This document shows, in pieces, positions 1-64,000 of a stretch of 64,000 nucleotides of DNA. Both the position numbers and the translations under genes were made by a program. Source of the stretch: Actinomycetes bacterium (lineage in GTDB: Bacteria; Actinomycetota; Acidimicrobiia; Acidimicrobiales; Bog-793); assembly GCA_021797795.1 (NCBI GenBank), contig JAJZZB010000004.1, forward strand, positions 6,791-70,790, given 5' to 3'. How positions within the stretch are numbered: position 1 is the first letter of the stretch; every line of letters begins with the position of its first letter. A model generated the notes under the pieces. That model ran no database searches. It had not been told where the DNA came from and worked only from the letters and a program-made list of their open reading frames with translations.

Positions 1-1
1 C

Positions 2-148
2 AACGCCTCCGGTCGCGCCCACCTCACGCCGGCGAAGCTCGAGGACCGCTGGATGGTCAGGATCTCGGTCGGAGCGGAGGCGACCGAGTGGGACGACCTC
101 GAAGAGCTGTGGGCATTGATGCGGGACGCCGCCACCGCGACGGACTGA
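2..148 (+). CDS. 3' end of a CDS entering from upstream of the window (product not assignable)
   Basis: The frame is open from the window edge to TGA at 146-148 (..VRISVGAEATEWDDLEELWALMRDAATATD*). Third positions are GC-rich. It is missing from the ORF track only because it has no start in the window. Confidence 0.4.
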   Translation, partial: NASGRAHLTPAKLEDRWMVRISVGAEATEWDDLEELWALMRDAATATD

Positions 149-196
149 GCGGCCGCCGGGAGTTTGGGGGCGCGGAGCCGGGAGTACATTCCGGAA

Positions 197-1426
197 ATGG
201 CCGACACCGCCTTGCAGCCCTCCGAGGGAGAGTTCCGAACGGAGGCCCTCGAGTTCCTCGAGGCCAATGCTCGCCCGAGGCCGCCCGAGAAGCTCGTCTT
301 CGGGGAGGGATCGGACGAGGTCTCCGTGCTCCCCGAGCGCACGCCGGCAGAGGACGCCCGAGAGGTCGCAGAGGCGAAGCACTGGGCGGCCAGGGTGTTC
401 GACGCAGGCTTCGGATGGATCACCGGACCTACGGAGTACGGCGGTCGCGGGCTGCCGGGTTCCTATCAGCGCCTCTACAGCTCGCTCGAGGCGAGGTTCG
501 ACACACCCTCGCAGGCTCCGAGGATGATCGGCCTCGGCATGATCGCGCCGACCATCCTCGCCCACGGCACCGAGGTCGCCAAGCGGGCCTACCTGCGCCG
601 GCTCTGGCGGGGCGACATCATCGCCTGCCAGCTCTTCTCCGAGCCGAGCCACGGCAGCGACCTCGCGGGAGTCCAGACACGGGCCGTGCGCGACGGCGAC
701 GAGTGGGTGCTGTCCGGCCAGAAGGTCTGGACCTCGGGGGCCCAGTACTCCGACATCGGCGAGATCCTCTGTCGCAGCGACCCTGACCTGCCTAAGCACA
801 AGGGGTTGTCCGCCTTCCTCGTCGACATGAAGGCGCCCGGGGTCGAGGTCCGTCCTCTCCGCCAGATGACCGGCGGCGCCTCGTTCAACGAGGTCTTCTT
901 CACCGACGTTCGGGTCCCCGCCGATCATCTGCTCGGCGAGGTGAACGGTGGATGGACCGTCGCCCTCACCACGCTCATGAACGAGCGGGCGGCCATCGGG
1001 GGCGGAGGTGCGGCGGCCGGCGGAGGCGCGACCCGCCGCCTGCTCGACCTCATGGTCCACCTGGGCGCCACCGCCGACCCGCTGCTCCGCCAGGCATACG
1101 CCGACCTGTGGATCCACCTCCAGGTCGCGCGGTGGAACAACGACAGGGCGCTGTCGAAGATCCGGGCAGGCCAGCTGCCCGGCCCGGAGCTGTCGATCGC
1201 CAAGCTCTCGCTCACCGAGAACATGCGCCGGACAGCCGACCTGGCCGCCCAGGTTCTCGGGCCGCGCATCACCGCCGACTCAGGCGAGTGGGGCACCTAC
1301 GCCTGGTCGAGGTACCTCCTCGGCATCCCGGGGATGCGGGTAGCGGGCGGCACCGACGAGGTCATGCGCAACATCGTCGCCGAGCGAGTCCTCGGGCTCC
1401 CGAAGGAGCCCTCTCCGCGGTCCTGA
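197..1426 (+). CDS. acyl-CoA dehydrogenase family protein
   Basis: ORF 164-1426, with the ATG at 197 (MADTALQ..) preferred. Family hallmarks are YGGRGLPGSY, FSEPSHGSDLAGVQTRA and the C-terminal GGTDEVMRNIVAERVLGLP. Confidence 0.9.
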   Translation: MADTALQPSEGEFRTEALEFLEANARPRPPEKLVFGEGSDEVSVLPERTPAEDAREVAEAKHWAARVFDAGFGWITGPTEYGGRGLPGSYQRLYSSLEARFDTPSQAPRMIGLGMIAPTILAHGTEVAKRAYLRRLWRGDIIACQLFSEPSHGSDLAGVQTRAVRDGDEWVLSGQKVWTSGAQYSDIGEILCRSDPDLPKHKGLSAFLVDMKAPGVEVRPLRQMTGGASFNEVFFTDVRVPADHLLGEVNGGWTVALTTLMNERAAIGGGGAAAGGGATRRLLDLMVHLGATADPLLRQAYADLWIHLQVARWNNDRALSKIRAGQLPGPELSIAKLSLTENMRRTADLAAQVLGPRITADSGEWGTYAWSRYLLGIPGMRVAGGTDEVMRNIVAERVLGLPKEPSPRS

Positions 1427-2089
1427 GGCCGAGGGGCGGTACCACAACCCCTCCACGAACCCCCAGGAGCGCCGGTGAAACGGGGTACACCCCCAGGTGG
1501 CGAGCGCCATCTTGTGCAGCGGCGCCGGGTAGCCGCGGTTCCGCTCGAAGCCATACCAGGGGTAGTGCTCGGACTCCACCTCCATCATCCGGTCCCGGGT
1601 GACCTTGGCGAGCACCGAGGCAGCCGAGATCGACTTGGCAGTGGCGTCCCCCCGCACGATCAGGCGGACGGGGGGGAAGTCGGACACTCCGGCCACCCGG
1701 TCGGCGAGGAAGTCGAAACGGCCGTCGAGCAGGACGACATCAGGAACGACGTCGAGCTTCTCGAGCGCACGTCTGGCAGCCAGGCGCTGGGCGAGGGTCA
1801 TGCCGAGCTCGTCGCACTCCTCGTTGCTCGCGTGGCCGACGGCCCAGTCGGCAAGTGACCGGGCGAGCGGCTCGTAGAGCCGCTCTCGCTCTCCGAGACT
1901 GAGCTGTTTTGAGTCCCTCACCCCCCGTGGGATCCGGCGTCCCGATCCAGGTGTGACCACCGCGATGCCGATCGAGACGGGTCCGGCCCAGGCGCCGCGC
2001 CCGACCTCGTCCATCCCGGCGACGGCTGAGCAGCCATCAGCGAAGTAACGGCCCTCCACGCGGAGAGAAGGGGGCGGGGCACCTGTCAC
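1280..2089 (-). CDS. rnhB: ribonuclease HII
   Basis: Motifs: AGMDEVGRGAWAGPV (catalytic DE), RDSKQLS, LLDG, GDATAKSISAASVLAKVTRD, GYPAPLH, HRRSW. The last ~60 aa are antisense to the acyl-CoA dehydrogenase 3' end. Confidence 0.9.
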   Translation of the reverse strand: MTGAPPPSLRVEGRYFADGCSAVAGMDEVGRGAWAGPVSIGIAVVTPGSGRRIPRGVRDSKQLSLGERERLYEPLARSLADWAVGHASNEECDELGMTLAQRLAARRALEKLDVVPDVVLLDGRFDFLADRVAGVSDFPPVRLIVRGDATAKSISAASVLAKVTRDRMMEVESEHYPWYGFERNRGYPAPLHKMALATWGCTPFHRRSWGFVEGLWYRPSASGPRRGLLREPEDSLGDDVAHDLVGAARYPHPRDAEEVPRPGVGAPLA

Positions 2090-2194
2090 GCCGACCCTCC
2101 CGCGCCGTCCACCTGGCTCACGCTATCGAGGACCTTCCCGACAGTTGTACTTGCTATCCGACAGCCGATCTTGCATTCAAGTATCGTGCTCGCC

Positions 2195-3259
2195 ATGACT
2201 CGGTGGCCTGTTCGGTCGTTGGTCCTGTGCTCGCTCGCCCTCGTCGCGTCGCTGGCGGCGGCATGTGGTACCTCCTCGGCTGGCTCCGGCTCCCACGGGA
2301 CGGCGAACATCGCCTATGCCGGCTCCCTCCAGGGACTCGTCCAGAGCTCCCTTCAGCCAGCCTTCAGCGCGGCGACGGGCGACGCCTTGGTCGGCAAGGG
2401 GGCGGGATCGACCGCCCTCGCCCACGACATCATGGACGGGGAGCTCTCCCCCGGCGTCTTCGTCTCGGTCGGGTCCGCCCCCATCGCCTCGTTGTGGCCT
2501 TCGCGCTCGCACTTCGCGCTGAGGATCGCCACCGATCCGCTGGTCGTCGCCTACTCGCCCAAGAGCAGGGACGCACGCCAGCTCGATCGCATCCGCTCGG
2601 GCGCCCTGCCGTTGAAGGACCTCTTCAGACTGATGGAGACGCCGGGCTTCCGCCTCGGCCGGACCGATCCGAACGTCGACCCCCAGGGCGGCTTCTTCAT
2701 GCTCATGATCCGCCGGGCGGCACAGCAGCTTCACCTGGCCTCCGGGACCGCTGCACGGATCCTCGGCACCACACCCGGAAACAGCGTCGGGACGGCGACA
2801 CAGATCTACGACGAGGTGGCGCTCCCCACCGCGATCGCCTCGGGGAGCGTCGACGCCGGGAGCGACTTCCTCACCGAGGCTCGCCAGTACCACCTCGACT
2901 ACATCACCTTGCCGCCGAGCCTCGACTTCGCCGATCCGGGCGACCTTCGGTCCTACTCGAGCGTCCACCTGAGCCTGGCGAACGGGCAGAGCTTCCCCGG
3001 CGGCCTCATCACGCTCGACGCCACCCTGGTGGCACCTCCCGCGGGACTCCAGACGGCGAGGACGAACACCGCCGCCGACAGTGCCTTCCTCGCCTTCCTC
3101 CTCTCCCCGCGTGGCCAGAGCCTGCTGAAGCGGGCCGGCTACCGGCTCGTCGCCCCCGAGCTCCACCTCGCGCCCGGTTACAAGAGCGCCGCCGGCGTCC
3201 TCCCCCGCGACGTGCTCACCGCCTTCCGCCGCCTCGGGGGCGTGGTGTCGGCCGGGTGA
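2195..3259 (+). CDS. ABC transporter substrate-binding lipoprotein, ModA/WtpA-like (molybdate/tungstate type)
   Basis: ORF 2171-3259. The ATG at 2195 gives a signal peptide plus lipobox (LVASLAAAC). AYAGSLQGL and GAGSTALAHDIMDGELSPGVFVSVG resemble the oxyanion PBP2 family. It is followed by a coupled permease and ATPase. Confidence 0.7.
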   Translation: MTRWPVRSLVLCSLALVASLAAACGTSSAGSGSHGTANIAYAGSLQGLVQSSLQPAFSAATGDALVGKGAGSTALAHDIMDGELSPGVFVSVGSAPIASLWPSRSHFALRIATDPLVVAYSPKSRDARQLDRIRSGALPLKDLFRLMETPGFRLGRTDPNVDPQGGFFMLMIRRAAQQLHLASGTAARILGTTPGNSVGTATQIYDEVALPTAIASGSVDAGSDFLTEARQYHLDYITLPPSLDFADPGDLRSYSSVHLSLANGQSFPGGLITLDATLVAPPAGLQTARTNTAADSAFLAFLLSPRGQSLLKRAGYRLVAPELHLAPGYKSAAGVLPRDVLTAFRRLGGVVSAG

Positions 3260-4128
3260 CCACCGTCGCCCGGCGGTCGAGCATGGCCGTCGCCCTCCTG
3301 GCGGCGGCCGTCTGCTGGGTCGTCCTCCTCGCGCCGCTGTTCGAGCTGCTCGCGCACATCTCCCCGCGGGGCATCGGACAGGCCCTCACCGAGGCCGGCA
3401 GCCCCGGACTCGGGCCGCTGTGGCGCTCGCTGCTCGCAAGCGGGATCGCCCTCGGGCTCATGATCGGGCTCGGCACGCCCCTCGGCTACCTGCTCGCCCG
3501 TCGCCGCCTGCCCTTCTCGGGAGCGGTGAAGGCCGGACTGGTCGTGCCGCTCGCGATGCCGCCGCTCGTGATCGGCCTGCTCCTCATCTTCCTCATCGGT
3601 CCGAGCTCGCCCGTCGGCGGCCTGCTCGACCGCATCAACCCGGGCGTGTTCGGGATCAACACGTTCTTCGCCCTCGTGGTGGCCGAGTTCTACGAGTCCG
3701 CCCCCTACTTCGTGCTGGCGGCGCACGCTGCCTTCTCCTCGGTCGACGAGCGGCTCGAGCAGGAGGCGGTGCTCCTCGGCGACCGCCCGCTGCAGGTGTT
3801 CCGGAAGGTCACGCTGCCTCTTTCGGCTCCTGGGCTGGCTGCCGGGCTGGCCATCGCCTGGGCCCGGGCGATGGGGGCCTTCGGCGCCGTCATCATCGTC
3901 GCCTACAACCCCCCGGGCCTCCCAATGGCCATCGACACGGGGCTGCAGTCCTTCGGTCTCTCCGGGGCGCTCCCCTACGGCCTCCTGCTCGTCATCGCCG
4001 TGCTGCCCCTCCCCCTCCTCGCCCTGTTGTGGAGCGCCAGGGCCGACGGTCGCATCGGTCGCCGGGAACCGCCCCTCGAGCCGCTCGTCGCCATGGTGGG
4101 ACGACCCGAAGGCGGCCGACGGCCATGA
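3256..4128 (+). CDS. ABC transporter permease (ModB/WtpB/CysTW-type)
   Basis: This is the C-terminal part of ORF 2203-4128. GTG at 3256 overlaps the upstream stop (GTGA); ATG 3283 is an alternative. It is multi-TM and has the EAA-like segment VDERLEQEAVLLGDRPLQVFRKVTLPL. Confidence 0.8.
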   Translation: MTTVARRSSMAVALLAAAVCWVVLLAPLFELLAHISPRGIGQALTEAGSPGLGPLWRSLLASGIALGLMIGLGTPLGYLLARRRLPFSGAVKAGLVVPLAMPPLVIGLLLIFLIGPSSPVGGLLDRINPGVFGINTFFALVVAEFYESAPYFVLAAHAAFSSVDERLEQEAVLLGDRPLQVFRKVTLPLSAPGLAAGLAIAWARAMGAFGAVIIVAYNPPGLPMAIDTGLQSFGLSGALPYGLLLVIAVLPLPLLALLWSARADGRIGRREPPLEPLVAMVGRPEGGRRP

Positions 4129-5252
4129 GCGCCACCCGGGCGCTCGAGATCGACGTCACGGTGCCGCGCCGTCACTTCGAGGTCTCCGCCAGGCTCCGCG
4201 TCGAGGCCGGCGAGCGAGTGGCGCTGTTCGGCCCTTCGGGCGCCGGGAAGACGACCCTGCTCGAGGTGGTGGCCGGTCTCGTCGAGCCGGCCCGAGGAGG
4301 CGCACATCTCGGCCCGCTCCAGCTCTCGCTCCCGGAGGGCAAGCCCGGCTCCCGCCGCCTGTCGAGCCGGGTGCGGGCAGTCAGGCCGACGCCTGGAGCC
4401 ATCGCCGAGGTCTCGCTCGTCCGCCAGCCCCCGGCCCTCTTCCCGCACCTCGACGTCGAACAGAACGTCGCCTACGGGGCCTCCCTCCCCGCCAGGGTGC
4501 CCGCCCTCATGCACGAGCTGGGGCTCCTGTCCCACCGCCGGGCTCGACCTCGGGACCTCTCGGGCGGCCAGGCCCAGCGGGTGGCCCTCGCCAGAGCACT
4601 CGCCCGCCGCTTCTCCGTGCTGCTCCTCGACGAGCCGTTGTCGGCCCTCGACGCGAGCGCCCGGGCGATCTGCTGGGGTGCGATCCGGGCTCGGGCGAGC
4701 GAGGAAGGAGCCGTCGTCCTGCTCGTCACCCACGACCTGAAGGAGGCTCAGAGCTTCGGCGACCGCGTGGCGGTCATGGACGACGGCGAGATCCTGGCGG
4801 TCGACGGCCCCTCCCAGGTGGTGGCGGCGCCGCCCAGCCGGAGGGCGGCGGAGGTGCTCGGCTACCGCTGCTTCCTCAGCGTCGTGGCGCCCGAGCACGG
4901 AAGAGCGCCCACCGTGCTCACCGCAGCTGTCGACCCGGCGCGGGTCAGGATCGGCTCGCACCCAGCCGAGGGATGGGTCGTGAGCGGGATTGTCACCTCT
5001 TCGACACCCGACCGCAGCAGCTTCGAGGTCACCATGGCGGTACAGGCCGGATCTCCGGTGCTGGGCGTAGTTGGCGGTGGATGGACAGCAGACTCCACCT
5101 GCGACATTTCGATTCTGGTAGACCGAGCGGTAACCGTGGGTAAGGAGCTACTTGCGACGGTGCTCACCCCACCAGTCGTGGCCAGCGACCGCCCACGCCA
5201 TCACGCAGCAGGGAGGCATTCGAGTGACCGAGGCGAGACGGCAATCAGATGA
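4125..5252 (+). CDS. ABC transporter ATP-binding protein with C-terminal TOBE-like extension (ModC-like)
   Basis: ATG 4125 overlaps the permease stop (ATGA). Motifs: Walker A GPSGAGKTT, signature LSGGQAQRVALARAL, Walker B LLLDEP, H-loop VTHD. There is a ~120-aa C-terminal domain. Confidence 0.85.
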   Translation: MSATRALEIDVTVPRRHFEVSARLRVEAGERVALFGPSGAGKTTLLEVVAGLVEPARGGAHLGPLQLSLPEGKPGSRRLSSRVRAVRPTPGAIAEVSLVRQPPALFPHLDVEQNVAYGASLPARVPALMHELGLLSHRRARPRDLSGGQAQRVALARALARRFSVLLLDEPLSALDASARAICWGAIRARASEEGAVVLLVTHDLKEAQSFGDRVAVMDDGEILAVDGPSQVVAAPPSRRAAEVLGYRCFLSVVAPEHGRAPTVLTAAVDPARVRIGSHPAEGWVVSGIVTSSTPDRSSFEVTMAVQAGSPVLGVVGGGWTADSTCDISILVDRAVTVGKELLATVLTPPVVASDRPRHHAAGRHSSDRGETAIR

Positions 5253-6363
5253 CCGATTGAGGCTGACCAGGCTCGCTCGAGGGCTGTCGCAGGGCGACCT
5301 CGCCCGGACGGCGGGGGTCACCCGCCAGGCGATCTCCGGTATCGAGTCGGGTCGATGGTCGCCATCGCTCGAGGTCGCACTCTCGCTCGCGAGCGCCGTC
5401 GACTCGACGGTCGAGGAGCTGTTCGGATCGGCGGTCGACTCTCCGCCTGTCCGCGGCCGCCTTGCCGTCCTGTCTGAGCCGCCGACGAGCAAGGGCGACG
5501 GAAGGCTGCTGCTCGCCGAGGTAGCCGGCGACGTCGTCGCGTTCCCACTCACCGGCGATCACACGATGGTGCCCGGCTTCGTGCCGGCGCTCGCGTCCGG
5601 TCCGGTCGCCGTCGACCCGTCGAACGGCAGCGGTCCGCGCCCGCGGGGCAACCGGGCGAGGGACGTCGAGGTCCGCCGCGTCGCCGCTCCGACTCCCACG
5701 CTGGCGGTCGCCGGCTGCGACCCGGCTCTCGCTCTCCTGCTCGGACCGCTCCAGCGGCACGACCCTCCGGTCAACCTCGCATGGTGGTCGAGCCACAACT
5801 CTTCGGCGCTCGAGCTTCTCGAGGCGGGAGCGGTGCACGCCGCCGCCCTGCACCGAGGGATCGAGTCCCGGACCCGCGCCCGCCCCGGGATCGAGATCGT
5901 CGGCTTCGCCTCGTGGCGGGAGGGTCTCGCGATCCATCCGCGCCACCGCGACAGGGTCCACGACCTCGCGGACGTCGTGCGCCAGGGGCTTCGCATCGTC
6001 AACCGCCCCGCAGGCTCGGAGGCCCGCCGGCTCCTCGACTCCGAGCTCAGCCGCCTGAAGCTCGATCCCGGTCAGGTCAAGGGCTACGCCACCGAGGCGA
6101 GCGCCCACCTCCTCGCCGCCTCCGGCATCGCCTCCGGCATGGTCGATGCCGCCGTCACCTGCGAGCCCGCCGCCCTCGCCTACGGCCTCGAGTTCGTGGC
6201 CTGGCAGCACGAGCTCTCCGAGCTGCACATACCCCGCTCGCTCGTCGGCACGGTCGAGGTCCGGGCGCTGCTCGACGTCCTCGCCGGGAGAGAGCTCCCG
6301 GCGCAGCTGGCAGCCCTCGAGGGCTACGACGCCGATCCCTGCGGACGCATCCTCGCCGCCTGA
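5224..6363 (+). CDS. XRE-family HTH regulator fused to a PBP-like (COG1910/PF12727-type) ligand-binding domain
   Basis: ORF 5152-6363, with GTG 5224 preferred. N-terminal HTH: LRLTRLARGLSQGDLARTAGVTRQAISGIESG. The C-terminal ~250 aa look like a periplasmic-binding-protein domain. It sits directly downstream of the oxyanion ABC genes. Confidence 0.7.
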   Translation: MTEARRQSDDRLRLTRLARGLSQGDLARTAGVTRQAISGIESGRWSPSLEVALSLASAVDSTVEELFGSAVDSPPVRGRLAVLSEPPTSKGDGRLLLAEVAGDVVAFPLTGDHTMVPGFVPALASGPVAVDPSNGSGPRPRGNRARDVEVRRVAAPTPTLAVAGCDPALALLLGPLQRHDPPVNLAWWSSHNSSALELLEAGAVHAAALHRGIESRTRARPGIEIVGFASWREGLAIHPRHRDRVHDLADVVRQGLRIVNRPAGSEARRLLDSELSRLKLDPGQVKGYATEASAHLLAASGIASGMVDAAVTCEPAALAYGLEFVAWQHELSELHIPRSLVGTVEVRALLDVLAGRELPAQLAALEGYDADPCGRILAA

Positions 6364-7619
6364 GCAACCGGCGGGAGGTCGTGCTGGGCCGGGCCGCGCA
6401 GCGCGTCGACGGCATGCTCGCCCTGCTCGCGTAGCGAGGCCAGACCGGGGCTCGCCTCCGAGAGCCGCCTCCAGCGCTGGCCGGAGCGGCGCTGCTCGGA
6501 AGGAACGGTGCCCGCCCTGGCGACGTGCCACAGCCGGACGCGCCCGAGATCCTTCAGCGCCCGCGGCTTGAGCGCCTGGAAGCGGATCTCCCTTCCCACC
6601 TCGTCCTTGTCGACGGCGCCCACCACCTCCTCGCTCGCCAGCACCGTGCCGGCATCAGCGATGGCGACGATGCGATGCGCCCGGTTCACGACCGAACCGA
6701 AGAAGTCCCCCTCCAAGGTGAGGACCGGACCGGCGGCCACACCCACGCGCACGTCGGAGAGCAGGTCGTCGTCCGCATAGGCCTCGACGAGGGCGAGGCC
6801 TATGCGGATGGCCTGGAGCGGCTCGTCGGCGACGAACATCACCTCGTCGCCGATCATCTTCACCGGGCGTCCACCGCCCTCGACGACCGTCGTATGGGCG
6901 AGGTCCTCGAACCGGTCGACCACACGGGCCAGTTGCTGCGCGGTGAGCTGCGAGCTGAGGGCGGTGAAGCCGACCATGTCGGCGAAACCCACGGTGAGGG
7001 GGCTCACGATGGCCGAGTCCTCCTCGCCGTCTCGCCGGATCGAGAGACGGCGCCGGGCGGCGGCCTGGAGATGGCGCCTCCAGGCGTAGACGAGCAGCCG
7101 CTCGAGGTTCGGGAAGACGAGCTCGGAGGAGAGCGCGATCGACTGGGCGAGCAAGATGGCGTCGTCGTCCGATCCGTCGGCCCATGGCGGGCGCCCGGAC
7201 GTCCGCGTGCTCGGGTCGGAGGCTGCGAGGAGAGCTTCTGCCAGGCGCGACATCGACTGTCCGAGCACCCGAGTCACCTGCACCGCCGTCTCCTCGCTCG
7301 ACATCCCGAGCTCGGTCAGACCCCGCAGCGTCCGCAGCGCCTCGACGTCCTGGTCGTTGAACGCGGCCTCCTCTCCGGCCTCGGGAAAGCCGAGCGCCCT
7401 CCAGAGGCGGTCGGCCTGATCGAGCGGGATGCCTGACGAGGCGCTCACCTCCTCTCCTGTCTTGCGCGGCCCGCCCGGCAGGAGAAAGAAGTCGACGGCG
7501 AGAAGATCGAGGTGCCCCTCGAGAAGTGCCTGGTCGAACTGCGCCGGCGTGACGCCCCTCGCGAGAGCGAGGGCTCGGAGCCCCTCGACGACGTCCGCTC
7601 GCGAGCTGGACCCGAACAT
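6324..7619 (-). CDS. class III adenylate/guanylate cyclase with N-terminal MerR-like/helical region
   Basis: Cyclase core: VGFADMVGFTALSS .. VKMIGDEVMFV .. VRVGVAAGPV .. GDFFGSVVNRAHRI. The start is taken at ATG 7619 (MFGSS..). The track ORF extends to 7853, so the start is uncertain. Confidence 0.85.
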   Translation of the reverse strand: MFGSSSRADVVEGLRALALARGVTPAQFDQALLEGHLDLLAVDFFLLPGGPRKTGEEVSASSGIPLDQADRLWRALGFPEAGEEAAFNDQDVEALRTLRGLTELGMSSEETAVQVTRVLGQSMSRLAEALLAASDPSTRTSGRPPWADGSDDDAILLAQSIALSSELVFPNLERLLVYAWRRHLQAAARRRLSIRRDGEEDSAIVSPLTVGFADMVGFTALSSQLTAQQLARVVDRFEDLAHTTVVEGGGRPVKMIGDEVMFVADEPLQAIRIGLALVEAYADDDLLSDVRVGVAAGPVLTLEGDFFGSVVNRAHRIVAIADAGTVLASEEVVGAVDKDEVGREIRFQALKPRALKDLGRVRLWHVARAGTVPSEQRRSGQRWRRLSEASPGLASLREQGEHAVDALRGPAQHDLPPVAQAARMRPQGSAS

Positions 7620-7873
7620 CGACGTACGGTCGGCCTCCACACACCCTCCAAGCTCGTTCGCCTCTGCCTGCCCGACCACCGAGTGAAGCAGATTCCGAGC
7701 CGCCGGGGCGCCCCAACTGGCGAGGTCGCCCGACCGAGGACCGCCCTCTCGAGGCAGGCGGCGCCAGACCGGCTCCCCCCGGCACGTCGGTCCGCTCGCT
7801 CCTGTGGCACAACACGCGCGTCGAGGGGTCGGCTCCACATCGCACGTGGCCATACGACGACGCCACCGGTAGC

Positions 7874-8458
7874 GTGGCTGCGGTGAGAGCGCTGCTCGTG
7901 CCGGTGAAGGCGTTCCGGGATGCGAAGCTCCGTCTGGCGGCGGTCCTGCCCGCCGAAGAACGCCGGCGCCTCTCCCGGGAGCTCGCCGCCGGTGTCATCC
8001 GCGCGGCCGGACCACTCCCGGCCTCGGTCGTCTGCGACGACCACGAGGTCGCCGCCTTCGCCGAGTCGCTCGGCGCCGGGGTGATCTGGACACCCGGCCT
8101 CGGCCTCTCGGGAGCCGTCGGGGCCGGCGTCGCCCGCCTTTGCTCGGATGGTGCCGACGTCGTCGTCGTCGCGCACGCCGACCTCCCGAGAGCGAGGACC
8201 TTCGAGCACCTCGCACCCGCCCGGCGGCACGAGCGGGCGCAGGCGGTGGTGAGCATCGTGCCCGACCGCGTCTTCCAGGGGACGAACGTGATCGCCGTCC
8301 CCGCCGCGGCTGGCTTCCGGTTCTCCTACGGGCGAGGCTCGTTCCACCGGCACCTCGAGGAGGCTCGTCGCCTCTCCCTCGCGATCGAGGTGGTCGAGGA
8401 TGCTGACCTGTCGGCCGACGTGGACCTCCCGGCAGATCTCGCGCTCCTCCGTCGCTGA
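7874..8458 (+). CDS. cofC: 2-phospho-L-lactate (phosphoenolpyruvate) guanylyltransferase, F420 biosynthesis
   Basis: GTG start. N-terminal LVPVKAFRDAKLRL and the later VVVAHADLP are typical CofC/FbiD motifs. Size is ~194 aa. Confidence 0.75.
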   Translation: MAAVRALLVPVKAFRDAKLRLAAVLPAEERRRLSRELAAGVIRAAGPLPASVVCDDHEVAAFAESLGAGVIWTPGLGLSGAVGAGVARLCSDGADVVVVAHADLPRARTFEHLAPARRHERAQAVVSIVPDRVFQGTNVIAVPAAAGFRFSYGRGSFHRHLEEARRLSLAIEVVEDADLSADVDLPADLALLRR

Positions 8459-8501
8459 GCGGGCGAGTCCCCCGTCTCGGGCGCACCGGTATCGTCGCTC
8501 C

Positions 8502-9272
8502 ATGCCGAGCAGCCCTGCGAGCAGCACGCCCGCCATCTCCACGAACCTGCACGTGCCCGCCGTCGCGCTCGCCATCGGCGCCCACCCCGACGACATCGAG
8601 TTCGGCTGCGGCGGGACACTGGCGAAGTGGGCGGCCGCCGGCTGCGAGATCCACCATCTCGTCTGCACCGACGGCTCGAAGGGCAGTTGGGATCCGAGCG
8701 AGGACCCGGCCCGCCTCGTGGCGCGTCGCCGGGAAGAGCAGCGGGACGCGTCCCGCGCCCTCGGCGGCAAGGGAGAGGTCGTCTTCCTGGGCTGGCCGGA
8801 CGGCGAGCTCGAGTCCGGTGTGCGCCAGCGGTCCGAGATCGCCGGCTGGATCCGCAAGATCCGCCCCGACGTCGTGCTGGGCCACGACCCCTGGAAGCGC
8901 TACCGGCTTCATCCCGACCACCGCAATGCGGGCTTCCTCGTGACCGACGGGATCGTGGCCGCCCGCGACCCCCTCTTCTTTCCCGAGCACGACAGCACCC
9001 ATCACCGGCCTTCGATGCTCCTCTTGTGGGAGGCGGACGAACCCGACCACGTCGAGGACGTCGCCGGCTACGAGGAGCACAAGCTCCGGGCGCTGTTCGC
9101 CCACCGGAGCCAGTTCCGCTCGACGATGGGCATCTCCTCAGACGAGGCACCACACGAGGACGACCCAGAGGTGTCAGGCTTCACGACGCGAGTGCTCGAG
9201 CGCCTCGGCGAGCACGGATCCCTCGCCGGTCTTGCGCGCGGAGAGGCATTCAAGCGGATCGACCGCCTGTAA
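8502..9272 (+). CDS. PIG-L/LmbE family deacetylase
   Basis: ATG 8502 within ORF 8400-9272. Motifs: AIGAHPDDIEFGCGGTLAKW and HPDHRNAG (zinc ligands of the LmbE fold). Confidence 0.85.
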   Translation: MPSSPASSTPAISTNLHVPAVALAIGAHPDDIEFGCGGTLAKWAAAGCEIHHLVCTDGSKGSWDPSEDPARLVARRREEQRDASRALGGKGEVVFLGWPDGELESGVRQRSEIAGWIRKIRPDVVLGHDPWKRYRLHPDHRNAGFLVTDGIVAARDPLFFPEHDSTHHRPSMLLLWEADEPDHVEDVAGYEEHKLRALFAHRSQFRSTMGISSDEAPHEDDPEVSGFTTRVLERLGEHGSLAGLARGEAFKRIDRL

Positions 9273-9289
9273 GCCACCTCACCGCTGAC

Positions 9290-9328
9290 GCGACACAGCC
9301 CCGGGCAACTGAACCGGGGCTGTGTCGC
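9290..9328. terminator. bidirectional stem-loop between convergent genes
   Basis: Perfect 15-bp inverted repeat gcgacacagccccgg / ccggggctgtgtcgc with a 9-nt loop. It lies between the PIG-L stop (9272) and the hupB stop (9347). Confidence 0.6.
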
Positions 9329-9346
9329 GCTACGAAACGATCGGTC

Positions 9347-9931
9347 TCAGCGCTTCTTCGCCGACCGAGCAGTGGCCTTCTTGGCGGGCGCCTTGGTAGC
9401 CGGGGCCTTCTTGGCGGGCGCCTTGGTAGCCGGGGCCTTCTTCACCGGGGCCTTGGCGGCCGCGACCCTCTTCATCGGGGCCTTCTTGGCAGGGGCCTTG
9501 GCTGCCGCCACCTTCTTGGCAGGGGCCTTGGCTGCCGCCACCTTCTTGGCAGGGGCCTTGGCTGCCGCCACCTTCTTGGCAGGGGCCTTGGCTGCCGCCG
9601 CCTTCTTGGCCGCCGGGGCGCTCGCCCCGGCCGCGTTCGGCTTCGGCAGCGCACCGCGAGAGTTCAGCTGGCTCTTCAGGGTCGCTCCCGGGGAGAAGGC
9701 CATCCCCTTCGAGGCCTTGATCCGGACTGCTGCGCCTGTCTGGGGGTTGCGACCAGTTCGAGCTGCCCGCTCGCGGAGCTTGAAGGTGCCAAAGCCCGTG
9801 ATCCGTACCGCCTGTCCGCCGCGAACAGCAGACGTGATCTCGTAGAGAGTGTGCTCGATGGCCGCTTCGGCCTCGCGGCGACTCAGGCCCGACGACTCGC
9901 TCACCCGACCGATGAGCTCTGTTCTGTTCAC
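9347..9931 (-). CDS. hupB: HU/histone-like DNA-binding protein with Lys/Ala/Pro-rich repeat tail
   Basis: HU fold: NRTELIGRV .. [21 protein letters not shown]. The C-terminal ~100 aa are [20 protein letters not shown] repeats. The second GTG (9931) has AGGAG 6 nt upstream; the track ORF starts at 9937. Confidence 0.9.
9374..9433. repeat. 30-bp tandem repeat x2 (in-frame, inside hupB)
   Basis: The unit ggccttcttggcgggcgccttggtagccgg occurs at 9374 and 9404. It encodes [10 protein letters not shown] units. Confidence 0.9.
9481..9600. repeat. 30-bp tandem repeat x4 (in-frame, inside hupB)
   Basis: The unit ccttcttggcaggggccttggctgccgcca is repeated at 9481, 9511, 9541 and 9571. The last unit differs only at its final base. 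It encodes [10 protein letters not shown] units. Confidence 0.95.
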
Positions 9932-10093
9932 CGTCACCTCCTGGTAGGACGCTTGAAGTTGTTCACATACAAGAGGAAATCCACAAGAAAATCAAGCATC
10001 CCCGCGCGAGGAAGCTCGGAGAGCCTTGAAATCGGGGGCCTTTCGGGGTGCACCGGGAGCTCTCGTCGCAATCGGCAGCGGAGGAGCGAGCCG

Positions 10094-10121
10094 GGACACT
10101 CCTTGTTTCACAAGGATGTCC
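10094..10121 (-). terminator. stem-loop immediately 3' of the acyl-CoA ligase stop
   Basis: ggacactccttgt / acaaggatgtcc form a ~12-bp stem with one bulge. It starts 3 nt after the stop at 10125-10127 on the minus strand. There is no U-run. Confidence 0.4.
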
Positions 10122-10124
10122 TAC

Positions 10125-11675
10125 TCAGTTCACCTGTCGCACGCGTCCCTGCCAGTACTGCTCGCGCAGCTTGAACTTCTGCAGCTTCCCGGTTGCCGTG
10201 CGCGGCAGCTCGTCACGGAACTCGACCGAAGTCGGGCACTTGAAGTGAGCGAGGACGCCGCGGCAGTGGGCGATGATCCCTTCCTCCGTCGCCTCTCCGT
10301 CGGGCCTCAGCACCACGAGGGCCTTCACCGTCTCCCCCCACTTGTCGTCCGGTACGCCGATGACCGCGACCTCCGCCACCGCCGGGTGCCGGTAGATGGC
10401 GTCCTCCACCTCGATGGAGGAGACGTTCTCGCCTCCGGTGATGATGACGTCCTTCTTCCGATCGGCGATCACGACGTACGCCCCGTCGAGGTAACCGCCG
10501 TCGCCGGTGCGGAACCAGCCGTCGACCAACACCTTGTCGCTCTCTTCCGGCTGCTGCCAGTAGCCGGCGAAGACGTGGTTGGACCTCGCGAGAACCTCGC
10601 CTTCCTCGTCGACGTCCATCCTCACGCCGATCGCCGGCACCCCGGCGCGCGACAGCCTGCGGGCTCGCTCTGCCGAGTCGAGTCCGTCGAACTCGAGCGG
10701 GGCACGGTTGATCGTGAGCAGTGGCGAAGTCTCGGTGAGACCGTAGATCTGGATGAACTCCCACCCGAGCTCGGTCTCGATGCGCTCGATCACGCGGCTC
10801 GGCGGTGGCGCGCCGGCGACCACCATCCGCACGCAGCCACCGCCGGGCACCGGTTCTCCTCGCTCCCGCCGGGCTTCGGCCGCCGAGAGGATGGCGGCCA
10901 TGACGGCCGGTGCCCCGCAGAGCAGTGTCACCCCCTCTGCATCGATCCGCCGCAGGATCTCCTCGCCGTCGATCTTGCGGACGACTACATGGCGTGCCCC
11001 CATCCCCGTGGCGGCATATGGCATTCCCCATCCGTTGCAGTGGAACATGGGAAGGGTGTGCATCAAGACGTCACGGTCGGTGACGGTCGTGTGCCATCCG
11101 AAGGCCATGGCGTTCAGCGTGCAGTTGCGGTGCGTGAGCTGGACGCCCTTCGGGCGTGCGGTGGTACCGGAGGTGTAGTTCACCGAGCAGGTGGCGTCCT
11201 CGTCGGGCTCCCAGCCTCTCGGGGTCCTGCCCGGTGCGATCTCGGCGAACAACTCGGCGTCCTGCACGCCGTCGAGGACGATGCGGTGCCGGGCGCCCAC
11301 CTCTGCAAGCTGCTCGTCGACCTCGGGGTCGACGAGCAGCACCTCTGACCCGGAGTGCTCGACGATGTAGCGCACCTCGGAGGAGTTCAGGCGGAAGTTG
11401 ACCGGGACGAGCGCCCGCCCCGAACCGCTCACGCCGAAGTAGGCGATCATGAACTTCGCCGCGTTCGGGCTGACGATCGCCACCCGTCCGCCGACGGGCA
11501 CGCCGAGGTCGTCGAGAGCGGCCGCCAGGCCGCGTGACCGTGCGGAGAACTCGCGGTAGGTGACTCGTCCGAGCCCTCCCTCGGTTCCCGGTTCGTCCAC
11601 GATCGCCAGGCGGTCGGGATAGACGAGCGAACCACGGTCGAGAAAGTCCGAGATCGTCAAGGGAACGAACATCAC
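10125..11675 (-). CDS. AMP-dependent acyl-CoA synthetase/ligase (FadD-like)
   Basis: AMP-binding motifs: YTSGTTARPKGVQLTHRN, GYGLTE-like QIYGLTETS, WFRTGDGGYLD, and the C-terminal LPRTATGKLQKFKLRE. Confidence 0.9.
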   Translation of the reverse strand: MMFVPLTISDFLDRGSLVYPDRLAIVDEPGTEGGLGRVTYREFSARSRGLAAALDDLGVPVGGRVAIVSPNAAKFMIAYFGVSGSGRALVPVNFRLNSSEVRYIVEHSGSEVLLVDPEVDEQLAEVGARHRIVLDGVQDAELFAEIAPGRTPRGWEPDEDATCSVNYTSGTTARPKGVQLTHRNCTLNAMAFGWHTTVTDRDVLMHTLPMFHCNGWGMPYAATGMGARHVVVRKIDGEEILRRIDAEGVTLLCGAPAVMAAILSAAEARRERGEPVPGGGCVRMVVAGAPPPSRVIERIETELGWEFIQIYGLTETSPLLTINRAPLEFDGLDSAERARRLSRAGVPAIGVRMDVDEEGEVLARSNHVFAGYWQQPEESDKVLVDGWFRTGDGGYLDGAYVVIADRKKDVIITGGENVSSIEVEDAIYRHPAVAEVAVIGVPDDKWGETVKALVVLRPDGEATEEGIIAHCRGVLAHFKCPTSVEFRDELPRTATGKLQKFKLREQYWQGRVRQVN

Positions 11676-11729
11676 TCCTGCTTAGCACCCGTTGTCCCCG
11701 ACTTCAGGGGCCCGCGCCTCGGTCTCCCG

Positions 11730-14700
11730 GTGAGGGTTTGGATAGGTTACGAAGCCGTGACACCACGGAGGCCCGCAGCACCCGAGCCCCGTGGGGCTCA
11801 GCGTCACCTCGAACCGGGAAGAGCCAGGACGCTCCTCGTGTGGCGGGCGATCCGCTGGCGGGCGGGCTCGTCGGCCATGTTCTTCGCCGTCGCCGTGGCG
11901 GCGATCATGGCCGCCACTGCCGGTCCGGTCTACCTGCGGGCGGCGGATCAGTCCCTCGTCGTCTCGACCCTCGAGCACGCCGGGGTGCTCGGCTCCGGCG
12001 TCACGCTCACGCCCGAGAACAACGGCATGCTGCCGCCGGCCGCGCTGGAGGCGGCGGCTGCGGCGGTTCCCGGCCGCAGCGGCGCCTCGCCGCGGGACCG
12101 CTTCTCGCCTGCCGTCACGACGGTCGACCTCGCCGGTCGCGTCTTCTCGCCGGTGTCGGGACTGGACGACATCATCCAACTCGTCTCGCGCACGGGAGCC
12201 TGCGCGCATCTGCGCCTTCAGGCTGGCCACTGCCCGCAGCGACCCGGCGAGGTCATGCTCTCCGCCAGGAGCGCGGCTGCCGTCCACGCAGGAGTCGGGA
12301 GCACCGTCGACATCGTCCCGCCCCACCGCGGCCGGGCCGTCGCCCTCGTCGTCTCGGGCCTCTTCGCCCCCGGCAGCCCGTCGGCGCCCGCCTGGTGGGG
12401 CCTCGACTACTTCCCCTTCGGCCAGACCCAGGGGCACACACCCCAGCTCGACGACGCCTTCGTCACCGAGCAGGGGGCGCTCTCGCTCACCTCACGCCTG
12501 CCGTCCTCGGACTGGCTCCAGCTGGCGCTTCGCCCCCGGCGGATCTCTGCCAGCGCAGTGCCGTCGGTTCTCGGCGGGCTCGCCGGATGGACCGAGACGC
12601 TCCAGACGAAGGACTCGATCCGCGTCGGCACGAACCTGCCGCGCGCTCTTGGCGCGGCCGAGAGCCAGGAGCACTTCGCCGAGACCATCGTCACGATGGT
12701 CTCGCTCGAGCTCGTCCTGCTCGCTCTCCTCGTCCTCTACGCGGTCGCCAGGGCGACGAGCGGACTGCGGGAGGCCGACGTCAGGGTGGCGGCCCTGCGG
12801 GGTCTCCCCCGCCGCCGCGTCGTGCGGCTCGCTCTGAGGGAGCCGGCCCTGCTGCTCGTCGCCGCCCTGCCGGTCGGCATCGGCCTCACCTATGCGCTGA
12901 TGGCCGCCGTGGACCGCCATGTGCTCGGCGCGGCTGCCGGCAGCGGCCTCGACTCCCTCGCCCTCGAGGCCGCCCTGGCGGGATGCCTCGCAGGCATCGT
13001 CTCGGCCGCCCTCGGCTCGAGGGCGCTCCTCTCGGGTCAGGCTGCCGAGGAGCGCAGCGAGGCAGGCCGGCAGCGGAGGCTGCGCAATGCCGGCATCATC
13101 GACGCGCTCGGCGTGGCGCTGGCGGTGGCCGGCCTCGCTGAGCTGGTCGGCCAGAGCGGCCACCAACACCAGTCGGTCTCGCCCGTGGCGTACCTCGGCC
13201 CCGGGCTCCTGGCGCTCGGCGCCGGCGTTCTGGCCGCCCGCCTCGTTCCCCTCGGCTCCCGCCTGGCCGCGAACGCGCTCACCTGGTCGCGCCGCGGCGC
13301 CTCGATCCTCGCCAGCCGGAGTCTCGCCAGGCGAGAAGGTCTCGCCCGGCGGGTGCTCATCCCGACCATCGCCACCGGCCTCCTCGTATTCGCCGTGGCG
13401 GGTCTCACAGTCGCGAGCGCCAACCACGCCACCCAGGCGGAGTTCGCGGTAGGTGCTCCCGTCGTGCTCGACGTCCAGCCGGCCCCCGGTGTCAACCTCG
13501 TGACGGCCGTCCGCCACGCCGACCCGGGGGGCCACGAGGCCATGGCGGCCGCCGACATCTCGGCTCCTGACGGGCGGACGCTCGCCGTCGACGCCTCGCG
13601 CTTCGCAGCGGTGGCCTCGTGGCCCTCCGGGCTCACGGCTGCCTCCGCCGCCGAGGTGGCCCGCTCGCTCGTGGCGAAGGTGCCGCCGCCACGCATGATC
13701 CCGCCCGCCCGCAGCCTGGCGTTCTCGATCGACGTGCCACGTCGCCTGCAGCCGCTCCCCGATCTCCAGGTCGCGCTCTATGACGTCCGCAACGAGGGTC
13801 AGGTCGACCTCGACGTCGGTGGCCTCCGGCCGGGCCTGCACCGCTACCTCGTCCCCATCTCGGGCCTGTGCCCGTCTCAGTGCCGGCTCGACCAGCTCGT
13901 CATGAGCTGGACGGCGCCGACGCTGCGAGCGAGACCGGGGTCGGCGGCCGCCAAGCGGCTCCGCCTCGCCCGGGACTTCCCCTTCGTCCTCCGCTCGATC
14001 TCGGCCGTCGGGCCGGCGGGAGTGGCGCGCCCGGTGCGCGCCGAGCTGACAGCCTCGGGGACGTGGCAGGCAAACAGCGCCGCCTTGGTCTCGCCATCCC
14101 CCTCGGGCCTGTCGGTGCAGGCCGATCTTCTCAGCCCGAACGGTCAGGCCACCGTCTCCCCCTTCGACGTGCCCTCGGTCCTGCCGGCGGTCGCCACCCG
14201 GGCGCTCGTCAACCTCGACGCCTCGGCGAGCAGCCCCAACCAGGCCCTCGCCGTCGGGCTCGACCAGTCTCAGCTCACGATCGTGGCCCGCTCGATCGTG
14301 CCCGCCCTTCCCTCGGTCGGCGCCGACTCCTCGATGATCGACCTCGGCCTCGCCGAACGCGAGCAGGCCGGCCAGGCCCTCGGGGTCACCTGGCAGGTGT
14401 GGTGCCACCGGGCACCGAGCCCGGCCCTGTTGGGCCGCCTGCGCGCCGCAGGTGTCCGCCTCCTCTCCGCGCGGCGGGCGCGCACCGTGCTCACCGGTAT
14501 CGACCACACCGGGCCCTCGTTCGGCTTCGACCTCTACGGCCTCGCAGCAGGCGGCGCGGCGCTGCTGGCACTCGGGGCCCTTCTGTTCGCCATGGCATCG
14601 GACGCGCGAGAGCGCCGCATCGAGTACAGCGGCCTCGAGGCGGTCGGCGTGCCCCGCTCCACCTTGCTCGGAGCCCTCCTCCTCGAGTCGAGCACGCTGA

Positions 14701-14939
14701 GCCTCGTCGGCGCCGTCGCCGGCACGGCAGCCGCCGCGCTCAGCTCGTACCTCGCTCTCCAGTTCCTACCGGAGTTTCCACCCGGGCGAGTCGGAGCCCC
14801 GCTCGCCGTCGGACTTCCCTGGGCGGTGGTCGCCCTCACGGGCGTCGCCATGTTCGTCGCTCTCGAGCTGGCGGCGGTCGCCGCAAGCCTGGTGCTCGTG
14901 CGCGGCGTCCGCCCGGAGCTGTTGAGGCTGGCCCGGTGA
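11730..14939 (+). CDS. large FtsX-family ABC permease with two FtsX modules and long extracytoplasmic regions
   Basis: The two FtsX-type TM bundles are around LELVLLALLVLYAVARATSGLREADVRVAALRGLPRRR and ALLFAMASDARERRIEYSGLEAVGVPRS. The start is uncertain (GTG 11730, 11757 or 11838; ATG 11877). Confidence 0.8.
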   Translation: MRVWIGYEAVTPRRPAAPEPRGAQRHLEPGRARTLLVWRAIRWRAGSSAMFFAVAVAAIMAATAGPVYLRAADQSLVVSTLEHAGVLGSGVTLTPENNGMLPPAALEAAAAAVPGRSGASPRDRFSPAVTTVDLAGRVFSPVSGLDDIIQLVSRTGACAHLRLQAGHCPQRPGEVMLSARSAAAVHAGVGSTVDIVPPHRGRAVALVVSGLFAPGSPSAPAWWGLDYFPFGQTQGHTPQLDDAFVTEQGALSLTSRLPSSDWLQLALRPRRISASAVPSVLGGLAGWTETLQTKDSIRVGTNLPRALGAAESQEHFAETIVTMVSLELVLLALLVLYAVARATSGLREADVRVAALRGLPRRRVVRLALREPALLLVAALPVGIGLTYALMAAVDRHVLGAAAGSGLDSLALEAALAGCLAGIVSAALGSRALLSGQAAEERSEAGRQRRLRNAGIIDALGVALAVAGLAELVGQSGHQHQSVSPVAYLGPGLLALGAGVLAARLVPLGSRLAANALTWSRRGASILASRSLARREGLARRVLIPTIATGLLVFAVAGLTVASANHATQAEFAVGAPVVLDVQPAPGVNLVTAVRHADPGGHEAMAAADISAPDGRTLAVDASRFAAVASWPSGLTAASAAEVARSLVAKVPPPRMIPPARSLAFSIDVPRRLQPLPDLQVALYDVRNEGQVDLDVGGLRPGLHRYLVPISGLCPSQCRLDQLVMSWTAPTLRARPGSAAAKRLRLARDFPFVLRSISAVGPAGVARPVRAELTASGTWQANSAALVSPSPSGLSVQADLLSPNGQATVSPFDVPSVLPAVATRALVNLDASASSPNQALAVGLDQSQLTIVARSIVPALPSVGADSSMIDLGLAEREQAGQALGVTWQVWCHRAPSPALLGRLRAAGVRLLSARRARTVLTGIDHTGPSFGFDLYGLAAGGAALLALGALLFAMASDARERRIEYSGLEAVGVPRSTLLGALLLESSTLSLVGAVAGTAAAALSSYLALQFLPEFPPGRVGAPLAVGLPWAVVALTGVAMFVALELAAVAASLVLVRGVRPELLRLAR

Positions 14940-15862
14940 CCGGGGTCCCGCAGCCGGAGTACATGCTCGAGGCGACGCCGGTCGACAACGCGCGGCCGCG
15001 CGCCGCCATGGACATCGAGTGCGTCTCGTTGGTCCATCTCTACCACCTGCCCGACAACGACGTCGTGGCGTTGCGGGGAGTCGACCTCGACATCGCAGCC
15101 GGGGAGCTGGTGGCGCTCCTCGGGCCCTCGGGCACGGGCAAGTCGACACTGCTGAGGATCATCGCAGGGCTCCTCAAGCCGTCTGCCGGGAAGGTCCTCG
15201 TCGGTGGCCGTGACGTCGCCAGGATGTCGGCGGCGGAGCTGAGGCGCTACAGGGCGGTCGACGTCGGCATCATCCTGCAGGACCCGCTCGCCAACCTGCT
15301 GCCCTACGCCACGGTGCTCGAGAACCTCGAGTTCGCCGCCGAGGGCGCCCGCGACCTCGAGTCGGCGCCGGCGCTCTCCGAGCGCGACCTCATCGCCCTG
15401 CTCGGCCTCGACGCCTACGCCGACCGCCCGGTGGCGACGCTGTCGGGAGGCGAGCAGCAACTGGCGGCGTTGGCGGCCGGGGCGGCGGCAGGCGGCCGGC
15501 TGCTCCTCGTCGACGAACCGACGAGCCAGCTCGACCCCCATGAGCGGGACCGTGTCTCGGCAGCTCTGCACGACCTCCACACCGGGAGCGGGGCGACGGT
15601 GGTCATGGTCACCCACGACCCCGAGCTCGCCGCCTCGGTCCCCCGCACGGTCACGATCCGCGACGGACGGGTCGGCGAGGAGGGTCGCCACGGCACCCAG
15701 TACGCCGTCGTCGGGCGAGACGGGACGGTGCAGCTCCCGCCAGACGTCCTCGAGCTCGTCCCGCCCGACACGCTGCTGCGCATCGTCCGGCACGCCGACC
15801 GCATCGAGCTGCAGCTCCCGGACGACGGGGGGGCCTCCGGCGAGGAAGGGGGCGTCCGGTGA
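14936..15862 (+). CDS. ABC transporter ATP-binding protein (atypical helix after the signature motif, C-terminal extension)
   Basis: GTG 14936 overlaps the permease stop (GTGA); ATG 15008 is an alternative. Motifs: Walker A GPSGTGKST, LSGGEQQ followed by LAALAAGAAAGG instead of RVAIARAL, Walker B LLLVDEP, H-loop VTHD. There is a ~70-aa tail. Confidence 0.8.
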   Translation: MTGVPQPEYMLEATPVDNARPRAAMDIECVSLVHLYHLPDNDVVALRGVDLDIAAGELVALLGPSGTGKSTLLRIIAGLLKPSAGKVLVGGRDVARMSAAELRRYRAVDVGIILQDPLANLLPYATVLENLEFAAEGARDLESAPALSERDLIALLGLDAYADRPVATLSGGEQQLAALAAGAAAGGRLLLVDEPTSQLDPHERDRVSAALHDLHTGSGATVVMVTHDPELAASVPRTVTIRDGRVGEEGRHGTQYAVVGRDGTVQLPPDVLELVPPDTLLRIVRHADRIELQLPDDGGASGEEGGVR

Positions 15863-16515
15863 GCACCACCCGGCTGCAGGCCGAGGGCCTGCGCCTGTTC
15901 CTCGGCGAGCGCCAGCTCCTCGACGGCGTCCATCTCGAGGCCAACGGTGGCGAGATGGTCGCGGTGACCGGTCCGTCCGGGGCAGGGAAGTCGACGCTGC
16001 TCCTCGTCCTCGCCGGCGTGCTCAGGCCCGACGAGGGTGCGGTCGCCTACTCGACCGAGGGCGGCGACGCCCCGGTGATCGGCCTCGTCCCCCAGACGCT
16101 CGCCCTCGCAGCAAGCCTCACCGCGGCTGAGAACGTCGCGCTCCCCGTCCAGGTCCGGGGCTGCGACGCGAAGGAGCTGCAGCAGCGGGTGGCCTCCTCG
16201 CTCGAGGCGGTCGGCCTCGGGGCGGCGTCGGACCGGCTGGTCACGGAGCTGTCCGGCGGCCAGCGCCAGCGGGTCGCCGTCGCTCGGGCGCTCGCCATGG
16301 CCCCGGACGTGATCATCGCCGACGAGGCGACCGCCGAGCTCGACGGCGACAACCAGCGGGTCGTGATGGACCTCCTCGAGGAGGAGGCGGGGCGAGGCGT
16401 CCTCCTCGTCCTCGCCACGCACGACTCGCTCGTCGCCGAACGCTGCGGGCGGACCTACCAGCTCGACGGCGGGCAGCTCCTGGCGGCCTCGTCGACCGGC
16501 GGGACGGCCGGATAG
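15859..16515 (+). CDS. ABC transporter ATP-binding protein (canonical motifs)
   Basis: GTG 15859 overlaps the upstream stop (GTGA). Motifs: GPSGAGKST, LSGGQRQRVAVARALA, IIADEATAELD, LATHD. Confidence 0.85.
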   Translation: MSTTRLQAEGLRLFLGERQLLDGVHLEANGGEMVAVTGPSGAGKSTLLLVLAGVLRPDEGAVAYSTEGGDAPVIGLVPQTLALAASLTAAENVALPVQVRGCDAKELQQRVASSLEAVGLGAASDRLVTELSGGQRQRVAVARALAMAPDVIIADEATAELDGDNQRVVMDLLEEEAGRGVLLVLATHDSLVAERCGRTYQLDGGQLLAASSTGGTAG

Positions 16516-16575
16516 CAGCGGCAGCCGCCGCCGGGCGGTAGCTCGAACGGGGGCCGTGCGGCTTGCCTCTCGAGC

Positions 16576-18012
16576 GTGGACCCACTCGACGAGCTTCGGC
16601 GCGAGACGGCGGAACACGGCTACGGGATCCGGGTCGGCAACGGCAGCGGTGCTCGGGCGGCGTTCGTGCCGCCCGAGCACGGTCTCCTCGTCATCGGCCC
16701 ACCGCGCTCGGGCAAGACCTCGTCGCTCGTCGTGCCGAACGTGCTGTCCGCCTGCGGGCCCGTCGTCGCCACCTCGACCAAGGCCGACCTGCTGCGCGCC
16801 ACCTGCCATGCGCGCTCGCGCGTCGGGGAGTGCCTGCTGTTCGACCCGGGAGGGCGCACGCCACCGCTGGCCGGCGTTCGCACTGTCGGATGGTCGCCGC
16901 TTCTCACCTCCCACGACTGGGACGGCGCCACGTTGCTCGCCCAGACGATGGTGCTGACCGCCCGCCCCGCCTCAGAGCACGGGGAGGCCTACCACTGGAG
17001 CGAGCGGGCACAGGCGCTCCTCGCGCCGGCCTTCCACGCGGCTGCGCTCGACGAGATGGGGATGGCCCGGCTGGCCGCCATGGTCGACCGGCGCCAGGGA
17101 GCCGAGCTTCGAGCCGTCCTCGCCCGCCACGACGTGGAGATCCCTCTTCGCACACTGGAGGGCATTCTCGAGACCGACGAGCGCGAGCAGAGCGCCATCT
17201 GGTCGACCGCCGCCTCCATCCTCTCGGCCTACCGGTCCGAGCGTGCGCTCGCGTCGACCACACCCGAGGGCGTCGACTTCGACGGCCTCGTGAGAGGGGG
17301 AGACACCCTCTACCTCTGCTCGGGGTCCGAGGCGCAGCGCCAGGCCGCCCCGCTCGTCGCCGGGTTGATCCGCGACGTCCGGGCGGCGGCCTACCGGGCT
17401 GCGGCCGTGGGTGAGCTCGGATATGCCTGCGGCTCGCCGCCGCTGCTTCTCGTGCTGGACGAGCTCGCCAACATCGCGCCGCTGCACGACCTGCCCACTC
17501 TCGTCTCAGAAGGGGGGAGCCAGGGCGTGGTGACGCTCGCCTGCCTGCAGGACCTGAGCCAGGCCGTCGCCCGCTGGGGGCGTCTCGGAGAGGGCTTCCT
17601 CAGCCTGTTCAACACCAAGGTGGTCTTTCCCGGCGTCGGCGACACCCGTACCCTCGAGGCCTTCTCCCTCCTCGCAGGCGAGCACGAGGTCGAGTCCGTC
17701 ACCCGCACCGAGGGCGATCGCCTGACGGGGCTCGCCGGCCTGCTCGGTGCCCGCCACCCGCAGCGGCGCAGCGTCGGCACCCGCAAGGAGCGCCGGTTGC
17801 CTGTCGACCTCATCGCCCGCGGGCTCCCGGGTCACGCCCTGTGCATGGACGGGGCATCCCCCTCGTTCGTGGAGATGCGGCCGTGGTGGCGGGACCGGGT
17901 GGTCCGGGCGGCGGCCGGCCACACACCCGGGCAAGCCCGGGAGCGGGGCGGCGCCACCGGGCCGAGCGGGCCCGCGCTCTCGCGTGCCGGCGTCGCACGA
18001 GGAGGTCGGTGA
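16576..18012 (+). CDS. type IV secretion coupling protein-like ATPase (TraD/TraG/VirD4 family)
   Basis: Motifs: Walker A VIGPPRSGKTSSLVVPN, Walker B LLLVLDELANIAP, and a later VTLACLQDLSQ / FNTKVVFPG segment typical of T4CP/TraG-D_C proteins. Confidence 0.75.
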   Translation: MDPLDELRRETAEHGYGIRVGNGSGARAAFVPPEHGLLVIGPPRSGKTSSLVVPNVLSACGPVVATSTKADLLRATCHARSRVGECLLFDPGGRTPPLAGVRTVGWSPLLTSHDWDGATLLAQTMVLTARPASEHGEAYHWSERAQALLAPAFHAAALDEMGMARLAAMVDRRQGAELRAVLARHDVEIPLRTLEGILETDEREQSAIWSTAASILSAYRSERALASTTPEGVDFDGLVRGGDTLYLCSGSEAQRQAAPLVAGLIRDVRAAAYRAAAVGELGYACGSPPLLLVLDELANIAPLHDLPTLVSEGGSQGVVTLACLQDLSQAVARWGRLGEGFLSLFNTKVVFPGVGDTRTLEAFSLLAGEHEVESVTRTEGDRLTGLAGLLGARHPQRRSVGTRKERRLPVDLIARGLPGHALCMDGASPSFVEMRPWWRDRVVRAAAGHTPGQARERGGATGPSGPALSRAGVARGGR

Positions 18013-18029
18013 GGACCCCGCGCCCCGTG

Positions 18030-18785
18030 GGGACTGACGAGCCGGCACCAGTCTCCTGCGGCGCGGTCGACCGTCACGAACTCCGATCTGCCGGGCCCCG
18101 GGGCCGGTCGAAGAGACGACCACGGGGTCGCACGGGACCGATCGCATGCGGGCGGCGAGGGGGACTGGGCTCGCCCAGATGGTCGCACGTCGAGCCCCCG
18201 GCCTCGGCCCGAGCCCGTCGGCGGGACGGCCCTCACCCGGTCGTATCCGTTGTCGGCCACTCTCACCCACCCGTCCGGTGCGACTACGAGATCACGTGAA
18301 GCCCAGCGGCCCGCTCCCTCGCCGTTCGCTCCGCCCCCCACGGCCCGCACCGAGCCGTCTCCGCCGGCGGTGGCGACCCGTTACCGGAGCCGGTCGACTG
18401 CATGCAGCCGGCCCCCGCGCTCGAGATCGCGTCAGGCCGGCCAGAAAGGGTGCCGACCGCCACGCCTCGCCCCCGACGGGATGCCGGTCGCCACGGCCGT
18501 CGAGACGCAACCGGCCCTGTCCCTCCGCCAGATGGCGCCCTGCCTCGGCAGCGACCAGGGCACGCCGCCGTCTTCTGCCACCGCGACGCCGCCGACCGAC
18601 GGCGCCGCGGTGGGCTCACCCGAGGCGGTGCAGAAGGCGCCGTCTCGCCTGCCGCCATCGATCGGGCAGGCGCGGCGGCGGGAGAGCTCGGCTCCTCCGC
18701 TCGCCGGCACACCGGTCGGCGAGCGGGGGCAACCCCGAGTGGCGGTATCGGCGAGACGTGACCGCCCGGCGACTGGAGGTCGCAC
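18030..18785 (-). pseudogene. possible decayed gene (one reading frame with internal TGA and TAA stops)
   Basis: Minus ORFs 18432-18785 and 17832-18350 share one frame and are separated by in-frame TGA (18432) and TAA stops. Codon-position GC periodicity is present at 18481-18720. There are beta-propeller/NHL-like strings (DLVVAPDGWVRVADNGYDRVRAV). GC3 is weaker than in intact genes. Confidence 0.25.
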
Positions 18786-18867
18786 CCGACCGGGCGCGGG
18801 GCGAGGCAGGCGACGTCGAGGATCAGTGGTGCTCGCCTCGGCGCTCCTGCCGGGTCGGGCCCTGGCG

Positions 18868-19221
18868 TCAGGCGCGGCGGAAGCCGAGTGCAGCGGCTGC
18901 GTCCAGCTTCAACATCGACGGGTCCCACGGCGGATCCCACACCACGGTCACCCTCACCTGCCCCGCATCGCCGAGCGCCGCCTCGACGGCCGCCCGGGCC
19001 ATGACGGGAAGGCTCTCCGCTGCGGGGCAGCCGGGGGTGGTGAGCGTCATCTCGACCGCCAGCACCCCGTCCTCCTCGGCGACGGAGTACACGAGGCCGA
19101 GCGAGACCACGTCGAGACAGAGCTCGGGGTCGTAGACCGTCGAGAGCGCCTCGAGGGCACGCTCGACCCGTGCGGTCGTCCCCGCTCCCGGTCCGCCCGC
19201 ACCCTCGACATCGGCGTTCAC
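18868..19221 (-). CDS. DUF59 / SufT-like metal-sulfur cluster assembly factor family protein
   Basis: Typical DUF59 (MIP18-like) strings: VYDPELCLDVVSLGLVY .. MTLTTPGCPAAESL .. VVWDPPWDPSM. The GTG start overlaps the upstream stop (GTGA). Confidence 0.8.
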   Translation of the reverse strand: MNADVEGAGGPGAGTTARVERALEALSTVYDPELCLDVVSLGLVYSVAEEDGVLAVEMTLTTPGCPAAESLPVMARAAVEAALGDAGQVRVTVVWDPPWDPSMLKLDAAAALGFRRA

Positions 19222-19445
19222 GCCGGCCTCCTGAAGGTCACCTTCCAGTCGCCGCCGCCGAGCGACTCGGCGTCGTAGGCGAACCCCTCCGAGGACAACA
19301 CACCCTCGAGCGGCACCGGCTCGAAGGGAGCGAGCACGACGAGATCCTCACCCTCGGAGAGGGCGGCGACCGCCGACATGATCGTGGCGAACGGCTCCTC
19401 GCCCGCCGCCAGGATCGAACGCGCATCGACGATGGCCATGATCAC
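19218..19445 (-). CDS. DUF2249 domain protein
   Basis: 75 aa: IVDARSILAAGEEPFATIMSAVAALSEGEDLVVLAPFEPVPL. This single-domain DUF2249 pattern is repeated in the C-terminus of the 20457-21413 product. SD ggagagaggag lies upstream. Confidence 0.7.
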   Translation of the reverse strand: MIMAIVDARSILAAGEEPFATIMSAVAALSEGEDLVVLAPFEPVPLEGVLSSEGFAYDAESLGGGDWKVTFRRPA

Positions 19446-19477
19446 TCCTCTCTCCCGGGTGCATCGGGAACATTTTT

Positions 19478-19493
19478 TCTAGTCTTAACTAGA
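19478..19493. promoter_or_regulatory. operator site A: tctagtcttaactaga (perfect TCTAGT-N4-ACTAGA)
   Basis: Perfect 6+4+6 palindrome in an AT-rich island, 33 nt upstream of the DUF2249 start (19445, minus strand). Confidence 0.65.
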
Positions 19494-19549
19494 TCTTACT
19501 CGACACTGGGGAGGATGCAAGGGTCGAAGCGGGCCTGGTGAGGCGTTGT

Positions 19550-19565
19550 TCTGGTATAGACTAGA
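19550..19565. promoter_or_regulatory. operator site B: tctggtatagactaga
   Basis: One mismatch to the palindrome. It ends 5 nt before the ATG (19571) of the ArsR-type regulator and contains TAGACT (a TANNNT -10-like hexamer). Confidence 0.6.
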
Positions 19566-19570
19566 TATTC

Positions 19571-20254
19571 ATGGAGACGGCCACGCCGCCCGACGACGAG
19601 CTCCAGCGCGAGGCCCGCGCCCTCGGGGACCCCACCCGGCACCGCCTCTTCCGCTACATCGCGGACGCCCCACAACCCGTCGGCGTGGCGGAGCTCACCG
19701 AGTTCGCCGGGCTCAACCACAATGCCGTGCGCCAGCACCTCGCCATCTTGAGACAAGCCGGGCTCGTCATCGAGGAGACCGAGGCACGCTCTCGTCCGGG
19801 GCGGCCCCGGTTGCTCTACCGCCTGAACCCGGATGGCTCCGGTCGATGGGGGACCGACAGCCCGTACGCGTGGCTGGCACGGCTCTTGAGCGAGGCGGTC
19901 CGCCGCCGGCAGCCGCCACGGGTGGTCGGGCGCCGGGAAGGCCAGAGAGAGGCTGCCCGTGTCGCCGGCACCGCTGATCCCGTCGACCTGCTCGAGAGCG
20001 AGATCACCCAGCGGGGCTTTCGGCCCTCGCGCTCGGAGAAGGGGCAGCGGATCGACTTCCTCCTCGGCCGCTGCCCGTTCGCAGACGTGGCGGAGACCGA
20101 CCCGGCCACGGTGTGCCAACTCCACCTCGGACTCGCCGAGGGCCTCGCCGGGGCGCTCGGCGGCCTCGAAGTGGAGCGGCTCGTCCCGAAGAACCCGCGC
20201 CGGGCTGGATGCCGGCTGAGCCTCCGCCGAGACGCCGGGGCACCTACGAGCTGA
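19571..20254 (+). CDS. ArsR/SmtB-like winged-helix transcriptional regulator with Cys-containing C-terminal domain
   Basis: N-terminal ALGDPTRHRLFRYI .. VAELTEFAGLNHNAVRQHLAILRQAGLV. The C-terminal region has LGRCPFADV .. VCQLHLGLAEGL. Confidence 0.8.
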   Translation: METATPPDDELQREARALGDPTRHRLFRYIADAPQPVGVAELTEFAGLNHNAVRQHLAILRQAGLVIEETEARSRPGRPRLLYRLNPDGSGRWGTDSPYAWLARLLSEAVRRRQPPRVVGRREGQREAARVAGTADPVDLLESEITQRGFRPSRSEKGQRIDFLLGRCPFADVAETDPATVCQLHLGLAEGLAGALGGLEVERLVPKNPRRAGCRLSLRRDAGAPTS

Positions 20255-20384
20255 GCGGCGATCCGGCGCACGCGCCGGTCGCGCCGGTCCGGTTGTCGGG
20301 TCCCGGGCCTTCCACACGCGACCGGACCGAGCGGCGGGGCCTGGGGACCCGGAGACGCCACACACCGCGCGCTCGCGGAAAGCA

Positions 20385-20413
20385 GGCGGCCCGTGCACGG
20401 GTCGCCCTTTTTT
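20385..20413 (+). terminator. intrinsic terminator after the regulator gene
   Basis: Stem ggcggcccg / cgggtcgcc (9 bp with one G-U), loop tgca, followed by a run of six T (20408-20413). This is the only classical hairpin-plus-T-run seen in the window. Confidence 0.6.
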
Positions 20414-20428
20414 CTAGTATCTGTTAGA
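20413..20428. promoter_or_regulatory. operator site C: tctagtatctgttaga
   Basis: The left half is perfect and the right half is GTTAGA. It lies 29 nt upstream of ATG 20457. It shares the 11-mer ttttttctagt with site A. Confidence 0.55.
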
Positions 20429-20456
20429 TTTACACGGCAACAGACGAGGAGGAGAG

Positions 20457-21413
20457 ATGACCGTCACCGACACCGAGGCCTTCGAGGCCATGGTGAGACA
20501 CCACCGCCAACTGCTCGAGGACGTCGCCGGGGCGGTGACCGGCCTCGGACGCGCCGTGGCCGAAGGCAGCTCCTACGAGCGGTCCGCTGCGGAGCTCGTG
20601 GCCGTCATCGCCGGGGAGGTGCTGCCGCACGCCCTTGCCGAGGAGGAGTCGATCTACACCGCCGCCTCGGGACTCGCCGAGCTCGCTCCGCTCGTGAGAG
20701 AGATGTCCGGCGAGCACGCCGAGCTCGCCGCCATGACCGAGCGGATCGCCACCGCCTCTGACGGTCCGGCCGCCGCCGGCGAGGCCGCCGCCTTCCAGTC
20801 GCTGTTCGCCCGCCACGTCGACAAGGAGAACGAGCAGATCCTCCCGGCCCTGGCACGCGACCCAGGAGTCTCGCTCGCCGGTCTTCTCGAGCAGATGCAC
20901 AGCCGCCTCGTCGCCTCGGGCGCCGACGACCGCACCGGCGAAGGGCCCGGGCTGGAGGATCGCCTCGTCGAGCTTCTCCTCGCCGCCGCCGACGAGCTCG
21001 TCGGCTCGGGAGAGGGTGATCGGGGCTGCCGCCTGGCGGCGTCCACGTGGGCAGCGCTGCGGACGGCTCGCCCCGACCTCGCCCAGAAGGTCACCGCCGC
21101 CCTCCACCGCCTCGCACGCGCCGTCCCCAGCGCGCCCGTCTCGCTGCAGGCGCGCCACGGCGAGCTTCCGGTCATGCCGGTGCTCGACGTACGAGAGCTC
21201 GCCCCTGCGCGGCGCCACGAGGCGATCTTCGGCGCCTTCGACGCGCTCGCACCACAGGGCCGCTTCGTGCTCGTGAACGACCACGACCCGAAGCCGCTCC
21301 GCTACCAGTTCGAGGCCGAGCATCCCGGCGAGTTCAGCTGGGAGTACCTGGAACGAGGGCCGCGCACCTGGCGGGTGCGGATCGGGCGCGAGTCCGCCGT
21401 CCACGCAGGCTGA
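20457..21413 (+). CDS. hemerythrin (HHE cation-binding) domain - DUF2249 fusion protein
   Basis: SD aggaggagag is 1 nt before the ATG. Hemerythrin-like His/Glu motifs: MVRHHRQLLE, LPHALAEEE, FARHVDKENEQILP. C-terminal DUF2249: VLDVRELAPARRHEAIFGAFDAL .. FVLVNDHDPKPL. Confidence 0.75.
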   Translation: MTVTDTEAFEAMVRHHRQLLEDVAGAVTGLGRAVAEGSSYERSAAELVAVIAGEVLPHALAEEESIYTAASGLAELAPLVREMSGEHAELAAMTERIATASDGPAAAGEAAAFQSLFARHVDKENEQILPALARDPGVSLAGLLEQMHSRLVASGADDRTGEGPGLEDRLVELLLAAADELVGSGEGDRGCRLAASTWAALRTARPDLAQKVTAALHRLARAVPSAPVSLQARHGELPVMPVLDVRELAPARRHEAIFGAFDALAPQGRFVLVNDHDPKPLRYQFEAEHPGEFSWEYLERGPRTWRVRIGRESAVHAG

Positions 21414-22860
21414 CACCGCTGCGGGCGGGGTCCCCGACGGTGGGATCCCCGCCCGTGCACCGCGTGGATCCGCTCCCGCCCTCGCCGGCGAGCTCGGGTG
21501 ATGGGAGCCGGCGCGGCTTCAGCATCAACAGCGGCGTGAGGGAGAGGTTCACCGCGGTGACGAGGCCGGTCACGGCGAGCAGCGCGCCGGCGGCCACGGT
21601 CGCTGCCGGGAGCCGTCCGGCCAGTCCGGCGCAGAGCGCGGCGACGGCGGTGGTGACGGTCAGGTGGGAGAGCCCGGCCGCCCGGCGGGAGTAGAGGTCG
21701 GCGAAGGCGAGCGGGCGCCCCGAGGGCCCTGTCGTGACGCCCCGGGAGCGAAGAGCCGTCCAGACGACGAAGGGCACGACCTTGTGAGCGTGGCCGACGA
21801 GAGCTTCGAGCAGCCAGCCGGCGAAGGCGGCGACAGAGGCCGCCACGAGCGCCACGCCCTCTCTCTCGTCGCCCGGCAGGACGAACGCGCCCGCCAGCGC
21901 GAAGCCAGCGCCGACGGGGAGCCATGCGGCCGAGGTCAGGACGTAGGCGAGATGCAGGTCGGCACGCCGGCGTCGGTGGGCGACGTAGGTGGCGAGCGAG
22001 ACGAGGTGGGCCACGAGGCCGACACCGGCGAGGGCGGCGCCGGCTGCGGCGAGCGGGACGATCCCGAGCAGCACCCCCGGCGCGGCGAGCGCCACCCCCG
22101 CCGGGAGGGCGAGAACCGCGACCGATCCCGCCCGGTGCCGGCCGGGGAGGTGGGCGAGGAAGAACATCGGCCACAGCTTCTCGGCGACGGCGACGTAGCT
22201 GAGGCCGAGCCACCAGAACAGGCCCACGAGCGCGTGAGCGAGGACGACGTGCCCGGACAGCTCGAACCAGCGCCCACTCCGGTCGACCAGGAAGACGAGG
22301 CCGAAGCCACCGGTGAGGGCCAGTCCGACAAGGGCGAGTCGCAGGCCCACGACCTCCATGCCCTTGCCCCGAACCGAGAGCGGCGCCGAGAGGTTGGCGA
22401 GGATGACGGCGAACGCCACTCCTGCGAGGCCTCCACCGGCTCCGATGAGCCACTCGTGACCGAGTGCGAAGCCGAGGGGCAGGGACCAGGACGCCGCCGT
22501 CCAGGAGGCGAAGGTCATCCAGGCGAGACGGATCGAGCGCAGCGGGCGGCCGGTGACCACCGGCACGAACTGGTGCATGGCGCCGAGCACGCCCGTCGAG
22601 AGCGTCGCCAGCAGGCCGAAGTGGGCGGCGGCCACGACCGGATCGGCGGTCGGGTCCCCGGCGGCGGCGGTGCCTGCGAGCGCCAGGGTCACCCCGCAGG
22701 CGGCCAACCCGAGCGCGGCGGCCGCGAAGAACGCCAGCGGGACCGACGGCGGGGGGACCGCGCCGGGCACGCCGGCGGGGCGCCCCTGCCAGCTCCCCGA
22801 TCCCTGCGTCCCACTCGCCTGCGGGCTGGTGTCGCTCATCGGCCACTCCTCCTCGCTCAT
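21334..22860 (-). CDS. polytopic membrane protein with conserved-looking His motifs (heme-copper-oxidase-subunit-I/NnrS-like, unassigned)
   Basis: 508 aa with about 12 or more hydrophobic spans. His motifs: AAHFGLL..GAMHQFVPV, GHVVLAHALVGLFWW, FFLAH, VGHAHKVVPF. It overlaps the 3' end of the convergent gene by 80 nt. Confidence 0.7.
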   Translation of the reverse strand: MSEEEWPMSDTSPQASGTQGSGSWQGRPAGVPGAVPPPSVPLAFFAAAALGLAACGVTLALAGTAAAGDPTADPVVAAAHFGLLATLSTGVLGAMHQFVPVVTGRPLRSIRLAWMTFASWTAASWSLPLGFALGHEWLIGAGGGLAGVAFAVILANLSAPLSVRGKGMEVVGLRLALVGLALTGGFGLVFLVDRSGRWFELSGHVVLAHALVGLFWWLGLSYVAVAEKLWPMFFLAHLPGRHRAGSVAVLALPAGVALAAPGVLLGIVPLAAAGAALAGVGLVAHLVSLATYVAHRRRRADLHLAYVLTSAAWLPVGAGFALAGAFVLPGDEREGVALVAASVAAFAGWLLEALVGHAHKVVPFVVWTALRSRGVTTGPSGRPLAFADLYSRRAAGLSHLTVTTAVAALCAGLAGRLPAATVAAGALLAVTGLVTAVNLSLTPLLMLKPRRLPSPELAGEGGSGSTRCTGGDPTVGDPARSGVSLRGRRTRARSAPARCAALVPGTPS

Positions 22861-22866
22861 CGATAT

Positions 22867-22882
22867 TCTAGTCTAGGCTAGA
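22867..22882. promoter_or_regulatory. operator site D: tctagtctaggctaga
   Basis: One mismatch. It starts 7 nt upstream of the membrane-protein ATG (22860, minus strand). On that strand it reads TCTAGCCTAGACTAGA, with TAGACT 9 nt before the ATG. Confidence 0.6.
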
Positions 22883-22988
22883 TAAACAATGTGGTCCGGC
22901 TCCCTCGGGCCTCGCGCGGACCCGGGGAGTCGACGACCCACAGGGGTGCCCGCGGCGGACGCCTCCCCCGGTCGTCCCGGCCGAGCGC

Positions 22989-25169
22989 TCACCTGCCGAG
23001 TGCCCCACGGCCCGGAGCGTCCCGCCCCGGGCCGCGACGCTCGAGACCCGTGCTCCTCGACGCTTCTTCTCGCCCGCCGGCGATGCGCTCCGCCCGGAGC
23101 ACCAGCGGGGGTGCGCCCGCGTCGCCAAGGTGGTGGCCGGAGAACCAGGTCCGCTCCGCACGATCCCGCCAGGCTGCACGACCGCTCGGATCGACAGGAG
23201 GGCGGCCGAGGGCGGCGGCGAGAGACGGCGGCCGGACCGCCTCGAGAAGTCGCCCGAGGGTCGCGCCGGTGGGAGCAACGAGGACATGGGTGCGCTCGAC
23301 CCGTTCGAGCATGGCGGGCGAGACCTCCAACGGGGCGACGCCACCCACCACGACGAGCTGACGGACGCCGTCCCGCCCGCTTCCGGCCAGCTCCGAGCCG
23401 ACCCGCCGGGCGTCGACGACAGGGCACCTCGCCGCCAGGGCGGCCGCCAGAGCGCGATCGGCCACGGCGACGACCGACGGCCTGTCCGCCCCGGTCCCCG
23501 CCAGCTCGAGGACCTCCTCGCAGGCAGACGAGGCGTCTGCCACGAGACGGACCTCCACCCGGTCGCCAAGCTGTGTCCGCCCGGCGGTCGCCCGAGCCGG
23601 CCGTCCCGACCCCGGTTCGAGCGGCCTGGCCTGCTCGAGCACGCGCTCGAACAGGAGAGAGCACTCGAGCGAGCTGCGGCCGGCAAGCAGGACCGCCGAC
23701 GCGCCGGTGGCGGCACAGGCGCCGAGGGCCGAGGCGACCTCGTCGTGGAGCATCCTCCCGGCATCTGCCAGCACAAGTCGATCTCCGGTCACAAGCGACC
23801 CGGCCAGCTCGGAGACCCTCGCCACCGGGAACGTCTCGATGCCGGTGGCCGACTCGAATCCCCTGGCGGCCCGGCCCCCGGGGGCGAGCGCCACGACCCG
23901 CCCTGCCCCGCCGGCGAGGCGGGCGGCGGCATCGAGCGCCCCGAGACGCTGCCGTGGCCCGTAGCAGAGGAGCTCGGCGCCGGTCAGGCGCAGCTGCTCC
24001 GCGAATTGGGCGGCGGCGGCCCGGGCGGAGCGGAGGTGGGCTGGCGTGGTGAACCGCTCACCGACCTTGGCCACCGCCGCACTGGCGAGCACCTTGTCGA
24101 CGTCGCCCGCGATCTGCTCGATGGGGGCGCCCCCACGGAGGCTCGAGGCGCGGGCGACGAGGAGCGCGTCCCGGTCGAAGGTGCCATCGACCCACCCGGC
24201 TCCGGTGAGCCATGAGAGGTCCCCCCGCGGGATCCGGCCGTCGGCGCCACCGTGTCCTTCGGCGCGCCCTCCGGCAGCCTCGGCGACCCGGCTGGCCGAC
24301 AGCCCGAGCCGGTGGCCGCGTTCCAGCCATTCCTGGCGCAGCGCGTCGTAGGGTCGGGAGCGGTCCTTTGGTGGGCGGAGCGCTTCGGCGACCACCGTGT
24401 GGGCGGCGGGGCCGCGCAGGCCCTCCGCCCGGAGCGCCGCCTCGATGATCCGGCTCTGGCGCGAGAACTCCCGCACCGCAGCCCTCGAGACACCCACCAC
24501 CTCGGCGTAGTCGCGGCGCACGGGACCGAACGCCACCCCACCTCGTGAGAGCTCCCAGCGCAGCTGTGCCTCGAACAGCGCCCGCAGCGGGCGCTGGGCG
24601 CGGTAGATCCTGCGGCCGTCGAGGGCACCCCACTGCCCGTCTGCCGCCTGCGCCAGGTTGGCGATCAGCACGTGGGCGTGAAGGTGCGGGTCGTTCGCCC
24701 TGCTCGTGCGATGGGGGAAGCAGGCCGCCACGACACCGTCGAGCGCGAGCGTCGAGACGACGCCAGCGCGGCGACGGCGCGTCCTCGCGATCTGCTCCTC
24801 GAGGTAGCCGATCGTGGCCTCGACGGCGGCCCGGTGGGCACTCTCGACACGTCGCGAGACCGCCGGATCTCCGAGCCCGCACAGCAGGCTGACCGACTTC
24901 GGAGCCGACAGGACGACATCGAAGCCAGCGACGGCACCGGTGCGGGCCGCCTGCCGGCGGAGGCGCTCACCGGTGCTCGGATGGCGACCGGTGCACACCG
25001 CCCGCACCTCGGAGGGGACCGGGGTGGCGATCAGCCCGAGCGCTTCGCAGCCTCGGCCGAGCCAGTACGGGTCCGGCTCGACGAGCCCTTCGGGCCGGTC
25101 GGTCGTCGAGCGGACGGTGCCGAAGTAATAGCGCTCGGCACCCTGGCGGACCTTGGCGATGCGCAGCAT
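22989..25169 (-). CDS. MobF-family (TrwC/TraA-like) relaxase with degenerate helicase-like C-terminal half
   Basis: MLRIAKVRQGAERYYF is motif I with a Tyr pair. FDVVLSAPKSVS is present. HRTSRANDPHLHAHVLIANL is the His-triad motif III. ATG 25169 is preferred over the track start 25202. Confidence 0.8.
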   Translation of the reverse strand: MLRIAKVRQGAERYYFGTVRSTTDRPEGLVEPDPYWLGRGCEALGLIATPVPSEVRAVCTGRHPSTGERLRRQAARTGAVAGFDVVLSAPKSVSLLCGLGDPAVSRRVESAHRAAVEATIGYLEEQIARTRRRRAGVVSTLALDGVVAACFPHRTSRANDPHLHAHVLIANLAQAADGQWGALDGRRIYRAQRPLRALFEAQLRWELSRGGVAFGPVRRDYAEVVGVSRAAVREFSRQSRIIEAALRAEGLRGPAAHTVVAEALRPPKDRSRPYDALRQEWLERGHRLGLSASRVAEAAGGRAEGHGGADGRIPRGDLSWLTGAGWVDGTFDRDALLVARASSLRGGAPIEQIAGDVDKVLASAAVAKVGERFTTPAHLRSARAAAAQFAEQLRLTGAELLCYGPRQRLGALDAAARLAGGAGRVVALAPGGRAARGFESATGIETFPVARVSELAGSLVTGDRLVLADAGRMLHDEVASALGACAATGASAVLLAGRSSLECSLLFERVLEQARPLEPGSGRPARATAGRTQLGDRVEVRLVADASSACEEVLELAGTGADRPSVVAVADRALAAALAARCPVVDARRVGSELAGSGRDGVRQLVVVGGVAPLEVSPAMLERVERTHVLVAPTGATLGRLLEAVRPPSLAAALGRPPVDPSGRAAWRDRAERTWFSGHHLGDAGAPPLVLRAERIAGGREEASRSTGLERRGPGRDAPGRGALGR

Positions 25170-25240
25170 GCCGAAGCGTCCCCGCACGGCCTCACGCTCC
25201 ACCTCTCCTCGCTCTCCCGGCCCGCCTACCGGGTGACGGC

Positions 25241-27217
25241 TCAGTCCGGGCGGTACCGGTGCAGTGCCCGCTCGGCGGCATGCCCGGGCACCTGCCTCAG
25301 CTCCGGCGGGGAGAGCACCTCGGTCCCCGGCCCGAGCCGGAGCAGCAGTCGTCCGAACCAGCCCTCGGCGTCGCCGACCAGGATGTCGGCGGCGAGGCGG
25401 CCGTCGGACAGCTGCTCGATCGGCGAGGCTGCGACCTGGTCCACCCCGAGCTCGGAGGCGGGCGGGAACGCGATGCGGGCCTTCACGGTGTTCGGGCCCC
25501 CGAGGAACGCGAAGGGGCCGGCGAGCGCCTCGTCGAGCGACTCGGGCGACTCGAAGGAGACGCCCGTGCCACGACAGCTCGTGACCCGGTCGACCTGGAA
25601 TCGGCGGAGGTCACCGACGAGGTGGCAGAACCCGTCGAGGTACCAGCGACCCTCCCGCAGCACCACCTGATAGGGGTCGACCTGGCGGAGCGTCGCCTCG
25701 GTCGCGGAGCCAGAGAAGTACCCGATCTCCACCCGCTCGCGGAGATGGGCCGCCTCCTGCAGCTCGCGCAGGTGTGCGGGCTCGGGCACCTCCATCGAGA
25801 AGCGGGACTCGCCGAGCACCGACTCGAGCTTGGCGAGCGCCGAGCGCAGCGCACCCTCCTCGTCGGCCCCGGCGACCTCGAGGAGTGCCTTGGCGGCCGC
25901 CGCCAGGGCAAAGCCCTCCTCTGGGCTGAGGCGGCGGGGCCGGGCGAGGTGGCCGAGGCCGAAGGCCGACACCCTGTCCCCTTCGACGATGAGCTCGATC
26001 AGCTGGTCGGGGGTGTAGGGCGGCACGCCGCAGCAGGCCGCCAGCTCGAGGTCGTGGACGAGCTCCTCCTCGCTCATCTCGAAGCGCCGGGCGAGGTCGC
26101 CGATCTCGGCCTCCTGCACTCGGGCGAGGTGGACGAGCACGGCGAGCAACCGGCGTAGGCGCGCACCGGCGACGGGCACCGCCGAGGCGCCGGCGAGGCG
26201 CCGGCGCGTGCCACCGGCCTCGCCGGAGCTGGTGCTCGTCACCTGCGGGGGCTCCCCGCCGGGCGCCGTCGGCCCGCCCGCCATGGCCGAGAGCCGGGCG
26301 ACGACCGCTTCTCTCAACGGTGCCGGCGCCCTCACGACGGCTGCGTCCCCGAGTCCGGCCGCCCAGGAGACGAAGGCGTCCTCGTCGCCGACGGCAAGGT
26401 GGAGAACGACGCCGCCCTCGTCAGTCCAGCGGGCGACGGCGGATCCGGGGACGAGCGACGCCACCTGCCGGGCGAGGCGGGGGTCGATCTCGACCTCGGC
26501 CATGGGATGGGCATCCACCGGGTCGCCACCGAAGGGAAGGAGGTTGATCTCCGCTCCGAGGTCGAAGTCCGGCGGCGGCTCGAAGCCACCCGGCTCGCCG
26601 AGCACCGGCTCGCTCTCGAAGCGGTCGACCCGGAAGGTGCGCATGGCGCCTCCCTCGCCGCTCGTGCGGTCGCGGGCGACGAGGTACCAGGCGGCCTGGC
26701 GGAAGGTGAGCCCGTACGGCTCGACCTCGCGCCCACGGCCGTGGTAGCCAAAGCTCAGCGTGGCGGCCCGCCTCAGCGCCTCGTGCACGGCTCCGAGCGC
26801 CGGCACCGAGGGCAGGACGGCGATCGGCGCGTCGAGGCGCGTGCCGAGCCCGTGGCCGAGGGTGGACAGGGCGTCCTTCCCGGCGCTGCCACCGAGCTTC
26901 ACGGCTGCCACGGCGAAGGCGAGGGCCGTGGCCTCGGTGTCGTCGAGGCCGAGCTCGGGGAGGTAGTAGTCCTCGGGCCGGACGAGGTAGCCGATCTGCT
27001 CCTCGGCCTCGATGGGCGCCGTCGCCACCGGCACGCCGAGCTCGCGAAGCGCCCGCTTGTCCCGTTCGAAGGCCTGGCGGGCCGTCTCCTTGCCCTCCGG
27101 GTAGCCCTGCACCTTCTCGCGGATCTCGCGCAGCGACAGCGGCCGCTCGGTGTCGAGCAGCACGAGCATCAAGTTGGTGAGCCGCTCGAGGCGGTCGTGA
27201 CGCGGGGGCGGGGGCAC
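25241..27217 (-). CDS. pafBC: fused PafB-PafC-type HTH-WYL-WCX transcriptional regulator
   Basis: There are two tandem HTH+WYL units. Unit 1: RLERLTNLMLVLLDTERPLSLREIREKV .. FRQAAWYLVARD. Unit 2: RLRRLLAVLVHLARVQEAEIGDLARRFEMSEEELVHDL .. VVLREGRWYLDGFC. GTG start. Confidence 0.75.
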   Translation of the reverse strand: MPPPPRHDRLERLTNLMLVLLDTERPLSLREIREKVQGYPEGKETARQAFERDKRALRELGVPVATAPIEAEEQIGYLVRPEDYYLPELGLDDTEATALAFAVAAVKLGGSAGKDALSTLGHGLGTRLDAPIAVLPSVPALGAVHEALRRAATLSFGYHGRGREVEPYGLTFRQAAWYLVARDRTSGEGGAMRTFRVDRFESEPVLGEPGGFEPPPDFDLGAEINLLPFGGDPVDAHPMAEVEIDPRLARQVASLVPGSAVARWTDEGGVVLHLAVGDEDAFVSWAAGLGDAAVVRAPAPLREAVVARLSAMAGGPTAPGGEPPQVTSTSSGEAGGTRRRLAGASAVPVAGARLRRLLAVLVHLARVQEAEIGDLARRFEMSEEELVHDLELAACCGVPPYTPDQLIELIVEGDRVSAFGLGHLARPRRLSPEEGFALAAAAKALLEVAGADEEGALRSALAKLESVLGESRFSMEVPEPAHLRELQEAAHLRERVEIGYFSGSATEATLRQVDPYQVVLREGRWYLDGFCHLVGDLRRFQVDRVTSCRGTGVSFESPESLDEALAGPFAFLGGPNTVKARIAFPPASELGVDQVAASPIEQLSDGRLAADILVGDAEGWFGRLLLRLGPGTEVLSPPELRQVPGHAAERALHRYRPD

Positions 27218-27258
27218 GAGGCGATGGTACGCGGGCCGCGCCGGGACTTGTGGCGGGC

Positions 27259-27897
27259 TCAGGCCCCGAAGGGTGCCTCCTGCACGCGGGCGACCGCCCC
27301 CTCGTCACCATCGAGCTGCACCCTGGCGACGCGGCCCCGCCCGAACAGGTAGAGGACGAGCTCCTGGGGGCCGGCCGTCATCGTGACGAGCGGTTCGCCC
27401 GAGCGGGCGGTCACCGAGCCGAAGCCGGGCGCCACGAGCACGAGGCCGGCCCCCCGCAGCTTGCGGGCGAGGAGCCGGGCGCCACGGCGCAGCGCTCTCC
27501 ACAAGGCGGCGTCGAGGGCGGCGTCCTCTCTCGGCTCGGCGGCCGTCGGCCCTGCCCGGAGGACGTCCTCGTGGTGGACGAAGTACTCGACGGTGTTCAT
27601 CTGCTCGTCGAGCGGCCGGACGAGTGCCGGCGGCCCCGAGGCGAGGCGCCGGATGAGCTCCTCGTAGCCGAGGGAGCGCTTCGCCTCGTCCATCGCCGAC
27701 TGCGTCGTGGCCTTCAGCTGGGGAACGAGGATGCCGGCGGCGGCGACCGGCCGGCGCTCGCGGATGTACAGGTGGGCCGCCAGGTCGGCGGTCGTCCAGC
27801 CCTCGCAGAGCGTCGGAGCGAGCGGCCCGCGCTGGTCGAGCAGGCTGCACAGGGCGGCCCGCTCCGACTGGGCGATGGAAGATGGCGTGGGCGGCAT
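27259..27897 (-). CDS. TIGR03085-like / mycothiol-dependent maleylpyruvate isomerase (DinB superfamily) protein
   Basis: This is the last 212 aa of track ORF 27259-29193, from ATG 27897. Motifs: ERAALCSLLDQRGPLAPTLCEGWTTADLAAHL .. TVEYFVHHEDV. Confidence 0.7.
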   Translation of the reverse strand: MPPTPSSIAQSERAALCSLLDQRGPLAPTLCEGWTTADLAAHLYIRERRPVAAAGILVPQLKATTQSAMDEAKRSLGYEELIRRLASGPPALVRPLDEQMNTVEYFVHHEDVLRAGPTAAEPREDAALDAALWRALRRGARLLARKLRGAGLVLVAPGFGSVTARSGEPLVTMTAGPQELVLYLFGRGRVARVQLDGDEGAVARVQEAPFGA

Positions 27898-27984
27898 GGT
27901 CGTCCCTTCTCGCAGGCGGCCCTGTTGGACGAGCGGGCGCCGTCTCACCGTAGCGGTGCCGTCGGCGCGATAGACCTTGCCTCC

Positions 27985-28713
27985 ATGGCTGAACCACAGA
28001 TCCTCGCCACGAGCGGCGGGATGGTGCCGAGCGGGCGCGGTCAGTTCCAGTGGCGCTTCGGGGGGCTGCTCCGCTACGCGCTCGAGCTCTCCGGCGCCGA
28101 TCGGCCGAAGCTCTGCTTCCTCAACACCGCCACCGGCGACGACGACGCCCGGCTCCTCGCCTGTTACGGGGCGGCCGCCGGCGAACCGGTCGAGGCGAGC
28201 CATGTGGCGCTCTTCCCCATGCCGAACGTCGAGGACCTCCGGGCCCACCTGCTCGCCCAGGACGTGATCTGGGTTGGCGGCGGCTCGGTGGCCAACCTGC
28301 TCGCCCTCTGGCGGGTCCACGGGCTCGACGCCGTCCTCGGGGAGGCCTTCGAGCGCGGCGTCGTGCTTGCCGGCGTGAGTGCCGGCTCGCTGTGCTGGCA
28401 CACCGGCGGCACGACGGACTCCTTCGGGCCGGAGCTCAGCCCCGTGACGAACGGCCTCGGCCTCGTCCCCTACGGCAACGGCGTCCACTACGACTCCGAG
28501 CCACAACGCCGTCCCCTCCTCCAGCATCTCGTCGCCACGGGTGTGCTCCCGCGCTCGTACGCCACCGAGGACGGCGTCGGGCTGCACTACGTCGGCTCGG
28601 AGATGCGCGAGGCGGTCACCGAGCTGCCGGGTCGCCGCGCCTACCGGCTCGAGTCCGACGGCAACGGAGGGGTCGTCGAGACCGCGCTCTCGACCCGGCT
28701 GCTCGACTACTGA
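27985..28713 (+). CDS. peptidase E / S51 family dipeptidase
   Basis: ATG 27985 within ORF 27250-28713. Motifs: ILATSGG .. KLCFLNTATGD .. IWVGGGSVANLLALW .. LAGVSAGSLCW (nucleophile Ser context). Confidence 0.8.
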   Translation: MAEPQILATSGGMVPSGRGQFQWRFGGLLRYALELSGADRPKLCFLNTATGDDDARLLACYGAAAGEPVEASHVALFPMPNVEDLRAHLLAQDVIWVGGGSVANLLALWRVHGLDAVLGEAFERGVVLAGVSAGSLCWHTGGTTDSFGPELSPVTNGLGLVPYGNGVHYDSEPQRRPLLQHLVATGVLPRSYATEDGVGLHYVGSEMREAVTELPGRRAYRLESDGNGGVVETALSTRLLDY

Positions 28714-29228
28714 GCGCCGCCGTCCACCCGGCGCTCGTGGTCGAGAAGCCACTGCTTCAGCTCGAGTCCGCCGGCGTAGCCGACGAGCCGGCCGTTCGAA
28801 CCGATGACGCGATGGCACGGGAGCACGATCGGAAGCGGGTTCCGCCCGTTCGCCGCCCCGACCGCCCGCACCGCGCTCGGGCGGCCGACCCGCGTCGCCT
28901 GGGCTGCGTAGGTGGAGGTTCTGGCGTACGGGATCTCGCCGAGGGCGAACCATGCCGCCCGTTGGAAGGCGGTCCCGGCAGGATCGAGCGCAAGCTCGAA
29001 CTGCCGCCGCTCGCCGGCGAAGTACTCCCTCAGCTGATCCTCCGCCACCGCCAGCGCCGCCGGCCTCGCCTCGAGAGCCCGGTCGAGACGGGGGCGGGCC
29101 TCGGCCGCCAGACCGGGGAGCAGGACCTGGTGGAGCGCGGTCTCGGTCCCGACGAGCACCATCGTGCCGACCGGCGTCTCGAGCGTCCACCACAGGTCAC
29201 GCTCCGCCAGAACCCCGACCGTCGTCAT
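28707..29228 (-). CDS. ogt: methylated-DNA--protein-cysteine methyltransferase
   Basis: Active-site motif LPCHRVIGSNGRLVGYAGG preceded by VGAANGRNPLPIV. The ATG overlaps the upstream stop (ATGA). Confidence 0.9.
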   Translation of the reverse strand: MTTVGVLAERDLWWTLETPVGTMVLVGTETALHQVLLPGLAAEARPRLDRALEARPAALAVAEDQLREYFAGERRQFELALDPAGTAFQRAAWFALGEIPYARTSTYAAQATRVGRPSAVRAVGAANGRNPLPIVLPCHRVIGSNGRLVGYAGGLELKQWLLDHERRVDGGAQ

Positions 29229-30724
29229 GCCACGTCCTCCTTGTCCTCGGGTCGGCCGGCTTCGAGCGAGGCGGCCCAGAGATGCTGCACGCCGTAGGCC
29301 CGGTACGGACGCCAGCGCTCCGCCAGCGCGAGCGACGACCGGGGATCGGCCCGTCGGCCGAGGCGCTCCAGCGCCCGGCGCACCCCGAGATCGCTCGGCA
29401 GGTAGGCGTCGGGGTCCGACAGCGCTCGCATGCGGATGTAGGCGACGGTCCAGGGCCCGATGCCCGGGATCGCGAGCAACCGGGCCGAGACGACCTCGCG
29501 GTCGGCTCCGGGTCGCAGATCCACCTCGCCGCCCGCCACGGCCGCCGCCAGTGAGACGATCGCCCGCCCTCGTCCGGACGGGACGGCGAAGGCCGCCGGC
29601 GGCAGCTCTGCGATCGCCTCGGCAGAAGGGAAGAGCCGTACGGGACCGGTCTCGGCGCCAAAGCGCTCGGGAAGCGGCTCGCCGTGTGCCGCCGCCAGGC
29701 GGCCGGCGAGCGTCCTCGCGCCGGCGACGCTCACCTGCTGGCCGAGGAGCGCCCGCACAGCGAGCTCGCTGCCGTCGACGTGGCCGGGAACCCTGAGGCC
29801 TGCCAGGGCGACCACGCTCGAAGCGACAAGCGGGTCGGCCGACAGCACCTCGGCAACGGCTTCCGGATCTGCATCGGCGTCGAACAGGTGGCGGAGCCGG
29901 GCCATTGCCGTCGTCAGATCCCTCAGGTCCGACAGCTGGAGCCGGGCCGTGAGGAACGGCTCGTCTCCCCGGGGCGCGAGGACCTCGGCGACGGCCGGGC
30001 CGTGTGGCAAGGCGAGCGATCGCCGGTAGCGCGAGGAGTCTCCGGCTTCCACCCCGGGCACCGCCCGTCTCGCGAGGAACGAGAACAGGGGCGTCGCCGC
30101 GTACGGGCGACGGAACGCGAGCCGCAGCGTCAACGTCCCGGCGGGCGCGGGCGCGGCGGTGGGCCGCCTCGCCCGGGCCCGCAGGGAGAGGGGAGGTTCG
30201 TCGAAGACGGCCCGCACGGTGGCGTTGAACTGCCGGACGCTGCCGAAGCCGGCAGCGAAGGCCACCTCGGCCGCTCGGAGCTCTGTCGTCTCGAGCAGCA
30301 GCCGGGCGGTCTGGGCCCGCTGGGCGCGGGCGAGCTCGAGTGCCCCCGCTCCGACCTCCGCGACGAGGAGGCGGTTCAGTTGACGCGTGCTGTAGCCGAG
30401 GTGGGACGCGAGGCCGGCCACCCCGTCACGATCGACGACCCCGTCGGCGAGGTCGCGCATCGCCCGTGCCACCACGTCGCCGCGGCGGTTCCACTCGGGC
30501 GAGCCGGGCGATGCGTCGGGTCGGCAGCGCTTGCACGCACGGAACCCGGACCGCTGGGCGGCCGCCGCCGTCGGGAAGTACCGGAGGTGCTCGCGCCGCG
30601 CCGGCGTCGATGCGCAGCTCGGGCGGCAGTAGATGCCAGTCGAGGTCACCGCCACGAAGAACCAGCCGTCGAAGCGGGCGTCGCGGCTGCGCACCGCCCG
30701 GAACCAGAGCTCGTGATCTCCCAC
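29225..30724 (-). CDS. alkA: Ada N-terminal (Zn, AraC-HTH) - AlkA DNA-3-methyladenine glycosylase II fusion
   Basis: GTG 30724 within track ORF 29225-31348. Ada Zn-Cys motif: YCRPSCASTPARREHLRYF .. GFRACKRCRP. AraC HTH: GYSTRQLNRLL .. GFGSVRQFN. The C-terminal HhH-GPD glycosylase has IPGIGPWTVAYI. Confidence 0.85.
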   Translation of the reverse strand: MGDHELWFRAVRSRDARFDGWFFVAVTSTGIYCRPSCASTPARREHLRYFPTAAAAQRSGFRACKRCRPDASPGSPEWNRRGDVVARAMRDLADGVVDRDGVAGLASHLGYSTRQLNRLLVAEVGAGALELARAQRAQTARLLLETTELRAAEVAFAAGFGSVRQFNATVRAVFDEPPLSLRARARRPTAAPAPAGTLTLRLAFRRPYAATPLFSFLARRAVPGVEAGDSSRYRRSLALPHGPAVAEVLAPRGDEPFLTARLQLSDLRDLTTAMARLRHLFDADADPEAVAEVLSADPLVASSVVALAGLRVPGHVDGSELAVRALLGQQVSVAGARTLAGRLAAAHGEPLPERFGAETGPVRLFPSAEAIAELPPAAFAVPSGRGRAIVSLAAAVAGGEVDLRPGADREVVSARLLAIPGIGPWTVAYIRMRALSDPDAYLPSDLGVRRALERLGRRADPRSSLALAERWRPYRAYGVQHLWAASLEAGRPEDKEDVA

Positions 30725-30811
30725 CCGGCCAGTATCCCAGCGGGCGGGCCGGGGAGCTGGCGGGAATCGGACATGCGGTTCGCCCGGTGCGACCAGGGGT
30801 AGGGCGCGACG

Positions 30812-31201
30812 ATGGAACGCGAGACGATCAAGCACGGCGCCCGCGAGGACGACGACCTCGCCCGTAGCGTCGAGGGCCTCGTGCGAGGTGCGCCGGTCGA
30901 ACCGAGGTCCGAGGAGAGCCGCCGGGCCGAGGACCCCGGCGGCGACGCCGAGCTCCAGGCGGGGCTGCGGCCCGACGTCCGCTCCGCCGGCGAGCTCGAC
31001 GAGCTCGACCTCGAGCACCGGACGGAGCTCGCCAGGCTGCTGACCGGCCTCCACTACCCGGCGAGCAGGCAGGAGATCGTCGCCCTGGCCGAGCGGAACG
31101 GGGCCGGCGACGAGCTCGGCGAACGCCTCCGCCGGCTGCCCGGTGGACGCTTCGACCTGCTCGAGGCGATCTGGGAGGCCTTGGGCGGCCAGCCGGACTG
31201 A
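30812..31201 (+). CDS. DUF2795 domain protein
   Basis: The C-terminal LTGLHYPASRQEIVALAERNGAGDELGERLRRLPGGRFDLLEAIWEAL matches the DUF2795 pattern. GC3 periodicity is good. Confidence 0.6.
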   Translation: MERETIKHGAREDDDLARSVEGLVRGAPVEPRSEESRRAEDPGGDAELQAGLRPDVRSAGELDELDLEHRTELARLLTGLHYPASRQEIVALAERNGAGDELGERLRRLPGGRFDLLEAIWEALGGQPD

Positions 31202-31203
31202 GC

Positions 31204-31800
31204 TCAGGCGAGGTGGCGCACGACCGCTGCCACCCGATCGAGTGCGTCGAGGCGGGGACGCATGACGGCGGAGGCCTCCTGCCACACAGGACGGGTCGGC
31301 TCCCTGCCCGAGCAGGGCTTGAACTCGCTGTGGGCGAGGCCGGGGCACAGGGGCTCACCCTCGCCCGGTCCGGCGCCGCTCCTCGTAGGGCACACCGGTG
31401 AACTGGAGCACGAAGCGTTCGTGACCGAATAGACGGCCTCGCCCGGCACGGGCTGGAATGCCGCCACCGACGAGACGTTCACCACGGCGCCGCCTCGCCG
31501 CTCGAAGCATGCGTCCTTCGAGGCGGGGGTCCGCTCGGCGCGCGGGGCGATGTTCGGGAGGACGACCTCGAGGTACTCGCTCGGGGGGTGCCGGCGAACT
31601 CGCCGTCGGACCCCCGTCCGGCGTTGTTGGCAGCGCGTCGATCGTCGGCACCGGGGCGAGCCGGGTGGCGACTTCGCCCACCGCCTCTTCGGTGAGGTGC
31701 GGCGAGGAGAACCTCGGCGGCGGCCCTGCGCGAGAGGTCGTGGGCCGCTTCCCGAGGCCGGGCGCGTCACTGGTGACGAGGAGGAGATCCCCCCGCCGCG
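31204..31800 (-). pseudogene. short-chain dehydrogenase/reductase (SDR) pseudogene, pieces in three frames
   Basis: SDR segments occur in order but in different minus frames. First: LLLVTSDAPGLGK, a damaged TGxxxGxG. Then: GGAVVNVSSVAAFQPVPGEAVYS. Then: FVLQFTGVPYEE. Then: LCPGLAHSEF .. RLDALDRVAAVV*. Confidence 0.6.
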
Positions 31801-31921
31801 CCGGCCGCGCGGCCGGTGCCGACCAAGGCACCGGCGGCGAGGAGACGCTCACGCCTCGGGTCGGCCACCGAGCTGGCGCTGCCGGTGACGCGTCGGCCCT
31901 CCACCGTGCAACGCTACGGGC

Positions 31922-33322
31922 ATGCCCCTTCACGCCAACGAGACCGCGCCGGAGCGTGCCTTCGAGCCGGTCGCCGTCCGTCCCCAGTTCGCGCAGGCCC
32001 TGGAGACCGGGGAGGTACCGAAGTACGCCCTCGCCGACGACCCGATGCCTGCGTCGACCGCCTATCAGATCATCCACGACGAGCTCATGCTCGACGGCAA
32101 CGCCCGGCTCAATCTCGCCACCTTCGTCACCACCTGGATGGAGCCGGAAGCACGCCAGCTCATGGCCGAGTGCGCCGACAAGAACATGATCGACAAGGAC
32201 GAGTACCCCCAGACCGCCGAGCTCGAGCGCCGCTGCGTCAACATCCTGGCCCGCCTGTGGCATGCCGACGAGAGCGAGGAGGCGACCGGCTGCTCGACGG
32301 CCGGCTCGAGCGAGGCGTGCATGCTCGGCGGCTTGGCCCTCAAGTGGCGCTGGCGGAGCCGGCGCCGCCAGCAGGGGCTCGGGTCCGACCGGCCGAACCT
32401 CGTCATGGGCGCCAATGTCCAGGTCTGCTGGGAGAAGTTCTGCCGCTACTTCGACGTCGAGGCGCGCCTCGTCGACGTGGGCCCGGAGGTGGCCCATCTC
32501 ACCGCCGAGAAAGCGGCCGCCCACTGTGACGAGAACACGATCGGCGTCGTGGCGGTCCTCGGTTCGACCTACGACGGCGCCTACGAGCCCGTGAAGGAGA
32601 TCTGTGACGCCCTCGACTCGCTGGCCGGCGCGGGCGGGCCGGACGTGCCCGTCCACGTCGACGGGGCGAGCGGGGCCATGATCGCCCCCTTCGTCGACGA
32701 GGACCTCGAGTGGGACTTCCGCCTACCCCGCGTCCAGTCGATCAACACCTCTGGCCACAAGTACGGGCTCGTCTACCCCGGCGTCGGCTGGGTCGTCTGG
32801 CGCGACGCGTCCGCCCTGCCCAGCGAGCTCGTCTTCAACGTCAACTACCTCGGGGGGGAGATGCCCACCTTCGCGCTCAACTTCTCCCGCCCGGGCGCCC
32901 ATGTGGTCAGCCAGTACTTCAACTTCCTCCGCCTCGGCCGGCGTGGCTACACCGAGGTGCAGTCCGCCTGCCGCCAGACCGCCGACTGGCTCGCCGGCGA
33001 GATCGCCGCGATGGACGAGTACGAGCTGATCCCACGCCGGGGCGGGATCCCGGTGTTCGCCTTCACGACGACGCCGGCGACCACCTTCAGCGTCTACGAG
33101 GTCTCCGAGGTGCTGCGCGGGCAGGGGTGGCTCGTCCCCGCCTATGCGATGCCGCCGGGGATGGACAACGTCTCGGTGCTGAGGGTGGTCGTGCGCAACG
33201 GCTTCTCGCGCGACCTCGCCGAGATGCTCCTCGCCAACCTCAAGACGGTCACGCAGCGCCTCGGTTCGGGAGCCGCCGTCCGAGCGACCGGCGCGGCCGA
33301 GCACACCGCCTTCCACCACTGA
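31922..33322 (+). CDS. gadB: glutamate decarboxylase (PLP-dependent)
   Basis: Motifs: IIHDELMLDGNARLNLATFVTTWMEPEA, MIDKDEYPQTAELERRCVNILARLWH, and INTSGHKYGLVYPGVGWVVWRD (PLP lysine). Confidence 0.9.
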   Translation: MPLHANETAPERAFEPVAVRPQFAQALETGEVPKYALADDPMPASTAYQIIHDELMLDGNARLNLATFVTTWMEPEARQLMAECADKNMIDKDEYPQTAELERRCVNILARLWHADESEEATGCSTAGSSEACMLGGLALKWRWRSRRRQQGLGSDRPNLVMGANVQVCWEKFCRYFDVEARLVDVGPEVAHLTAEKAAAHCDENTIGVVAVLGSTYDGAYEPVKEICDALDSLAGAGGPDVPVHVDGASGAMIAPFVDEDLEWDFRLPRVQSINTSGHKYGLVYPGVGWVVWRDASALPSELVFNVNYLGGEMPTFALNFSRPGAHVVSQYFNFLRLGRRGYTEVQSACRQTADWLAGEIAAMDEYELIPRRGGIPVFAFTTTPATTFSVYEVSEVLRGQGWLVPAYAMPPGMDNVSVLRVVVRNGFSRDLAEMLLANLKTVTQRLGSGAAVRATGAAEHTAFHH

Positions 33323-33348
33323 TCGGAAGGCGGCGGGCGAGCGGGTGG

Positions 33349-34008
33349 CTAGGCCGCCACCTGCTCGCCTCGCACGGTCACCGGACGGCTCGCCGGGAGG
33401 TCGCGCCGGGCCAGCATGGCGATCCCCATCGCCATGCCACCGAGGACGGCGAGCACCACGCCGGGGCCGAGGTCGTAGCCGATCCAGTACACGAGCTCGG
33501 TGGTCGTGCCCGCAGGCCGGATCGAGGGCACCCCTTCGAGCACTCGCCAGGCGAGCGGGCTGATGACGAGCCACGAGCCGCAGCAGGCGACGATGAAGCC
33601 CTCCCACGTCGGCCCGAGACGGCTCATCCCGGTGCGGGCCATCGGCGCCAGGGCGAGCATCGTCATCCCGAAGACGACGGCCACGGCGCCAGGGACGAGC
33701 CAGACGAGCGCGTGCTCGAGGTTCCAGGTCCACGCCGGGGTACCGGTCGCGTTGTAGCCGAAGAGGGGGCCGACGAAGGGGACGATCCCCGCCCAGGCCC
33801 CGACGAGCAGCGTGAGCAGACCCACGGTCCCGAGGCTCACCCCGGCCCCGGGGTTGACCACCGCCGGTGCCATGCCGGTCGAGGCGACCCTGCTCGGGTT
33901 GGCGACCGAACCTCCACCCCCTCCGACTGGCTGATCGAAGGCCGGGTCCTCCACGAGCGTGGACCCCGGCCTGTGCGGCTCGAACTCATGACGTGACCTT
34001 GCAAACAC
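33349..34008 (-). CDS. hypothetical membrane protein
   Basis: GTG 34008 is preceded by GGAGG with a 7-nt spacer. There are four or more hydrophobic spans (GLLTLLVGAWAGIVPFVG, LVWLVPGAVAVVFGMTMLAL, ...). I recognise no family. Confidence 0.6.
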   Translation of the reverse strand: MFARSRHEFEPHRPGSTLVEDPAFDQPVGGGGGSVANPSRVASTGMAPAVVNPGAGVSLGTVGLLTLLVGAWAGIVPFVGPLFGYNATGTPAWTWNLEHALVWLVPGAVAVVFGMTMLALAPMARTGMSRLGPTWEGFIVACCGSWLVISPLAWRVLEGVPSIRPAGTTTELVYWIGYDLGPGVVLAVLGGMAMGIAMLARRDLPASRPVTVRGEQVAA

Positions 34009-34091
34009 GTTTTGACCTCCTTGGCGTCCGACCAGCCACCCGGACCGCTCGACGACGTGGCGCCGAGTCCGGGAGCGGGTATCGGGCACGT

Positions 34092-35603
34092 ATGTCGAGT
34101 ACTGGGTACCCCGACGCCGAGGCTGGCATTCCCCTGCCAGCACCGGCGGCCTTCGACGTGGTGGTGCTCGGAGGCGGATCCGCTGCCGAAGAGCTCTGCT
34201 CCGCCCTGCTCGAGGGGCAACACGGCGGCCGGCGCTGGCGCGTCGCCGTCGTCGAGCAGCGCCTCGTCGGGGGGGCATGTCCGTTCTATGCCTGCATGCC
34301 CTCCAAGGCGATGTTGCGCTCGGCAGCGGTGCGCAGCCTGGTCGCCGGCGCCAGATCCTTCGGAGCCGTGGAGGCCGACTGCCCCCGGGACGACCCCGAA
34401 GGCGCCTACGCCCTCGCCGCCCGGCGCCGGGACGACGTCGCCGAGGGGCGCCGGGACGACGGCCACGCCGCCGACCTCCGCTCGATGGGCGTCGAGGTCG
34501 TGCGGGGCCATGGGCGCGTGAGCGGCCCGGGCCGGGTGCTCGTCGACTCCGCAGGAGGCGAGCGACGCGAGCTCGCCTTCGGGCGGCTCGTCGTCGCCAC
34601 CGGCTCGCTCCCCGCCCTGCCCCCCGTCGAGGGCCTCGCGGACGTGGCCTTCTGGACGAGCGACGAGGCCCTGAGCAGGCCTGAGCGACCGGGGGAGATC
34701 GCCGTCCTCGGCGGGGGCCCGGTCGGTTGCGAGCTGGCGGAGATCTACGCCAGGTTCGGCTCGAGGGTCCTTCTCATCGAGTCCTCCGAGCGGCTGCTCG
34801 CCCGGGAGGAGCCCGAGCTCGGCGAGGCGCTGGCCGCGCACCTCGAGCGCCTCGGGGTCGTCGTGCGGGCCCCCGCCAGCCTGGAGGGCGTCCGCCGGCG
34901 GGGCGAGGGGGCGCTCCTCGTCCTCGAGGGTGGCGAGGAGCTCGTGACCGAGCGACTCGTTGTGGCGACCGGGCGGAGACCGGCGATCGACGGGCTCGGT
35001 CTCGAGACCCTCGGCGTCGCCCCGGACGAGCACACGGGTGCGCTGAGGGTCGACGAGCATTGCGCGGTGGAGGGGCGGGACGACCTCTTCGCGGCGGGCG
35101 ACGTGAATGGGATCGCTCCCTTCACCCACGCCGCCAAGTACCAGGCCCGTGTCATCGCCTCCAACCTGCTCGGGGAGAGGCGGCAGGCGGACCACCGGGT
35201 GCTCCCGCGCTGCGTCTACACGGACCCCCCGCTCTTCGCGGTGGGGATGACCCGGGGGGAGGCGGAGGCGGAGGGCCTCTCTCTCGCCGTCGCCACCTCG
35301 GACCTCGGCCAGACGGCCAGGGCCGACTCCGAGGGCATGATGCTCGCCGGCCCGGAGGGGGGGCCGCCGCTCCTCGCCGCCGGGGCCGGAGGCACCCTCG
35401 TCCTTGTCGCCGACCGCCGGCGGCGGGTGATCGTCGGAGGCGGCGCCCTCGGGCCGCGGGCAGACGAGTGGATGAACGAGGTCGCCCTCGCGATCCGGGC
35501 AGCGGTCCCCCTCGGGCTGCTCGTGGAGGCGGTCCACCCGTTCCCGACCTACGCAGAGGCGCTCGGGGCCGCCTACCTCGATCTCGCCCGCCAGTGCCGC
35601 TAG
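34092..35603 (+). CDS. FAD-dependent pyridine nucleotide-disulfide oxidoreductase (dihydrolipoamide dehydrogenase/mycothione reductase-like)
   Basis: ATG 34092 within ORF 33867-35603. Motifs: FAD fold DVVVLGGGSAAEE, redox CxxxxC GGACPFYACMPSK, NAD fold IAVLGGGPVGCELAE, and a C-terminal dimerisation domain HPFPTYAEAL. Confidence 0.85.
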   Translation: MSSTGYPDAEAGIPLPAPAAFDVVVLGGGSAAEELCSALLEGQHGGRRWRVAVVEQRLVGGACPFYACMPSKAMLRSAAVRSLVAGARSFGAVEADCPRDDPEGAYALAARRRDDVAEGRRDDGHAADLRSMGVEVVRGHGRVSGPGRVLVDSAGGERRELAFGRLVVATGSLPALPPVEGLADVAFWTSDEALSRPERPGEIAVLGGGPVGCELAEIYARFGSRVLLIESSERLLAREEPELGEALAAHLERLGVVVRAPASLEGVRRRGEGALLVLEGGEELVTERLVVATGRRPAIDGLGLETLGVAPDEHTGALRVDEHCAVEGRDDLFAAGDVNGIAPFTHAAKYQARVIASNLLGERRQADHRVLPRCVYTDPPLFAVGMTRGEAEAEGLSLAVATSDLGQTARADSEGMMLAGPEGGPPLLAAGAGGTLVLVADRRRRVIVGGGALGPRADEWMNEVALAIRAAVPLGLLVEAVHPFPTYAEALGAAYLDLARQCR

Positions 35604-35628
35604 CTCCCGACAGGCGCGGGTCGGCTCC

Positions 35629-35652
35629 GGCGCCCGCCACCAGGCGGGCGCC
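35629..35652 (+). terminator. GC-rich stem-loop after the oxidoreductase gene
   Basis: Perfect 10-bp stem ggcgcccgcc / ggcgggcgcc with loop acca, 26 nt after the stop. There is no T-run. Confidence 0.45.
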
Positions 35653-35724
35653 GGTATCGTCAGGACCTGGACAGGGACCACGACGCCCTACGGCGACGTC
35701 CAGCACACCGGGAGGGAGCCCATC

Positions 35725-36924
35725 ATGAGCACGACGACCCCGTCTGTCTCGGACAGCTCGGCAACAGTCGGGACCCCGACGGCCTCTTCGTCGACCCCCG
35801 TCGCCGACTCCGCCGCCAGCGGGGTCACCGGGAGGGATCCCCTCGACCTCGAGGCGGTCGACGCCCTCGAGCTCTGGGTCGGCAACGCCCTCCAGGCGGC
35901 GCACTTCTACCGCACGGCGTGGGGCTTCGACCTCGTCGCCTACGCCGGTGCCGAGACCGGAGTCCGTGACAGGGCCTCCTACGTCCTCCAGCAGGGCAAG
36001 CTCCGCCTCGTCGTCACCTCGTCGCTCCGGGAGGGGACCGAGATCTCCCGGCATGTCGCCCGGCACGGCGACGGGGTCCGGGACATCTGTCTCCGGGTGG
36101 CCGACGCCGGCGCCGCCTTCCGGGAGGCGGTCCGGCGGGGGGCGGTCCCTGTGAGCGCCCCCTACGAGGAGAAGGACGACCACGGCGTCATCCGCAGGGC
36201 GACGATCGCCGCCTTCGGGGAGACGGTGCACACCTTCGTCGAGCGGAGGGACTACTCCGGCGTCTTCGCGCCCGGCTACGAGCCCCGCAGCGGCCCGCAG
36301 GACCCTCTGCCGCCCGTCGGCCTGCTCGACTTCGACCACTCCGTGGCGAACGTGGAGCTCAACCGGATGAACTTCTGGGTGGAGTTCTACGAGAAGGTGC
36401 TCGGCTTCCAGCTCATACAGGGCTTTACCGACGACGACATCTCGACGGAGTACTCGGCGCTCATGTCGAAGGTGGTCTCCGACGGTGTCGGCCGGATCAA
36501 GTTCCCGATCAACGAGCCGGCACCGGGCAAGAAGCGCTCGCAGGTGGACGAGTACCTCGACTTCTACAACGGACCCGGCCTGCAGCACATGGCCATCAAC
36601 ACCAACGACATCGTCGCCTCCGTGCAGGCGCTCGAGGCGCGCGGCATCGAGTTCATGCGGGTGCCGGACACCTACTACGAGGACCTCCGCGGCCGGTTCT
36701 CCGACCTCGACCTCGACGTCGCAGTGCTGAAGCGCCACGGCATCCTGGCGGACCGCGACGACGAGGGCTACCTGCTCCAGATCTTCTCCCGCATGAACCA
36801 GGACCGCCCGACGGTCTTCTTCGAGCTCATCGAGCGTCACGGGTCGCGCGGCTTCGGCAACGGCAACTTCAAGGCGCTCTTCGTCGCCCTCGAGCGCGAG
36901 CAGGAGCGCCGGGGCAACCTCTGA
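35725..36924 (+). CDS. hppD: 4-hydroxyphenylpyruvate dioxygenase
   Basis: Motifs: LELWVGNALQAAHFY, HGDGVRDI, GLQHMAINTNDI, LLQIFS, and the C-terminal FFELIERHGSRGFGNGNFKALFVALEREQ. Confidence 0.9.
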   Translation: MSTTTPSVSDSSATVGTPTASSSTPVADSAASGVTGRDPLDLEAVDALELWVGNALQAAHFYRTAWGFDLVAYAGAETGVRDRASYVLQQGKLRLVVTSSLREGTEISRHVARHGDGVRDICLRVADAGAAFREAVRRGAVPVSAPYEEKDDHGVIRRATIAAFGETVHTFVERRDYSGVFAPGYEPRSGPQDPLPPVGLLDFDHSVANVELNRMNFWVEFYEKVLGFQLIQGFTDDDISTEYSALMSKVVSDGVGRIKFPINEPAPGKKRSQVDEYLDFYNGPGLQHMAINTNDIVASVQALEARGIEFMRVPDTYYEDLRGRFSDLDLDVAVLKRHGILADRDDEGYLLQIFSRMNQDRPTVFFELIERHGSRGFGNGNFKALFVALEREQERRGNL

Positions 36925-38093
36925 TGCCCTACTACCGTCGGGTCGGCGACCTCCCCCGGAAGCGCCACACTGCTCACCGCGATGCCTCCTCGCGGCTTCG
37001 GGCGGAGGAGCTCATGGGGCTGAACGGCTTCTCGGAGGAGAGTGCGCTGCTCTACCACGCCCACGCGCCGACGGCCATCCGCTCGGCCGAGGCGGTCGAG
37101 CGGGAGCCGGACCGGCTCGTGGCGAACCATCCCCTCCTCCCCCGCCACTTCCGCCTGCACCAGTGTAAAAAGGGGGGCGACCCAGTCACAGGCCGTCAGC
37201 TCCTCCTCGCCAACGACGACGTGCGACTCTCCTACGCCGTCGCCACCGAGACGAGCCCGCTCACGCGCAACGCGGTGGGCGACGAGCTCGTCTACGTGGA
37301 GTCGGGCCGAGCGAGGCTCGAGACCGTCTTCGGCGCCCTCAAGATCGGCCAGGGCGACTACGTCGTCATCCCCACCTCGACGACGCACCGCTTCGTGATC
37401 GAGGACGGGGCGGGCGAGCCGCTCCGCCTCCTCGTCGCAGAAGCCCGCGGGCACGTGAGCGTCCCCGACCGATACCTCTCCTCCCGCGGCCAGCTGAAGG
37501 AGGGTGCGCCCTTCTCCGAGCGGGACATCCGCGGCCCGGACGGCCCCCTCTTCGTCGAGGGAGAGGACGTCGAGGTGCTCGTGCGCAACAGGGCGGGCCT
37601 CACCCGCTACGTCTATGCCCACCATCCCTTCGACGTCGTCGGCTGGGACGGGTGCCTGTACCCCTGGGCGCTCTCGATCCACGACTTCGAGCCGATCGTC
37701 GGCCGCCTCCACCAGCCGCCGCCGGTCCACCAGACCTTCGCCGGGCCGAACTTCGTCGTCTGCTCGTTCGTGCCCCGGCTGTTCGACTTCGATCCGGACG
37801 CCATCCCCGTCCCCTACAACCACGCCAACGTCGACTCCGACGAGGTGCTCTTCTACTGCGGGGGGGACTTCATGAGCCGGGCCGGATCGGGGATCGGGCA
37901 GGGCTCGGTCTCCCTTCATCCCTCGGGGTTCATCCACGGGCCGCAGCCGGGAAGCGTCGAAGCGGCCATCGGCAAGCCGGGGACCGAGGAGCTGGCAGTC
38001 ATGATCGACACCTTCCGGCCCCTCGAGCTCGCCCGGGCGGCCCTCGACGTCGAGGACGATGCCTACCCCTGGACCTGGGCCCGGCGGCCCTGA
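36924..38093 (+). CDS. hmgA: homogentisate 1,2-dioxygenase (short bacterial type)
   Basis: The start overlaps the hppD stop (TGATG). MPYYRRVGDLPRKRHT is the typical N-terminus of this family. Also present: FEPIVGRLHQPPPVHQTF and SLHPSGFIHGPQPG. Confidence 0.8.
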   Translation: MPYYRRVGDLPRKRHTAHRDASSRLRAEELMGLNGFSEESALLYHAHAPTAIRSAEAVEREPDRLVANHPLLPRHFRLHQCKKGGDPVTGRQLLLANDDVRLSYAVATETSPLTRNAVGDELVYVESGRARLETVFGALKIGQGDYVVIPTSTTHRFVIEDGAGEPLRLLVAEARGHVSVPDRYLSSRGQLKEGAPFSERDIRGPDGPLFVEGEDVEVLVRNRAGLTRYVYAHHPFDVVGWDGCLYPWALSIHDFEPIVGRLHQPPPVHQTFAGPNFVVCSFVPRLFDFDPDAIPVPYNHANVDSDEVLFYCGGDFMSRAGSGIGQGSVSLHPSGFIHGPQPGSVEAAIGKPGTEELAVMIDTFRPLELARAALDVEDDAYPWTWARRP

Positions 38094-38184
38094 GGTCGCC
38101 GGTGATGACGGAGTCCCGGCTGGGCGCCGGAGCGCCGTCGTCGCCACGGCTCACGCTCGGTCCTGAGCAGCCTCCACGCACCTC

Positions 38185-38496
38185 ATGGCGGATCGGCCTC
38201 AGCGCCGTCGTCTCCGCCTGTTCTGCACCGTCGACTCGGCCGCCCTCGACATGCGGGCGCGAGAGAAGATGCTCGGCGCCGCCCGGATGCTCGAGATGGC
38301 CGAGTTGCGCCAGCCCTGGCCCCGCCCCCACCTCGACGCCAGCCCGCCGCTCGGTCTCGCCCGGCCACGGGCGCACCTCGAGGGCCTCCCGGCGCACATG
38401 ACCTTCGTCGACAGGCTCGGCCCGGTCTCCGAGCTCCCGTCGCCTCCCTTCGTCGGGGTCCCCCCTCAGTCCGACGGGGCGAGCAGACGGCCGTGA
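38185..38496 (+). CDS. hypothetical small protein (about 80-103 aa)
   Basis: About 90 percent G/C at third positions. The stop overlaps the GTG start of the FUSC gene (GTGA). ATG 38251 is an alternative start. I recognise no family. Confidence 0.4.
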   Translation: MADRPQRRRLRLFCTVDSAALDMRAREKMLGAARMLEMAELRQPWPRPHLDASPPLGLARPRAHLEGLPAHMTFVDRLGPVSELPSPPFVGVPPQSDGASRRP

Positions 38497-40694
38497 GGCT
38501 CTCCGGCCGGGCGCGCTCGATCGTCGGCGAGAGCGCCCGGTTGAACCTCGACCAGGCGACCCTGCCCGGCGCGCTCCGCTGCACGGCAGGCGCCCTCGTC
38601 CCCCTCGTCGTCGGCCTGGCGACCGGCGCGGTCGCCGACGGCGTCTACGGGTCGATCGGGGCACTGTGTGCCGGCTTCGCCTCCTTCCAGGGTGCCTACC
38701 GGCGGAGGGTCCTCATCACCTTCGCTGTCGGCGTGGGCATGGCCGCCGCCACGATCTCCGGGGGGCTGGCGGGACGAGCCGACTGGGCGGCCATCGTGGC
38801 GGTGGCCGTCTGGTCGCTCATCGCCGGGATGATGACCGCGTTCGGGCAGCCAGCCCTCGTCGTCGGCCTGCAGTGGGGAGTGGCCGTCATCATCGTCAAC
38901 GCCTTCCCGATGACGGCCTCGCAGGCGCTCGACTACGGGGGGATGATCCTCGCCGGCGCCCTCGTCCAGAGCCTCCTCGTCGTCGTCACCTGGCCCTTGC
39001 GCTCCTACGCGGCCGAGCGCGGCGCCGTGGCGGACCTGTACCGGGACCTCGCCTCCTATGCCGAGTCGGTGACCCGCGGCGTCGAGGCCGGCCTCCCGTC
39101 GACCGCCATCGACGACGCCCGCGCCGTCCTGCGCGACCCCCAGCCGCTCGGCCGGGCGGCCCAGCTCGTGGCCTTCCAGGCGCTCGTCGACGAGGCCGCG
39201 CGGTCGCGGATCGCCCTGGCTGCCCTCTCGAGCATGCGGCGCTCGCTCCAACGCGGCGGGAGCGAGCTCCTCGAGATCGACTCCTTCCTCCTCGCCTGCG
39301 CCTCGGTGCTGCGGTCGGTCGCCACGGCCGTCCTCGCCGACATGGAGCCGTCGGGGACAGCCTCGCTCGGGAGGCTCGCCTCCGAGCGCCCGCCACCGCA
39401 GGCGCACGGTGCGACGCCGTGGCAGGTGCGCGAGACGACCGCCCTCATGGACGCCCTGGCCGGCCAGCTCCGCGGGATGGTGCGGACGGCCTCTGTGAGC
39501 GCCGACGGCAAAGGGGCGGACGACAACGGTCGGCACGCTCTCCCCCGCCGGCGCCGCAACGGGCTCCCTGACGCCGTCCTCACGCTTCGGGCCAACCTCT
39601 CGTGGCAGTCGGCCGTCTTCCGCCACGCGGTGCGCCTCAGCGCCGTGCTCACGCTCGGGATGATCCTCTACCGAGTGACCGGCCTGGCGCACGGCTACTG
39701 GATCTCGCTGACGGCCCTCCTCGTGCTCCGCCAGGACTTCACCACGACCGCCGTACGCGGGATCAGCCGGGTGGCCGGAACGGTGCTCGGGGCGCTCGTC
39801 GCCACCCTCCTCGTCGTCGCGATCCGTCCGGACCAGACGGGCCTCGCCGTCCTGTTCGCCCTCTCGGCCTTCTCCGCCTTCGTCACCGTCCGTGTGAACT
39901 ACGCCCTGTTCTCGGTCTTTGTGACCGCCTATGTGGTCTTCCTCCTCGCCTTCGCCGCCGAGCCAGCGGTCTCGACAGCGGGCGCCCGGCTCGTGGCGAC
40001 GCTCGTCGGAGGAGCGCTCGCCATCGGGGCCTATCTCGCCTGGCCGACGTGGGAGTCGCGCCTGGCGGCCCCGCAGCTCGCCCGGCTCGTCGACGCCCAG
40101 GCCGACTACGCCGAGGCGCTCCTCGCCTGCTTCAGCGAGCCGGCGAGCGCCCGGCGACGCTCACTCGACGAGATGCGGTCGGCGGTGAGGCGGGCCCGGT
40201 CGAACGCGGAGCTCTCCCTCGCGAGGATGGCGAGCGAGCCGGCCCGGTCACGGCGCGACGCCCCGCTCGACCTCGACAGGGCCGGCGGCATCGCCGCCGC
40301 CGCCCGACGCTCGTCACTCAGCCTGCTCACCCTGCACGCCCGCCTCCCCGGGACGACGGACCCCCCCTTTCCCGCCGTCAGCCGCTTCGCCCGGCAGCTC
40401 GTCGCCCGGATGCGCCGCGAGGCGGCCCAGCTTCGCGACCTCGTCCGGCGCTCGGCGGTCAGCGAGTCGCCCGAGGCGCTCTTCGCCCTCGGCGGGCGCT
40501 CGGCGGCGGCTCCCGAGACGCAACTCGACCACCTCGGGCGCGAGCTGCGGGAGGCGCACAACGAGCTCGTCGCCGATCTCGCCGGCGTCGGTGGGCGGGA
40601 CCCGGTCGAGCTCCAGCTCCTCACGACCGAGACCGACGAGCTCGTCGACGCCGTCAACTCGATCTCGAGGCTCGTGGCCGCTCAGGCTGAGTGA
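38493..40694 (+). CDS. FUSC family (fusaric-acid-resistance-like, YccS/YhfK-type) membrane protein
   Basis: There are two multi-TM halves. The diagnostic segment is FRHAVRLSAVLTLGMILYRVTGLAHGYWISLTALLVLRQDFTTTAVRGISRVAGTVLGA. A long cytoplasmic C-terminal helical region follows. Confidence 0.8.
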   Translation: MRLSGRARSIVGESARLNLDQATLPGALRCTAGALVPLVVGLATGAVADGVYGSIGALCAGFASFQGAYRRRVLITFAVGVGMAAATISGGLAGRADWAAIVAVAVWSLIAGMMTAFGQPALVVGLQWGVAVIIVNAFPMTASQALDYGGMILAGALVQSLLVVVTWPLRSYAAERGAVADLYRDLASYAESVTRGVEAGLPSTAIDDARAVLRDPQPLGRAAQLVAFQALVDEAARSRIALAALSSMRRSLQRGGSELLEIDSFLLACASVLRSVATAVLADMEPSGTASLGRLASERPPPQAHGATPWQVRETTALMDALAGQLRGMVRTASVSADGKGADDNGRHALPRRRRNGLPDAVLTLRANLSWQSAVFRHAVRLSAVLTLGMILYRVTGLAHGYWISLTALLVLRQDFTTTAVRGISRVAGTVLGALVATLLVVAIRPDQTGLAVLFALSAFSAFVTVRVNYALFSVFVTAYVVFLLAFAAEPAVSTAGARLVATLVGGALAIGAYLAWPTWESRLAAPQLARLVDAQADYAEALLACFSEPASARRRSLDEMRSAVRRARSNAELSLARMASEPARSRRDAPLDLDRAGGIAAAARRSSLSLLTLHARLPGTTDPPFPAVSRFARQLVARMRREAAQLRDLVRRSAVSESPEALFALGGRSAAAPETQLDHLGRELREAHNELVADLAGVGGRDPVELQLLTTETDELVDAVNSISRLVAAQAE

Positions 40695-41698
40695 GCGGCG
40701 GCCCAGGCGGCGAGCCCGCCCGCGTCCTTGGTGTTGACGACGCGGTCGGGGGCGATGCCGGCCTCGACCGCCTGCTCGCATCCGAGCCCGAGCCACTCGA
40801 GCTGACCGGGAGCGTGGGCGTCGGTGTCGATGCTGACAAGACAGCCGGCTGCCACCGCCCGGTCGAGGAGCTCTGGCGGCGGGTCCCGCCGCTCGGGACG
40901 CGAGTTGATCTCCACGGCCGTCCCGGTACGGGCGCAGGCGTCGAAGACCGCTGCGGCGTCGAAGGTGGAAGGGGGCCGGCCGCGCCCGACGATGAGCCGA
41001 CCCGTGCAGTGGCCGAGGACGTCGACATGCGGGCTCTCGACGGCGCGTACCATGCGTCCGGTCATCTGCCGTTCCTCCATGCGCAGCTTGGAGTGGACGC
41101 TCGCCACCACCAGATCGAGGCGAGCGAGGAGCTCTTCTGACTGGTCGAGGCTGCCGTCCTCCAGGATGTCCACCTCGATGCCGGTGAAGAGCCGGAACGG
41201 CGCCATCTTCTCGTTCAGCTCCGCCACGACCTCGAGCTGGGCGACCAGCCGGGCGCCATCGAGGCCGTGGGCGACGGTGAGGCGCGGGCTGTGGTCGGTG
41301 AAGACCAGGTACTCGTGCCCGAGATCGCGGGCGGCGGTGGCCATCTCCTCGATCGGGCTCCCCCCGTCCGACCAGTCCGAGTGGGAGTGGCAGTCGCCTC
41401 GGAGGGCCGACCTGAGCGCCGACACCTCCGGCGAGAAGGAGGGTGCCCCCTCGCCTTCGAGGTGCGCCAGGTACCCGGGCACGCCGCCGGCGAGCGCCTC
41501 GGCGATCACCTTGGCGGTCGTGTCGCCGACACCGTCCAGCTCCTTCAGCCGGCCGCCTGCGGCGAGACGGGCGAGGAGGGCGGGATCGGTCGACTCGGCC
41601 GTCGAGGCCGCACGGCGAAAGGCCCGCACCTTGTAGCTCTCGGCGCGACCGCGCTCGAGCAGGTACGCCACGCGCCGCAACGCCTCTGTCGGCTCCAT
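40682..41698 (-). CDS. PHP-domain phosphoesterase with N-terminal helix-hairpin-helix region (PolX C-terminal-like)
   Basis: This is the C-terminal 339 aa of track ORF 40682-42364, from ATG 41698 (alternative 41725). Motifs: GDCHSHSDWSDG, VFTDHSP, VASVHS, LGHCTG, SIDTDAH (PHP metal ligands), plus LDGVGDTTAKVI (HhH). Confidence 0.8.
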   Translation of the reverse strand: MEPTEALRRVAYLLERGRAESYKVRAFRRAASTAESTDPALLARLAAGGRLKELDGVGDTTAKVIAEALAGGVPGYLAHLEGEGAPSFSPEVSALRSALRGDCHSHSDWSDGGSPIEEMATAARDLGHEYLVFTDHSPRLTVAHGLDGARLVAQLEVVAELNEKMAPFRLFTGIEVDILEDGSLDQSEELLARLDLVVASVHSKLRMEERQMTGRMVRAVESPHVDVLGHCTGRLIVGRGRPPSTFDAAAVFDACARTGTAVEINSRPERRDPPPELLDRAVAAGCLVSIDTDAHAPGQLEWLGLGCEQAVEAGIAPDRVVNTKDAGGLAAWAAAHSA

Positions 41699-41739
41699 GC
41701 CCGCCTGAGGGTACCGCCGCCGCATGTCACCATGTCGCC

Positions 41740-43377
41740 ATGAACTCAGACGCGGTCTTCCGGGGGCGCATTGCCACCTGGGCCGACGACCGCCCACGCG
41801 CCCGCACGCTCGCGGTCTGGCGAGGCCGCGTGGTCGCCTTCGACGGTGAGGCGGAGGGGCTCGCCCGGGACGCTCTGGTGAAGGAGGACTTCGGCTCGGC
41901 CGCCCTCTTCCCCGGCTTCCACGACGCCCACTGCCACACGACCGCCTTCGGGCTCTCGCTCTCGGAGCTCGATCTGTCGACGCCGCCCATCTCCTCGATG
42001 GAGGAGCTCTACGGTGCGGTCGCCGCCCGCGCCGCCGCCCTCGGCGGGAATGACTGGGTCGTCGGGACCGGCTACGACCAGAACAAGCTCGGTCGCCGCC
42101 ATCCCGAGCGTCGCCGGCTCGACGGGGCCGGCGGCGGCCGGCCAGTGTGGCTCCAGCACACCTCGGGCCACATGTGCGTCGTGAACTCCGCCGCCCTCGA
42201 GCGGATCGGCCCCGCCATCGACCGGGCGATCGACGGCGGCTCGGTCGTCCGCGACGAGCGGGGGGAGCCGACGGGCCTGCTCGAGGAGCGCGCCCAGTCC
42301 CTCGTCCAGGCCCTCGTCCTGCCCCGCTCGCTCGAGGAGCTCGCCGCGGCGATCTCGCGGGCACACGACCGCTACCTCGCCGAGGGCCTGACGTCGGTCT
42401 GCGACGCCGGTGTCGCAGGAGGCTGGATCGGCCAGAGCCCCGTCGAGTTCGCCGCCTACCAGCTCGCTCGCGAGAGCGGTCGTCTGAAGGTGCGCTCCAC
42501 CGTCATGGTCTCCTCCGACGTCCTCGGCCCGGTCGTGGGCCACGCCGACGACGGCCTCGACGGGGCGGTCGGGCTGCCCGCCGGGCTCCGCACAGGCCTC
42601 GGCGACGACTGGCTGCGGCTCGGGCCGGTGAAGGTCTTCGCCGACGGCTCGCTCATCGGGCGCACCTGCTGGATGGAGCACGGCTTCGAAGACGACCCCG
42701 CCAACACCGGCTATCCCCAGGCCGAGCCCGAGCGGATGCGCGCCGTCATCGTCGGTGCGCACCGGGCGGGCTGGCAGGTGGCGACGCACGCCATCGGGGA
42801 TGCCGCCGTCGCCTTCGTGCTCGACTGCTACGAGGAGGCGCTCAGGGACACTCCCCGGCCGGACCACCGCCACCGCATCGAGCACTGCGGCGTCACGACG
42901 CCCGGCTCGCTCGCACGCCTCGGCCGGCTCGGGGTCGTGCCCGTCCCACAGGGCCGCTTCATCGGCGAGATCGGCGACGGCATGATCGAGGCGCTCGGCG
43001 AGAGCCGCGTTGCTGACGCCTACCGGCTGGCGAGCTTCCTCCAGGCCAGCGGCACCCTGCCGGGGAGCTCCGACCGTCCGGTCGTCGACGGCAGGCCGAT
43101 GAGGGGGATCGCCGACATGGTCACCAGGCGGACGGGCTCGGGAGCCGTCTTCGGCGCCGAGGAGGCGCTCACGGTCGAGCAGGCGCTCCGGGCCTACAGC
43201 GCCGGCTCCGCCTACGCCGAGCGGACCGAGGGTGACCGGGGCTCGCTCCGCCTCGGCCAGCTGGCCGACTTCGTCGTGCTCGAGCAGGACCCGCGCGAGC
43301 TCCCCGAGGGCGAGCTCGCCGATCTCGGCGTCGTCGCCACCGGCGTCGGCGGCACCCTCGCCTACGACGGTCGCTGA
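41740..43377 (+). CDS. amidohydrolase family protein (YtcJ-like, amidohydrolase_3)
   Basis: ATG 41740 within ORF 41443-43377. Motifs: PGFHDAHCHT, VATHAIGD, HRIEHC, SDRPV. It is divergent from the PHP gene with a spacer under 45 nt. Confidence 0.85.
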   Translation: MNSDAVFRGRIATWADDRPRARTLAVWRGRVVAFDGEAEGLARDALVKEDFGSAALFPGFHDAHCHTTAFGLSLSELDLSTPPISSMEELYGAVAARAAALGGNDWVVGTGYDQNKLGRRHPERRRLDGAGGGRPVWLQHTSGHMCVVNSAALERIGPAIDRAIDGGSVVRDERGEPTGLLEERAQSLVQALVLPRSLEELAAAISRAHDRYLAEGLTSVCDAGVAGGWIGQSPVEFAAYQLARESGRLKVRSTVMVSSDVLGPVVGHADDGLDGAVGLPAGLRTGLGDDWLRLGPVKVFADGSLIGRTCWMEHGFEDDPANTGYPQAEPERMRAVIVGAHRAGWQVATHAIGDAAVAFVLDCYEEALRDTPRPDHRHRIEHCGVTTPGSLARLGRLGVVPVPQGRFIGEIGDGMIEALGESRVADAYRLASFLQASGTLPGSSDRPVVDGRPMRGIADMVTRRTGSGAVFGAEEALTVEQALRAYSAGSAYAERTEGDRGSLRLGQLADFVVLEQDPRELPEGELADLGVVATGVGGTLAYDGR

Positions 43378-44258
43378 GGGTTCAGCCCGGGGGCCCGGAG
43401 TCCGATGGCCTCGGCGGCGTCCGAGAGGGCGGCGAGATGCCCATCGAGCCCCCTGTAGCCCTGGCCCATGGTGTTGACCGAGAGGTGGGTCGCCCCGGCG
43501 TGCCGCCACGCCGCGACGGCCTCGAGGAGCGGTGCGGGATCGCCCGGCTCCCTGGTCACCCGACCCTCCATGCCGAGCAGGGCGGGGTCGCGCCCGTGCC
43601 TCTCGGCCGACTCGGCGACGATCTCCACCGCCTCCTCGAGCGCCGGACCCGGCGCGACCTGCGGGAACCAGCCGTCCGCCACCCGTCCGATCCGGCGGTA
43701 GGCGGCCGCGGAGTTGCCCCCCATCCAGACCGGGATCGGCCGTTGCACGGGCAGGGGGGAAAGCCCGGCACCGCGTACCTGGTCGAAGCGGCCCTCGTGG
43801 GTGAGCGAGCGCTCGGTCCACAGCCGGCGCAAGAGGGCGATCTGCTCCTCTTCTCTCGCCCCACGGGTGGCGAAGTCCTGCCCGAGCGCCTCGTACTCGA
43901 CGGCGTTCCACCCGACCCCTACGCCGAGGCGGAGGCGCCCCCCGCTCAGCAGGTCGACCTCGGCCGCCTGCTTGGCAACGAGTGCCGTCTGACGCTGCGG
44001 CAGGATGATGATCCCGGTGACGAGCTCGAGGTGGCTCACCGCCGCCAGAAATCCGAAGAAGACGAACGGCTCGTGGAAGGTGGTGTCGACGTCGTAGGGG
44101 CCCAGCCAGGGGGCGTGCACCTCTGGATCTGCGCCGAGCACGTGGTCGTAGACGAGCAGGTGCCCGAAGCCGAGGGACTCGACGTGCCGGACGTAGCTGC
44201 GGACCGCCTCCGGCTCCGGGGAGAGCTCGGTCTGGGGGTAGACGACGCCGATCTGCAT
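43362..44258 (-). CDS. LLM-class F420-dependent oxidoreductase (luciferase-like)
   Basis: ATG 44258 (MQIGVVYPQ..). Motifs: GFGHLLVYDH, GIIILPQRQTALVAKQAAEVDLLSGGRLRLGVGVGW, EEQIALLRRLWT. Confidence 0.8.
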   Translation of the reverse strand: MQIGVVYPQTELSPEPEAVRSYVRHVESLGFGHLLVYDHVLGADPEVHAPWLGPYDVDTTFHEPFVFFGFLAAVSHLELVTGIIILPQRQTALVAKQAAEVDLLSGGRLRLGVGVGWNAVEYEALGQDFATRGAREEEQIALLRRLWTERSLTHEGRFDQVRGAGLSPLPVQRPIPVWMGGNSAAAYRRIGRVADGWFPQVAPGPALEEAVEIVAESAERHGRDPALLGMEGRVTREPGDPAPLLEAVAAWRHAGATHLSVNTMGQGYRGLDGHLAALSDAAEAIGLRAPGLNPQRPS

Positions 44259-44325
44259 GGGCACCGTTCTAATCCCGGGCCCGCAGGCCTGCGGCGATGG
44301 ACCTACAGTGGCGCCTGGAGGCGCG

Positions 44326-44754
44326 ATGACGAGCAAGGGACGCAACGTCCGGGTCACCTTCGATGCCGCCGGCCTGCACCGGCTCGCCTGGTGGGCGGCA
44401 CTGCTCGGCTACCGGGTCGACGACGTCCACGAGGCCGTCACCGAGTTGCTGGCGGCGGGCACGATCGCCGAGGACGACGTCACCACGCTCGATGGGCGCT
44501 CGTGGTTCGCGGACGGCGCCGCCGCCAGCGACCCTGCCGGCCTCGGCTTCCGCCTGCACTTCCAGCGTGTCCCCGAGCCAAAGACGGCGGACAACAGCGC
44601 CCACCTCGACGTCCCGCTCGCCGCCGGCCGGCTCGAGGACGAGGTGGCGCGGCTCGTGGGCGACGGTGCCGCCCTCGTCGGCCACGAGAGCCAGCTGAAC
44701 CACCGCTGTGCCGTGCTCCTCGACCCGGAGGACAACAAGTTCTGCCTCCGCTGA
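44326..44754 (+). CDS. VOC/glyoxalase-like domain protein
   Basis: ATG 44326. The strings VTFDAAGLHRLAWWAALLGY .. LHFQRVPEPKTADNSAHLDV .. AVLLDPEDNKFCL match the glyoxalase-like pattern. Confidence 0.65.
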   Translation: MTSKGRNVRVTFDAAGLHRLAWWAALLGYRVDDVHEAVTELLAAGTIAEDDVTTLDGRSWFADGAAASDPAGLGFRLHFQRVPEPKTADNSAHLDVPLAAGRLEDEVARLVGDGAALVGHESQLNHRCAVLLDPEDNKFCLR

Positions 44755-44766
44755 GACGACGCGCTC

Positions 44767-44789
44767 AACCGGAGAGCCCGCCCGGGCGT
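44767..44789 (+). promoter_or_regulatory. candidate ECF-type promoter (AAC-N17-CGT)
   Basis: tcAACC at 44767-44769 and CGT at 44787-44789 are separated by 17 nt, about 28 nt upstream of the sigma-factor start. Weak evidence. Confidence 0.25.
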
Positions 44790-44816
44790 GTGAAGGGTCG
44801 TGGAAGGCGAGCGGGG

Positions 44817-45341
44817 GTGACGCAGGTGTCGGCGACGGGCCCGGCTGCCGGCGGCACCGCCGTGCCGACCGGGCTCGAGGCGCTCTTCCGGTCGAGTTAC
44901 GACAGCCTCGTCCAGATGGCCTCGGCGATCACCGACGAGCCGGGCGACGCTGTCCAGGACGCCTTCGTCGAGGCCTATCGTCACTGGCCACAGGTGGGGG
45001 CCTACGACAACCCGGCTGCCTGGCTGAGGCGCGTGGCGATGAACAAGGCTCTCGACCGGGCGCGGCGCCGCGGAACCGAACGGCGGGGCATCGCCCGCCT
45101 CGTCCACCGCGAGGCCGCCGCCCCCGAGACCGCCGCCGCCGAGCGCCTCGACGTCCGGGCAGCCATCTCCGCCCTGCCCGAGCGTCAGCGCCTCGCCATC
45201 GTCCTCTACTACCTCGGCGACCTGTCGGTCGACGAGGTGGCCGAGACGATGGCCGTCTCGGCGGGGACCGTGAAGGCGGCTCTGCACGCCGCCCGTGCCC
45301 GACTCGAGCGTCTCCTGGAGGTGGACGACGATGCCAGATGA
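44817..45341 (+). CDS. ECF (sigma-70 family) RNA polymerase sigma factor
   Basis: GTG 44817 within a long track ORF. Region 2: DAVQDAFVEAYRHW .. NPAAWLRRVAMNKALD. Region 4: LPERQRLAIVLYYLGDLSVDEVAETMAVSAGTVKAALHAAR. Confidence 0.85.
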   Translation: MTQVSATGPAAGGTAVPTGLEALFRSSYDSLVQMASAITDEPGDAVQDAFVEAYRHWPQVGAYDNPAAWLRRVAMNKALDRARRRGTERRGIARLVHREAAAPETAAAERLDVRAAISALPERQRLAIVLYYLGDLSVDEVAETMAVSAGTVKAALHAARARLERLLEVDDDAR

Positions 45342-46923
45342 CGACCGCTTGAGGACCCTCGTCAGGTCGGCTGCACCGACCCCCGATTCCCGGCCCTTCG
45401 AGCTCGACGCCGTGTGGGGATCGATCGTCGAGCGGGCCGAGACCGGGACGGTGAAGGGTGCACCGGCCGGCGACTGGTGGACCGCGCCCAGGCGCATCGC
45501 CGTCCTGGCGACGGTGGCGGCGGTCACCGTGGCGGCTGTCACCGTGCCCTTGGCGCTTCGTGGCGGCGGCCCGGTGCCAACGTCGCCGACCGTGACCATC
45601 GGCGGCGCACCCTACGGCTCCGGCCCGCTCGCCGATGCCTCGCTCACGCCGCCGGGCTGGTCACCGGTGGCGCTCGGCGACGCCCAGATCTCCGTCCCGT
45701 CCTCCTGGCTCCTCGAGAGCCGCAGCGTCCACGCCTGCTCCAGCCGGGTCGGGGGATGGGTCGTCCTCGGCGAGCCCGATACGGCCGTCCAATGCTTTGG
45801 AGCCGGGGGCACCTCCAGGCCGAAGAACGTCGTCTCGATCGTGCGCGTCCCCCGTTCGAGCGGGGGGAGCGCCGGATCCTTCGGAGGCAACGGTCCGGCG
45901 CCGCGATGGGGGTTCGGTGACGAGGTCACCGCCACCGGGCCGCTCGCCCGGAAGGTGCTCGCCACCCTGACGCGCTCGCCGCTCTCGGTCGTGCTCGCGA
46001 GGAGCGACGTGGCGGCGCCGGCCACTTGGCGGACCGTGAGTTTCGCCGGCCTCTCCTTCGCCGTCCCGAGAAGCTGGCCCGAGCAGCACGCGCAGGACTG
46101 GCTCGGTTGCGTGCCCGAGCTCGTGGCGCACGCCGTCGTCCTCGACACCGCCTCGGTCAGCACCGCCGGGGCCTCCTGCCCCGCCCCGGGCGACAGCGCC
46201 GGCGCCCATGCCGCCGCCCCAGGCCTCGTCGTCGCCGCGGGCAGGTACGTCCAGCCGGCGGCAAAGTCGTCCCGCTGCATGAGGCTCCACAGCCTCACGG
46301 TCTGCGTCGAGCCCGCCAGCCCCTCGAGCACCATCCTCTCGCTCTCGGTGCGCCAGCGCGGCTCCTCGGTGCCCGTCGACCTGCAGCTCGGACTGGCAGG
46401 AACAGGAGCGGTTCCCCGGGCGATCCTCGACTCGCTCCGCCCGGCGGGCGACAAGCTGCTGGCGGAGCCCCCCTGCAGCGCCGGCCTGCTCACCCTCCGC
46501 CCGGGTTCCTACGGCGAGGCGATGGGCCAGTACTCGCAGGCGCTCACATTCACCGACGCCTCGGGGAGCACCTGCGTCCTGTCGGGCTGGCCGAGCATCG
46601 CGCTCGCCGGCCCGACCGGGTTCCCGACGGGCTCGCACAACGTGCGGGTGCGCCAGGCGCCTCCCTCGCAGCCCGCCTCCTCGCCGGTCGTGCTCCAGCC
46701 GGGCGAGAGCGCCTCGGTCGCCCTCTATGGACCCGACTGGAACGCTGTCGCCAACACCACCTGCCCGGAGAGCTCGGCGGCGTCGGTGACGCTGCCCTCG
46801 GGCGGTCCGGCGCTCACCGTGCCCCTCAAGGTGCCCGACTGCGCGGTGCCGTACGTCGCCCCCTTCATCCCGGGGCGCTCCGACCGCCTCGAGTGGGACG
46901 CGGTGGTGAGCGGGCAGCCCTAG
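45331..46923 (+). CDS. single-pass membrane protein with C-terminal DUF4232-like domain (possible anti-sigma partner)
   Basis: ATG 45331 overlaps the sigma gene by 11 nt. TM: IAVLATVAAVTVAAVTVPLAL. C-terminal Cys-framed domain: C..LTL..TFTDASGSTCVLSGWPSIAL .. VVLQPGESASV .. C. No zinc anti-sigma HxxxCxxC motif was seen. Confidence 0.6.
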   Translation: MPDDDRLRTLVRSAAPTPDSRPFELDAVWGSIVERAETGTVKGAPAGDWWTAPRRIAVLATVAAVTVAAVTVPLALRGGGPVPTSPTVTIGGAPYGSGPLADASLTPPGWSPVALGDAQISVPSSWLLESRSVHACSSRVGGWVVLGEPDTAVQCFGAGGTSRPKNVVSIVRVPRSSGGSAGSFGGNGPAPRWGFGDEVTATGPLARKVLATLTRSPLSVVLARSDVAAPATWRTVSFAGLSFAVPRSWPEQHAQDWLGCVPELVAHAVVLDTASVSTAGASCPAPGDSAGAHAAAPGLVVAAGRYVQPAAKSSRCMRLHSLTVCVEPASPSSTILSLSVRQRGSSVPVDLQLGLAGTGAVPRAILDSLRPAGDKLLAEPPCSAGLLTLRPGSYGEAMGQYSQALTFTDASGSTCVLSGWPSIALAGPTGFPTGSHNVRVRQAPPSQPASSPVVLQPGESASVALYGPDWNAVANTTCPESSAASVTLPSGGPALTVPLKVPDCAVPYVAPFIPGRSDRLEWDAVVSGQP

Positions 46924-46945
46924 GGGCGAGATGCGGGGCGGCTCC

Positions 46946-46974
46946 TTGACGCCCACCTCGACTGCCACCATGAT
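46946..46974 (+). promoter_or_regulatory. candidate sigma-70-type promoter TTGACG-N17-CATGAT
   Basis: Hexamers at 46946-46951 and 46969-46974, about 90 nt upstream of the peptidase ATG. Pattern match only. Confidence 0.25.
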
Positions 46975-47065
46975 CGCCTCCGGCGGCCTCGGGCCGCGGG
47001 GGCCGGAGATCCCGGGCCCCTGCCGGCAACGGAGGCATGCTGCCGGCAGGACAGAAGGGATCACG

Positions 47066-50000
47066 ATGCGCATCCGGCGGTCGGTCGGCGCTCTCGGCGC
47101 CGGCGCTCTCACGCTCGGGCTGCTCGCGACGGGGACGGCCCGCGCCGGGGCAACGGCGGCCGCCACGGTTGCCCCGGGGCGATCAGGCCTCGCCCCGCTC
47201 ACCGCCTCGGCGGCCGCCCGGCTCTCCCGCCGGGTCGACGAGCAGGTGATCGTCGTCATGCACGACCAGCACCTCACCGTGCCCGACACCCGCGCCGGTG
47301 CCGGGCGGCGCCAGCTGGCGCTCGGGGCCGAGCAGGCGCCGATCATCTCGGACCTCCGCCGCACCGGCTCCCGGGGGATCCATCCCCTCGAACTCGTGAA
47401 CGGCGTCGTGGCCACCGTCTCCGCCGGAGAGGCGAGGCGGCTCGCGAGCGACCCGGCCGTCTCCGAGGTGGCACCGGACCAGACCGTCTCGCTCGGCCCG
47501 GCGCCGAAGCTGCTCGCGGGCGCCCCGCTGGCCTCGCCGGCGCCGACCGCCACGAAGGTGGAACCGTCCTGTGCGAAGGGACCCGGCGGCGTCGAGCTCG
47601 ACCCCGAGGCGCTCTCGGTCATCCATGCCGACTCGACGAACCCGAACGAGCCGACCGCCCGCCGCCTCGGCTTCACGGGAGCGGGCGTGACGGTCGCCTT
47701 CATGGCCGAGCAGGTGAACGTCGAAGAGCCCGGCTTCATCCGCAGAAACGGGACACACGTGTTCACCGACTACCGGGACTTCACCGGCGAGGGACCGACG
47801 ACCGGCACCTTCGGCGGCGAGGCGATCCTCGACGCCAGCAGCATCGCCGCCCAGGGCAACCAGGTCTTCCAGCTCGGCTCGTGCAAGTTCCGGGTCGAGG
47901 GCGTGGCACCGGGGGCATCGCTCGTCGGCATCAAGGTCTTCCCCGAGGGTGCCCTCACGGCGACGACCTCGGCACTCCTCGAGGGCATCGACTACGCCGT
48001 CTCGCACGACCACGTGAACGTCCTCAACGAGTCGTTCGGCTACAACCCGCTCCCCGACACCGCCCGTGACCTCATCCGCCAGGCGGACGAGGCGGCGGTC
48101 CGGGCCGGGACGGTCGTCGTCGTCTCCTCGGGCGACGCCGGTCCGACGCAGACCTTCAGCTCCCCGGCGACCGCGCCGGGGGTCATCAGCGCCGGCGCCA
48201 CCACGACCCTGCGCGCCTACGCGCAGGTGGACATCGCCAACTACCACCAGATCGGGGCGCAGGGCTGGGTCGACGACAACATGAGCGCCCTCAGCTCCGC
48301 CGGCATCGCCGAGGACCTGAAGAGCCCGGACGTCGTCGCCCCGGGCGACCTCAACTGGACGCTCTCGAACTACCAGCCCGGCTCCTACCGCGCCGGCATC
48401 AGCGGCGGGACGAGCGAGGCGGCGCCGCTCACGGCCGGCGTGGCCGCGCTCGTCATCCAGGCATACCGCAGCGACCACGGCGCTGCGACGCCGTCGCCGG
48501 CACTTGTGAAGCGGATCATCACCTCCACCGCCACCGACCTCGGGCACCCCGGCTACGAGCAGGGCACCGGCCTGCTCAACGCCTACCAGGCCGTCGAGGC
48601 CGCCCTGTCGGTCTCAACGGCCGCCGGTGCCCCCCGCCACCACGGCGAGACGCTGCTCGAGGGCCGGGACCAGCTCCGCGCGATCGGCCTGCCGGGGGTG
48701 CGCAAAGCGTTCGGCCTGACCGTCACGAACACGGGCCAGGACACCCAGACCGTCCGGCTGGCCGGGCGCGTGCTCGGCGCCTACGCCCCGCTCCAGAGCA
48801 CGACCGTGACCCTCGGCACCCGGGTCGGCCGGCACTTCAACGGGCTCGACGCCCGGTTCGTCCCCTTCCGGGTGCCGCCGGGCGTCTCTCGTCTCGACGC
48901 GGCCATCGCAGCCCCGGCGAAGGACTACTCGATGGACCTCACGCTGCTCGATCCGGCGCACCGGTTCGTCGCCTACAGCCTCCCCGAGGGCTTCGCCAAC
49001 CACGGCGACGACCAGGTCCGCTTCCCGGCTGCGGGTACCTGGACGGCGGTCATCACCGACTACCCGGGCTCGCAGGGCGGCTACTCCGGGCCCGTGCGCT
49101 TCGAGGCGTCCGTCGCCCGCTATGAGTCCTTCGGCACGGCGATCCCGGGAAGGATGACGCTGCGGCCCGGTGCCTCGCGGACGGTCGCGTTCGTCGCCAC
49201 CACGCCGCCGGCACCCGGCGACCTCAGCGCGGCCCTCACGCTGCAGACCTCGGGCGGGGTTCACAGCGCCCTCCCGATCGCTCTCCGCAGCCTGGTCCCC
49301 CTGCGCCGAGGGGCGGACACCTTCTCCGACACCGTCACCGGCGGGAACGGCAGAGGGGGCGCCCCTGCGGCGACGGCCTTGTACCAGTTCGACGTACCGA
49401 CTGCAAGGCGGGCGCTCGACGTCCAGACCCTCGAATCGGCGCCAGCCCTCGATCCCTACGACCTCTACCTCGTCGACCCCGAGGGGGAGACGGTCGGCCA
49501 CTCGAGCAACGAGAGCATGGTCGGCACCTCGGCGTCCGGGCCGGGGAGGACCAAGGCGGGAGCGAGAGCCCACGTGCTCTGGCCGAAGGCGGGGCGCTGG
49601 ACGCTCGTGGTCGTGTTCTCGAACCCGGTGAGAGGAACGGCGCTCTCGAGCACGCTCCACGGCATCGTGAGCGTCGCCGAGATCCGGCCGAGGACCGCCG
49701 GCCTCCCCCGGAGCCCGAGCACGCGGCTGGCGGACGGGGTCGCCCACCTGGTGAGGATCACGGTCCGCAACAACGGTCCGGCGCCGGAGGCCTACTTCGT
49801 CGACGCCCGCTTCCACTGCTCGACCACCCTCTCGCTTCGCTCGATCACCCCGTCGGCCGACCTGAGGCTCCCGCTCGCCGTCTCGGCCGGGACGCCCCAG
49901 TGGATCGTCCCGACCGAGACGACCGGGCTCCTCGCGACGGCGAGGTCGACCGCTCCGGTGATCTTCGACTGGGCGCCCTACACGGGCAACCTCGGCGGGG

Positions 50001-50446
50001 CGCTCAACGGTGACCCGGACCTCGGCGCCGTGCGGAACGGCACCGGGGCCACGGCCACCTGGAGCCACACCCCGGTGACGCCGGGCGACTGGGAGATCGA
50101 CCCGGCCCTCGTCGGCCCCTTCGCCTCGGCCGCCCCGTCGGCGAAGGTGACCCTCTCGATGCGGGCGACGACGAAGGCCTTCGACCGGTCGGCGAGGTCG
50201 ACGACCGGCGACCTGTTTGCTCGTGCGGCCGGCCAGTCCTCGCAGCCGTTCCGCCCGGCCGTCGTCGGCCCCGGCCAGACGACGACGATCTACGTCACCA
50301 TCACGCCGAACGCCAAGAGCGGGACCGTCGTGCACGGCACCCTCTTCCTCGACGACGCCACCTCGCTCAGCCCGTTCGGACAGGCGGTGCCGTCCGGCCA
50401 GGAGCTCGCCTCCATGCCCTTCGCCTACACCGTGTCCGGCAGCTGA
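47066..50446 (+). CDS. secreted sedolisin-type (S53, S8/S53 clan) serine peptidase with ~600-aa C-terminal extension
   Basis: ATG 47066 with SD gaaggga. Signal peptide: MRIRRSVGALGAGALTLGLLATGTARA. S53-like catalytic motifs: GGEAILD (Glu/Asp), VVSSGDAG (Asp), SGGTSEAAPLTAG (Ser). No S8 HGTH motif is present. Confidence 0.75.
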   Translation: MRIRRSVGALGAGALTLGLLATGTARAGATAAATVAPGRSGLAPLTASAAARLSRRVDEQVIVVMHDQHLTVPDTRAGAGRRQLALGAEQAPIISDLRRTGSRGIHPLELVNGVVATVSAGEARRLASDPAVSEVAPDQTVSLGPAPKLLAGAPLASPAPTATKVEPSCAKGPGGVELDPEALSVIHADSTNPNEPTARRLGFTGAGVTVAFMAEQVNVEEPGFIRRNGTHVFTDYRDFTGEGPTTGTFGGEAILDASSIAAQGNQVFQLGSCKFRVEGVAPGASLVGIKVFPEGALTATTSALLEGIDYAVSHDHVNVLNESFGYNPLPDTARDLIRQADEAAVRAGTVVVVSSGDAGPTQTFSSPATAPGVISAGATTTLRAYAQVDIANYHQIGAQGWVDDNMSALSSAGIAEDLKSPDVVAPGDLNWTLSNYQPGSYRAGISGGTSEAAPLTAGVAALVIQAYRSDHGAATPSPALVKRIITSTATDLGHPGYEQGTGLLNAYQAVEAALSVSTAAGAPRHHGETLLEGRDQLRAIGLPGVRKAFGLTVTNTGQDTQTVRLAGRVLGAYAPLQSTTVTLGTRVGRHFNGLDARFVPFRVPPGVSRLDAAIAAPAKDYSMDLTLLDPAHRFVAYSLPEGFANHGDDQVRFPAAGTWTAVITDYPGSQGGYSGPVRFEASVARYESFGTAIPGRMTLRPGASRTVAFVATTPPAPGDLSAALTLQTSGGVHSALPIALRSLVPLRRGADTFSDTVTGGNGRGGAPAATALYQFDVPTARRALDVQTLESAPALDPYDLYLVDPEGETVGHSSNESMVGTSASGPGRTKAGARAHVLWPKAGRWTLVVVFSNPVRGTALSSTLHGIVSVAEIRPRTAGLPRSPSTRLADGVAHLVRITVRNNGPAPEAYFVDARFHCSTTLSLRSITPSADLRLPLAVSAGTPQWIVPTETTGLLATARSTAPVIFDWAPYTGNLGGALNGDPDLGAVRNGTGATATWSHTPVTPGDWEIDPALVGPFASAAPSAKVTLSMRATTKAFDRSARSTTGDLFARAAGQSSQPFRPAVVGPGQTTTIYVTITPNAKSGTVVHGTLFLDDATSLSPFGQAVPSGQELASMPFAYTVSGS

Positions 50447-50480
50447 GCTCCGCCACGAGACAGACCGCCACGGCCCGGTC

Positions 50481-50499
50481 GGCCCCCCGGGCGGGGGCC
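50481..50499 (+). terminator. GC stem-loop after the peptidase gene
   Basis: ggccccc / gggggcc form a 7-bp stem with loop cgggc, 35 nt after the stop. There is no T-run. Confidence 0.3.
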
Positions 50500-50531
50500 G
50501 CCGGGCGCACCGTCGGGGCGAAGGAGGAGGC

Positions 50532-51345
50532 CTGTTCGAGGCCCACCGGGAGCAGAGAGCGGAGAAGGCCTACGAGGCGGGGCTCACCAGACGGACCGGC
50601 GAGCGGGCGGGACACGCCAACCTCCTCGAGCTGGCGACGAGCTTCGAGGGCGACGAGACCGACGAGATCCTCCTCACCGCGGGGAGCAGCTGTTCTTCCA
50701 GGTGACGAGCGCCTCGCTCGTCGAGGAGCGGCGCGGCCCCGGGCACTACGAGGGAGTCCTCGGGCCTGTCCGTTCCCGTCGCCACGATCGGCGCTCGCTC
50801 TGTCCGCTACCGGGTCGGTGCCACCCGGGGGGCACGAGGTCTCGCGGACGCCGAGCCCGACGTCCGTCGACACCGGGACGGTCTTGCTCACGAGCCGGCG
50901 GGGGTGATCTTCGAGGGCTCCTCGCCCACCCGCGAGGGCGCCTTCTCCAAGCAGGTCGGCGTCACGACGACGCCGAGGGCACGTCGAGCTTCTCCGTCTC
51001 GAACCGGCCGAAGCCGACGTTCGTCCACTACGGGCCGAAGGTGTCCGCCGCCTTCGACTTCCGCACGGACCTCGCCCTCGCCCACTACCGCGACAGCGTG
51101 GACGACTCGTGGCCCGGCTGCGCCCGAGCTCGACGGGATCGACCTGGGCGCCCACCGCCTGCGCCGCAGGGCCCAGCCGAGTCGAGAGGCGCCCTCCATC
51201 CGCCTCCCTGGCACAGGGGCTCGCTACGGTGTGCCGGACGCACCGGCGGACGCCGGCGACCGCCGGTCGAACGACTGCGTGCGGGACTTCTCGGGTGCCC
51301 TCCCCTCGGGGCGCTCCGCACTTCACCACGAGCCTCAAAGGACCA
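50532..51345 (+). pseudogene. multi-frameshifted remnant of a conserved hypothetical gene
   Basis: A protein-like reading needs four or more frame changes. Pieces, in order: LLELATSFEGDETDEILLTAG; EQLFFQVTSASLVEERRGPGHYEG; SSGLSVPVATIGARSVRYRVGATRG; HEVSRTPSPTSVDTGTVLLTSRR; VIFEGSSPTREGAFSKQVGV; GTSSFSVSNRPKPTFVHYGPKVSAAFDFRTDLALAHYRDSVDDS. The strong SD aaggaggagg at 50521 has no ATG/GTG after it. The 3' limit is uncertain. Confidence 0.5.
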
Positions 51346-51351
51346 CCCAGA

Positions 51352-52032
51352 ATGTCTCCCGCCAGACGACCAGCCCGACCCTCCGACGTCTCGTCGGCCC
51401 GCAGGCAGGCCCCGCGGATCCAGCTCGCCTACTCGATCCCCGTCCCGCTCCGAAACGGGGTGGCCAGCGTGGAGATCCGTGTCAGCACGCGGCGCCGCAA
51501 GAGCTCGCAGGCCCACCTCGAGTCCGGCAAGGTCGTCGTCGTCGTCCCCGCCCACCTGTCGACGGCCGAGCGGGAGGAGGTGGCCGCCCGGCTGGCCTTC
51601 AGGATGCTCGACCATTCCGCCCGGCGGGCCGTCGGATCGGACCGCGAGCTCGAGGCCCGCGCCCGGGAGCTCGCCGACGCCTATCTCGACGGTGTTCGCC
51701 CGACCTCGATCCGCTTTGTCACCAACCAGGCGCGTCGCTGGGGATCGTGCACGCCATCGACGGGGGCGATCCGACTCTCCTCCCGCCTGAGGAGCCTCCC
51801 GACGTGGGTGCTCGACGCCGTCCTGCTGCACGAGCTGGCTCACCTCCTCGAGCCCTCCCACTCGGCCCGCTTCAAGGCTCTCTGCGCCCGCTACCCGCGC
51901 CACGCCGAGGCCGACGCCTACCTGCTCGGCTTCGAGCACGGCGCCGGGACGGCCGGCATGCCGCTCGGCCCGCTGCCCGCGCGAGGATGGTCGTCCGACG
52001 ATGTCGAGGAGCCGGGAGGCGGCCTCCGGTAG
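51352..52032 (+). CDS. YgjP-like (DUF45/M48-related, SprT-like) metal-dependent hydrolase
   Basis: ATG 51352 within ORF 51109-52032. Motifs: RWGSCTPSTGAIRLSSRL, VLLHELAHLLEPSHSARF (HExxH-type zinc motif). Confidence 0.75.
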   Translation: MSPARRPARPSDVSSARRQAPRIQLAYSIPVPLRNGVASVEIRVSTRRRKSSQAHLESGKVVVVVPAHLSTAEREEVAARLAFRMLDHSARRAVGSDRELEARARELADAYLDGVRPTSIRFVTNQARRWGSCTPSTGAIRLSSRLRSLPTWVLDAVLLHELAHLLEPSHSARFKALCARYPRHAEADAYLLGFEHGAGTAGMPLGPLPARGWSSDDVEEPGGGLR

Positions 52033-52041
52033 CGTCCGGGG

Positions 52042-53424
52042 ATGGTCACCGATGGCACCGCCAGTGCGCTCGACCGCCGCTTGGCCCTCGCCCAATCGAG
52101 CTCGCGCCTTCCCTCTCTCGTCGCCGCCCTGGCGAGGAGCGGCAGGATCATCTGGTCGGGCTCTGCCGGAGAGGTCGAGGGCACGGCGCCGGGTGAGACG
52201 ACCCAGTACCGGTGCGGGTCGATCTCGAAGACCTTCGTCGCCGTGTCGGTGATGAGGCTGCGCGACGAGGGGCTGCTCGAGCTGAACGACCCGATCGGCA
52301 CCCACCTGCCCGAGCTGACCGGCTTCCAGGCCAGCGTCGCCCAGCTGCTCTCGCACACCTCGGGGCTGCGGGCGGAGACCTCCGGACCGTGGTGGGAGCG
52401 CACGCCGGGGCGACCCTTCTCCGACCTCGTCGCCTCCTCGATCCGTCCCGAAGATGTCCTCGCCCGGCCGGGGAGGCGCTTTCACTACTCCAACGTCGGC
52501 TACGCCGTCCTCGGCGAGCTCGTCGCCCGCCTGCGGGGTGCCCGCTGGGACGAGGTCGTGGCCCACGACCTGCTCGAGCCGCTCGGGATGGCACGGACGA
52601 CGACCCGACCGGTCCCACCGCACGCGAGCGGCCACGGCGTGCATCCTCATGCTGACGTCTGGCTGCCCGAGCCCGAGCACGACGCCGCCTCGATGGCCCC
52701 CGCCGGTCAGCTCTGGACGACCGTCGGCGACCTGGCCACCTGGTCGGGCGTGCTCGCCGGCGACCGGCCCGAGCTGCTCGCTGTGGAGACGGCAGCCGAG
52801 ATGCGAGAGCCCCTGGCGCTCACCGACATGCCGGACCAGGCCTGGACCACCGCCTACGGTCTCGGGCTGCAGGTGTTCAACCGCGGTGGCGACCGCAGCT
52901 TCGGCCACGGCGGCTCGATGCCGGGCTTCCTCGCCCTGCTCCGGGTCGACCCCGGCCAGGGCTCAGCGGTCGTGGTCATGACGAACGCCACCTCCGGGCT
53001 CGACCCGGCCCTCGAGGGGGACCTCGTCGGCATCCTCGCCGAGCGGGAGGCCACCAGCCCGCCGGCCTGGGCCCCGGCACCGGGAGGCCTTCGCCCCGGC
53101 GTCCTCGAGCTCACCGGCACGTGGTACTGGGGAACGAGCGGCTTCCTGCTCTCGGTCAGCCGGGAGGGCGACCTCGAGCTCTCGGCACTCGCGCTCGGGC
53201 GGGAGTCCGCCTTCCGCCGCACGGGCGAGGACTGCTTCGTCGGGCTCTTCGGCTACTACACCGGCGAGACCCTCCGGGTCGGCCGCCGCGCCGACGGCTC
53301 CCTCTCGCACCTCGACATCGGCTCGTTCATCCTGACGAGGACGCCCTACGACCCCTCCGCACCGGTGCCGGGCGGCGTCAGCGAGACGGGGTGGATCGCC
53401 CGCCAGGCGAGCCGGGAGGGTTAG
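52042..53424 (+). CDS. serine hydrolase, beta-lactamase/transpeptidase-like (class C/esterase type)
   Basis: SxxK nucleophile motif YRCGSISKTF, then YSNVGYAVLGELV (YxN) and HGGSMPGF (the KTG/HxG-equivalent box). Confidence 0.8.
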   Translation: MVTDGTASALDRRLALAQSSSRLPSLVAALARSGRIIWSGSAGEVEGTAPGETTQYRCGSISKTFVAVSVMRLRDEGLLELNDPIGTHLPELTGFQASVAQLLSHTSGLRAETSGPWWERTPGRPFSDLVASSIRPEDVLARPGRRFHYSNVGYAVLGELVARLRGARWDEVVAHDLLEPLGMARTTTRPVPPHASGHGVHPHADVWLPEPEHDAASMAPAGQLWTTVGDLATWSGVLAGDRPELLAVETAAEMREPLALTDMPDQAWTTAYGLGLQVFNRGGDRSFGHGGSMPGFLALLRVDPGQGSAVVVMTNATSGLDPALEGDLVGILAEREATSPPAWAPAPGGLRPGVLELTGTWYWGTSGFLLSVSREGDLELSALALGRESAFRRTGEDCFVGLFGYYTGETLRVGRRADGSLSHLDIGSFILTRTPYDPSAPVPGGVSETGWIARQASREG

Positions 53425-53453
53425 CGCCCTGAGCGAACGGGGACCGTCGGACG

Positions 53454-54395
53454 GTGGGCACCCAGTTCGCGACGGCCATCCCGGCCGCGCTGGCGGCGGC
53501 GGCGACCTTCGCCGTCTCGGCGGTGCTGCAGCAGCGGGCCGCCAGGCAGGCGCCCGAGGGCGAGTCGCTCAGCTGGCGCCTCATCGCCGATCTCCTCCAC
53601 CGCAAGACGTGGCTGGCGGGAGTGGGGTGCGTGCTGCTCGGCTACCTCCTGCAGGCGGTCGCCTTCGGGTCCGCGCCGATCGCCGTCGTCGAGCCGGTCG
53701 TCGGGGTCGAGCTCGTCCTCGCTCTCCCGCTCGCCGCTCGCCTGAAGCGGAGGCGCCTCGGCCGCCGGGAGTGGGCAGGGGCGGCTCTCGTGATGTTCGG
53801 CGTCGGTGCATTCCTCGCCCTCTCCTCCCCGGCGGGCGGCAACGCCGAGCCCGCGCTCAGCAGCTGGGGCGAAGTCGCCCTGCCCGCTCTCGCCGGCACC
53901 GCCATCTGCCTCGGGGTGGCGAGGATGACCGCCGGCCCCCGTCGGGCGACGCTGCTCGCCGTCGTCGCCGGGGTCGTCTTCGCAGTGACGGCACTCCTCA
54001 CCCAGAGCCTCGTGGAGCTGCTCAGGACGAGCGGGTTCGCCTCGATCTTCGAGACCTGGCAGCTGTACGCCCTGGCGATCGCCGGGCCGCTCGGGTTCAC
54101 CGTCGCCCAGAGCGCCTACCAGGCGGGCCCGCTCGCCCTGTCGCTGCCGGTCATCGACTCGCTCGAGCCGAGTGTGTCGGTCGTGCTCGCCGCCTTCCTC
54201 TTCGGCCAGCGGATCTCGTTCGCGCCGCTCCACCTCGGCGGGGAGATGCTCGGCGCGGCGCTCGCCGTCGTCGGCATCTTCCTCCTCGCCCGCTCGCCCC
54301 TCGTGCTCGCCGTCTACGAGCAGACCGAGCAGCAACGGCGCCACGACGAGCCGGAGGGCGACGGCGAGCCCTCCCTCTCCCGGGCGGCCGGGTAG
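53454..54395 (+). CDS. DMT-superfamily-like membrane transporter
   Basis: GTG start. Nine to ten hydrophobic spans with a two-half repeat. The sequence begins FATAIPAALAAAATFAVSAVLQQRAA. I recognise no sharper motif. Confidence 0.6.
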   Translation: MGTQFATAIPAALAAAATFAVSAVLQQRAARQAPEGESLSWRLIADLLHRKTWLAGVGCVLLGYLLQAVAFGSAPIAVVEPVVGVELVLALPLAARLKRRRLGRREWAGAALVMFGVGAFLALSSPAGGNAEPALSSWGEVALPALAGTAICLGVARMTAGPRRATLLAVVAGVVFAVTALLTQSLVELLRTSGFASIFETWQLYALAIAGPLGFTVAQSAYQAGPLALSLPVIDSLEPSVSVVLAAFLFGQRISFAPLHLGGEMLGAALAVVGIFLLARSPLVLAVYEQTEQQRRHDEPEGDGEPSLSRAAG

Positions 54396-55898
54396 CTACT
54401 CGGGCACCCCGAGGGAGACCGGCTCCGGCCGGACGCCGGCCGGGACGGCCCCGGGCGAGGGCGTGCGCCGCAGCGCCGGGGCGAACAGCGCAGTCACGGC
54501 GGCGGCGAGCGCGATGGCGGCGGACACCTCGAGAGCGCCGGCGTACGCCGATGAGGCGGCCTGCCTCGGTCCGAGGTGCCCGACGAGCTCGTTCATACGG
54601 GTGGTCGCCAGCGTGGCGAGCGCCGCCAGCCCGATCGCTCCCCCGATCTGGCGGGAGGTGTTGACGAGCCCGGAGGCGAGTCCGGCCTGCTCCGGCCGGA
54701 CACCGGCGGTCGCCGAGTAGGCGAGTGGCGTGAAGGAGAGGCCGAGCCCGAAGGTGACGAGCACGCTCGGGACGAAGAAACCCGACCAGTACCCCGTCGA
54801 GAGTCCCACCTGTCCGAGCCAGTACAAACCGCCCGCCGAGGAGAGGGCGCCGAGCACGAGCAGTGGCCGGGGGCCGACCGCCACGAGGATCCGGGAGGAG
54901 AGCTGGGCGCCCACCACGATGGCGACGGCCTGGGGAACGAAGGCGAACCCGGTGCCGATCGGCGTGTAGCCCCTCACCTGCTGGAGGTAGAGCGAGACGA
55001 AGAACCACATCGCGAACAGGGCACCGGAGAGGAGGAACATCGTGAGGTTGGCGCTCCAGATGGGCCGGCGGCGGAACATCGTGAGCGGCATGAGGGGACT
55101 GCGCGCCACCTTGGCCTCGTAGAGGAGGAACCCGGCGACGAACAGTGCAGCGGCCGCCAGGGTGGCCAGCGTCTGCCAGGACGCCCATCCGACCGAGGTC
55201 GTCCGCACCACGCCGAGGACGAGGGTGCTGAGGCCGACCGTGGCGAGGACGGCTCCCGGCAGGTCGAGCGACGGCCGCTCCCCCATCGCCCGGCTCTCTT
55301 GGAGGTAGGCGCGCCCGAGCAGCATCGTCACGATCCCGATCGGGATGTTGATGAACAGGATCCAGCGCCACGAGAGCTCCTCGGTGAGGATCCCGCCGAG
55401 CAGCGCGCCGGCGGCGCCGCCGGCGCCGGCGACGGCGCTCCAGATTCCCATGGCCCGCGATCGCCGCTTCGGGTCGGTGAAGGTCGTCGTGAGGATCGTG
55501 AGGGTCGCCGGCGAGAGGATCGCTCCGCCGAGCCCCTGCGCCGCCCGGGCGCCGATGAGCCACGCCTGGTTCTCGGCCAGGCCGCCGAGCAGGCTGGCAG
55601 CAGTGAAGACCCCGAGGCCGACGAGGAAGATCTTCCGCCGCCCGAACAGGTCCGCCGTCCGGCCGCCGAGCAGGAGGAAGCCGGCGAAGGTGAGCGTGTA
55701 GGCGTTCAGCACCCACTGCAGGCCGGACTCGCTGAAGCCGAGGCTCGTCTTCATGGCCGGCAGCGCCACGTTCACGATGGAGACGTCGAGGACCACCATG
55801 AATTGGGCGACGCAGGCGAGGGTGAGGACGAGCCAGTCCGCAGTGTGCCCGCTCCCGCCGTGCGGACGCGCGCGTTCCGGGGTCGTGGGCGGGGCCAT
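54396..55898 (-). CDS. MFS transporter, DHA2 (EmrB/QacA, 14-TMS) family
   Basis: Motifs: CVAQFMVVLDVSIVNVALP and LGGRTADLFGRRKIFLVGL (motif A). There are about 14 spans. It starts 29 nt downstream of the zur stop on the same strand. Confidence 0.85.
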   Translation of the reverse strand: MAPPTTPERARPHGGSGHTADWLVLTLACVAQFMVVLDVSIVNVALPAMKTSLGFSESGLQWVLNAYTLTFAGFLLLGGRTADLFGRRKIFLVGLGVFTAASLLGGLAENQAWLIGARAAQGLGGAILSPATLTILTTTFTDPKRRSRAMGIWSAVAGAGGAAGALLGGILTEELSWRWILFINIPIGIVTMLLGRAYLQESRAMGERPSLDLPGAVLATVGLSTLVLGVVRTTSVGWASWQTLATLAAAALFVAGFLLYEAKVARSPLMPLTMFRRRPIWSANLTMFLLSGALFAMWFFVSLYLQQVRGYTPIGTGFAFVPQAVAIVVGAQLSSRILVAVGPRPLLVLGALSSAGGLYWLGQVGLSTGYWSGFFVPSVLVTFGLGLSFTPLAYSATAGVRPEQAGLASGLVNTSRQIGGAIGLAALATLATTRMNELVGHLGPRQAASSAYAGALEVSAAIALAAAVTALFAPALRRTPSPGAVPAGVRPEPVSLGVPE

Positions 55899-55927
55899 GA
55901 GCTAGGCCAACAGGCCCGGGCGCCGGC

Positions 55928-56374
55928 TCATTCCCGCCCTCCTCGCGCACAGCGCGGGCAGACCCCGGAGATCTCGAGGACGTGCCGGGGCTCGCCGAAG
56001 CCATGGCTCGCCGCCAGCCGGCCCGCGAGGCGCTCCACCTCGGGCGCGTCGAACTCGACCGTCTGCCCGCAGCGACGGCAGACGAGGTGGTGATGGTGGC
56101 GCGAGCCGAGCTCGCATCGGCGGTAGAGCACCTCCCCGCTCTCGGACCGGACGCTGTCGACCTCGCCGGCCTCGGCGAGGGCACGCAGCTGGGTGTACAC
56201 GGTGGTGAGGCCCACCCGAGCCCCCGAGGTGCGCAGGCGGGCGTGGAGATCCTGCGCGCTCGTGAACTCGTCGATCCCCGCCAGCAGCTCGGAGACCGCC
56301 TGCTTCTGGCGGGTCATCCGGGCGCCGACCTGGCGGGTGTCACCCGGGACCGCCTCGGCGCTTCGACCGGTCAC
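55928..56374 (-). CDS. zur: Fur-family metalloregulator, probably zinc uptake regulator
   Basis: Motifs: TRQKQAVSELL .. SAQDLHARL .. TVYTQLRALAEAGEV, then HHHHLVCRRCG .. CPRC (structural Zn CxxC pairs). It is divergent from a Zn/Mn-type ABC operon. ATG 56317 is an alternative start. Confidence 0.75.
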   Translation of the reverse strand: MTGRSAEAVPGDTRQVGARMTRQKQAVSELLAGIDEFTSAQDLHARLRTSGARVGLTTVYTQLRALAEAGEVDSVRSESGEVLYRRCELGSRHHHHLVCRRCGQTVEFDAPEVERLAGRLAASHGFGEPRHVLEISGVCPRCARGGRE

Positions 56375-56414
56375 TCCACCTCCCTCCCGGACGGCGGGCA
56401 GCGTGCCCGCCGGG

Positions 56415-56445
56415 CGTAATCCGAATCGGTTTCCGTTACGATTAT
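56415..56445. promoter_or_regulatory. candidate Zur/Fur-type operator (AT-rich imperfect inverted repeat)
   Basis: The sequence is cgtaatccgaatcggtttccgttacgatta. It has outer cgtaa/ttacg arms and an inner GAAnCnGnTTC. It is the only AT-rich patch in the zur-znuA intergenic region and ends 3 nt before the znuA ATG. Confidence 0.35.
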
Positions 56446-56448
56446 GCC

Positions 56449-57375
56449 ATGCACATCTCCCGGCCCGGCGCCCGCGCGGTGATCGGGATCGCCCTCGTCG
56501 GCGCCGGGATCACCGTCGCGGCATGCGGGTCGGCACAGGCCCGGCCGCCCGCCGGGGCGCGCGTCGTGTTGAACGTCGTCGCCGCCGAGAACACCTGGGG
56601 CAGCCTCGCCGGCCAGCTCGGAGGGCGCCAGGTACACGTGCTGAGCCTGCTCAGGGACCCCAATGCCGACCCGCACCAGTTCGAGGGCGACGCGGCCGAC
56701 GCCCGGGCGCTCGCGAGGGCCAACCTCGTCGTGGTGAACGGCGCCGGCTACGACGGCTGGGCGACCAAGATGCTCGCCGCAGGCCCGTCACCGGGACGGC
56801 GTGTCCTCTCGGTCGCCCGCCTCGTCGGCACGCGCCCCGGCGAGAACCCGCACCTGTGGTACGACCCGGTCGTCGTCACCCGGGCGGCGAACGCCCTCAC
56901 GGCGGAGTACGAGACCCTCGAGCCGGCTGAGCGAGCGTACTTCGCCGCCCGCCACCGCATGGTCATGGAGCGCCTGGCCGGCCTGTTCGGGGAGATGGCC
57001 TCGATCCGCGCCCACCACAGGGGCGCCAAGGTGGCGGCCACCGAGAGCATCTTCGTCTACCTCGCCCGCTACCTCCGCCTCGACCTCGTCACCCCCCCGG
57101 CCTTCATGGACGCCATCTCGGCCGGCACGGACCCGCCGGCGCAGGCATTGGCGGAGTTCTCCCGACAGATCGCCCACCACGCCTTCGGGGTCCTCGTCTA
57201 CAACGTCCAGACCGTCACACCGCTCACGAGCGGGCTCGTTTCCGAGGCCCGGTCGCAGGGCATCTCCGTCGTCCCGGTCTCCGAGACGATCATCCCGCGC
57301 CAGGCGAGCTACGAGGCTTGGATGGGCCGCCAGATCCGCCAGCTCGCCGCTGCGCTGGCGGAGAGGCCGGCATGA
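56449..57375 (+). CDS. znuA: metal (Zn/Mn-type, cluster A-I) ABC transporter substrate-binding lipoprotein
   Basis: Signal plus lipobox ALVGAGITVAAC. Motifs: VVAAENTWGSLAGQLGG, DPNADPHQFE, NPHLWYDP (typical ZnuA/TroA His/Asp ligand contexts). Confidence 0.75.
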   Translation: MHISRPGARAVIGIALVGAGITVAACGSAQARPPAGARVVLNVVAAENTWGSLAGQLGGRQVHVLSLLRDPNADPHQFEGDAADARALARANLVVVNGAGYDGWATKMLAAGPSPGRRVLSVARLVGTRPGENPHLWYDPVVVTRAANALTAEYETLEPAERAYFAARHRMVMERLAGLFGEMASIRAHHRGAKVAATESIFVYLARYLRLDLVTPPAFMDAISAGTDPPAQALAEFSRQIAHHAFGVLVYNVQTVTPLTSGLVSEARSQGISVVPVSETIIPRQASYEAWMGRQIRQLAAALAERPA

Positions 57376-58202
57376 GCACCCCGGTCGTCGCCGCCCGGGG
57401 CCTCTCGGCTGGCTACGGCGGGCAGGAGATCTGGGGCGGGGCCACCTTCGAGGTCGAGGAGGGCGAGTTCGTCGCCGTCCTCGGGCCGAACGGCGCCGGC
57501 AAGTCGACGCTGCTGCGGATGCTGCTCGGGCTCATCCGGCCCATGTCGGGGTCGCTCGAGGTGCTGGGCGAGGTCCCCCGGCGGGGCAACCCGGCCATCG
57601 GCTACGTCCCCCAGGCCCGCACCTACGAGACCGAGACGGCCTTCCGGGGTGTCGACCTCGTGCGACTCGGCGTCGACGGCAACCGCTGGGGTCCCGGGCG
57701 CCTCCTCGGCTCCCGGGAGCGGGAGGCGGGCGAGGCGGTGCGGACGGCCATCGAGGCAGTCGGCGCCTCGTCGTACGCCTCCCGGCGGCTCGGGCAGATG
57801 TCCGGCGGAGAGCGCCAGCGGCTCTTCCTCGCCCAGGCGCTGGCGGCCGAACCCCGCCTCCTCCTCCTCGACGAGCCGCTCGCGAACCTGGACCTCCGCA
57901 ACCAGTCGGCCATGGCCGAGCTCGTCGGGAGGCTCGCCTCCTCGAGAGGTCTCACCGTCGTGCTCGTCGCCCACGACGTGAACCCGCTCCGCGACCTCGT
58001 CGACCGGGTCTGCTACGTCGCCGCCCGGGGCATCGAGATCGGGCGACCCGACGAGGTCATCACGACCGGGGTCCTCTCCCGCCTCTACGGGGCGCCGGTC
58101 GAGGTGCTCGTCGACAGCCGCAACCGGCGTTTCGTCGTCGGCATCGACGAGGAGCTGGCGCACCCCCACCACCACGGCGCCGCCGACGAGGGGGCCGAGT
58201 GA
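57372..58202 (+). CDS. znuC: metal ABC transporter ATP-binding protein
   Basis: The ATG overlaps the znuA stop (ATGA). Motifs: GPNGAGKSTLL, MSGGERQRLFLAQAL, LLLDEPLANLD, VAHD. There is a His-rich tail (HPHHHG). Confidence 0.85.
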   Translation: MSTPVVAARGLSAGYGGQEIWGGATFEVEEGEFVAVLGPNGAGKSTLLRMLLGLIRPMSGSLEVLGEVPRRGNPAIGYVPQARTYETETAFRGVDLVRLGVDGNRWGPGRLLGSREREAGEAVRTAIEAVGASSYASRRLGQMSGGERQRLFLAQALAAEPRLLLLDEPLANLDLRNQSAMAELVGRLASSRGLTVVLVAHDVNPLRDLVDRVCYVAARGIEIGRPDEVITTGVLSRLYGAPVEVLVDSRNRRFVVGIDEELAHPHHHGAADEGAE

Positions 58203-59054
58203 CGGCCGCCCTCTTCGCCGCCGTCGGCTGGAACCTCGCCCGCGACGTGAGCCAGATGCTCTCCTACCCCTTCATGCAGAACGCCTTCGAAGCGGGCACG
58301 GTCGTGGCGCTGGCGGCGGGCATCGTGGGCTACTTCGTCGTCCTCCGCCGGAGCGCCTTCGCTGCCCACGCTCTCTCCCACGTCGGCTTCGCCGGCGGCG
58401 CCGGTGCCGCGCTCGTCGCGGTCGCCCCTCTCTGGGGGCTGCTCGCCTTCTCGGTCGGCGCGGCGGCCATCATGGGCGGGATCGGCCGGCGCCTTCGCGA
58501 ACGCGACGTCGTGATCGGGATCGTCCTCATGTTCGCCCTCGGCCTCGGCTACCTGTTCATCAACCTCTACCAGGGCAGCGCCACCGACGTGTACTCGATC
58601 CTGTTCGGGCAGATCTTCGGCATCGACCGTTTCAGCGTCGTCCTGTCCGCCGCCGTCTCCCTCGGCGCCGTCCTCGTGCTCGGCGCCATCTACCGGCCGC
58701 TGCTGTTCGCCTCGGTCGACCCCGAGGTGGCCGAGGCCCGCAGGGTGCCGGTCGGCGCGCTCAACGTGGCCTTCATGACCCTGCTCGGGGTCACCGTCGC
58801 GGTCGCCGTCCAGATCGTGGGCGTGCTGCTCATCTTCGCCCTCCTCGTCGCGCCGGCCGCCGCCGCCGAGAGGCTCGCCGCCCGCCCTGCGGCCGCCATC
58901 GCCGCCTCGGCGGCCATCGCCGTCGCGTGCACCTGGATCGGGCTGTTCCTCGGCTTCTACTTCAGCCCACCGGTCAGCTTCTTCATCGCGACGCTCGCCA
59001 CGGGCGCCTACCTCGCCGCCCGTCTCGTCTCCTCCGTCGCCCGGCGCGGTGGGC

Positions 59055-59083
<29 letters not shown>
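58199..59083 (+). CDS. znuB: metal ABC transporter permease
   Basis: GTG overlaps the znuC stop (GTGA). Typical ZnuB/TroC start FMQNAFEAGTVVALAAGIVGYFVVLRR. There are 8-9 spans. Confidence 0.85.
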
Positions 59084-61238
<2,155 letters not shown>

Positions 61239-61311
61239 CCCGGTGTCGTCTCGTGTTCTCACGCCCGGCGACGCTAGCGGCGCTCCCACCGAGGCCAGAG
61301 GGCCAGGAGGC

Positions 61312-62766
61312 TCACTCCTCGGCCGGAAGCCGGGCCGAGTAGATCGAGTAGCCGTCGACGATGCGGGCGACGAGCGTCGCGAGCACGGTGGCCACGATCA
61401 TCGGCACCATGATGGAGAAGCCCTGATGGGTGAGCTCCACCATGAGGGCGAGACCCGACAGCGGCGCCTGCATCGCCGAGCCGATCATGGCCGCCGCCCC
61501 GACGAGAGCGTAGGCACCGATCGAGCCCCCGCCCCACACGTGCATCCAGACGACCCCGAGGAAGCCCCCGATCATCGCCCCCGTGCTCATCGTCGGGGTG
61601 AACAGCCCGCCGGAGGCACCCGACTGCAGGGAGACGGCCGTGGCGAGGGGCTTCAGGGCGAACAGGGCGAGGAACAAAAGGATCGTCCCGTTGCCGAGGA
61701 AGGCGCCGTGGGCCATGTCCTTGCCGTTCCCGAACAGCTGCGGGTAGGCGATGCCGAGGACGCCGACGGCCGTGAAGGCGAGGAAGGGGGCGAACATGGC
61801 GAACCGCCCGTGGGCCCGATGGTGCGAGATCCAGCCGATGAGCCGGATGTAGCCGGAGGCGAACAGCCCGATGAGCGGGCCGGCGATGACCGCCCAGACC
61901 ATGATCGCCGGGGAGAGGTGGTAGGCGGGCAGGTTGAGGTAGGTGGCCCGGATCGGCAGGTAGATCCAGGCGGTCGCCGTGGCGATGGCCGAGCAGGCGA
62001 GCGCCGGGAGCACGACCGGGAGCGCCATCGTGCCAAGGGTGACCTCGAGGGTGAAGATGGCACCCCCGAGCGGCACGTTGTAGACGGCCGCCAGGCCGGC
62101 GCCGGCTCCGCAGGCGACGATGACGCGGCGCTGGCCAGGGGTGAGCCCGAACCAGTCCGCCATGAGCGACCCCGACGAACCGCCCATCACCTTCGGGGCG
62201 TTCTCTCGACCGATCGAGGCCCCCATCCCGATGACGAGCTCGGAGATGATCCCGCTCCCGAGGCAGCGGCGGAAGGAGAGCTTGGAGTCGCCCTTCCAGA
62301 TGGCGTCGTCGACCTCGGACTTCTCGCCTCGGGTGTAGCGGCGCAGCAGGTACCAGGCGGGCCCGCCGATGGCACCGGCCACCATGAGCGAGACGACACG
62401 GCGGAGGTCGCTCGATCGCGCCACGGCCGCCTCGAGGCTGCCGGTGTGGTACCCGAAGGCGAGGTGCTGGACGTTGAAGAGCACGACCATGAGCAGGTCG
62501 CCGAAGAGGCCGGTCGCAACGCCGGTCAGCACGAGGGCCACCCAGAACCTGACCGTGAGCGGAGCATCGAGGTCGCCGGTGACGTTCGGCTGCTCGGTGG
62601 CCCCCCGCCCGGACGGGAGGCGGCGCTTCAACAGGGGCGCGGGATGCCGGACGCGCTCGCTGACGCCGGCAGGGCCGGAACGGGCCTGACGCGTGTCCTG
62701 CGCCGGTGCATGCCGTCCGGGGTATCTCATGGGGTCATCGTGGGTGGCGGATGGCTCGTCGCGCAA
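61312..62766 (-). CDS. ClC-family voltage-gated chloride channel/antiporter
   Basis: Motifs: LGSGIISE (GSGIP-like), GASIGRENAP (GREGP-like, with the gating Glu), YNVPLGGAIFTLE, GGLFTPT (GxFxP). The start is uncertain (TTG 62766 or ATG 62730). Confidence 0.8.
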   Translation of the reverse strand: MRDEPSATHDDPMRYPGRHAPAQDTRQARSGPAGVSERVRHPAPLLKRRLPSGRGATEQPNVTGDLDAPLTVRFWVALVLTGVATGLFGDLLMVVLFNVQHLAFGYHTGSLEAAVARSSDLRRVVSLMVAGAIGGPAWYLLRRYTRGEKSEVDDAIWKGDSKLSFRRCLGSGIISELVIGMGASIGRENAPKVMGGSSGSLMADWFGLTPGQRRVIVACGAGAGLAAVYNVPLGGAIFTLEVTLGTMALPVVLPALACSAIATATAWIYLPIRATYLNLPAYHLSPAIMVWAVIAGPLIGLFASGYIRLIGWISHHRAHGRFAMFAPFLAFTAVGVLGIAYPQLFGNGKDMAHGAFLGNGTILLFLALFALKPLATAVSLQSGASGGLFTPTMSTGAMIGGFLGVVWMHVWGGGSIGAYALVGAAAMIGSAMQAPLSGLALMVELTHQGFSIMVPMIVATVLATLVARIVDGYSIYSARLPAEE

Positions 62767-62815
62767 ACCCGGGAGGGCGGGCCACTGGCAGTCAGCCTCC
62801 TCGTCCCCTGGCGGG

Positions 62816-62922
62816 GGCGTCGTGCCGAGGTGAAAATGGGCTCGGGAAGCCCGCGACGCCGACCCTTGCTTGGCACCTGAGGCCGACAGTCAGTCCGGCG
62901 CCGGATCCCGACCAGAAGGGTC
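62816..62922 (+). other. candidate structured RNA element (two abutting helices, each closed by 7 bp)
   Basis: Helix 1: ggcgtcg 62816-62822 pairs with cgacgcc 62854-62860. It encloses ccgag/ctcgg with loop gtgaaaatggg. Helix 2: gaccctt 62861-62867 pairs with aagggtc 62916-62922. It encloses the 12-nt palindrome tccggcgccgga. There is no codon periodicity here. Strand and function are unknown. Confidence 0.25.
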
Positions 62923-63020
62923 GCGCGCTGTTGCTTCGTCCACGGACCAGGAGCTCGGTGCCCTGGCCGGGGCGCCCGGGCGTCCCGCTCCCATGGGCAG
63001 GCAGTGGAGGAGCTGGCGAC

Positions 63021-63254
63021 ATGCCACACGAACCTGCGGTCATCGGCGCCGGCGAGCGGGAGGAGGTCATCAAGAGCGCCGGGGACGTCGACGTGGCGAA
63101 CCCCACGGCCAAGGTCTGCACGCGCATGCCTCAAGACGGGCCTCTCCGGTCCCGAACCATCCCGTACGCACGCCCTCCTCTCCGTACCTCGGGGGACCCG
63201 ACCAGGGGCATCTCCGGAACCGGCCAGTCGGCCGGACATGGGCCTTCGCCGTGA
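63021..63254 (+). CDS. short ORF or N-terminal gene remnant (MPHEPAVIGAGEREEVIKSAGDVDVANPTAKVCTRM...)
   Basis: SD ggaggag lies 8 nt upstream of ATG 63021. From about 63036 to 63130 no A/T occurs at third codon positions. After about 63130 the periodicity disappears, although the frame stays open to 63254. Confidence 0.35.
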   Translation: MPHEPAVIGAGEREEVIKSAGDVDVANPTAKVCTRMPQDGPLRSRTIPYARPPLRTSGDPTRGISGTGQSAGHGPSP

Positions 63255-63744
63255 GATGAGCGGCTCGGCTCCCCCGCTGTGAGCCTGACGAGGCTGCAGG
63301 AGTCCGCCCCGGTGGACCTCGGTCCGCACGCTTGCTCCCTCCAAGGAGGCTCTCGACACCCCGCTCGGCCCGCCGCCTCCCGGCGACGAGCGGGGGCCTG
63401 CTACCGGGCTCTCCGGCGATGACCCGGGCGGCACTTCCACCCGCTCGGTCGGCCCAGCTTTCGGGACGCACCACGACCGGAGCGTAGGGGTCGGCCGGGG
63501 CGGAGCGAGGTTGCAGGCGGCGAGGTGACCGGACCGGAGTCGCCCGGCCCCGAGCGGCGGTGCACCGGCGGCGGACAGCGGGCCGGCGGCTCCCCGGTGT
63601 CGCCACGGCGTCCCGCCGGGCTCGGGCGGCAGCTCGCGCCGAGGCCATGGCGTGGTTGGCTCACCCTCGAGCTGGGTAGCACGCGGCGCAAGAGGCCTTC
63701 GCCCGAGCCACGAGGAGCACGATGCGGACGACCAGCGGACGACG

Positions 63745-64000
63745 ATGGGCGGCGTAGCGCCGATCGCCGGCGCCGGCAGCCCGAAGCGCCGGGACGAGGA
63801 GCAGCCGGCCGCCCGCCGGGTCGGCAGCTGGCTCGTGTGGTGGAGCCTGCTCATGGCCTTTTGGATGTGGGTCGACGACTCGCTGCTGCTCCCCGAGATC
63901 GTCGCCGGCGTCATCGTCTCGATCGCCGGCGCCACGCTTGCCGAGGCGGCCCAGCACCAGTCGGCCACGCGCATCCGGATCCGGATCGAGTGGCTCGCCC
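63745..64000 (+). CDS. mnhE: Na+/H+ (monovalent cation/H+) antiporter subunit E-like, 5' part (continues past window end)
   Basis: From ATG 63745: ..RRVGSWLVWWSLLMAFWMWVDDSLLLPEIVAGVIVSIAGATLAEAA.. resembles MrpE/MnhE N-termini. GC3 is high. It is open at the window end, so it is absent from the ORF track. Confidence 0.5.
   Translation, partial: MGGVAPIAGAGSPKRRDEEQPAARRVGSWLVWWSLLMAFWMWVDDSLLLPEIVAGVIVSIAGATLAEAAQHQSATRIRIRIEWLA

Follow-up and report, generated by a model that had tools for sequence, protein, structure and literature searches.

Results

Organization of the locus

The genes described here lie in a 64-kb window (the whole stretch of DNA that was analysed), where they are flanked by a gene for a TraG/TraD-type coupling protein on one side and by a TrwC relaxase gene on the other. 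The locus comprises five genes and one terminator-like element:

18868–19221, minus strand: DUF59/FeS_assembly_P protein, 117 aa (Pfam PF01883, E 3.8e-18); second gene of a DUF2249-DUF59 operon
19218–19445, minus strand: stand-alone DUF2249 protein, 75 aa (Pfam PF10006, E 8.5e-16)
19571–20254, plus strand: transcription regulator, 227 aa (Pfam HTH_20/HTH_5, ArsR-type)
20385–20406, plus strand: terminator-like GC hairpin followed by T6, between the regulator gene and the hemerythrin-DUF2249 gene
20457–21413, plus strand: hemerythrin-DUF2249 fusion, 318 aa (Pfam)
21334–22860, minus strand: polytopic membrane protein with 12 predicted TM segments, 508 aa; assigned to the heme-copper oxidase (HCO) superfamily, non-canonical 'HCO homology' (HCOH) type

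The five open reading frames and their domains had been proposed in an initial annotation, and both were confirmed by ORF analysis and by Pfam and NCBIfam searches. The same annotation had allowed for three or four transcription units, and the count is four. The stop codon of the DUF2249 gene overlaps the start of the DUF59 gene by 4 nt, and the hairpin with its T6 tract implies that the regulator transcript is separated from the hemerythrin-DUF2249 gene. For the membrane protein, the true start is most likely the second ATG (22839, M8), because a Shine-Dalgarno sequence (GAGGAGGAG) precedes it and gene callers likewise yield a protein of 501 aa. The final ~50 residues of this protein are not conserved, and its gene overlaps the convergent hemerythrin gene by 80 bp.

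A putative operator precedes every transcription unit

The palindrome TCTAG-N6-CTAGA occurs upstream of all four transcription units, including that of the regulator itself:

19478–19493, no strand: putative operator O1, TCTAGTCTTAACTAGA; perfect arms, in the divergent promoter region between the DUF2249-DUF59 operon and the regulator gene
19550–19565, no strand: putative operator O2, TCTGGTATAGACTAGA; one mismatch, 6 nt 5' of the regulator ATG
20413–20428, no strand: putative operator O3, TCTAGTATCTGTTAGA; one mismatch, 29 nt 5' of the hemerythrin-DUF2249 start
22867–22882, no strand: putative operator O4, TCTAGTCTAGGCTAGA; perfect arms, 7 nt 5' of the ATG at 22860 and 28 nt 5' of that at 22839

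These four sites compare with 0.26 expected in the window, and none of 100 shuffled sequences reached four. Across 80 loci, 121 sites were found versus 11–15 in shuffles, and 97 of the 121 lie no more than 400 bp 5' of a module gene. The extended form of the palindrome spans 16–24 bp (TW-nn-TCTAGT-nTAn-ACTAGA-nn-WA), and positions outside the search pattern are conserved as well, with T at -3 in 80% of sites and A or T at -2 in about 99%. The placement of O2 just 5' of the regulator ATG implies autoregulation, and the regulator genes of many species are preceded by a corresponding site, one arm of which reads CCAGA. Thirty-eight sites lie upstream of hemerythrin-DUF2249 orthologues in other species.

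The regulator joins an ArsR-type winged helix to a V4R-like domain

The regulator consists of an ArsR-type winged helix (residues ~7–93; NF033788, 46.9 bits) and a divergent, V4R-like domain (~98–220). Foldseek searches with an AF2 model (pLDDT 81) matched the N-terminal domain to ArsR/SmtB/Phr proteins, including CzrA, and the C-terminal domain to Bet3/TRAPP structures (1wc8, 2j3r). The assignment of the C-terminal domain is a weak one, with a TM score of about 0.4 to Bet3 and a faint match to V4R (PF02830, E 0.024) in three of 11 family members.

The Cys motifs noted in the initial annotation are present and conserved: C168, C182 and H185 are retained in 37/37 orthologues and C214 in 35/37. 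However, these residues reside in the V4R-like domain, and no classical metal site of the ArsR alpha3 or alpha5 type was identified in this protein. Instead of sensing redox state, the conserved Cys/His residues may simply hold a structural Zn ion or provide a binding site for a small ligand or metal.

The membrane protein is a non-canonical member of the heme-copper oxidase superfamily

Searches with the membrane protein against Pfam and NCBIfam yielded no match, and its more than 500 homologues are all annotated as 'hypothetical'. Its AF2 model (pLDDT 74.5, pTM 0.75) contains 12 helices and indicates an HCO fold. The nearest structures by Foldseek are NorB (3o0r_B, 4xyd_A), the cbb3 subunit CcoN (8smr_E) and subunit I of ba3 oxidase. 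A family profile searched against the PDB matched CcoN (E 1e-10) and NorB (E 9e-4), and distant family members exceed the Pfam COX1 threshold. These results bear out a likeness to HCO subunit I or NnrS that had been suggested from His motifs alone.

Only two of the six canonical HCO His ligands are preserved, namely H80 in TM2 and H209 in TM6, whereas the His-His pair of TM7 and the His-x-His motif of TM10 at canonical depth are missing. A role as a true oxidase or NO reductase was therefore rejected, and we place the protein in the non-canonical 'HCO homology'/NnrS-like group.

Conservation of His residues, which had been named beforehand as a test, was upheld in an alignment of 196 unique relatives, and all of the His motifs quoted earlier are present and mostly conserved. 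H80, H237, H285 and H357 are invariant, and H96 (195/196), H303 (194/196) and H204 (188/196) are nearly so. At position 209, 151 sequences have His and 45 have Met (23%); at position 359, 171 have His and 22 have Tyr. The family-specific set H96, H237, H285, H303 and H357 maps to the cytoplasmic half according to conservation and topology (positive-inside count 23 versus 3), and the clustering of these residues is suggested by topology only. Tyr occupies the positions corresponding to H96 and H359 in cbb3 and in distant relatives, and these two extra His residues may be structural rather than metal ligands.

The soluble proteins

The fusion protein carries a hemerythrin domain (residues 9–132, E 7e-14) with a complete set of di-iron ligands (H16, H58-x3-E62, H87, H120-x3-E124) and a C-terminal DUF2249 domain (242–311, E 6e-31) of the His type (H254, H276, H289). 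Among 44 orthologues, C191 and H217 of the linker domain are also conserved. Its nearest solved relative is the mycobacterial hemerythrin-like protein 6q09 (E 0.017). The stand-alone DUF2249 protein belongs to a type that lacks His and Cys and carries an APFEPVPL motif. In the DUF59 protein, Cys65 of the TTPGCP motif is kept in 67/67 orthologues. Its NCBIfam match to SUF_assoc scores 90 bits, below the cutoff of 143, and matches to PaaD and SufT are weaker. DUF59 proteins such as SufT, CIA2 and PaaD work in the maturation of metal centres.

The core of the gene set recurs across phyla

Co-occurrence of the genes in other genomes, also set beforehand as a test, was observed in dozens of species. 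Loci were counted at species level, and in the 44 that extend at least 5 kb to either side of the membrane protein gene, this gene is accompanied by DUF2249 plus DUF59 in 39, by hemerythrin-DUF2249 in 33 and by the regulator in 24; the complete five-gene set is present in 21, and 41 have DUF59 no more than 8 kb away. A distant sample of 82 loci from Verrucomicrobiota, Chloroflexota and Bacillaceae has the single-strand gene order DUF2249 -> HCOH -> DUF59 -> DUF2249, with DUF59 directly 3' of the membrane protein gene in 80 loci and DUF2249 present in 71. One protein (P0215) is an HCOH::DUF59 fusion whose gene is abutted upstream by a DrpB-like DUF1858-2xDUF2249 gene. Altogether, about 160 species-level loci from several phyla carry these combinations. 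We conclude that the five genes form a real and probably co-regulated system, the core of which is shared by several bacterial phyla.

Some of the carriers are acidophiles that cycle iron. Cultured organisms with these genes include Acidiferrimicrobium sp. IK and Aciditerrimonas ferrireducens JCM 15389, and the core operon is present in Virgibacillus spp.

Operator-linked genes in other genomes

In other species, the operator also precedes narG (TIGR01580, 1500 bits), an FNR-like reductase gene together with an AhpD-like gene, and a 1-Cys peroxiredoxin gene. The FNR-like reductase shares the operator with the module in at least eight species and is found in the flanks of 19 of the 80 loci, compared with 15 for AhpD-like genes. 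Chloroflexota operons run on into bona fide NnrS (38.6 bits, gathering score 28) or hemerythrin genes, and Crp/Fnr regulator genes adjoin the operon in Bacillaceae, where MobB does so too, and in locus L089. This context lends indirect backing to an earlier proposal linking the genes to O2, NO or damaged iron centres. The window itself contains no narG, FNR-like reductase or AhpD gene, so the link to nitrate rests on other genomes only.

Only 11 of the 80 loci have an adjacent narG, which counts against a tie to nitrate respiration. Some species also have operator-linked genes for an HMA-like protein (E 7e-4) and for a small membrane protein that matches CopD weakly; these hints of copper suit a metal-trafficking function equally well.

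Discussion

A possible function in protecting metal centres

We hypothesize that the five genes constitute one repressor-controlled regulon for defence against redox or nitrosative stress and for metallocentre maintenance, tied to nitrate respiration. This is our preferred reading, and we place about half of our confidence in it. On this reading, the module probably shields metal centres from nitric oxide or oxidants while the cell respires nitrate. The regulator would bind the palindrome as a repressor, as its position and the precedent of the archaeal protein MsvR suggest, and by the same precedent would release the DNA once its thiol/His site is oxidised, nitrosylated or demetallated. In the membrane protein, H80 and H209 may, as in NnrS, coordinate haem with or without Cu close to the outer face, and the cytoplasmic His face could serve as a docking site for soluble partners. 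These partners would be the two DUF2249 modules as TusA-like adaptors, the DUF59 protein as a Cys-bearing maturation factor for Fe-S or other metal centres, and the di-iron hemerythrin with its fused His-type DUF2249. Acting together at the membrane, the proteins might bind or reduce NO or oxidants derived from O2, and iron centres damaged by nitrite or NO from nitrate respiration would be re-metallated or protected. In many species, electrons probably come from the operator-controlled FNR-like NAD(P)H flavoreductase.

Alternative explanations

An unlikely alternative, though the best of those considered, is that the module traffics metal (Cu/Fe) or haem and inserts cofactors. The HCO-like protein would then be a membrane conduit or platform, DUF2249, DUF59 and hemerythrin would be cytoplasmic chaperones or donors, and the regulator would sense metal in the usual ArsR/SmtB manner. 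Its DNA-binding domain does resemble ArsR/SmtB proteins (CzrA and SmtB by Foldseek), and Cys2-His is a typical metal site; however, this site lies in the V4R-like domain rather than at the classical positions. The His/Met exchange at position 209 and the many invariant His residues are typical of Cu(I) or haem ligands and of ion pathways, but no transporter with an HCO fold is known. The maturation role of DUF59 proteins and the iron-cycling acidophiles among the carriers fit this explanation, as do the HMA-like and CopD-like genes, although those signals are weak and the module is most strongly associated with narG, NnrS, Crp/Fnr, FNR-like reductase and peroxidase-type genes rather than with metal pumps.

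We find it quite doubtful that the HCO-like and DUF2249 proteins form a membrane-anchored signalling complex that senses nitrate, nitrite, NO or O2 and feeds back on respiration regulators, with no part in detoxification or repair. Hemerythrin domains often serve as O2/NO sensor modules. The model follows a proposal for DrpA (DUF2249) and the membrane-associated DrpB (DUF1858 plus two DUF2249), which modulate nitrate respiration in Thermus and, by genetic evidence, tune DnrS/DnrT and nar expression in a nitrate-dependent way (PMC6282519). The DrpB-like gene abutting the HCOH::DUF59 gene and the Crp/Fnr genes adjoining some operons agree with such a role. On the other hand, the module already has its own dedicated one-component regulator and operator, so that adding another sensor made of several proteins is less parsimonious. 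The near-obligate DUF59 gene and the peroxidase and reductase members of the regulon point to chemistry, and none of the partners in the examined loci has a fused output domain (kinase, GGDEF or HTH).

It is improbable that the module is a new type of catalytic NO or O2 reductase fed from the cytoplasm, in which NAD(P)H would supply electrons that travel via the FNR-like flavoprotein and then the di-iron hemerythrin to a haem or metal site of the HCO-like protein, where NO or O2 would be turned over. NorB and CcoN are the closest structures, and the invariant His residues of the cytoplasmic half would suit this route. The FNR-like reductase resembles the reductase domains of Hmp, PaaE and BenC, and its combination with a di-iron protein and DUF59 parallels PaaABCDE, whose PaaD models match the DUF59 protein. 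Nevertheless, four of the six canonical ligands are absent, no subunit II, cytochrome c or quinol-site partner accompanies the protein, and the reductase gene is missing from the window and from most loci. To our knowledge, NnrS, the nearest studied relative of the membrane protein, has no demonstrated NO reductase activity either.

Chance proximity or mobile-element cargo without a common function, suggested by the conjugation genes on both sides, is refuted by the co-occurrence and operator statistics and by the HCO-like::DUF59 fusion, and such genes flank the module solely in the window and its closest relative (L008), leaving this explanation a negligible probability.

Comparison with known systems

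The initial annotation regarded the gene set as having no experimentally defined function, and this holds for experiments; in silico, however, the membrane protein family and its link to DUF2249 had already been noticed (Pei et al. 2014, reference 36 of PMC11218638; Rodionov et al. 2005, PMC1274295). DUF2249 genes are induced during haloarchaeal denitrification by up to log2FC 8.65 (PMC11218638), and part of the NO resistance of V. cholerae is due to NnrS (PMC3345576). The regulator appears to be a bacterial analogue of MsvR, with an HTH domain joined to a V4R-like domain that carries Cys motifs. COG4309 is presumably equivalent to DUF2249. COG4309 genes belong to NsrR/NnrR regulons and are co-transcribed with norB (PMC1274295), and MsvR, likewise composed of HTH and V4R domains, is a Cys-dependent, redox-sensitive autorepressor acting on an inverted repeat (PMC3729527).

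The five-gene module and its transcription units

All five open reading frames proposed in the initial annotation were recovered with unchanged coordinates, and the domains assigned to them were matched by Pfam. The genes of the module are as follows:

18868-19221, minus strand: DUF59 protein (PF01883, FeS_assembly_P), 117 aa; Pfam E 3.8e-18
19218-19445, minus strand: stand-alone DUF2249 protein, 75 aa; Pfam E 8.5e-16
19571-20254, plus strand: regulator with an ArsR-type helix-turn-helix (HTH), 227 aa; Pfam HTH_20 and HTH_5
20457-21413, plus strand: hemerythrin-DUF2249 fusion (Hr-DUF2249), 318 aa; Hemerythrin at residues 9-132, DUF2249 at residues 242-311
21334-22860, minus strand: membrane protein, 508 aa as called

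The G+C content of the window is ~73%. A 4-nt overlap joins the DUF2249 and DUF59 genes, and a terminator-like hairpin with a T-run (20385-20406) lies between the regulator and hemerythrin genes. Because this element separates the two genes, we count four transcription units, where three or four had been anticipated. For the membrane gene the second ATG (22839) is the probable start codon; it is closely preceded by the Shine-Dalgarno sequence GAGGAGGAG, and public gene calls give a product of 501 aa. The final ~50 residues of the membrane protein lack conservation and have low model confidence. An N-terminal segment, GRPxGxPGxVPPPSVP, is conserved. The membrane and Hr-DUF2249 genes are convergent, with an 80-bp overlap (21334-21413) that covers this non-conserved C-terminus.

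Genes for a TraG/TraD-type type-IV coupling protein (16576-18012, plus strand) and a TrwC relaxase (22989-25202, minus strand) flank the module. Two adjacent ABC-transporter ATPase genes (14900-16515, plus strand) lie 5' of the coupling-protein gene, and the second of these is syntenic, together with the coupling-protein gene that it adjoins, in the closest related locus (L008; L-numbers denote related loci in other genomes). A gene for a PafBC-like regulator of 658 aa (HTH_PafC, two WYL domains and WCX; 25241-27217, minus strand) adjoins the relaxase gene. The ~850 bp between the coupling-protein and DUF59 genes (18013-18867) carry no coding signal, with GC3 values of ~0.75-0.79 in all frames. 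This stretch is only 72% identical to its counterpart in L008, with tblastx pieces that shift frame, and may represent either a decayed gene or DNA that is non-coding.

The membrane protein has the fold of heme-copper oxidase subunit I

More than 500 close homologues of the membrane protein were found, mostly in Acidimicrobiia and Streptosporangiaceae-like MAGs, and every one is annotated as 'hypothetical'. Searches of Pfam (E <= 0.01) and NCBIfam gave no match, a direct sequence search of the PDB returned nothing useful, and the protein was placed only by fold and profile searches. An AlphaFold (AF2) model made with 28 homologues (pLDDT 74.5, pTM 0.75) has 12 transmembrane (TM) helices. When this model was compared with the PDB by Foldseek, a check suggested in the initial annotation, the top 24 matches were all subunit I of heme-copper oxidases (HCOs) or NO reductases (NORs), each with probability 1.0. 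The top structures include NorB (3o0r_B and 4xyd_A), the cbb3 subunit CcoN (8smr_E, with the highest TM-score, 0.54) and ba3. The protein also carries the motif [HY][QK]xxP as three repeats. Model, structural matches and repeats together identify a 12-TM subunit-I fold with three-fold pseudo-symmetry.

An exhaustive profile search yielded 941 relatives. The Pfam COX1 model (PF00115) is not matched by the window protein itself (E <= 0.01), and its threshold of 34.8 bits is passed by the full-length distant relatives P0191, P0193 and P0202 (63.9, 41.3 and 35.3 bits, respectively). A profile of 51 diverse members searched against the PDB detected CcoN of cbb3 (E 1e-10) and NorB (E 9e-4). In the profile alignment the first repeat of the query falls on the CcoN unit TM9-11, H80 is placed opposite the second His of 'HVH', and the likeness to HCOs is greatest for the TM9-12 unit.

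Only two histidines are invariant across the broad alignment of relatives, H80 in TM2 and H209 in TM6. At the centre of the module is thus a membrane protein with an HCO fold and two of the canonical ligand positions, as mapped by profile alignment and pseudo-symmetry rather than by coordinate superposition. Four ligands of the canonical six-His set of HCOs and NORs (TM2; TM6; His-His in TM7; His-x-His in TM10) are missing: TM7 contains no His, and TM10 has none at a depth equivalent to H80 and H209. Residues H357 and H359 lie ~25 residues into TM10, toward the cytoplasm. Because the TM7 His-His pair and a TM10 His-x-His at canonical depth are absent, the protein is no oxidase or NOR proper, and this candidate was rejected with four of six ligands lacking. 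Membership in NnrS was rejected as well, since PF05940 is unmatched. Of the resemblance to HCO subunit I or NnrS-type proteins noted at the outset, the HCO fold therefore stands, and assignment to oxidases or NORs proper, or to NnrS itself, does not.

The non-canonical 'HCO homology' (HCOH) families, as Pei and colleagues are said to have defined them, have 12-TM members, including NnrS, with two conserved histidines. The membrane protein matches this definition, with 12 TM helices, two conserved histidines and a homology detectable only by sensitive methods. In PMC11218638, Pei et al. 2014 (Protein Sci 23:1220; reference 36 there) is cited for a link between DUF2249 and the HCO superfamily.

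Branch-specific histidines and topology

Conservation of the membrane-protein histidines, which the initial annotation had marked as a point to check, holds in the family alignment, with four of them invariant.

Table. Histidines of the membrane protein in the narrow family (196 unique sequences)
H80, H237, H285, H357: invariant
H96: 195/196
H303: 194/196
H204: 188/196
H209: His in 151, Met in 45

The exchange of His and Met at position 209 is typical of axial ligands of haem or Cu. Lys and Arg residues number 23 in the predicted cytoplasmic loops versus 3 in the outer loops, which indicates an N-in topology as in HCOs. In this topology H80, H204 and H209 lie close to the outer face, and the cytoplasmic half contains H96, H237, H285, H295, H303, H357 and H359. 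Residues H96 and H359 occupy pseudo-symmetric [HY][QK]xxP positions where cbb3 and the distant relatives have Tyr, and for this reason the proposal that the cytoplasmic His cluster is a clear second metal site is weakened. Some histidines of the cytoplasmic half need not be metal ligands.

The gene set is conserved beyond the window

A first scan, with one genome per species, covered 230 relatives, and the best 80 loci were analysed. Linkage was counted in the 44 of these 80 loci that have at least 5 kb on either side, with a feature scored within 8 kb. The recurrence of the gene set elsewhere, on which the initial annotation had staked its proposal, is borne out most clearly by the DUF2249 and DUF59 pair that accompanies the membrane gene.

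Table. Features linked to the membrane gene in loci with full flanks
DUF2249 and DUF59 pair: 39/44
Hemerythrin-DUF2249 gene: 33/44
Regulator sharing the same C-terminal domain: 24/44
Complete five-gene set: 21/44

In the most frequent order, seen in 47 cases within 700 bp, DUF2249-DUF59 is divergent to the membrane gene. Cultured carriers of the module include Acidiferrimicrobium sp. IK and Aciditerrimonas ferrireducens JCM 15389 (L009 and L076).

A second scan for distant relatives (25-45% identity) covered 393 relatives, of which the best 80 loci, from Verrucomicrobiota, Chloroflexota and cultured Bacillaceae (Virgibacillus, Ornithinibacillus and Cerasibacillus), were combined with L088 and L089. 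Using HMMs from the actinobacterial partners, DUF59 was found immediately 3' of the HCOH gene in 80 of these 82 loci and DUF2249 in 71, usually on a single strand in the order DUF2249, HCOH, DUF59, His-type DUF2249. In the distant relative P0215 the HCOH and DUF59 proteins are fused, and a DrpB-like gene (DUF1858 plus two DUF2249 domains) abuts the fusion on its 5' side (L088:1703-4077). The gene order in L089 is HCOH, Crp/Fnr regulator, DUF59, molybdopterin oxidoreductase and hemerythrin. Two Chloroflexota loci have a DUF2249-HCOH-DUF59 operon followed either by a bona fide NnrS gene and a cupin gene (L094:7456-8988) or by another HCO-like gene, highly divergent, together with a hemerythrin gene (L090:3905-6355), and a Crp/Fnr regulator gene and MobB accompany the Virgibacillus locus. 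This recurrence demonstrates that the HCOH/DUF59/DUF2249 triad is conserved in Actinomycetota, Chloroflexota, Verrucomicrobiota and Bacillaceae, and the hemerythrin-DUF2249 fusion and the ArsR-type regulator belong to the actinobacterial branch.

Neither conjugation gene was seen in any locus examined other than the window and, for the coupling protein, L008. Cargo of a mobile element was rejected as a general explanation for the module because conjugation genes adjoin it solely in these two loci; in the window they may represent a remnant or an integrated conjugative or mobilisable element that carries the module.

A putative palindromic operator and a probable extended regulon

An AT-rich palindrome, TCTAG-N6-CTAGA, is present in every module promoter region of the window. 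The four copies of this putative operator are located as follows:

O1, 19478-19493: divergent DUF2249/regulator region
O2, 19550-19565: 6 nt 5' of the regulator ATG
O3, 20413-20428: 29 nt 5' of the hemerythrin gene
O4, 22867-22882: closely 5' of the membrane gene

Only 0.26 sites are expected in the window, and four were attained in none of 100 shuffles. The 80 loci of the first scan contain 121 sites with at most one mismatch, compared with 11-15 in shuffles, and 97 of the 121 lie within 400 bp 5' of a module gene: 38 precede the hemerythrin gene, 26 the DUF2249 gene, 18 the regulator gene and 15 the membrane gene. The sequence logo widens to a 24-bp palindrome, TWnnTCTAGTnTAnACTAGAnnWA, whose flanks fall outside the search pattern and so provide independent support for the operator. 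These findings establish a conserved, co-regulated module.

Hairpins at 19453-19469 and 20385-20406 are GC-rich, end in a T6 run and share the sequence TTTTTTCTAGT; each precedes an operator (O1 and O3, respectively), and the one at 19453-19469 is not 3' of any plus-strand gene.

Orphan sites, those outside the module genes in the 80 loci, precede genes for a reductase, an AhpD/CMD-family protein, narG, a 1-Cys peroxiredoxin, a cNMP-binding protein and small membrane proteins. The reductase is FNR-like with FAD/NAD(P)-binding domains, resembles the reductase modules of PaaE, BenC and flavohaemoglobin, and carries the operator in eight species. In L048 (2589-2604) a site lies between divergent AhpD/CMD-family and FNR-like reductase genes, an arrangement repeated in L011, L014, L032, L034, L042, L055 and L074, and both genes are probable members of the regulon. 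The operator also lies directly 5' of narG (TIGR01580, 1500 bits) in three Acidimicrobiia-type genomes (L018:11390-11405, L075:11409 and L056:2906). Of the 80 loci, 11 have narG in their flanks, 19 the FNR-like reductase gene and 15 the AhpD-like gene. None of these additional genes is present in the 64-kb window.

The regulator combines an ArsR-type HTH with a cysteine-bearing C-terminal domain

Roughly 2,000 homologues of the regulator at about 70% identity all carry generic annotations. The HTH is of the ArsR-type winged class (HTH_20, E 2.7e-9; HTH_5, E 5e-7), with NF033788 matched at 46.9 bits against a cutoff of 55. Among the homologues C168, C182 and H185 are invariant and C214 is nearly so, all of them outside the HTH domain (residues 168-214). 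The regulator therefore has a Cys2-His site, and the putative operator overlaps the module promoters.

The AlphaFold model (pLDDT 81) comprises a winged helix (residues 7-93) and an alpha/beta C-terminal domain (98-220). Foldseek matches the former to ArsR, SmtB, CzrA, Phr and HlyU, and also returned Bet3/TRAPP structures (1wc8, TM-score 0.40 over 149 columns, and 2j3r). The V4R domain of prokaryotes is a homologue of Bet3 (PMC2253512). Matches to V4R (PF02830) are weak, occurring in 3 of 11 regulator C-terminal domains with a best E of 0.024. The C-terminal domain of the window regulator gave no Pfam match, V4R included, and its profile gave none in the PDB at E <= 10. Identity with SufR was rejected: TIGR02702 matches weakly (24.9 bits, cutoff 178.8) and only in the HTH (residues 39-95, model positions 18-74 of 208). 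Given this restriction to the HTH and the V4R/Bet3-like character of the C-terminal domain, a [4Fe-4S] sensor becomes one option beside a thiol, Zn or Fe site.

By analogy, the closest characterised design appears to be MsvR, described as restricted to methanoarchaea, which joins an HTH to a V4R domain with three conserved Cys residues, recognises TTCG-N7-9-CGAA in its own promoter and in those of its targets, represses when reduced and leaves DNA when oxidised (PMC3729527). The two proteins have in common an N-terminal HTH, three conserved Cys residues in the C-terminal domain, an inverted-repeat operator (putative here) that is present at their own promoter, divergent gene arrangement, and di-iron and oxidative-stress genes as targets (predicted here). 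They differ in that the regulator is bacterial rather than archaeal and matches V4R weakly, in Cys spacing (C168-x13-C182-x2-H185...C214 versus C206/C232/C240 in MsvR) and in the invariant His of its motif.

The soluble partners

The hemerythrin domain of Hr-DUF2249 (PF01814, Pfam E 7e-14) has the full H...HxxxE...H...HxxxE set (H16, H58/E62, H87 and H120/E124), kept in 42-44 of 44 orthologues. Its linker domain (residues 141-238) has no Pfam match and contains the conserved residues C191 and H217. The fused DUF2249 carries H254, H276 and H289, and the stand-alone protein has neither Cys nor His. Both belong to PF10006, scoring 106.6 and 58 bits, respectively, against a gathering threshold of 29.5. 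Support for a TusA-like fold comes from a DUF2249 orthologue of Virgibacillus, which scores above the TusA (PF01206) threshold as well. In DUF59, Cys65 is invariant. The N-termini of the soluble partners, read directly, show no signal peptide. The partners of the membrane protein are cytoplasmic proteins with a di-iron site and a reactive Cys.

A possible role in defence against NO and oxidants

We hypothesize that, during nitrate respiration, the module serves to detoxify NO or oxidants or to repair iron centres. The regulator would act as a redox- or NO-sensitive repressor, the membrane protein may hold haem, or haem plus Cu, like NnrS, which is a haem- and copper-containing membrane protein, and the soluble proteins could dock on its His-rich cytoplasmic face. 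Nitrite is converted chemically to NO at low pH, and such protection would consequently be valuable for acidophilic carriers. We take COG4309 to be DUF2249. COG4309 genes are co-transcribed with norB and belong to NsrR and NnrR regulons (PMC1274295), and NnrS is part of the NO-resistance regulon of V. cholerae (PMC3345576). The literature on COG4309, DUF2249, DrpA/DrpB and NnrS fits defence against NO or oxidants.

One rival reading is the trafficking of metal or haem. A small membrane protein (~130-170 aa), often encoded divergently from the hemerythrin gene under the same operator (L021:10898-11215, L023:7887-8192, L045:80-589 and 10 further loci), has a weak CopD match in L004, and an HMA-like CxxC protein is encoded 3' of a perfect operator in L012 (13199-13789); these hint at a copper connection. 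A second rival is a true NO or O2 reductase fed from the cytoplasm, to be weighed against the same retained and missing ligands that bear on the oxidase assignment.

It is also conceivable, and in our estimation improbable, that the DUF2249-HCOH-DUF59 triad, with hemerythrin in Actinomycetota, constitutes a mechanistically new, previously unrecognised membrane metalloenzyme system under an MsvR-like repressor. The HCO-fold protein would then operate from the cytoplasmic side, where a family-specific His site of the inner half, possibly including the pseudo-symmetric H96/E227/H357-359, would take metal or electrons from the soluble di-iron and Fe-S-handling partners, and the outcome would be NO/O2 reduction or the rebuilding of damaged iron centres. 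If true, its function and electron-entry route would be unlike those of every characterised oxidase or NOR, and its repressor would be the first V4R redox repressor of the MsvR-like kind in bacteria.

Aerobic respiration and denitrification both depend on the HCO superfamily, whose non-canonical branches, NnrS and HCOH, are widespread with unexplained biochemistry. Here, one HCOH branch is nearly always encoded beside DUF59 and one or two DUF2249 proteins across four bacterial groups (Actinomycetota, Chloroflexota, Verrucomicrobiota and Bacillaceae), which places three domains of unknown function in a shared, concrete context and nominates cultured carriers for experiments. The actinobacterial branch offers a complete, testable regulon with three invariant candidate sensor residues, a sharp operator and, in some species, a narG target, and would extend the MsvR-type V4R design of redox regulator, given a weak V4R match, from methanogens to bacteria. 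If, as the detoxification reading proposes, the module shields nitrate-respiring acidophiles from nitrite-derived NO, it would matter for the flux of N-oxides through peat, mine and geothermal environments.

Comparison with known systems

The family and its DUF2249 link had already been noted in silico, and NnrS, MsvR, RIC, SufT and DrpAB are analogies. We know of no study of any component of the module. To our knowledge, the new elements are the near-obligate DUF59 partnership (fusion included), the branch-specific invariant histidines with the His/Met ligand polymorphism, the hemerythrin-DUF2249 fusion within a defined regulon, the operator with its tie to narG, and the MsvR-like bacterial regulator.

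The membrane protein shares with NorB (3o0r), CcoN (3mk7 and 8smr) and ba3 (1ehk) the fold, the N-in topology and the TM2 and TM6 histidines. Unlike HCOs and NORs, the module has no subunit II, NorC or CcoO/P partner, and the partners are instead soluble cytoplasmic proteins. With HCOH proteins and NnrS it shares the 12-TM three-repeat HCO fold and a genomic association with DUF2249 and N-oxide metabolism, and true NnrS is co-operonic with HCOH in Chloroflexota. The actinobacterial branch differs from HCOH in six or seven added invariant histidines, mostly in the cytoplasmic half, and in the His/Met alternation at the TM6 ligand. As far as we know, the published description of HCOH does not include the near-obligate DUF59, the hemerythrin fusion, the dedicated regulator or the operator.

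DUF59 shares the PF01883 domain and a conserved Cys with SufT and PaaD, matches the SUF_assoc, SufT and PaaD models and, like PaaD, occurs with a di-iron protein, joined in some species by an FNR-like reductase. However, it falls under every equivalog cutoff (SUF_assoc TIGR02945, 90.1 versus 143.4 bits; TIGR03406, 72.9 versus 202.6 bits) and lies outside suf and paa operons, with no suf genes among the module's neighbours. Its genomic tie is rather to an HCO-like membrane protein, and in P0215 the two even form a single protein.

The di-iron protein for 'repair of iron centres' (RIC/YtfE/ScdA) is represented by dnrN in PMC1274295. Hr-DUF2249 resembles RIC in pairing a full-ligand, di-iron hemerythrin-type domain with a small accessory domain in a context of N-oxide stress. 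The domains form a network of DUF1858-Hr (RIC), DUF1858-DUF2249 (DrpB) and Hr-DUF2249 (the window protein). Unlike RIC, the window protein has the order hemerythrin, linker with C191/H217 and DUF2249; Pfam found no ScdA_N/DUF1858 in it, its hemerythrin domain is N-terminal, and RIC membership was not detected at the sequence level.

A Drp-like sensing complex is the remaining rival. DrpA and DrpB modulate nitrate respiration in Thermus thermophilus, where DrpA is reported to be periplasmic (PMC6282519), and DUF2249 genes are strongly induced during denitrification in the haloarchaeon Haloferax (PMC11218638). As in the module, His-bearing and His-less DUF2249 types coexist in these systems, in which DUF2249 is tied by genetic and transcriptional evidence to nitrate respiration and denitrification, and a DrpB-like gene abuts the HCOH-DUF59 fusion gene in L088. 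On the other side, the DUF2249 proteins of the module lack the signal peptide that a periplasmic location like that of DrpA would entail, one of them is fused to hemerythrin, and neither an HCO-like partner nor DUF59 has been described for Drp.

Follow-up and report, generated by a model that had tools for sequence, protein, structure and literature searches.

In the window analyzed here, a 64,000-nucleotide stretch of actinobacterial DNA, four copies of the palindrome TCTAGT-N4-ACTAGA mark the promoters of a regulator gene and three target units. The sites are real and non-random, and the combination of regulator, site, and target genes recurs across about 80 related actinobacterial genomes. 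The sites are very probably operators of the neighboring iron-sulfur-type regulator, a pairing suggested by co-occurrence. Together, the recurring regulator, site, and targets define what would be a previously undescribed stress regulon. See Table 1 for the positions of all features.

Table 1. Features of the cluster in the 64-kb window
Feature	Position	Strand	Size, sequence, and basis
DUF59/SufT-like Fe-S assembly protein	18868..19221	-	117 aa, TTPGCP motif; Pfam PF01883, E 3.8e-18
DUF2249 protein	19218..19445	-	73-75 aa; Pfam PF10006, E 8.5e-16
Site A	19474..19497	.	24-bp element; core 19478-19493 TCTAGTCTTAACTAGA; candidate operator of the leftward DUF2249-DUF59 operon
Site B	19546..19569	.	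24-bp element; core 19550-19565 TCTGGTATAGACTAGA; putative autoregulatory operator
Regulator	19571..20254	+	227 aa; Pfam HTH_20/HTH_5, alignments, AF2 model, Foldseek
Predicted intrinsic terminator hairpin of regulator gene	20385..20406	+	terminator scan; fold -18.6 kcal/mol, z -3.6
Site C	20409..20432	.	24-bp element; core 20413-20428 TCTAGTATCTGTTAGA; candidate operator of the hemerythrin-DUF2249 gene
Hemerythrin (HHE) domain fused to DUF2249	20457..21413	+	318 aa; Pfam PF01814 and PF10006
12-helix membrane protein, predicted heme-copper oxidase/NO reductase fold	21334..22860	-	501 aa from ATG 22839
Site D	22863..22886	.	24-bp element; core 22867-22882 TCTAGTCTAGGCTAGA; candidate operator of the leftward membrane-protein gene

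Palindromic sites in the window

The four sites had been reported in a sequence-only reading of this DNA, and we found all of them with the coordinates and sequences it gave. A search of both strands allowing up to two mismatches returned just these four, in agreement with its remark that no further hexamer pair was noticed. Across 100 dinucleotide shuffles, the expected number is 0.27 and the highest 2; none reached four. Site A has no mismatches and had been called a perfect palindrome; this is true of its two 6-nt arms but not of the central CTTA. A 24-nt matrix derived from the window and its relatives scores sites A, B, C, and D at 36.5, 35.7, 31.5, and 36.7 bits, respectively, and has no other match of at least 12 bits in the rest of the window. 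The sites also contain 7 of the 12 CTAG tetramers in the 64 kb. They make up four of the nine AT-rich islands (GC ≤45% over 30 nt), bearing out the observation that each lies in a short AT-rich island. The shared flanks are likewise real, as a T borders all four cores on both sides and the 11-mer TTTTTTCTAGT is common to sites A and C.

Judging from its sequence, the full site is larger than the 16-bp core and is best described as a 24-bp element, WWnT-TCTAGT-N4-ACTAGA-AnWW. The A/T flanks, at positions unused in site selection, are symmetric and 96–99% A/T amid DNA of roughly 70% GC.

Recurrence in related loci and promoter geometry

We compared the window with 80 related actinobacterial genome loci in which the regulator is 64–85% identical. 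Scanning the 872 kb of window and related loci with the motif matrix at a threshold of at least 12 bits gave 195 sites, versus 3 after local shuffling. Of the 81 regulator genes, 75 are preceded by a site no more than 50 nt from the start, whatever the neighboring genes. In a phylogenetic footprint of 70 distinct promoters at the regulator gene, a 26-bp block carries 1.23 bits per position versus 0.16–0.22 in flanking promoter DNA, and the consensus of this site B class is TT.TTCtgGTgTAgaCTAGAA.

Dozens of genomes also keep sites ahead of target genes from the families found in the window. They precede all 21 DUF2249 genes of related loci (DUF2249-DUF59), 22 of 23 orthologous hemerythrin-DUF2249 genes, and 12 of 14 orthologous membrane-protein genes; the last is seen also in loci L084–L087. 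This conservation supports the earlier proposal of a dimeric operator giving autoregulation plus three target promoters. The proposed compact, dedicated regulon holds within the window, but in relatives it also takes in unlinked genes, with sites before 13 of 18 1-Cys peroxiredoxin genes, before aceE and tal, and before others. At L084 and L085, the target clusters keep their sites, with no regulator in roughly 17 kb of retrieved surrounding sequence, which suggests regulation in trans.

The placement of the site was examined relative to -10-like TANNNT hexamers, which were picked by eye in AT-rich DNA; a sigma-70 consensus scan found no promoter. The hexamer lies downstream of the site in the hemerythrin and membrane classes, within it in the regulator class, and at its left edge in the peroxiredoxin and DUF2249 classes. 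Because its position varies by gene class, the motif appears to be an operator that overlaps the core promoters rather than a sigma or promoter element. At site A, the core is adjoined by a -10-like TAAGAT on the minus strand (by eye). The gap to the DUF2249 gene, given earlier as 33 nt, is 32 nt to GTG 19445 or 38 nt to ATG 19439, the start in public gene calls (73 aa). Site B holds a -10-like TAGACT, and 5 nt separate its end from the regulator ATG; the regulator mRNA is therefore probably leaderless. At site C, the T-run of the regulator terminator also serves as the left-hand A/T flank. The distance between site D and the first ATG of the membrane-protein gene (22860) is 6 nt, not 7 nt, and the public gene call and a Shine-Dalgarno sequence, GAGGAGGAG, favor the second ATG, 22839, at 27 nt from the site. 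The cluster is flanked by conjugation genes.

The regulator, its targets, and a proposed mechanism

The regulator comprises an N-terminal ArsR-type winged helix, a helical linker, and a C-terminal sensory domain. Its DNA-binding features include R54-Q55-H56 (R-x-H) in the recognition helix and R75-P76-G77-R78-P79 (a GRP AT-hook) in the wing, and the C-terminal domain carries the pattern C168-x13-C182-x2-H185-x28-C214. Alignments show that R54/H56, G77-R78-P79, and C168, C182, H185, and C214 are invariant among relatives at 66–85% identity, and invariant or at least 90% conserved at 32–55% identity. A Foldseek search with the AF2 model (pLDDT 82) matched ArsR/Phr wHTH proteins and, for the C-terminal part, Bet3, the latter weakly (rank 45, TM 0.37/0.51). 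A profile of the C-terminal domain found nothing among PDB sequences. The regulator scores 46.9 with NF033788, below the cut-off of 55, and 24.9 bits with NCBIfam SufR_cyano (TIGR02702; cut-off 178.8), which covers the wHTH and wing only. Among its relatives, there are weak profile matches to NCBIfam MsvR (5/62) and Pfam V4R (10/62). A 47% identical paralogue in another gene context is without such a site.

The earlier description of the regulator as ArsR-type holds for its DNA-binding fold only. Motifs and fold, rather than any significant similarity over the full length, place the protein as a whole with the SufR/ArnR-like (COG2345) [4Fe-4S] factors. This grouping makes NO, oxidants, or Fe-S status the likely signal rather than a metal ion. 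The regulon content fits NO or oxidant stress, as it includes a di-iron hemerythrin, an NOR/oxidase-fold protein, a SufT-like DUF59 protein, a peroxiredoxin, and an AhpD-like protein. The DUF59 gene is second in its operon, and its product matches NCBIfam SUF_assoc/SufT below cut-off. The membrane protein carries invariant histidines and has no sequence match in Pfam, NCBIfam, or PDB. The best Foldseek matches of its AF2 model (pLDDT 76.5) are cbb3 CcoN and cNOR NorB (TM 0.49–0.59, probability 1.0).

From these data, we infer binding by the 19571–20254 protein, the sign of regulation, the cofactor, and the signal as follows, in what we consider, taken whole, a probable explanation. A regulator homodimer would occupy the four palindromes, each half reading one TCTAG(T) half-site via its winged helix, and the symmetric A/T flanks accord with the AT-hook model shown for SufR. 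The sites would overlie the -10 region or transcription start of all four promoters, so that bound regulator would repress its own gene, DUF2249-DUF59, hemerythrin-DUF2249, and the HCO/NOR-fold membrane protein. The Cys3-His site (C168, C182, H185, C214) would supply the cluster ligands, as in ArnR and SufR, and the cluster-bound form would be the one that binds DNA. Once the cluster is nitrosylated, oxidized, or lost (through NO, peroxide/O2, or Fe-S limitation), the regulator would let go of the DNA and the regulon would be induced.

The same operator-repressor pair might instead use a Zn-thiolate/disulfide redox switch or a metal site as sensor, as in archaeal MsvR or RsrA-type proteins, which we regard as possible though unlikely. 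Cys3-His is a well-known Zn-binding set too, TRAPPC3 binds Zn with its V4R/Bet3 fold, Zn was present in ArnR preparations, and MsvR, a thiol-based redox repressor, shares the architecture (wHTH plus V4R, three conserved Cys), in line with the weak MsvR and V4R matches among the relatives. However, in pattern and spacing the ligands agree with the experimentally shown Fe-S ligands of SufR and ArnR, the fourth ligand position is held by a metal-binding residue, His among them, in a preprint's alignment of 326 COG2345 members (bioRxiv 10.64898/2025.12.26.696629), and the conserved Cys of MsvR are spaced differently (C206, C232, C240). Less likely again is that the regulator is an activator that, once modified by its signal, recruits RNA polymerase or remodels the spacer. 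With the downstream TAnAnT taken as the -10 element, the site would center near -22 at the hemerythrin and membrane-protein promoters, a position used by MerR-type activators. However, in the regulator, peroxiredoxin, and DUF2249 classes the site lies over the putative -10 and start; the fold is of the wHTH rather than the MerR type, and the characterized relatives SufR and ArnR both repress when cluster-bound.

Co-occurrence alone cannot name the binding protein, and some target clusters have no nearby regulator gene, so another, unlinked factor might bind the palindrome, with the adjacent regulator merely a regulon member. We find this very improbable, given the site before regulator genes irrespective of their neighbors, the paralogue that lacks it, and the fit of the symmetric A/T flanks to the AT-hook. 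Finally, it is barely credible that the repeats are non-regulatory (chance in AT-rich DNA, alternative-sigma -10/-35 elements, or mobile-element remnants), despite the AT-rich islands, the TANNNT-like hexamers in the consensus, and the flanking conjugation genes, as the sites far outnumber those in local-composition shuffles, their two-fold symmetry extends into the flanks, their placement relative to -10-like hexamers and start codons differs by gene class, and they are kept at orthologous promoters in genomes without conjugation genes.

Comparison with known regulators

ArnR of Corynebacterium glutamicum carries a [4Fe-4S] cluster, responds to NO, and represses narKGHJI and hmp (PMC12343034). 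Compared by motif and fold, it resembles our regulator in size, ArsR/MarR-like wHTH, dimerization helix, and C-terminal sensory domain, which recalls TRAPPC3/Bet3 in fold searches for both proteins. Three Cys are conserved (179/193/223 in ArnR, 168/182/214 here) at spacings of 14 and 30 in ArnR versus 14 and 32 here, with a conserved His near the cluster. Both occur in Actinobacteria, with targets that handle NO or O2 chemistry. The targets themselves differ, being nar and hmp for ArnR and hemerythrin-DUF2249, DUF2249-DUF59, the HCO-fold membrane protein, and peroxiredoxin here, and ArnR has a short A/T-rich 10-bp operator consensus in place of a well-defined 16-bp palindrome.

SufR (Mycobacterium tuberculosis Rv1460, Streptomyces, cyanobacteria) is the founding SufR-like COG2345 member; it reportedly tolerates core mutations, the core palindrome adding little to binding, which is reported to depend mostly on the A/T flanks (bioRxiv 10.64898/2025.12.26.696629). 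It shares the R-x-H in helix alpha3, the GRP AT-hook in the wing, and the ligand pattern C-x13-C-x2-(E/H)-x~28-C, with spacings of 13 and 28 and E195 in SufR versus 14 and 32 here. SufR also has a palindromic site between A/T tracts and is an autoregulated repressor, as proposed here; the targets here include an Fe-S maturation protein of the DUF59/SufT type. Unlike SufR, the regulator is not beside a sufBCDS operon, scores far under the TIGR02702 cut-off, and has His rather than Glu as fourth ligand. Here conservation peaks in the core of the site, so the recognition mode may differ.

MsvR of methanogens, a redox-sensitive autorepressor with a wHTH and a V4R domain (PMC3729527), likewise pairs an ArsR-type DNA-binding domain with a V4R/Bet3-like, Cys-containing sensor in a homodimer, and has inverted-repeat operators at its own promoter and before oxidative-stress genes. 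However, it is archaeal, its operator is TTCG-N7-9-CGAA, its conserved Cys are placed differently and form a thiol-based rather than an Fe-S switch, and profile matches to it are weak and confined to a minority of the regulator's relatives.

Classical ArsR/SmtB proteins (SmtB, CzrA, CmtR, NmtR) are also winged-helix, dimeric, often autoregulated repressors with 12-2-12-type inverted-repeat operators. We rejected a classical metal sensor of this kind on the SufR/ArnR-like hallmarks of the regulator. Those proteins span about 100–120 aa, and their metal sites lie on alpha3N or alpha5, whereas the regulator described here has 227 aa, with a sensory domain set apart at the C terminus and an AT-hook in the wing.

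Four copies of a palindrome at the promoters of the cluster

Re-reading the window, we found all four copies of TCTAGT-N4-ACTAGA at the positions given by an earlier, sequence-only reading, which had also noticed no others. A search of both strands of the 64 kb, allowing up to two mismatches, returned only sites A-D, against a chance expectation of 0.27 sites; none of 100 dinucleotide shuffles reached four under the same settings. Chance matches in AT-rich DNA are ruled out by these whole-window shuffles and by shuffles within 50-nt blocks. The AT-rich setting described for the sites is also real: the window has a GC content of 72.8% and just nine such islands, and the sites are four of them. 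Seven of the 12 CTAG tetramers in the 64 kb lie within sites A-D. Two details had to be adjusted. Site A, described as a perfect palindrome, is one in its arms, to which the palindromy is limited. The core of site B does end 5 nt before the regulator ATG, but sites A and D lie 38 and 27 nt from their genes, because the public calls place the DUF2249 start at ATG 19439 and that of the membrane protein at its second ATG, 22839.

Sites, genes and neighboring features of the cluster, in window positions
Feature	Position	Strand	Sequence	Source
TraG/VirD4-like type IV secretion coupling protein	16576-18012	+
Very GC-rich stretch, ~850 nt	18013-18867
DUF59 / FeS_assembly_P	18868-19221	-		Pfam
DUF2249	19218-19445	-		Pfam
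Site A	19478-19493		TCTAGTCTTAACTAGA	window sequence
Site B	19550-19565		TCTGGTATAGACTAGA	window sequence
ArsR-type wHTH regulator (HTH_20, HTH_5), 227 aa	19571-20254	+		Pfam
Intrinsic terminator of the regulator gene	20385-20406	+
Site C	20413-20428		TCTAGTATCTGTTAGA	window sequence
Hemerythrin + DUF2249	20457-21413	+		Pfam
Membrane protein, no family	21334-22860	-		Pfam
Overlap of convergent 3' ends	21334-21413
Site D	22867-22882		TCTAGTCTAGGCTAGA	window sequence
TrwC-type relaxase	22989-25202	-
658-aa protein, two WYL/WCX modules + PafC-type HTH	25241-27217	-

The regulator gene ends in a strong intrinsic terminator (-18.6 kcal/mol, z -3.6), whose T-run is also the left A/T flank of site C. 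This double use explains the 11-mer TTTTTTCTAGT that the sequence-only reading had noticed there. With the regulator transcript ending at this terminator, each of the four sites therefore belongs to a promoter of its own, and the four promoters are spread over three intergenic regions. A hairpin in the DUF2249 leader was not significant (z -0.9).

The cluster lies between the genes for the coupling protein and the relaxase. The coupling protein is syntenic in the closest relative alone (L001, 90% identity), and neither gene occurs in the other 79 loci; a tRNA scan of the window found none. These surroundings may represent cargo or leftover DNA of an integrative conjugative element. The GC-rich stretch between the coupling-protein gene and DUF59 has no convincing gene, and a repeat search of it gave nothing notable, just short GC-rich inverted repeats. 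Rfam returned no family for the whole window. Directly adjoining the relaxase gene is that of the 658-aa protein, a fused PafBC-like DNA-damage regulator.

The element in related loci

The regulator has ~2,000 detectable homologues. The best 120, excluding one entry identical to the window protein, are 68-85% identical to it, and most of those with a source name come from metagenome-assembled genomes (MAGs) of Acidimicrobiales and other Actinomycetota. Cultured organisms are represented by Acidiferrimicrobium sp. IK (L010) and Aciditerrimonas ferrireducens JCM 15389 (L055). We collected 80 regulator-encoding genome loci, 808 kb in ~12-kb pieces, in which the simple pattern TCTAGT-N4-ACTAGA occurs 108 times. 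A 24-nt matrix applied at a threshold of at least 12 bits found 195 sites in the window and loci, whereas the same DNA shuffled in 50-nt blocks yielded 3; its only window matches are A-D, at 31.5-36.7 bits. Positions -3/-2 and +19/+20, which were not used in picking the sites, are symmetrically 96-99% T or A. The full element is WWnT-TCTAGT-N4-ACTAGA-AnWW (consensus TTTTTCTAGTCTAGACTAGAAAAA), a palindrome with A/T tracts on both sides, which is a SufR-like feature. Across 70 distinct regulator promoters, conservation amounts to 1.23 bits per position over the core and the 5-nt left flank and ~1 bit over the 5-nt right flank, forming a 26-bp block outside of which it is 0.16-0.22 bits. Judged from these aligned promoters, this is a clean phylogenetic footprint.

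The motif is kept upstream of orthologous regulator and target genes in the relatives. Counted by gene class from locus maps and distance statistics, an upstream site is present for 75 of 81 regulator genes, 22 of 23 hemerythrin-DUF2249 genes, all 21 DUF2249(-DUF59) genes, 12 of 14 membrane-protein genes, 13 of 18 1-Cys peroxiredoxin genes (a class assigned from Pfam AhpC-TSA and 1-cysPrx_C) and 4 of 6 aceE genes. The sites are real and non-random, and they occur together with the regulator and the targets. The description of a compact dedicated regulon holds for the window cluster, but in the relatives the regulon reaches beyond it, to peroxiredoxin, aceE and others. Two target clusters fetched via the membrane protein (L084 and L085) carry sites with no regulator gene within the fragment, and therefore the element works in trans. 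One 47% identical paralogue (L083) has another gene context and no motif, a single case that is uninformative on the wider family.

In many relatives, the peroxiredoxin gene with its motif lies ~1-2 kb downstream of the regulator (L014, L017, L018, L024, L027, L030, L033, L036, L052, and L062), and the peroxiredoxin promoters have an extra conserved GTCGAC(A/T)AT box ~22 nt upstream of the motif. The motif precedes aceE and also sits between aceE and a transaldolase gene in relatives; L017:748 and L027:1145 are further positions listed with the peroxiredoxin, aceE, and transaldolase cases. Other sites of at least 18 bits include as neighbors an AhpD-like gene, MetE, a universal stress protein, and a cNMP-binding protein. 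Single motif cases adjoin these and NDH-2-like genes.

We considered whether the element could be a promoter element read by a sigma factor. With the sites aligned per gene class, -10-like TANNNT hexamers could be assigned by eye. They fall directly downstream of the core in hemerythrin and membrane-protein promoters (ACTAGAgaTAnAnT), within the core in the regulator promoter (TAGACT), and at the left edge of the site in peroxiredoxin (TATACT) and DUF2249 (TAAGTT) promoters. A sigma element would stay at a fixed position, whereas this one varies by gene class relative to the hexamers and to the start codons, and we reject the sigma-factor reading. It is also disfavored by the two-fold symmetry, which extends into the flanks. 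The varying position fits a dimeric factor occluding core promoters. A scan for E. coli-type sigma-70 consensus promoters gave no matches, which is uninformative for a 73% GC actinobacterium.

In most loci, the regulator is preceded by a 25-nt leader that includes a Shine-Dalgarno sequence. In the window and L001, the ATG follows 5 nt after the core without such a sequence, and the regulator mRNA is therefore probably leaderless. The autoregulatory sites are systematically weakened in their left half, with TCYGGT instead of TCTAGT (67 loci, site B among them). Their right half and internal TAGACT are retained, which suggests that the operator is deliberately weaker or else constrained by the -10 hexamer that it overlaps. 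Overall, the comparative evidence supports the element as a dimeric operator, to which the adjacent regulator would bind.

A predicted iron-sulfur sensor

The N-terminus of the regulator has Pfam winged helix-turn-helix matches (HTH_20, 2.7e-9; HTH_5, 5.2e-7) and Foldseek matches to the ArsR-type proteins Phr, ArsR, CzrA, and SmtB. Its AF2 model (pLDDT 82) consists of the wHTH, two long helices, and an alpha/beta domain. The recognition helix (predicted helix 50-62) carries an Arg-x-His ('RRH') motif, R54-Q55-H56. R54 and H56 are invariant in an alignment of relatives at 66-85% identity and kept in at least 90% of 61 relatives at 32-55% identity; their match to SufR R50 and H52 was drawn from position in the predicted helix rather than from direct alignment. 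The wing loop between predicted strands 66-71 and 80-85 is a GRP AT-hook, R75-P76-G77-R78-P79, invariant in the closer alignment; in the more distant one, R78 is invariant and G77 and P79 are kept in at least 90%. The C-terminal domain contains three cysteines, C168, C182, and C214, and H185 three residues past the second of them. All four are invariant among the closer relatives, and among the more distant ones C168 and C214 are invariant, while C182 and H185 are kept in at least 90%.

An exhaustive search with the C-terminal domain returned 676 representative clusters, mostly ~220-240-aa proteins of the same architecture. The domain of the window regulator has no Pfam match and nothing meaningful among PDB sequences. 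For this part of the model, Foldseek placed the TRAPP subunit Bet3 (2j3r_A) at rank 45 (TM 0.37/0.51, 142 columns). Because of the Cys spacings of 14 and 32, the His at the fourth position, the GRP wing, and the R-x-H helix, we place the regulator, from its sequence, as a new subfamily of SufR/ArnR-like regulators with a predicted [4Fe-4S] cofactor. The label ArsR-type in the sequence-only reading is thus apt for the DNA-binding wHTH, but not in the sense of a metal sensor, as the protein is predicted to be an Fe-S-type sensor instead.

Membership in a described family was weighed in each case. ArnR controls narKGHJI and hmp, and no nar or hmp gene is found among the motif-adjacent families examined in the window and 80+ loci; the regulator is therefore not ArnR proper. 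For SufR proper, the model TIGR02702 has a cut-off of 178.8 bits, whereas the regulator reaches 24.9 bits, over residues 39-95 alone. The neighbors are DUF2249, DUF59, hemerythrin, and the membrane protein, with no sufBCDS or suf operon adjoining. Pfam V4R is the sole C-terminal family match among relatives, weak and in 10 of 62, and the window protein itself has neither a V4R nor an MsvR match; furthermore, the operator sequence differs from TTCG-N7-9-CGAA of MsvR. Matches of relatives to MsvR are likewise weak and limited to a minority, and MsvR is not taken as the family. A classical ArsR/SmtB metal sensor is rejected on score (NF033788, 46.9 bits, below the cut-off of 55), on size (227 aa, twice that of the family, whose members have ~100-120 aa with an alpha3N or alpha5 metal site), and on the separate Cys3-His C-terminal domain.

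Candidate function of the regulon and comparison with known systems

Neither Pfam, NCBIfam, nor PDB sequences gave a match to the 501-aa membrane protein, whose homologues are all annotated as "hypothetical." Its AF2 model (pLDDT 76.5) has a predicted 12-helix subunit-I fold of the heme-copper oxidase (HCO)/NOR superfamily, with Foldseek matches to CcoN of cbb3 (3mk7), NorB (4xyd and 3o0r), and ba3 oxidase (probability 1.0, TM 0.49-0.59). Seven His are invariant, with H350-x-H352 in predicted helix 10; judged from sequence and helix position, these may include the six canonical His ligands for two hemes and CuB/FeB. On the strength of the model, the protein looks like an uncharacterized heme-copper-oxidase-superfamily homologue. 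It always travels with hemerythrin-DUF2249 and DUF2249-DUF59. Its gene and that of hemerythrin-DUF2249 are convergent and share 80 nt at their 3' ends, where its low-confidence C-terminal tail is encoded (pLDDT <50 from residue 452); comparable overlaps are present in L059, L074, and L075.

HCO-homology proteins are reportedly the subject of work by Pei et al. in 2014. In a haloarchaeon, denitrifying conditions induce DUF2249 proteins (PMC11218638). DrpA and DrpB, two such proteins of Thermus, have been investigated for their part in nitrate respiration there (PMC6282519). With reference to Pei et al. 2014, the haloarchaeal paper also links DUF2249 proteins to hemerythrins and to homologues of heme-copper oxidases (PMC11218638).

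As to which protein binds, in which direction it regulates, with what cofactor, and in response to what signal, we infer the following scheme. A cluster-bound regulator homodimer would bind each 24-bp element, with its recognition helices on the TCTAG half-sites and its AT-hooks in the A/T flanks, and would block RNA polymerase at its own promoter and at the three target promoters. The cluster would be modified or removed by NO, by oxidants, or when Fe-S supply fails, releasing the regulator. The target set fits this model because it comprises a di-iron hemerythrin-DUF2249, DUF2249 with a SufT-like DUF59, and a CcoN/NorB-like membrane protein; we also count the peroxiredoxin and AhpD-like targets of relatives as fitting.

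A bolder proposal, which we put forward tentatively and consider rather unlikely, is that the regulon could be an unrecognized NO/O2-detoxifying or Fe-S-repair module. It would consist of the HCO/NOR-fold membrane protein with its seven invariant His, hemerythrin-DUF2249, and DUF2249-DUF59. It would be switched on by SufR/ArnR-like Fe-S sensors of a third functional kind, which, unlike SufR, would read a base-specific 16-bp palindrome besides the A/T flanks. If true, the long-unknown DUF2249 and the unannotated HCO-fold membrane-protein family would gain a testable function in actinobacteria. 

The regulon joins DUF2249, hemerythrin, DUF59/SufT, 1-Cys peroxiredoxin, and this predicted heme-copper-oxidase-fold protein, and is a concrete lead to the role of DUF2249 and HCO-homology proteins in NO/oxidant defense. 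Its hosts are Acidimicrobiia and other Actinomycetota known mostly from metagenomes.

SufR and ArnR are the only members of COG2345 (SufR-like) with known targets (10.64898/2025.12.26.696629, a December 2025 preprint), and the present proteins would add a third subfamily, one with a precisely defined operator, autoregulation, and a regulon that is conserved. In the same preprint, the cryo-EM structure of Mtb SufR on DNA shows [4Fe-4S] ligands C179, C192, E195, and C220 and an 'RRH' motif in alpha3; conservation of the GRP motif and of three Cys extends across 326 COG2345 proteins, >96% of which have Glu, His, Asn, Asp, or Cys at the fourth ligand position. ArnR of C. glutamicum is a homodimeric NO-sensitive [4Fe-4S] repressor with Cys at 179, 193, and 223, a conserved His nearby, and a TRAPPC3/Bet3-like sensory domain (PMC12343034). 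Compared with the window regulator, the Cys spacings are 14 and 30 in ArnR and 13 and 28 in SufR, and Mtb SufR has Glu where the window regulator has His. The core palindrome is the best-conserved part of the element here, whereas SufR is reported to tolerate core mutations. Because of this contrast with the low core specificity of SufR, the regulator is a useful comparison for how a wHTH-plus-AT-hook protein reads DNA. Archaeal MsvR, which follows the same two-domain logic, is an analogue at a greater distance (PMC3729527). We found no description of this regulator subfamily, motif, or regulon in the literature searched. What is new is a subfamily of a recently recognized family; its operator is well defined, and its regulon is conserved in actinobacteria that have been little studied.
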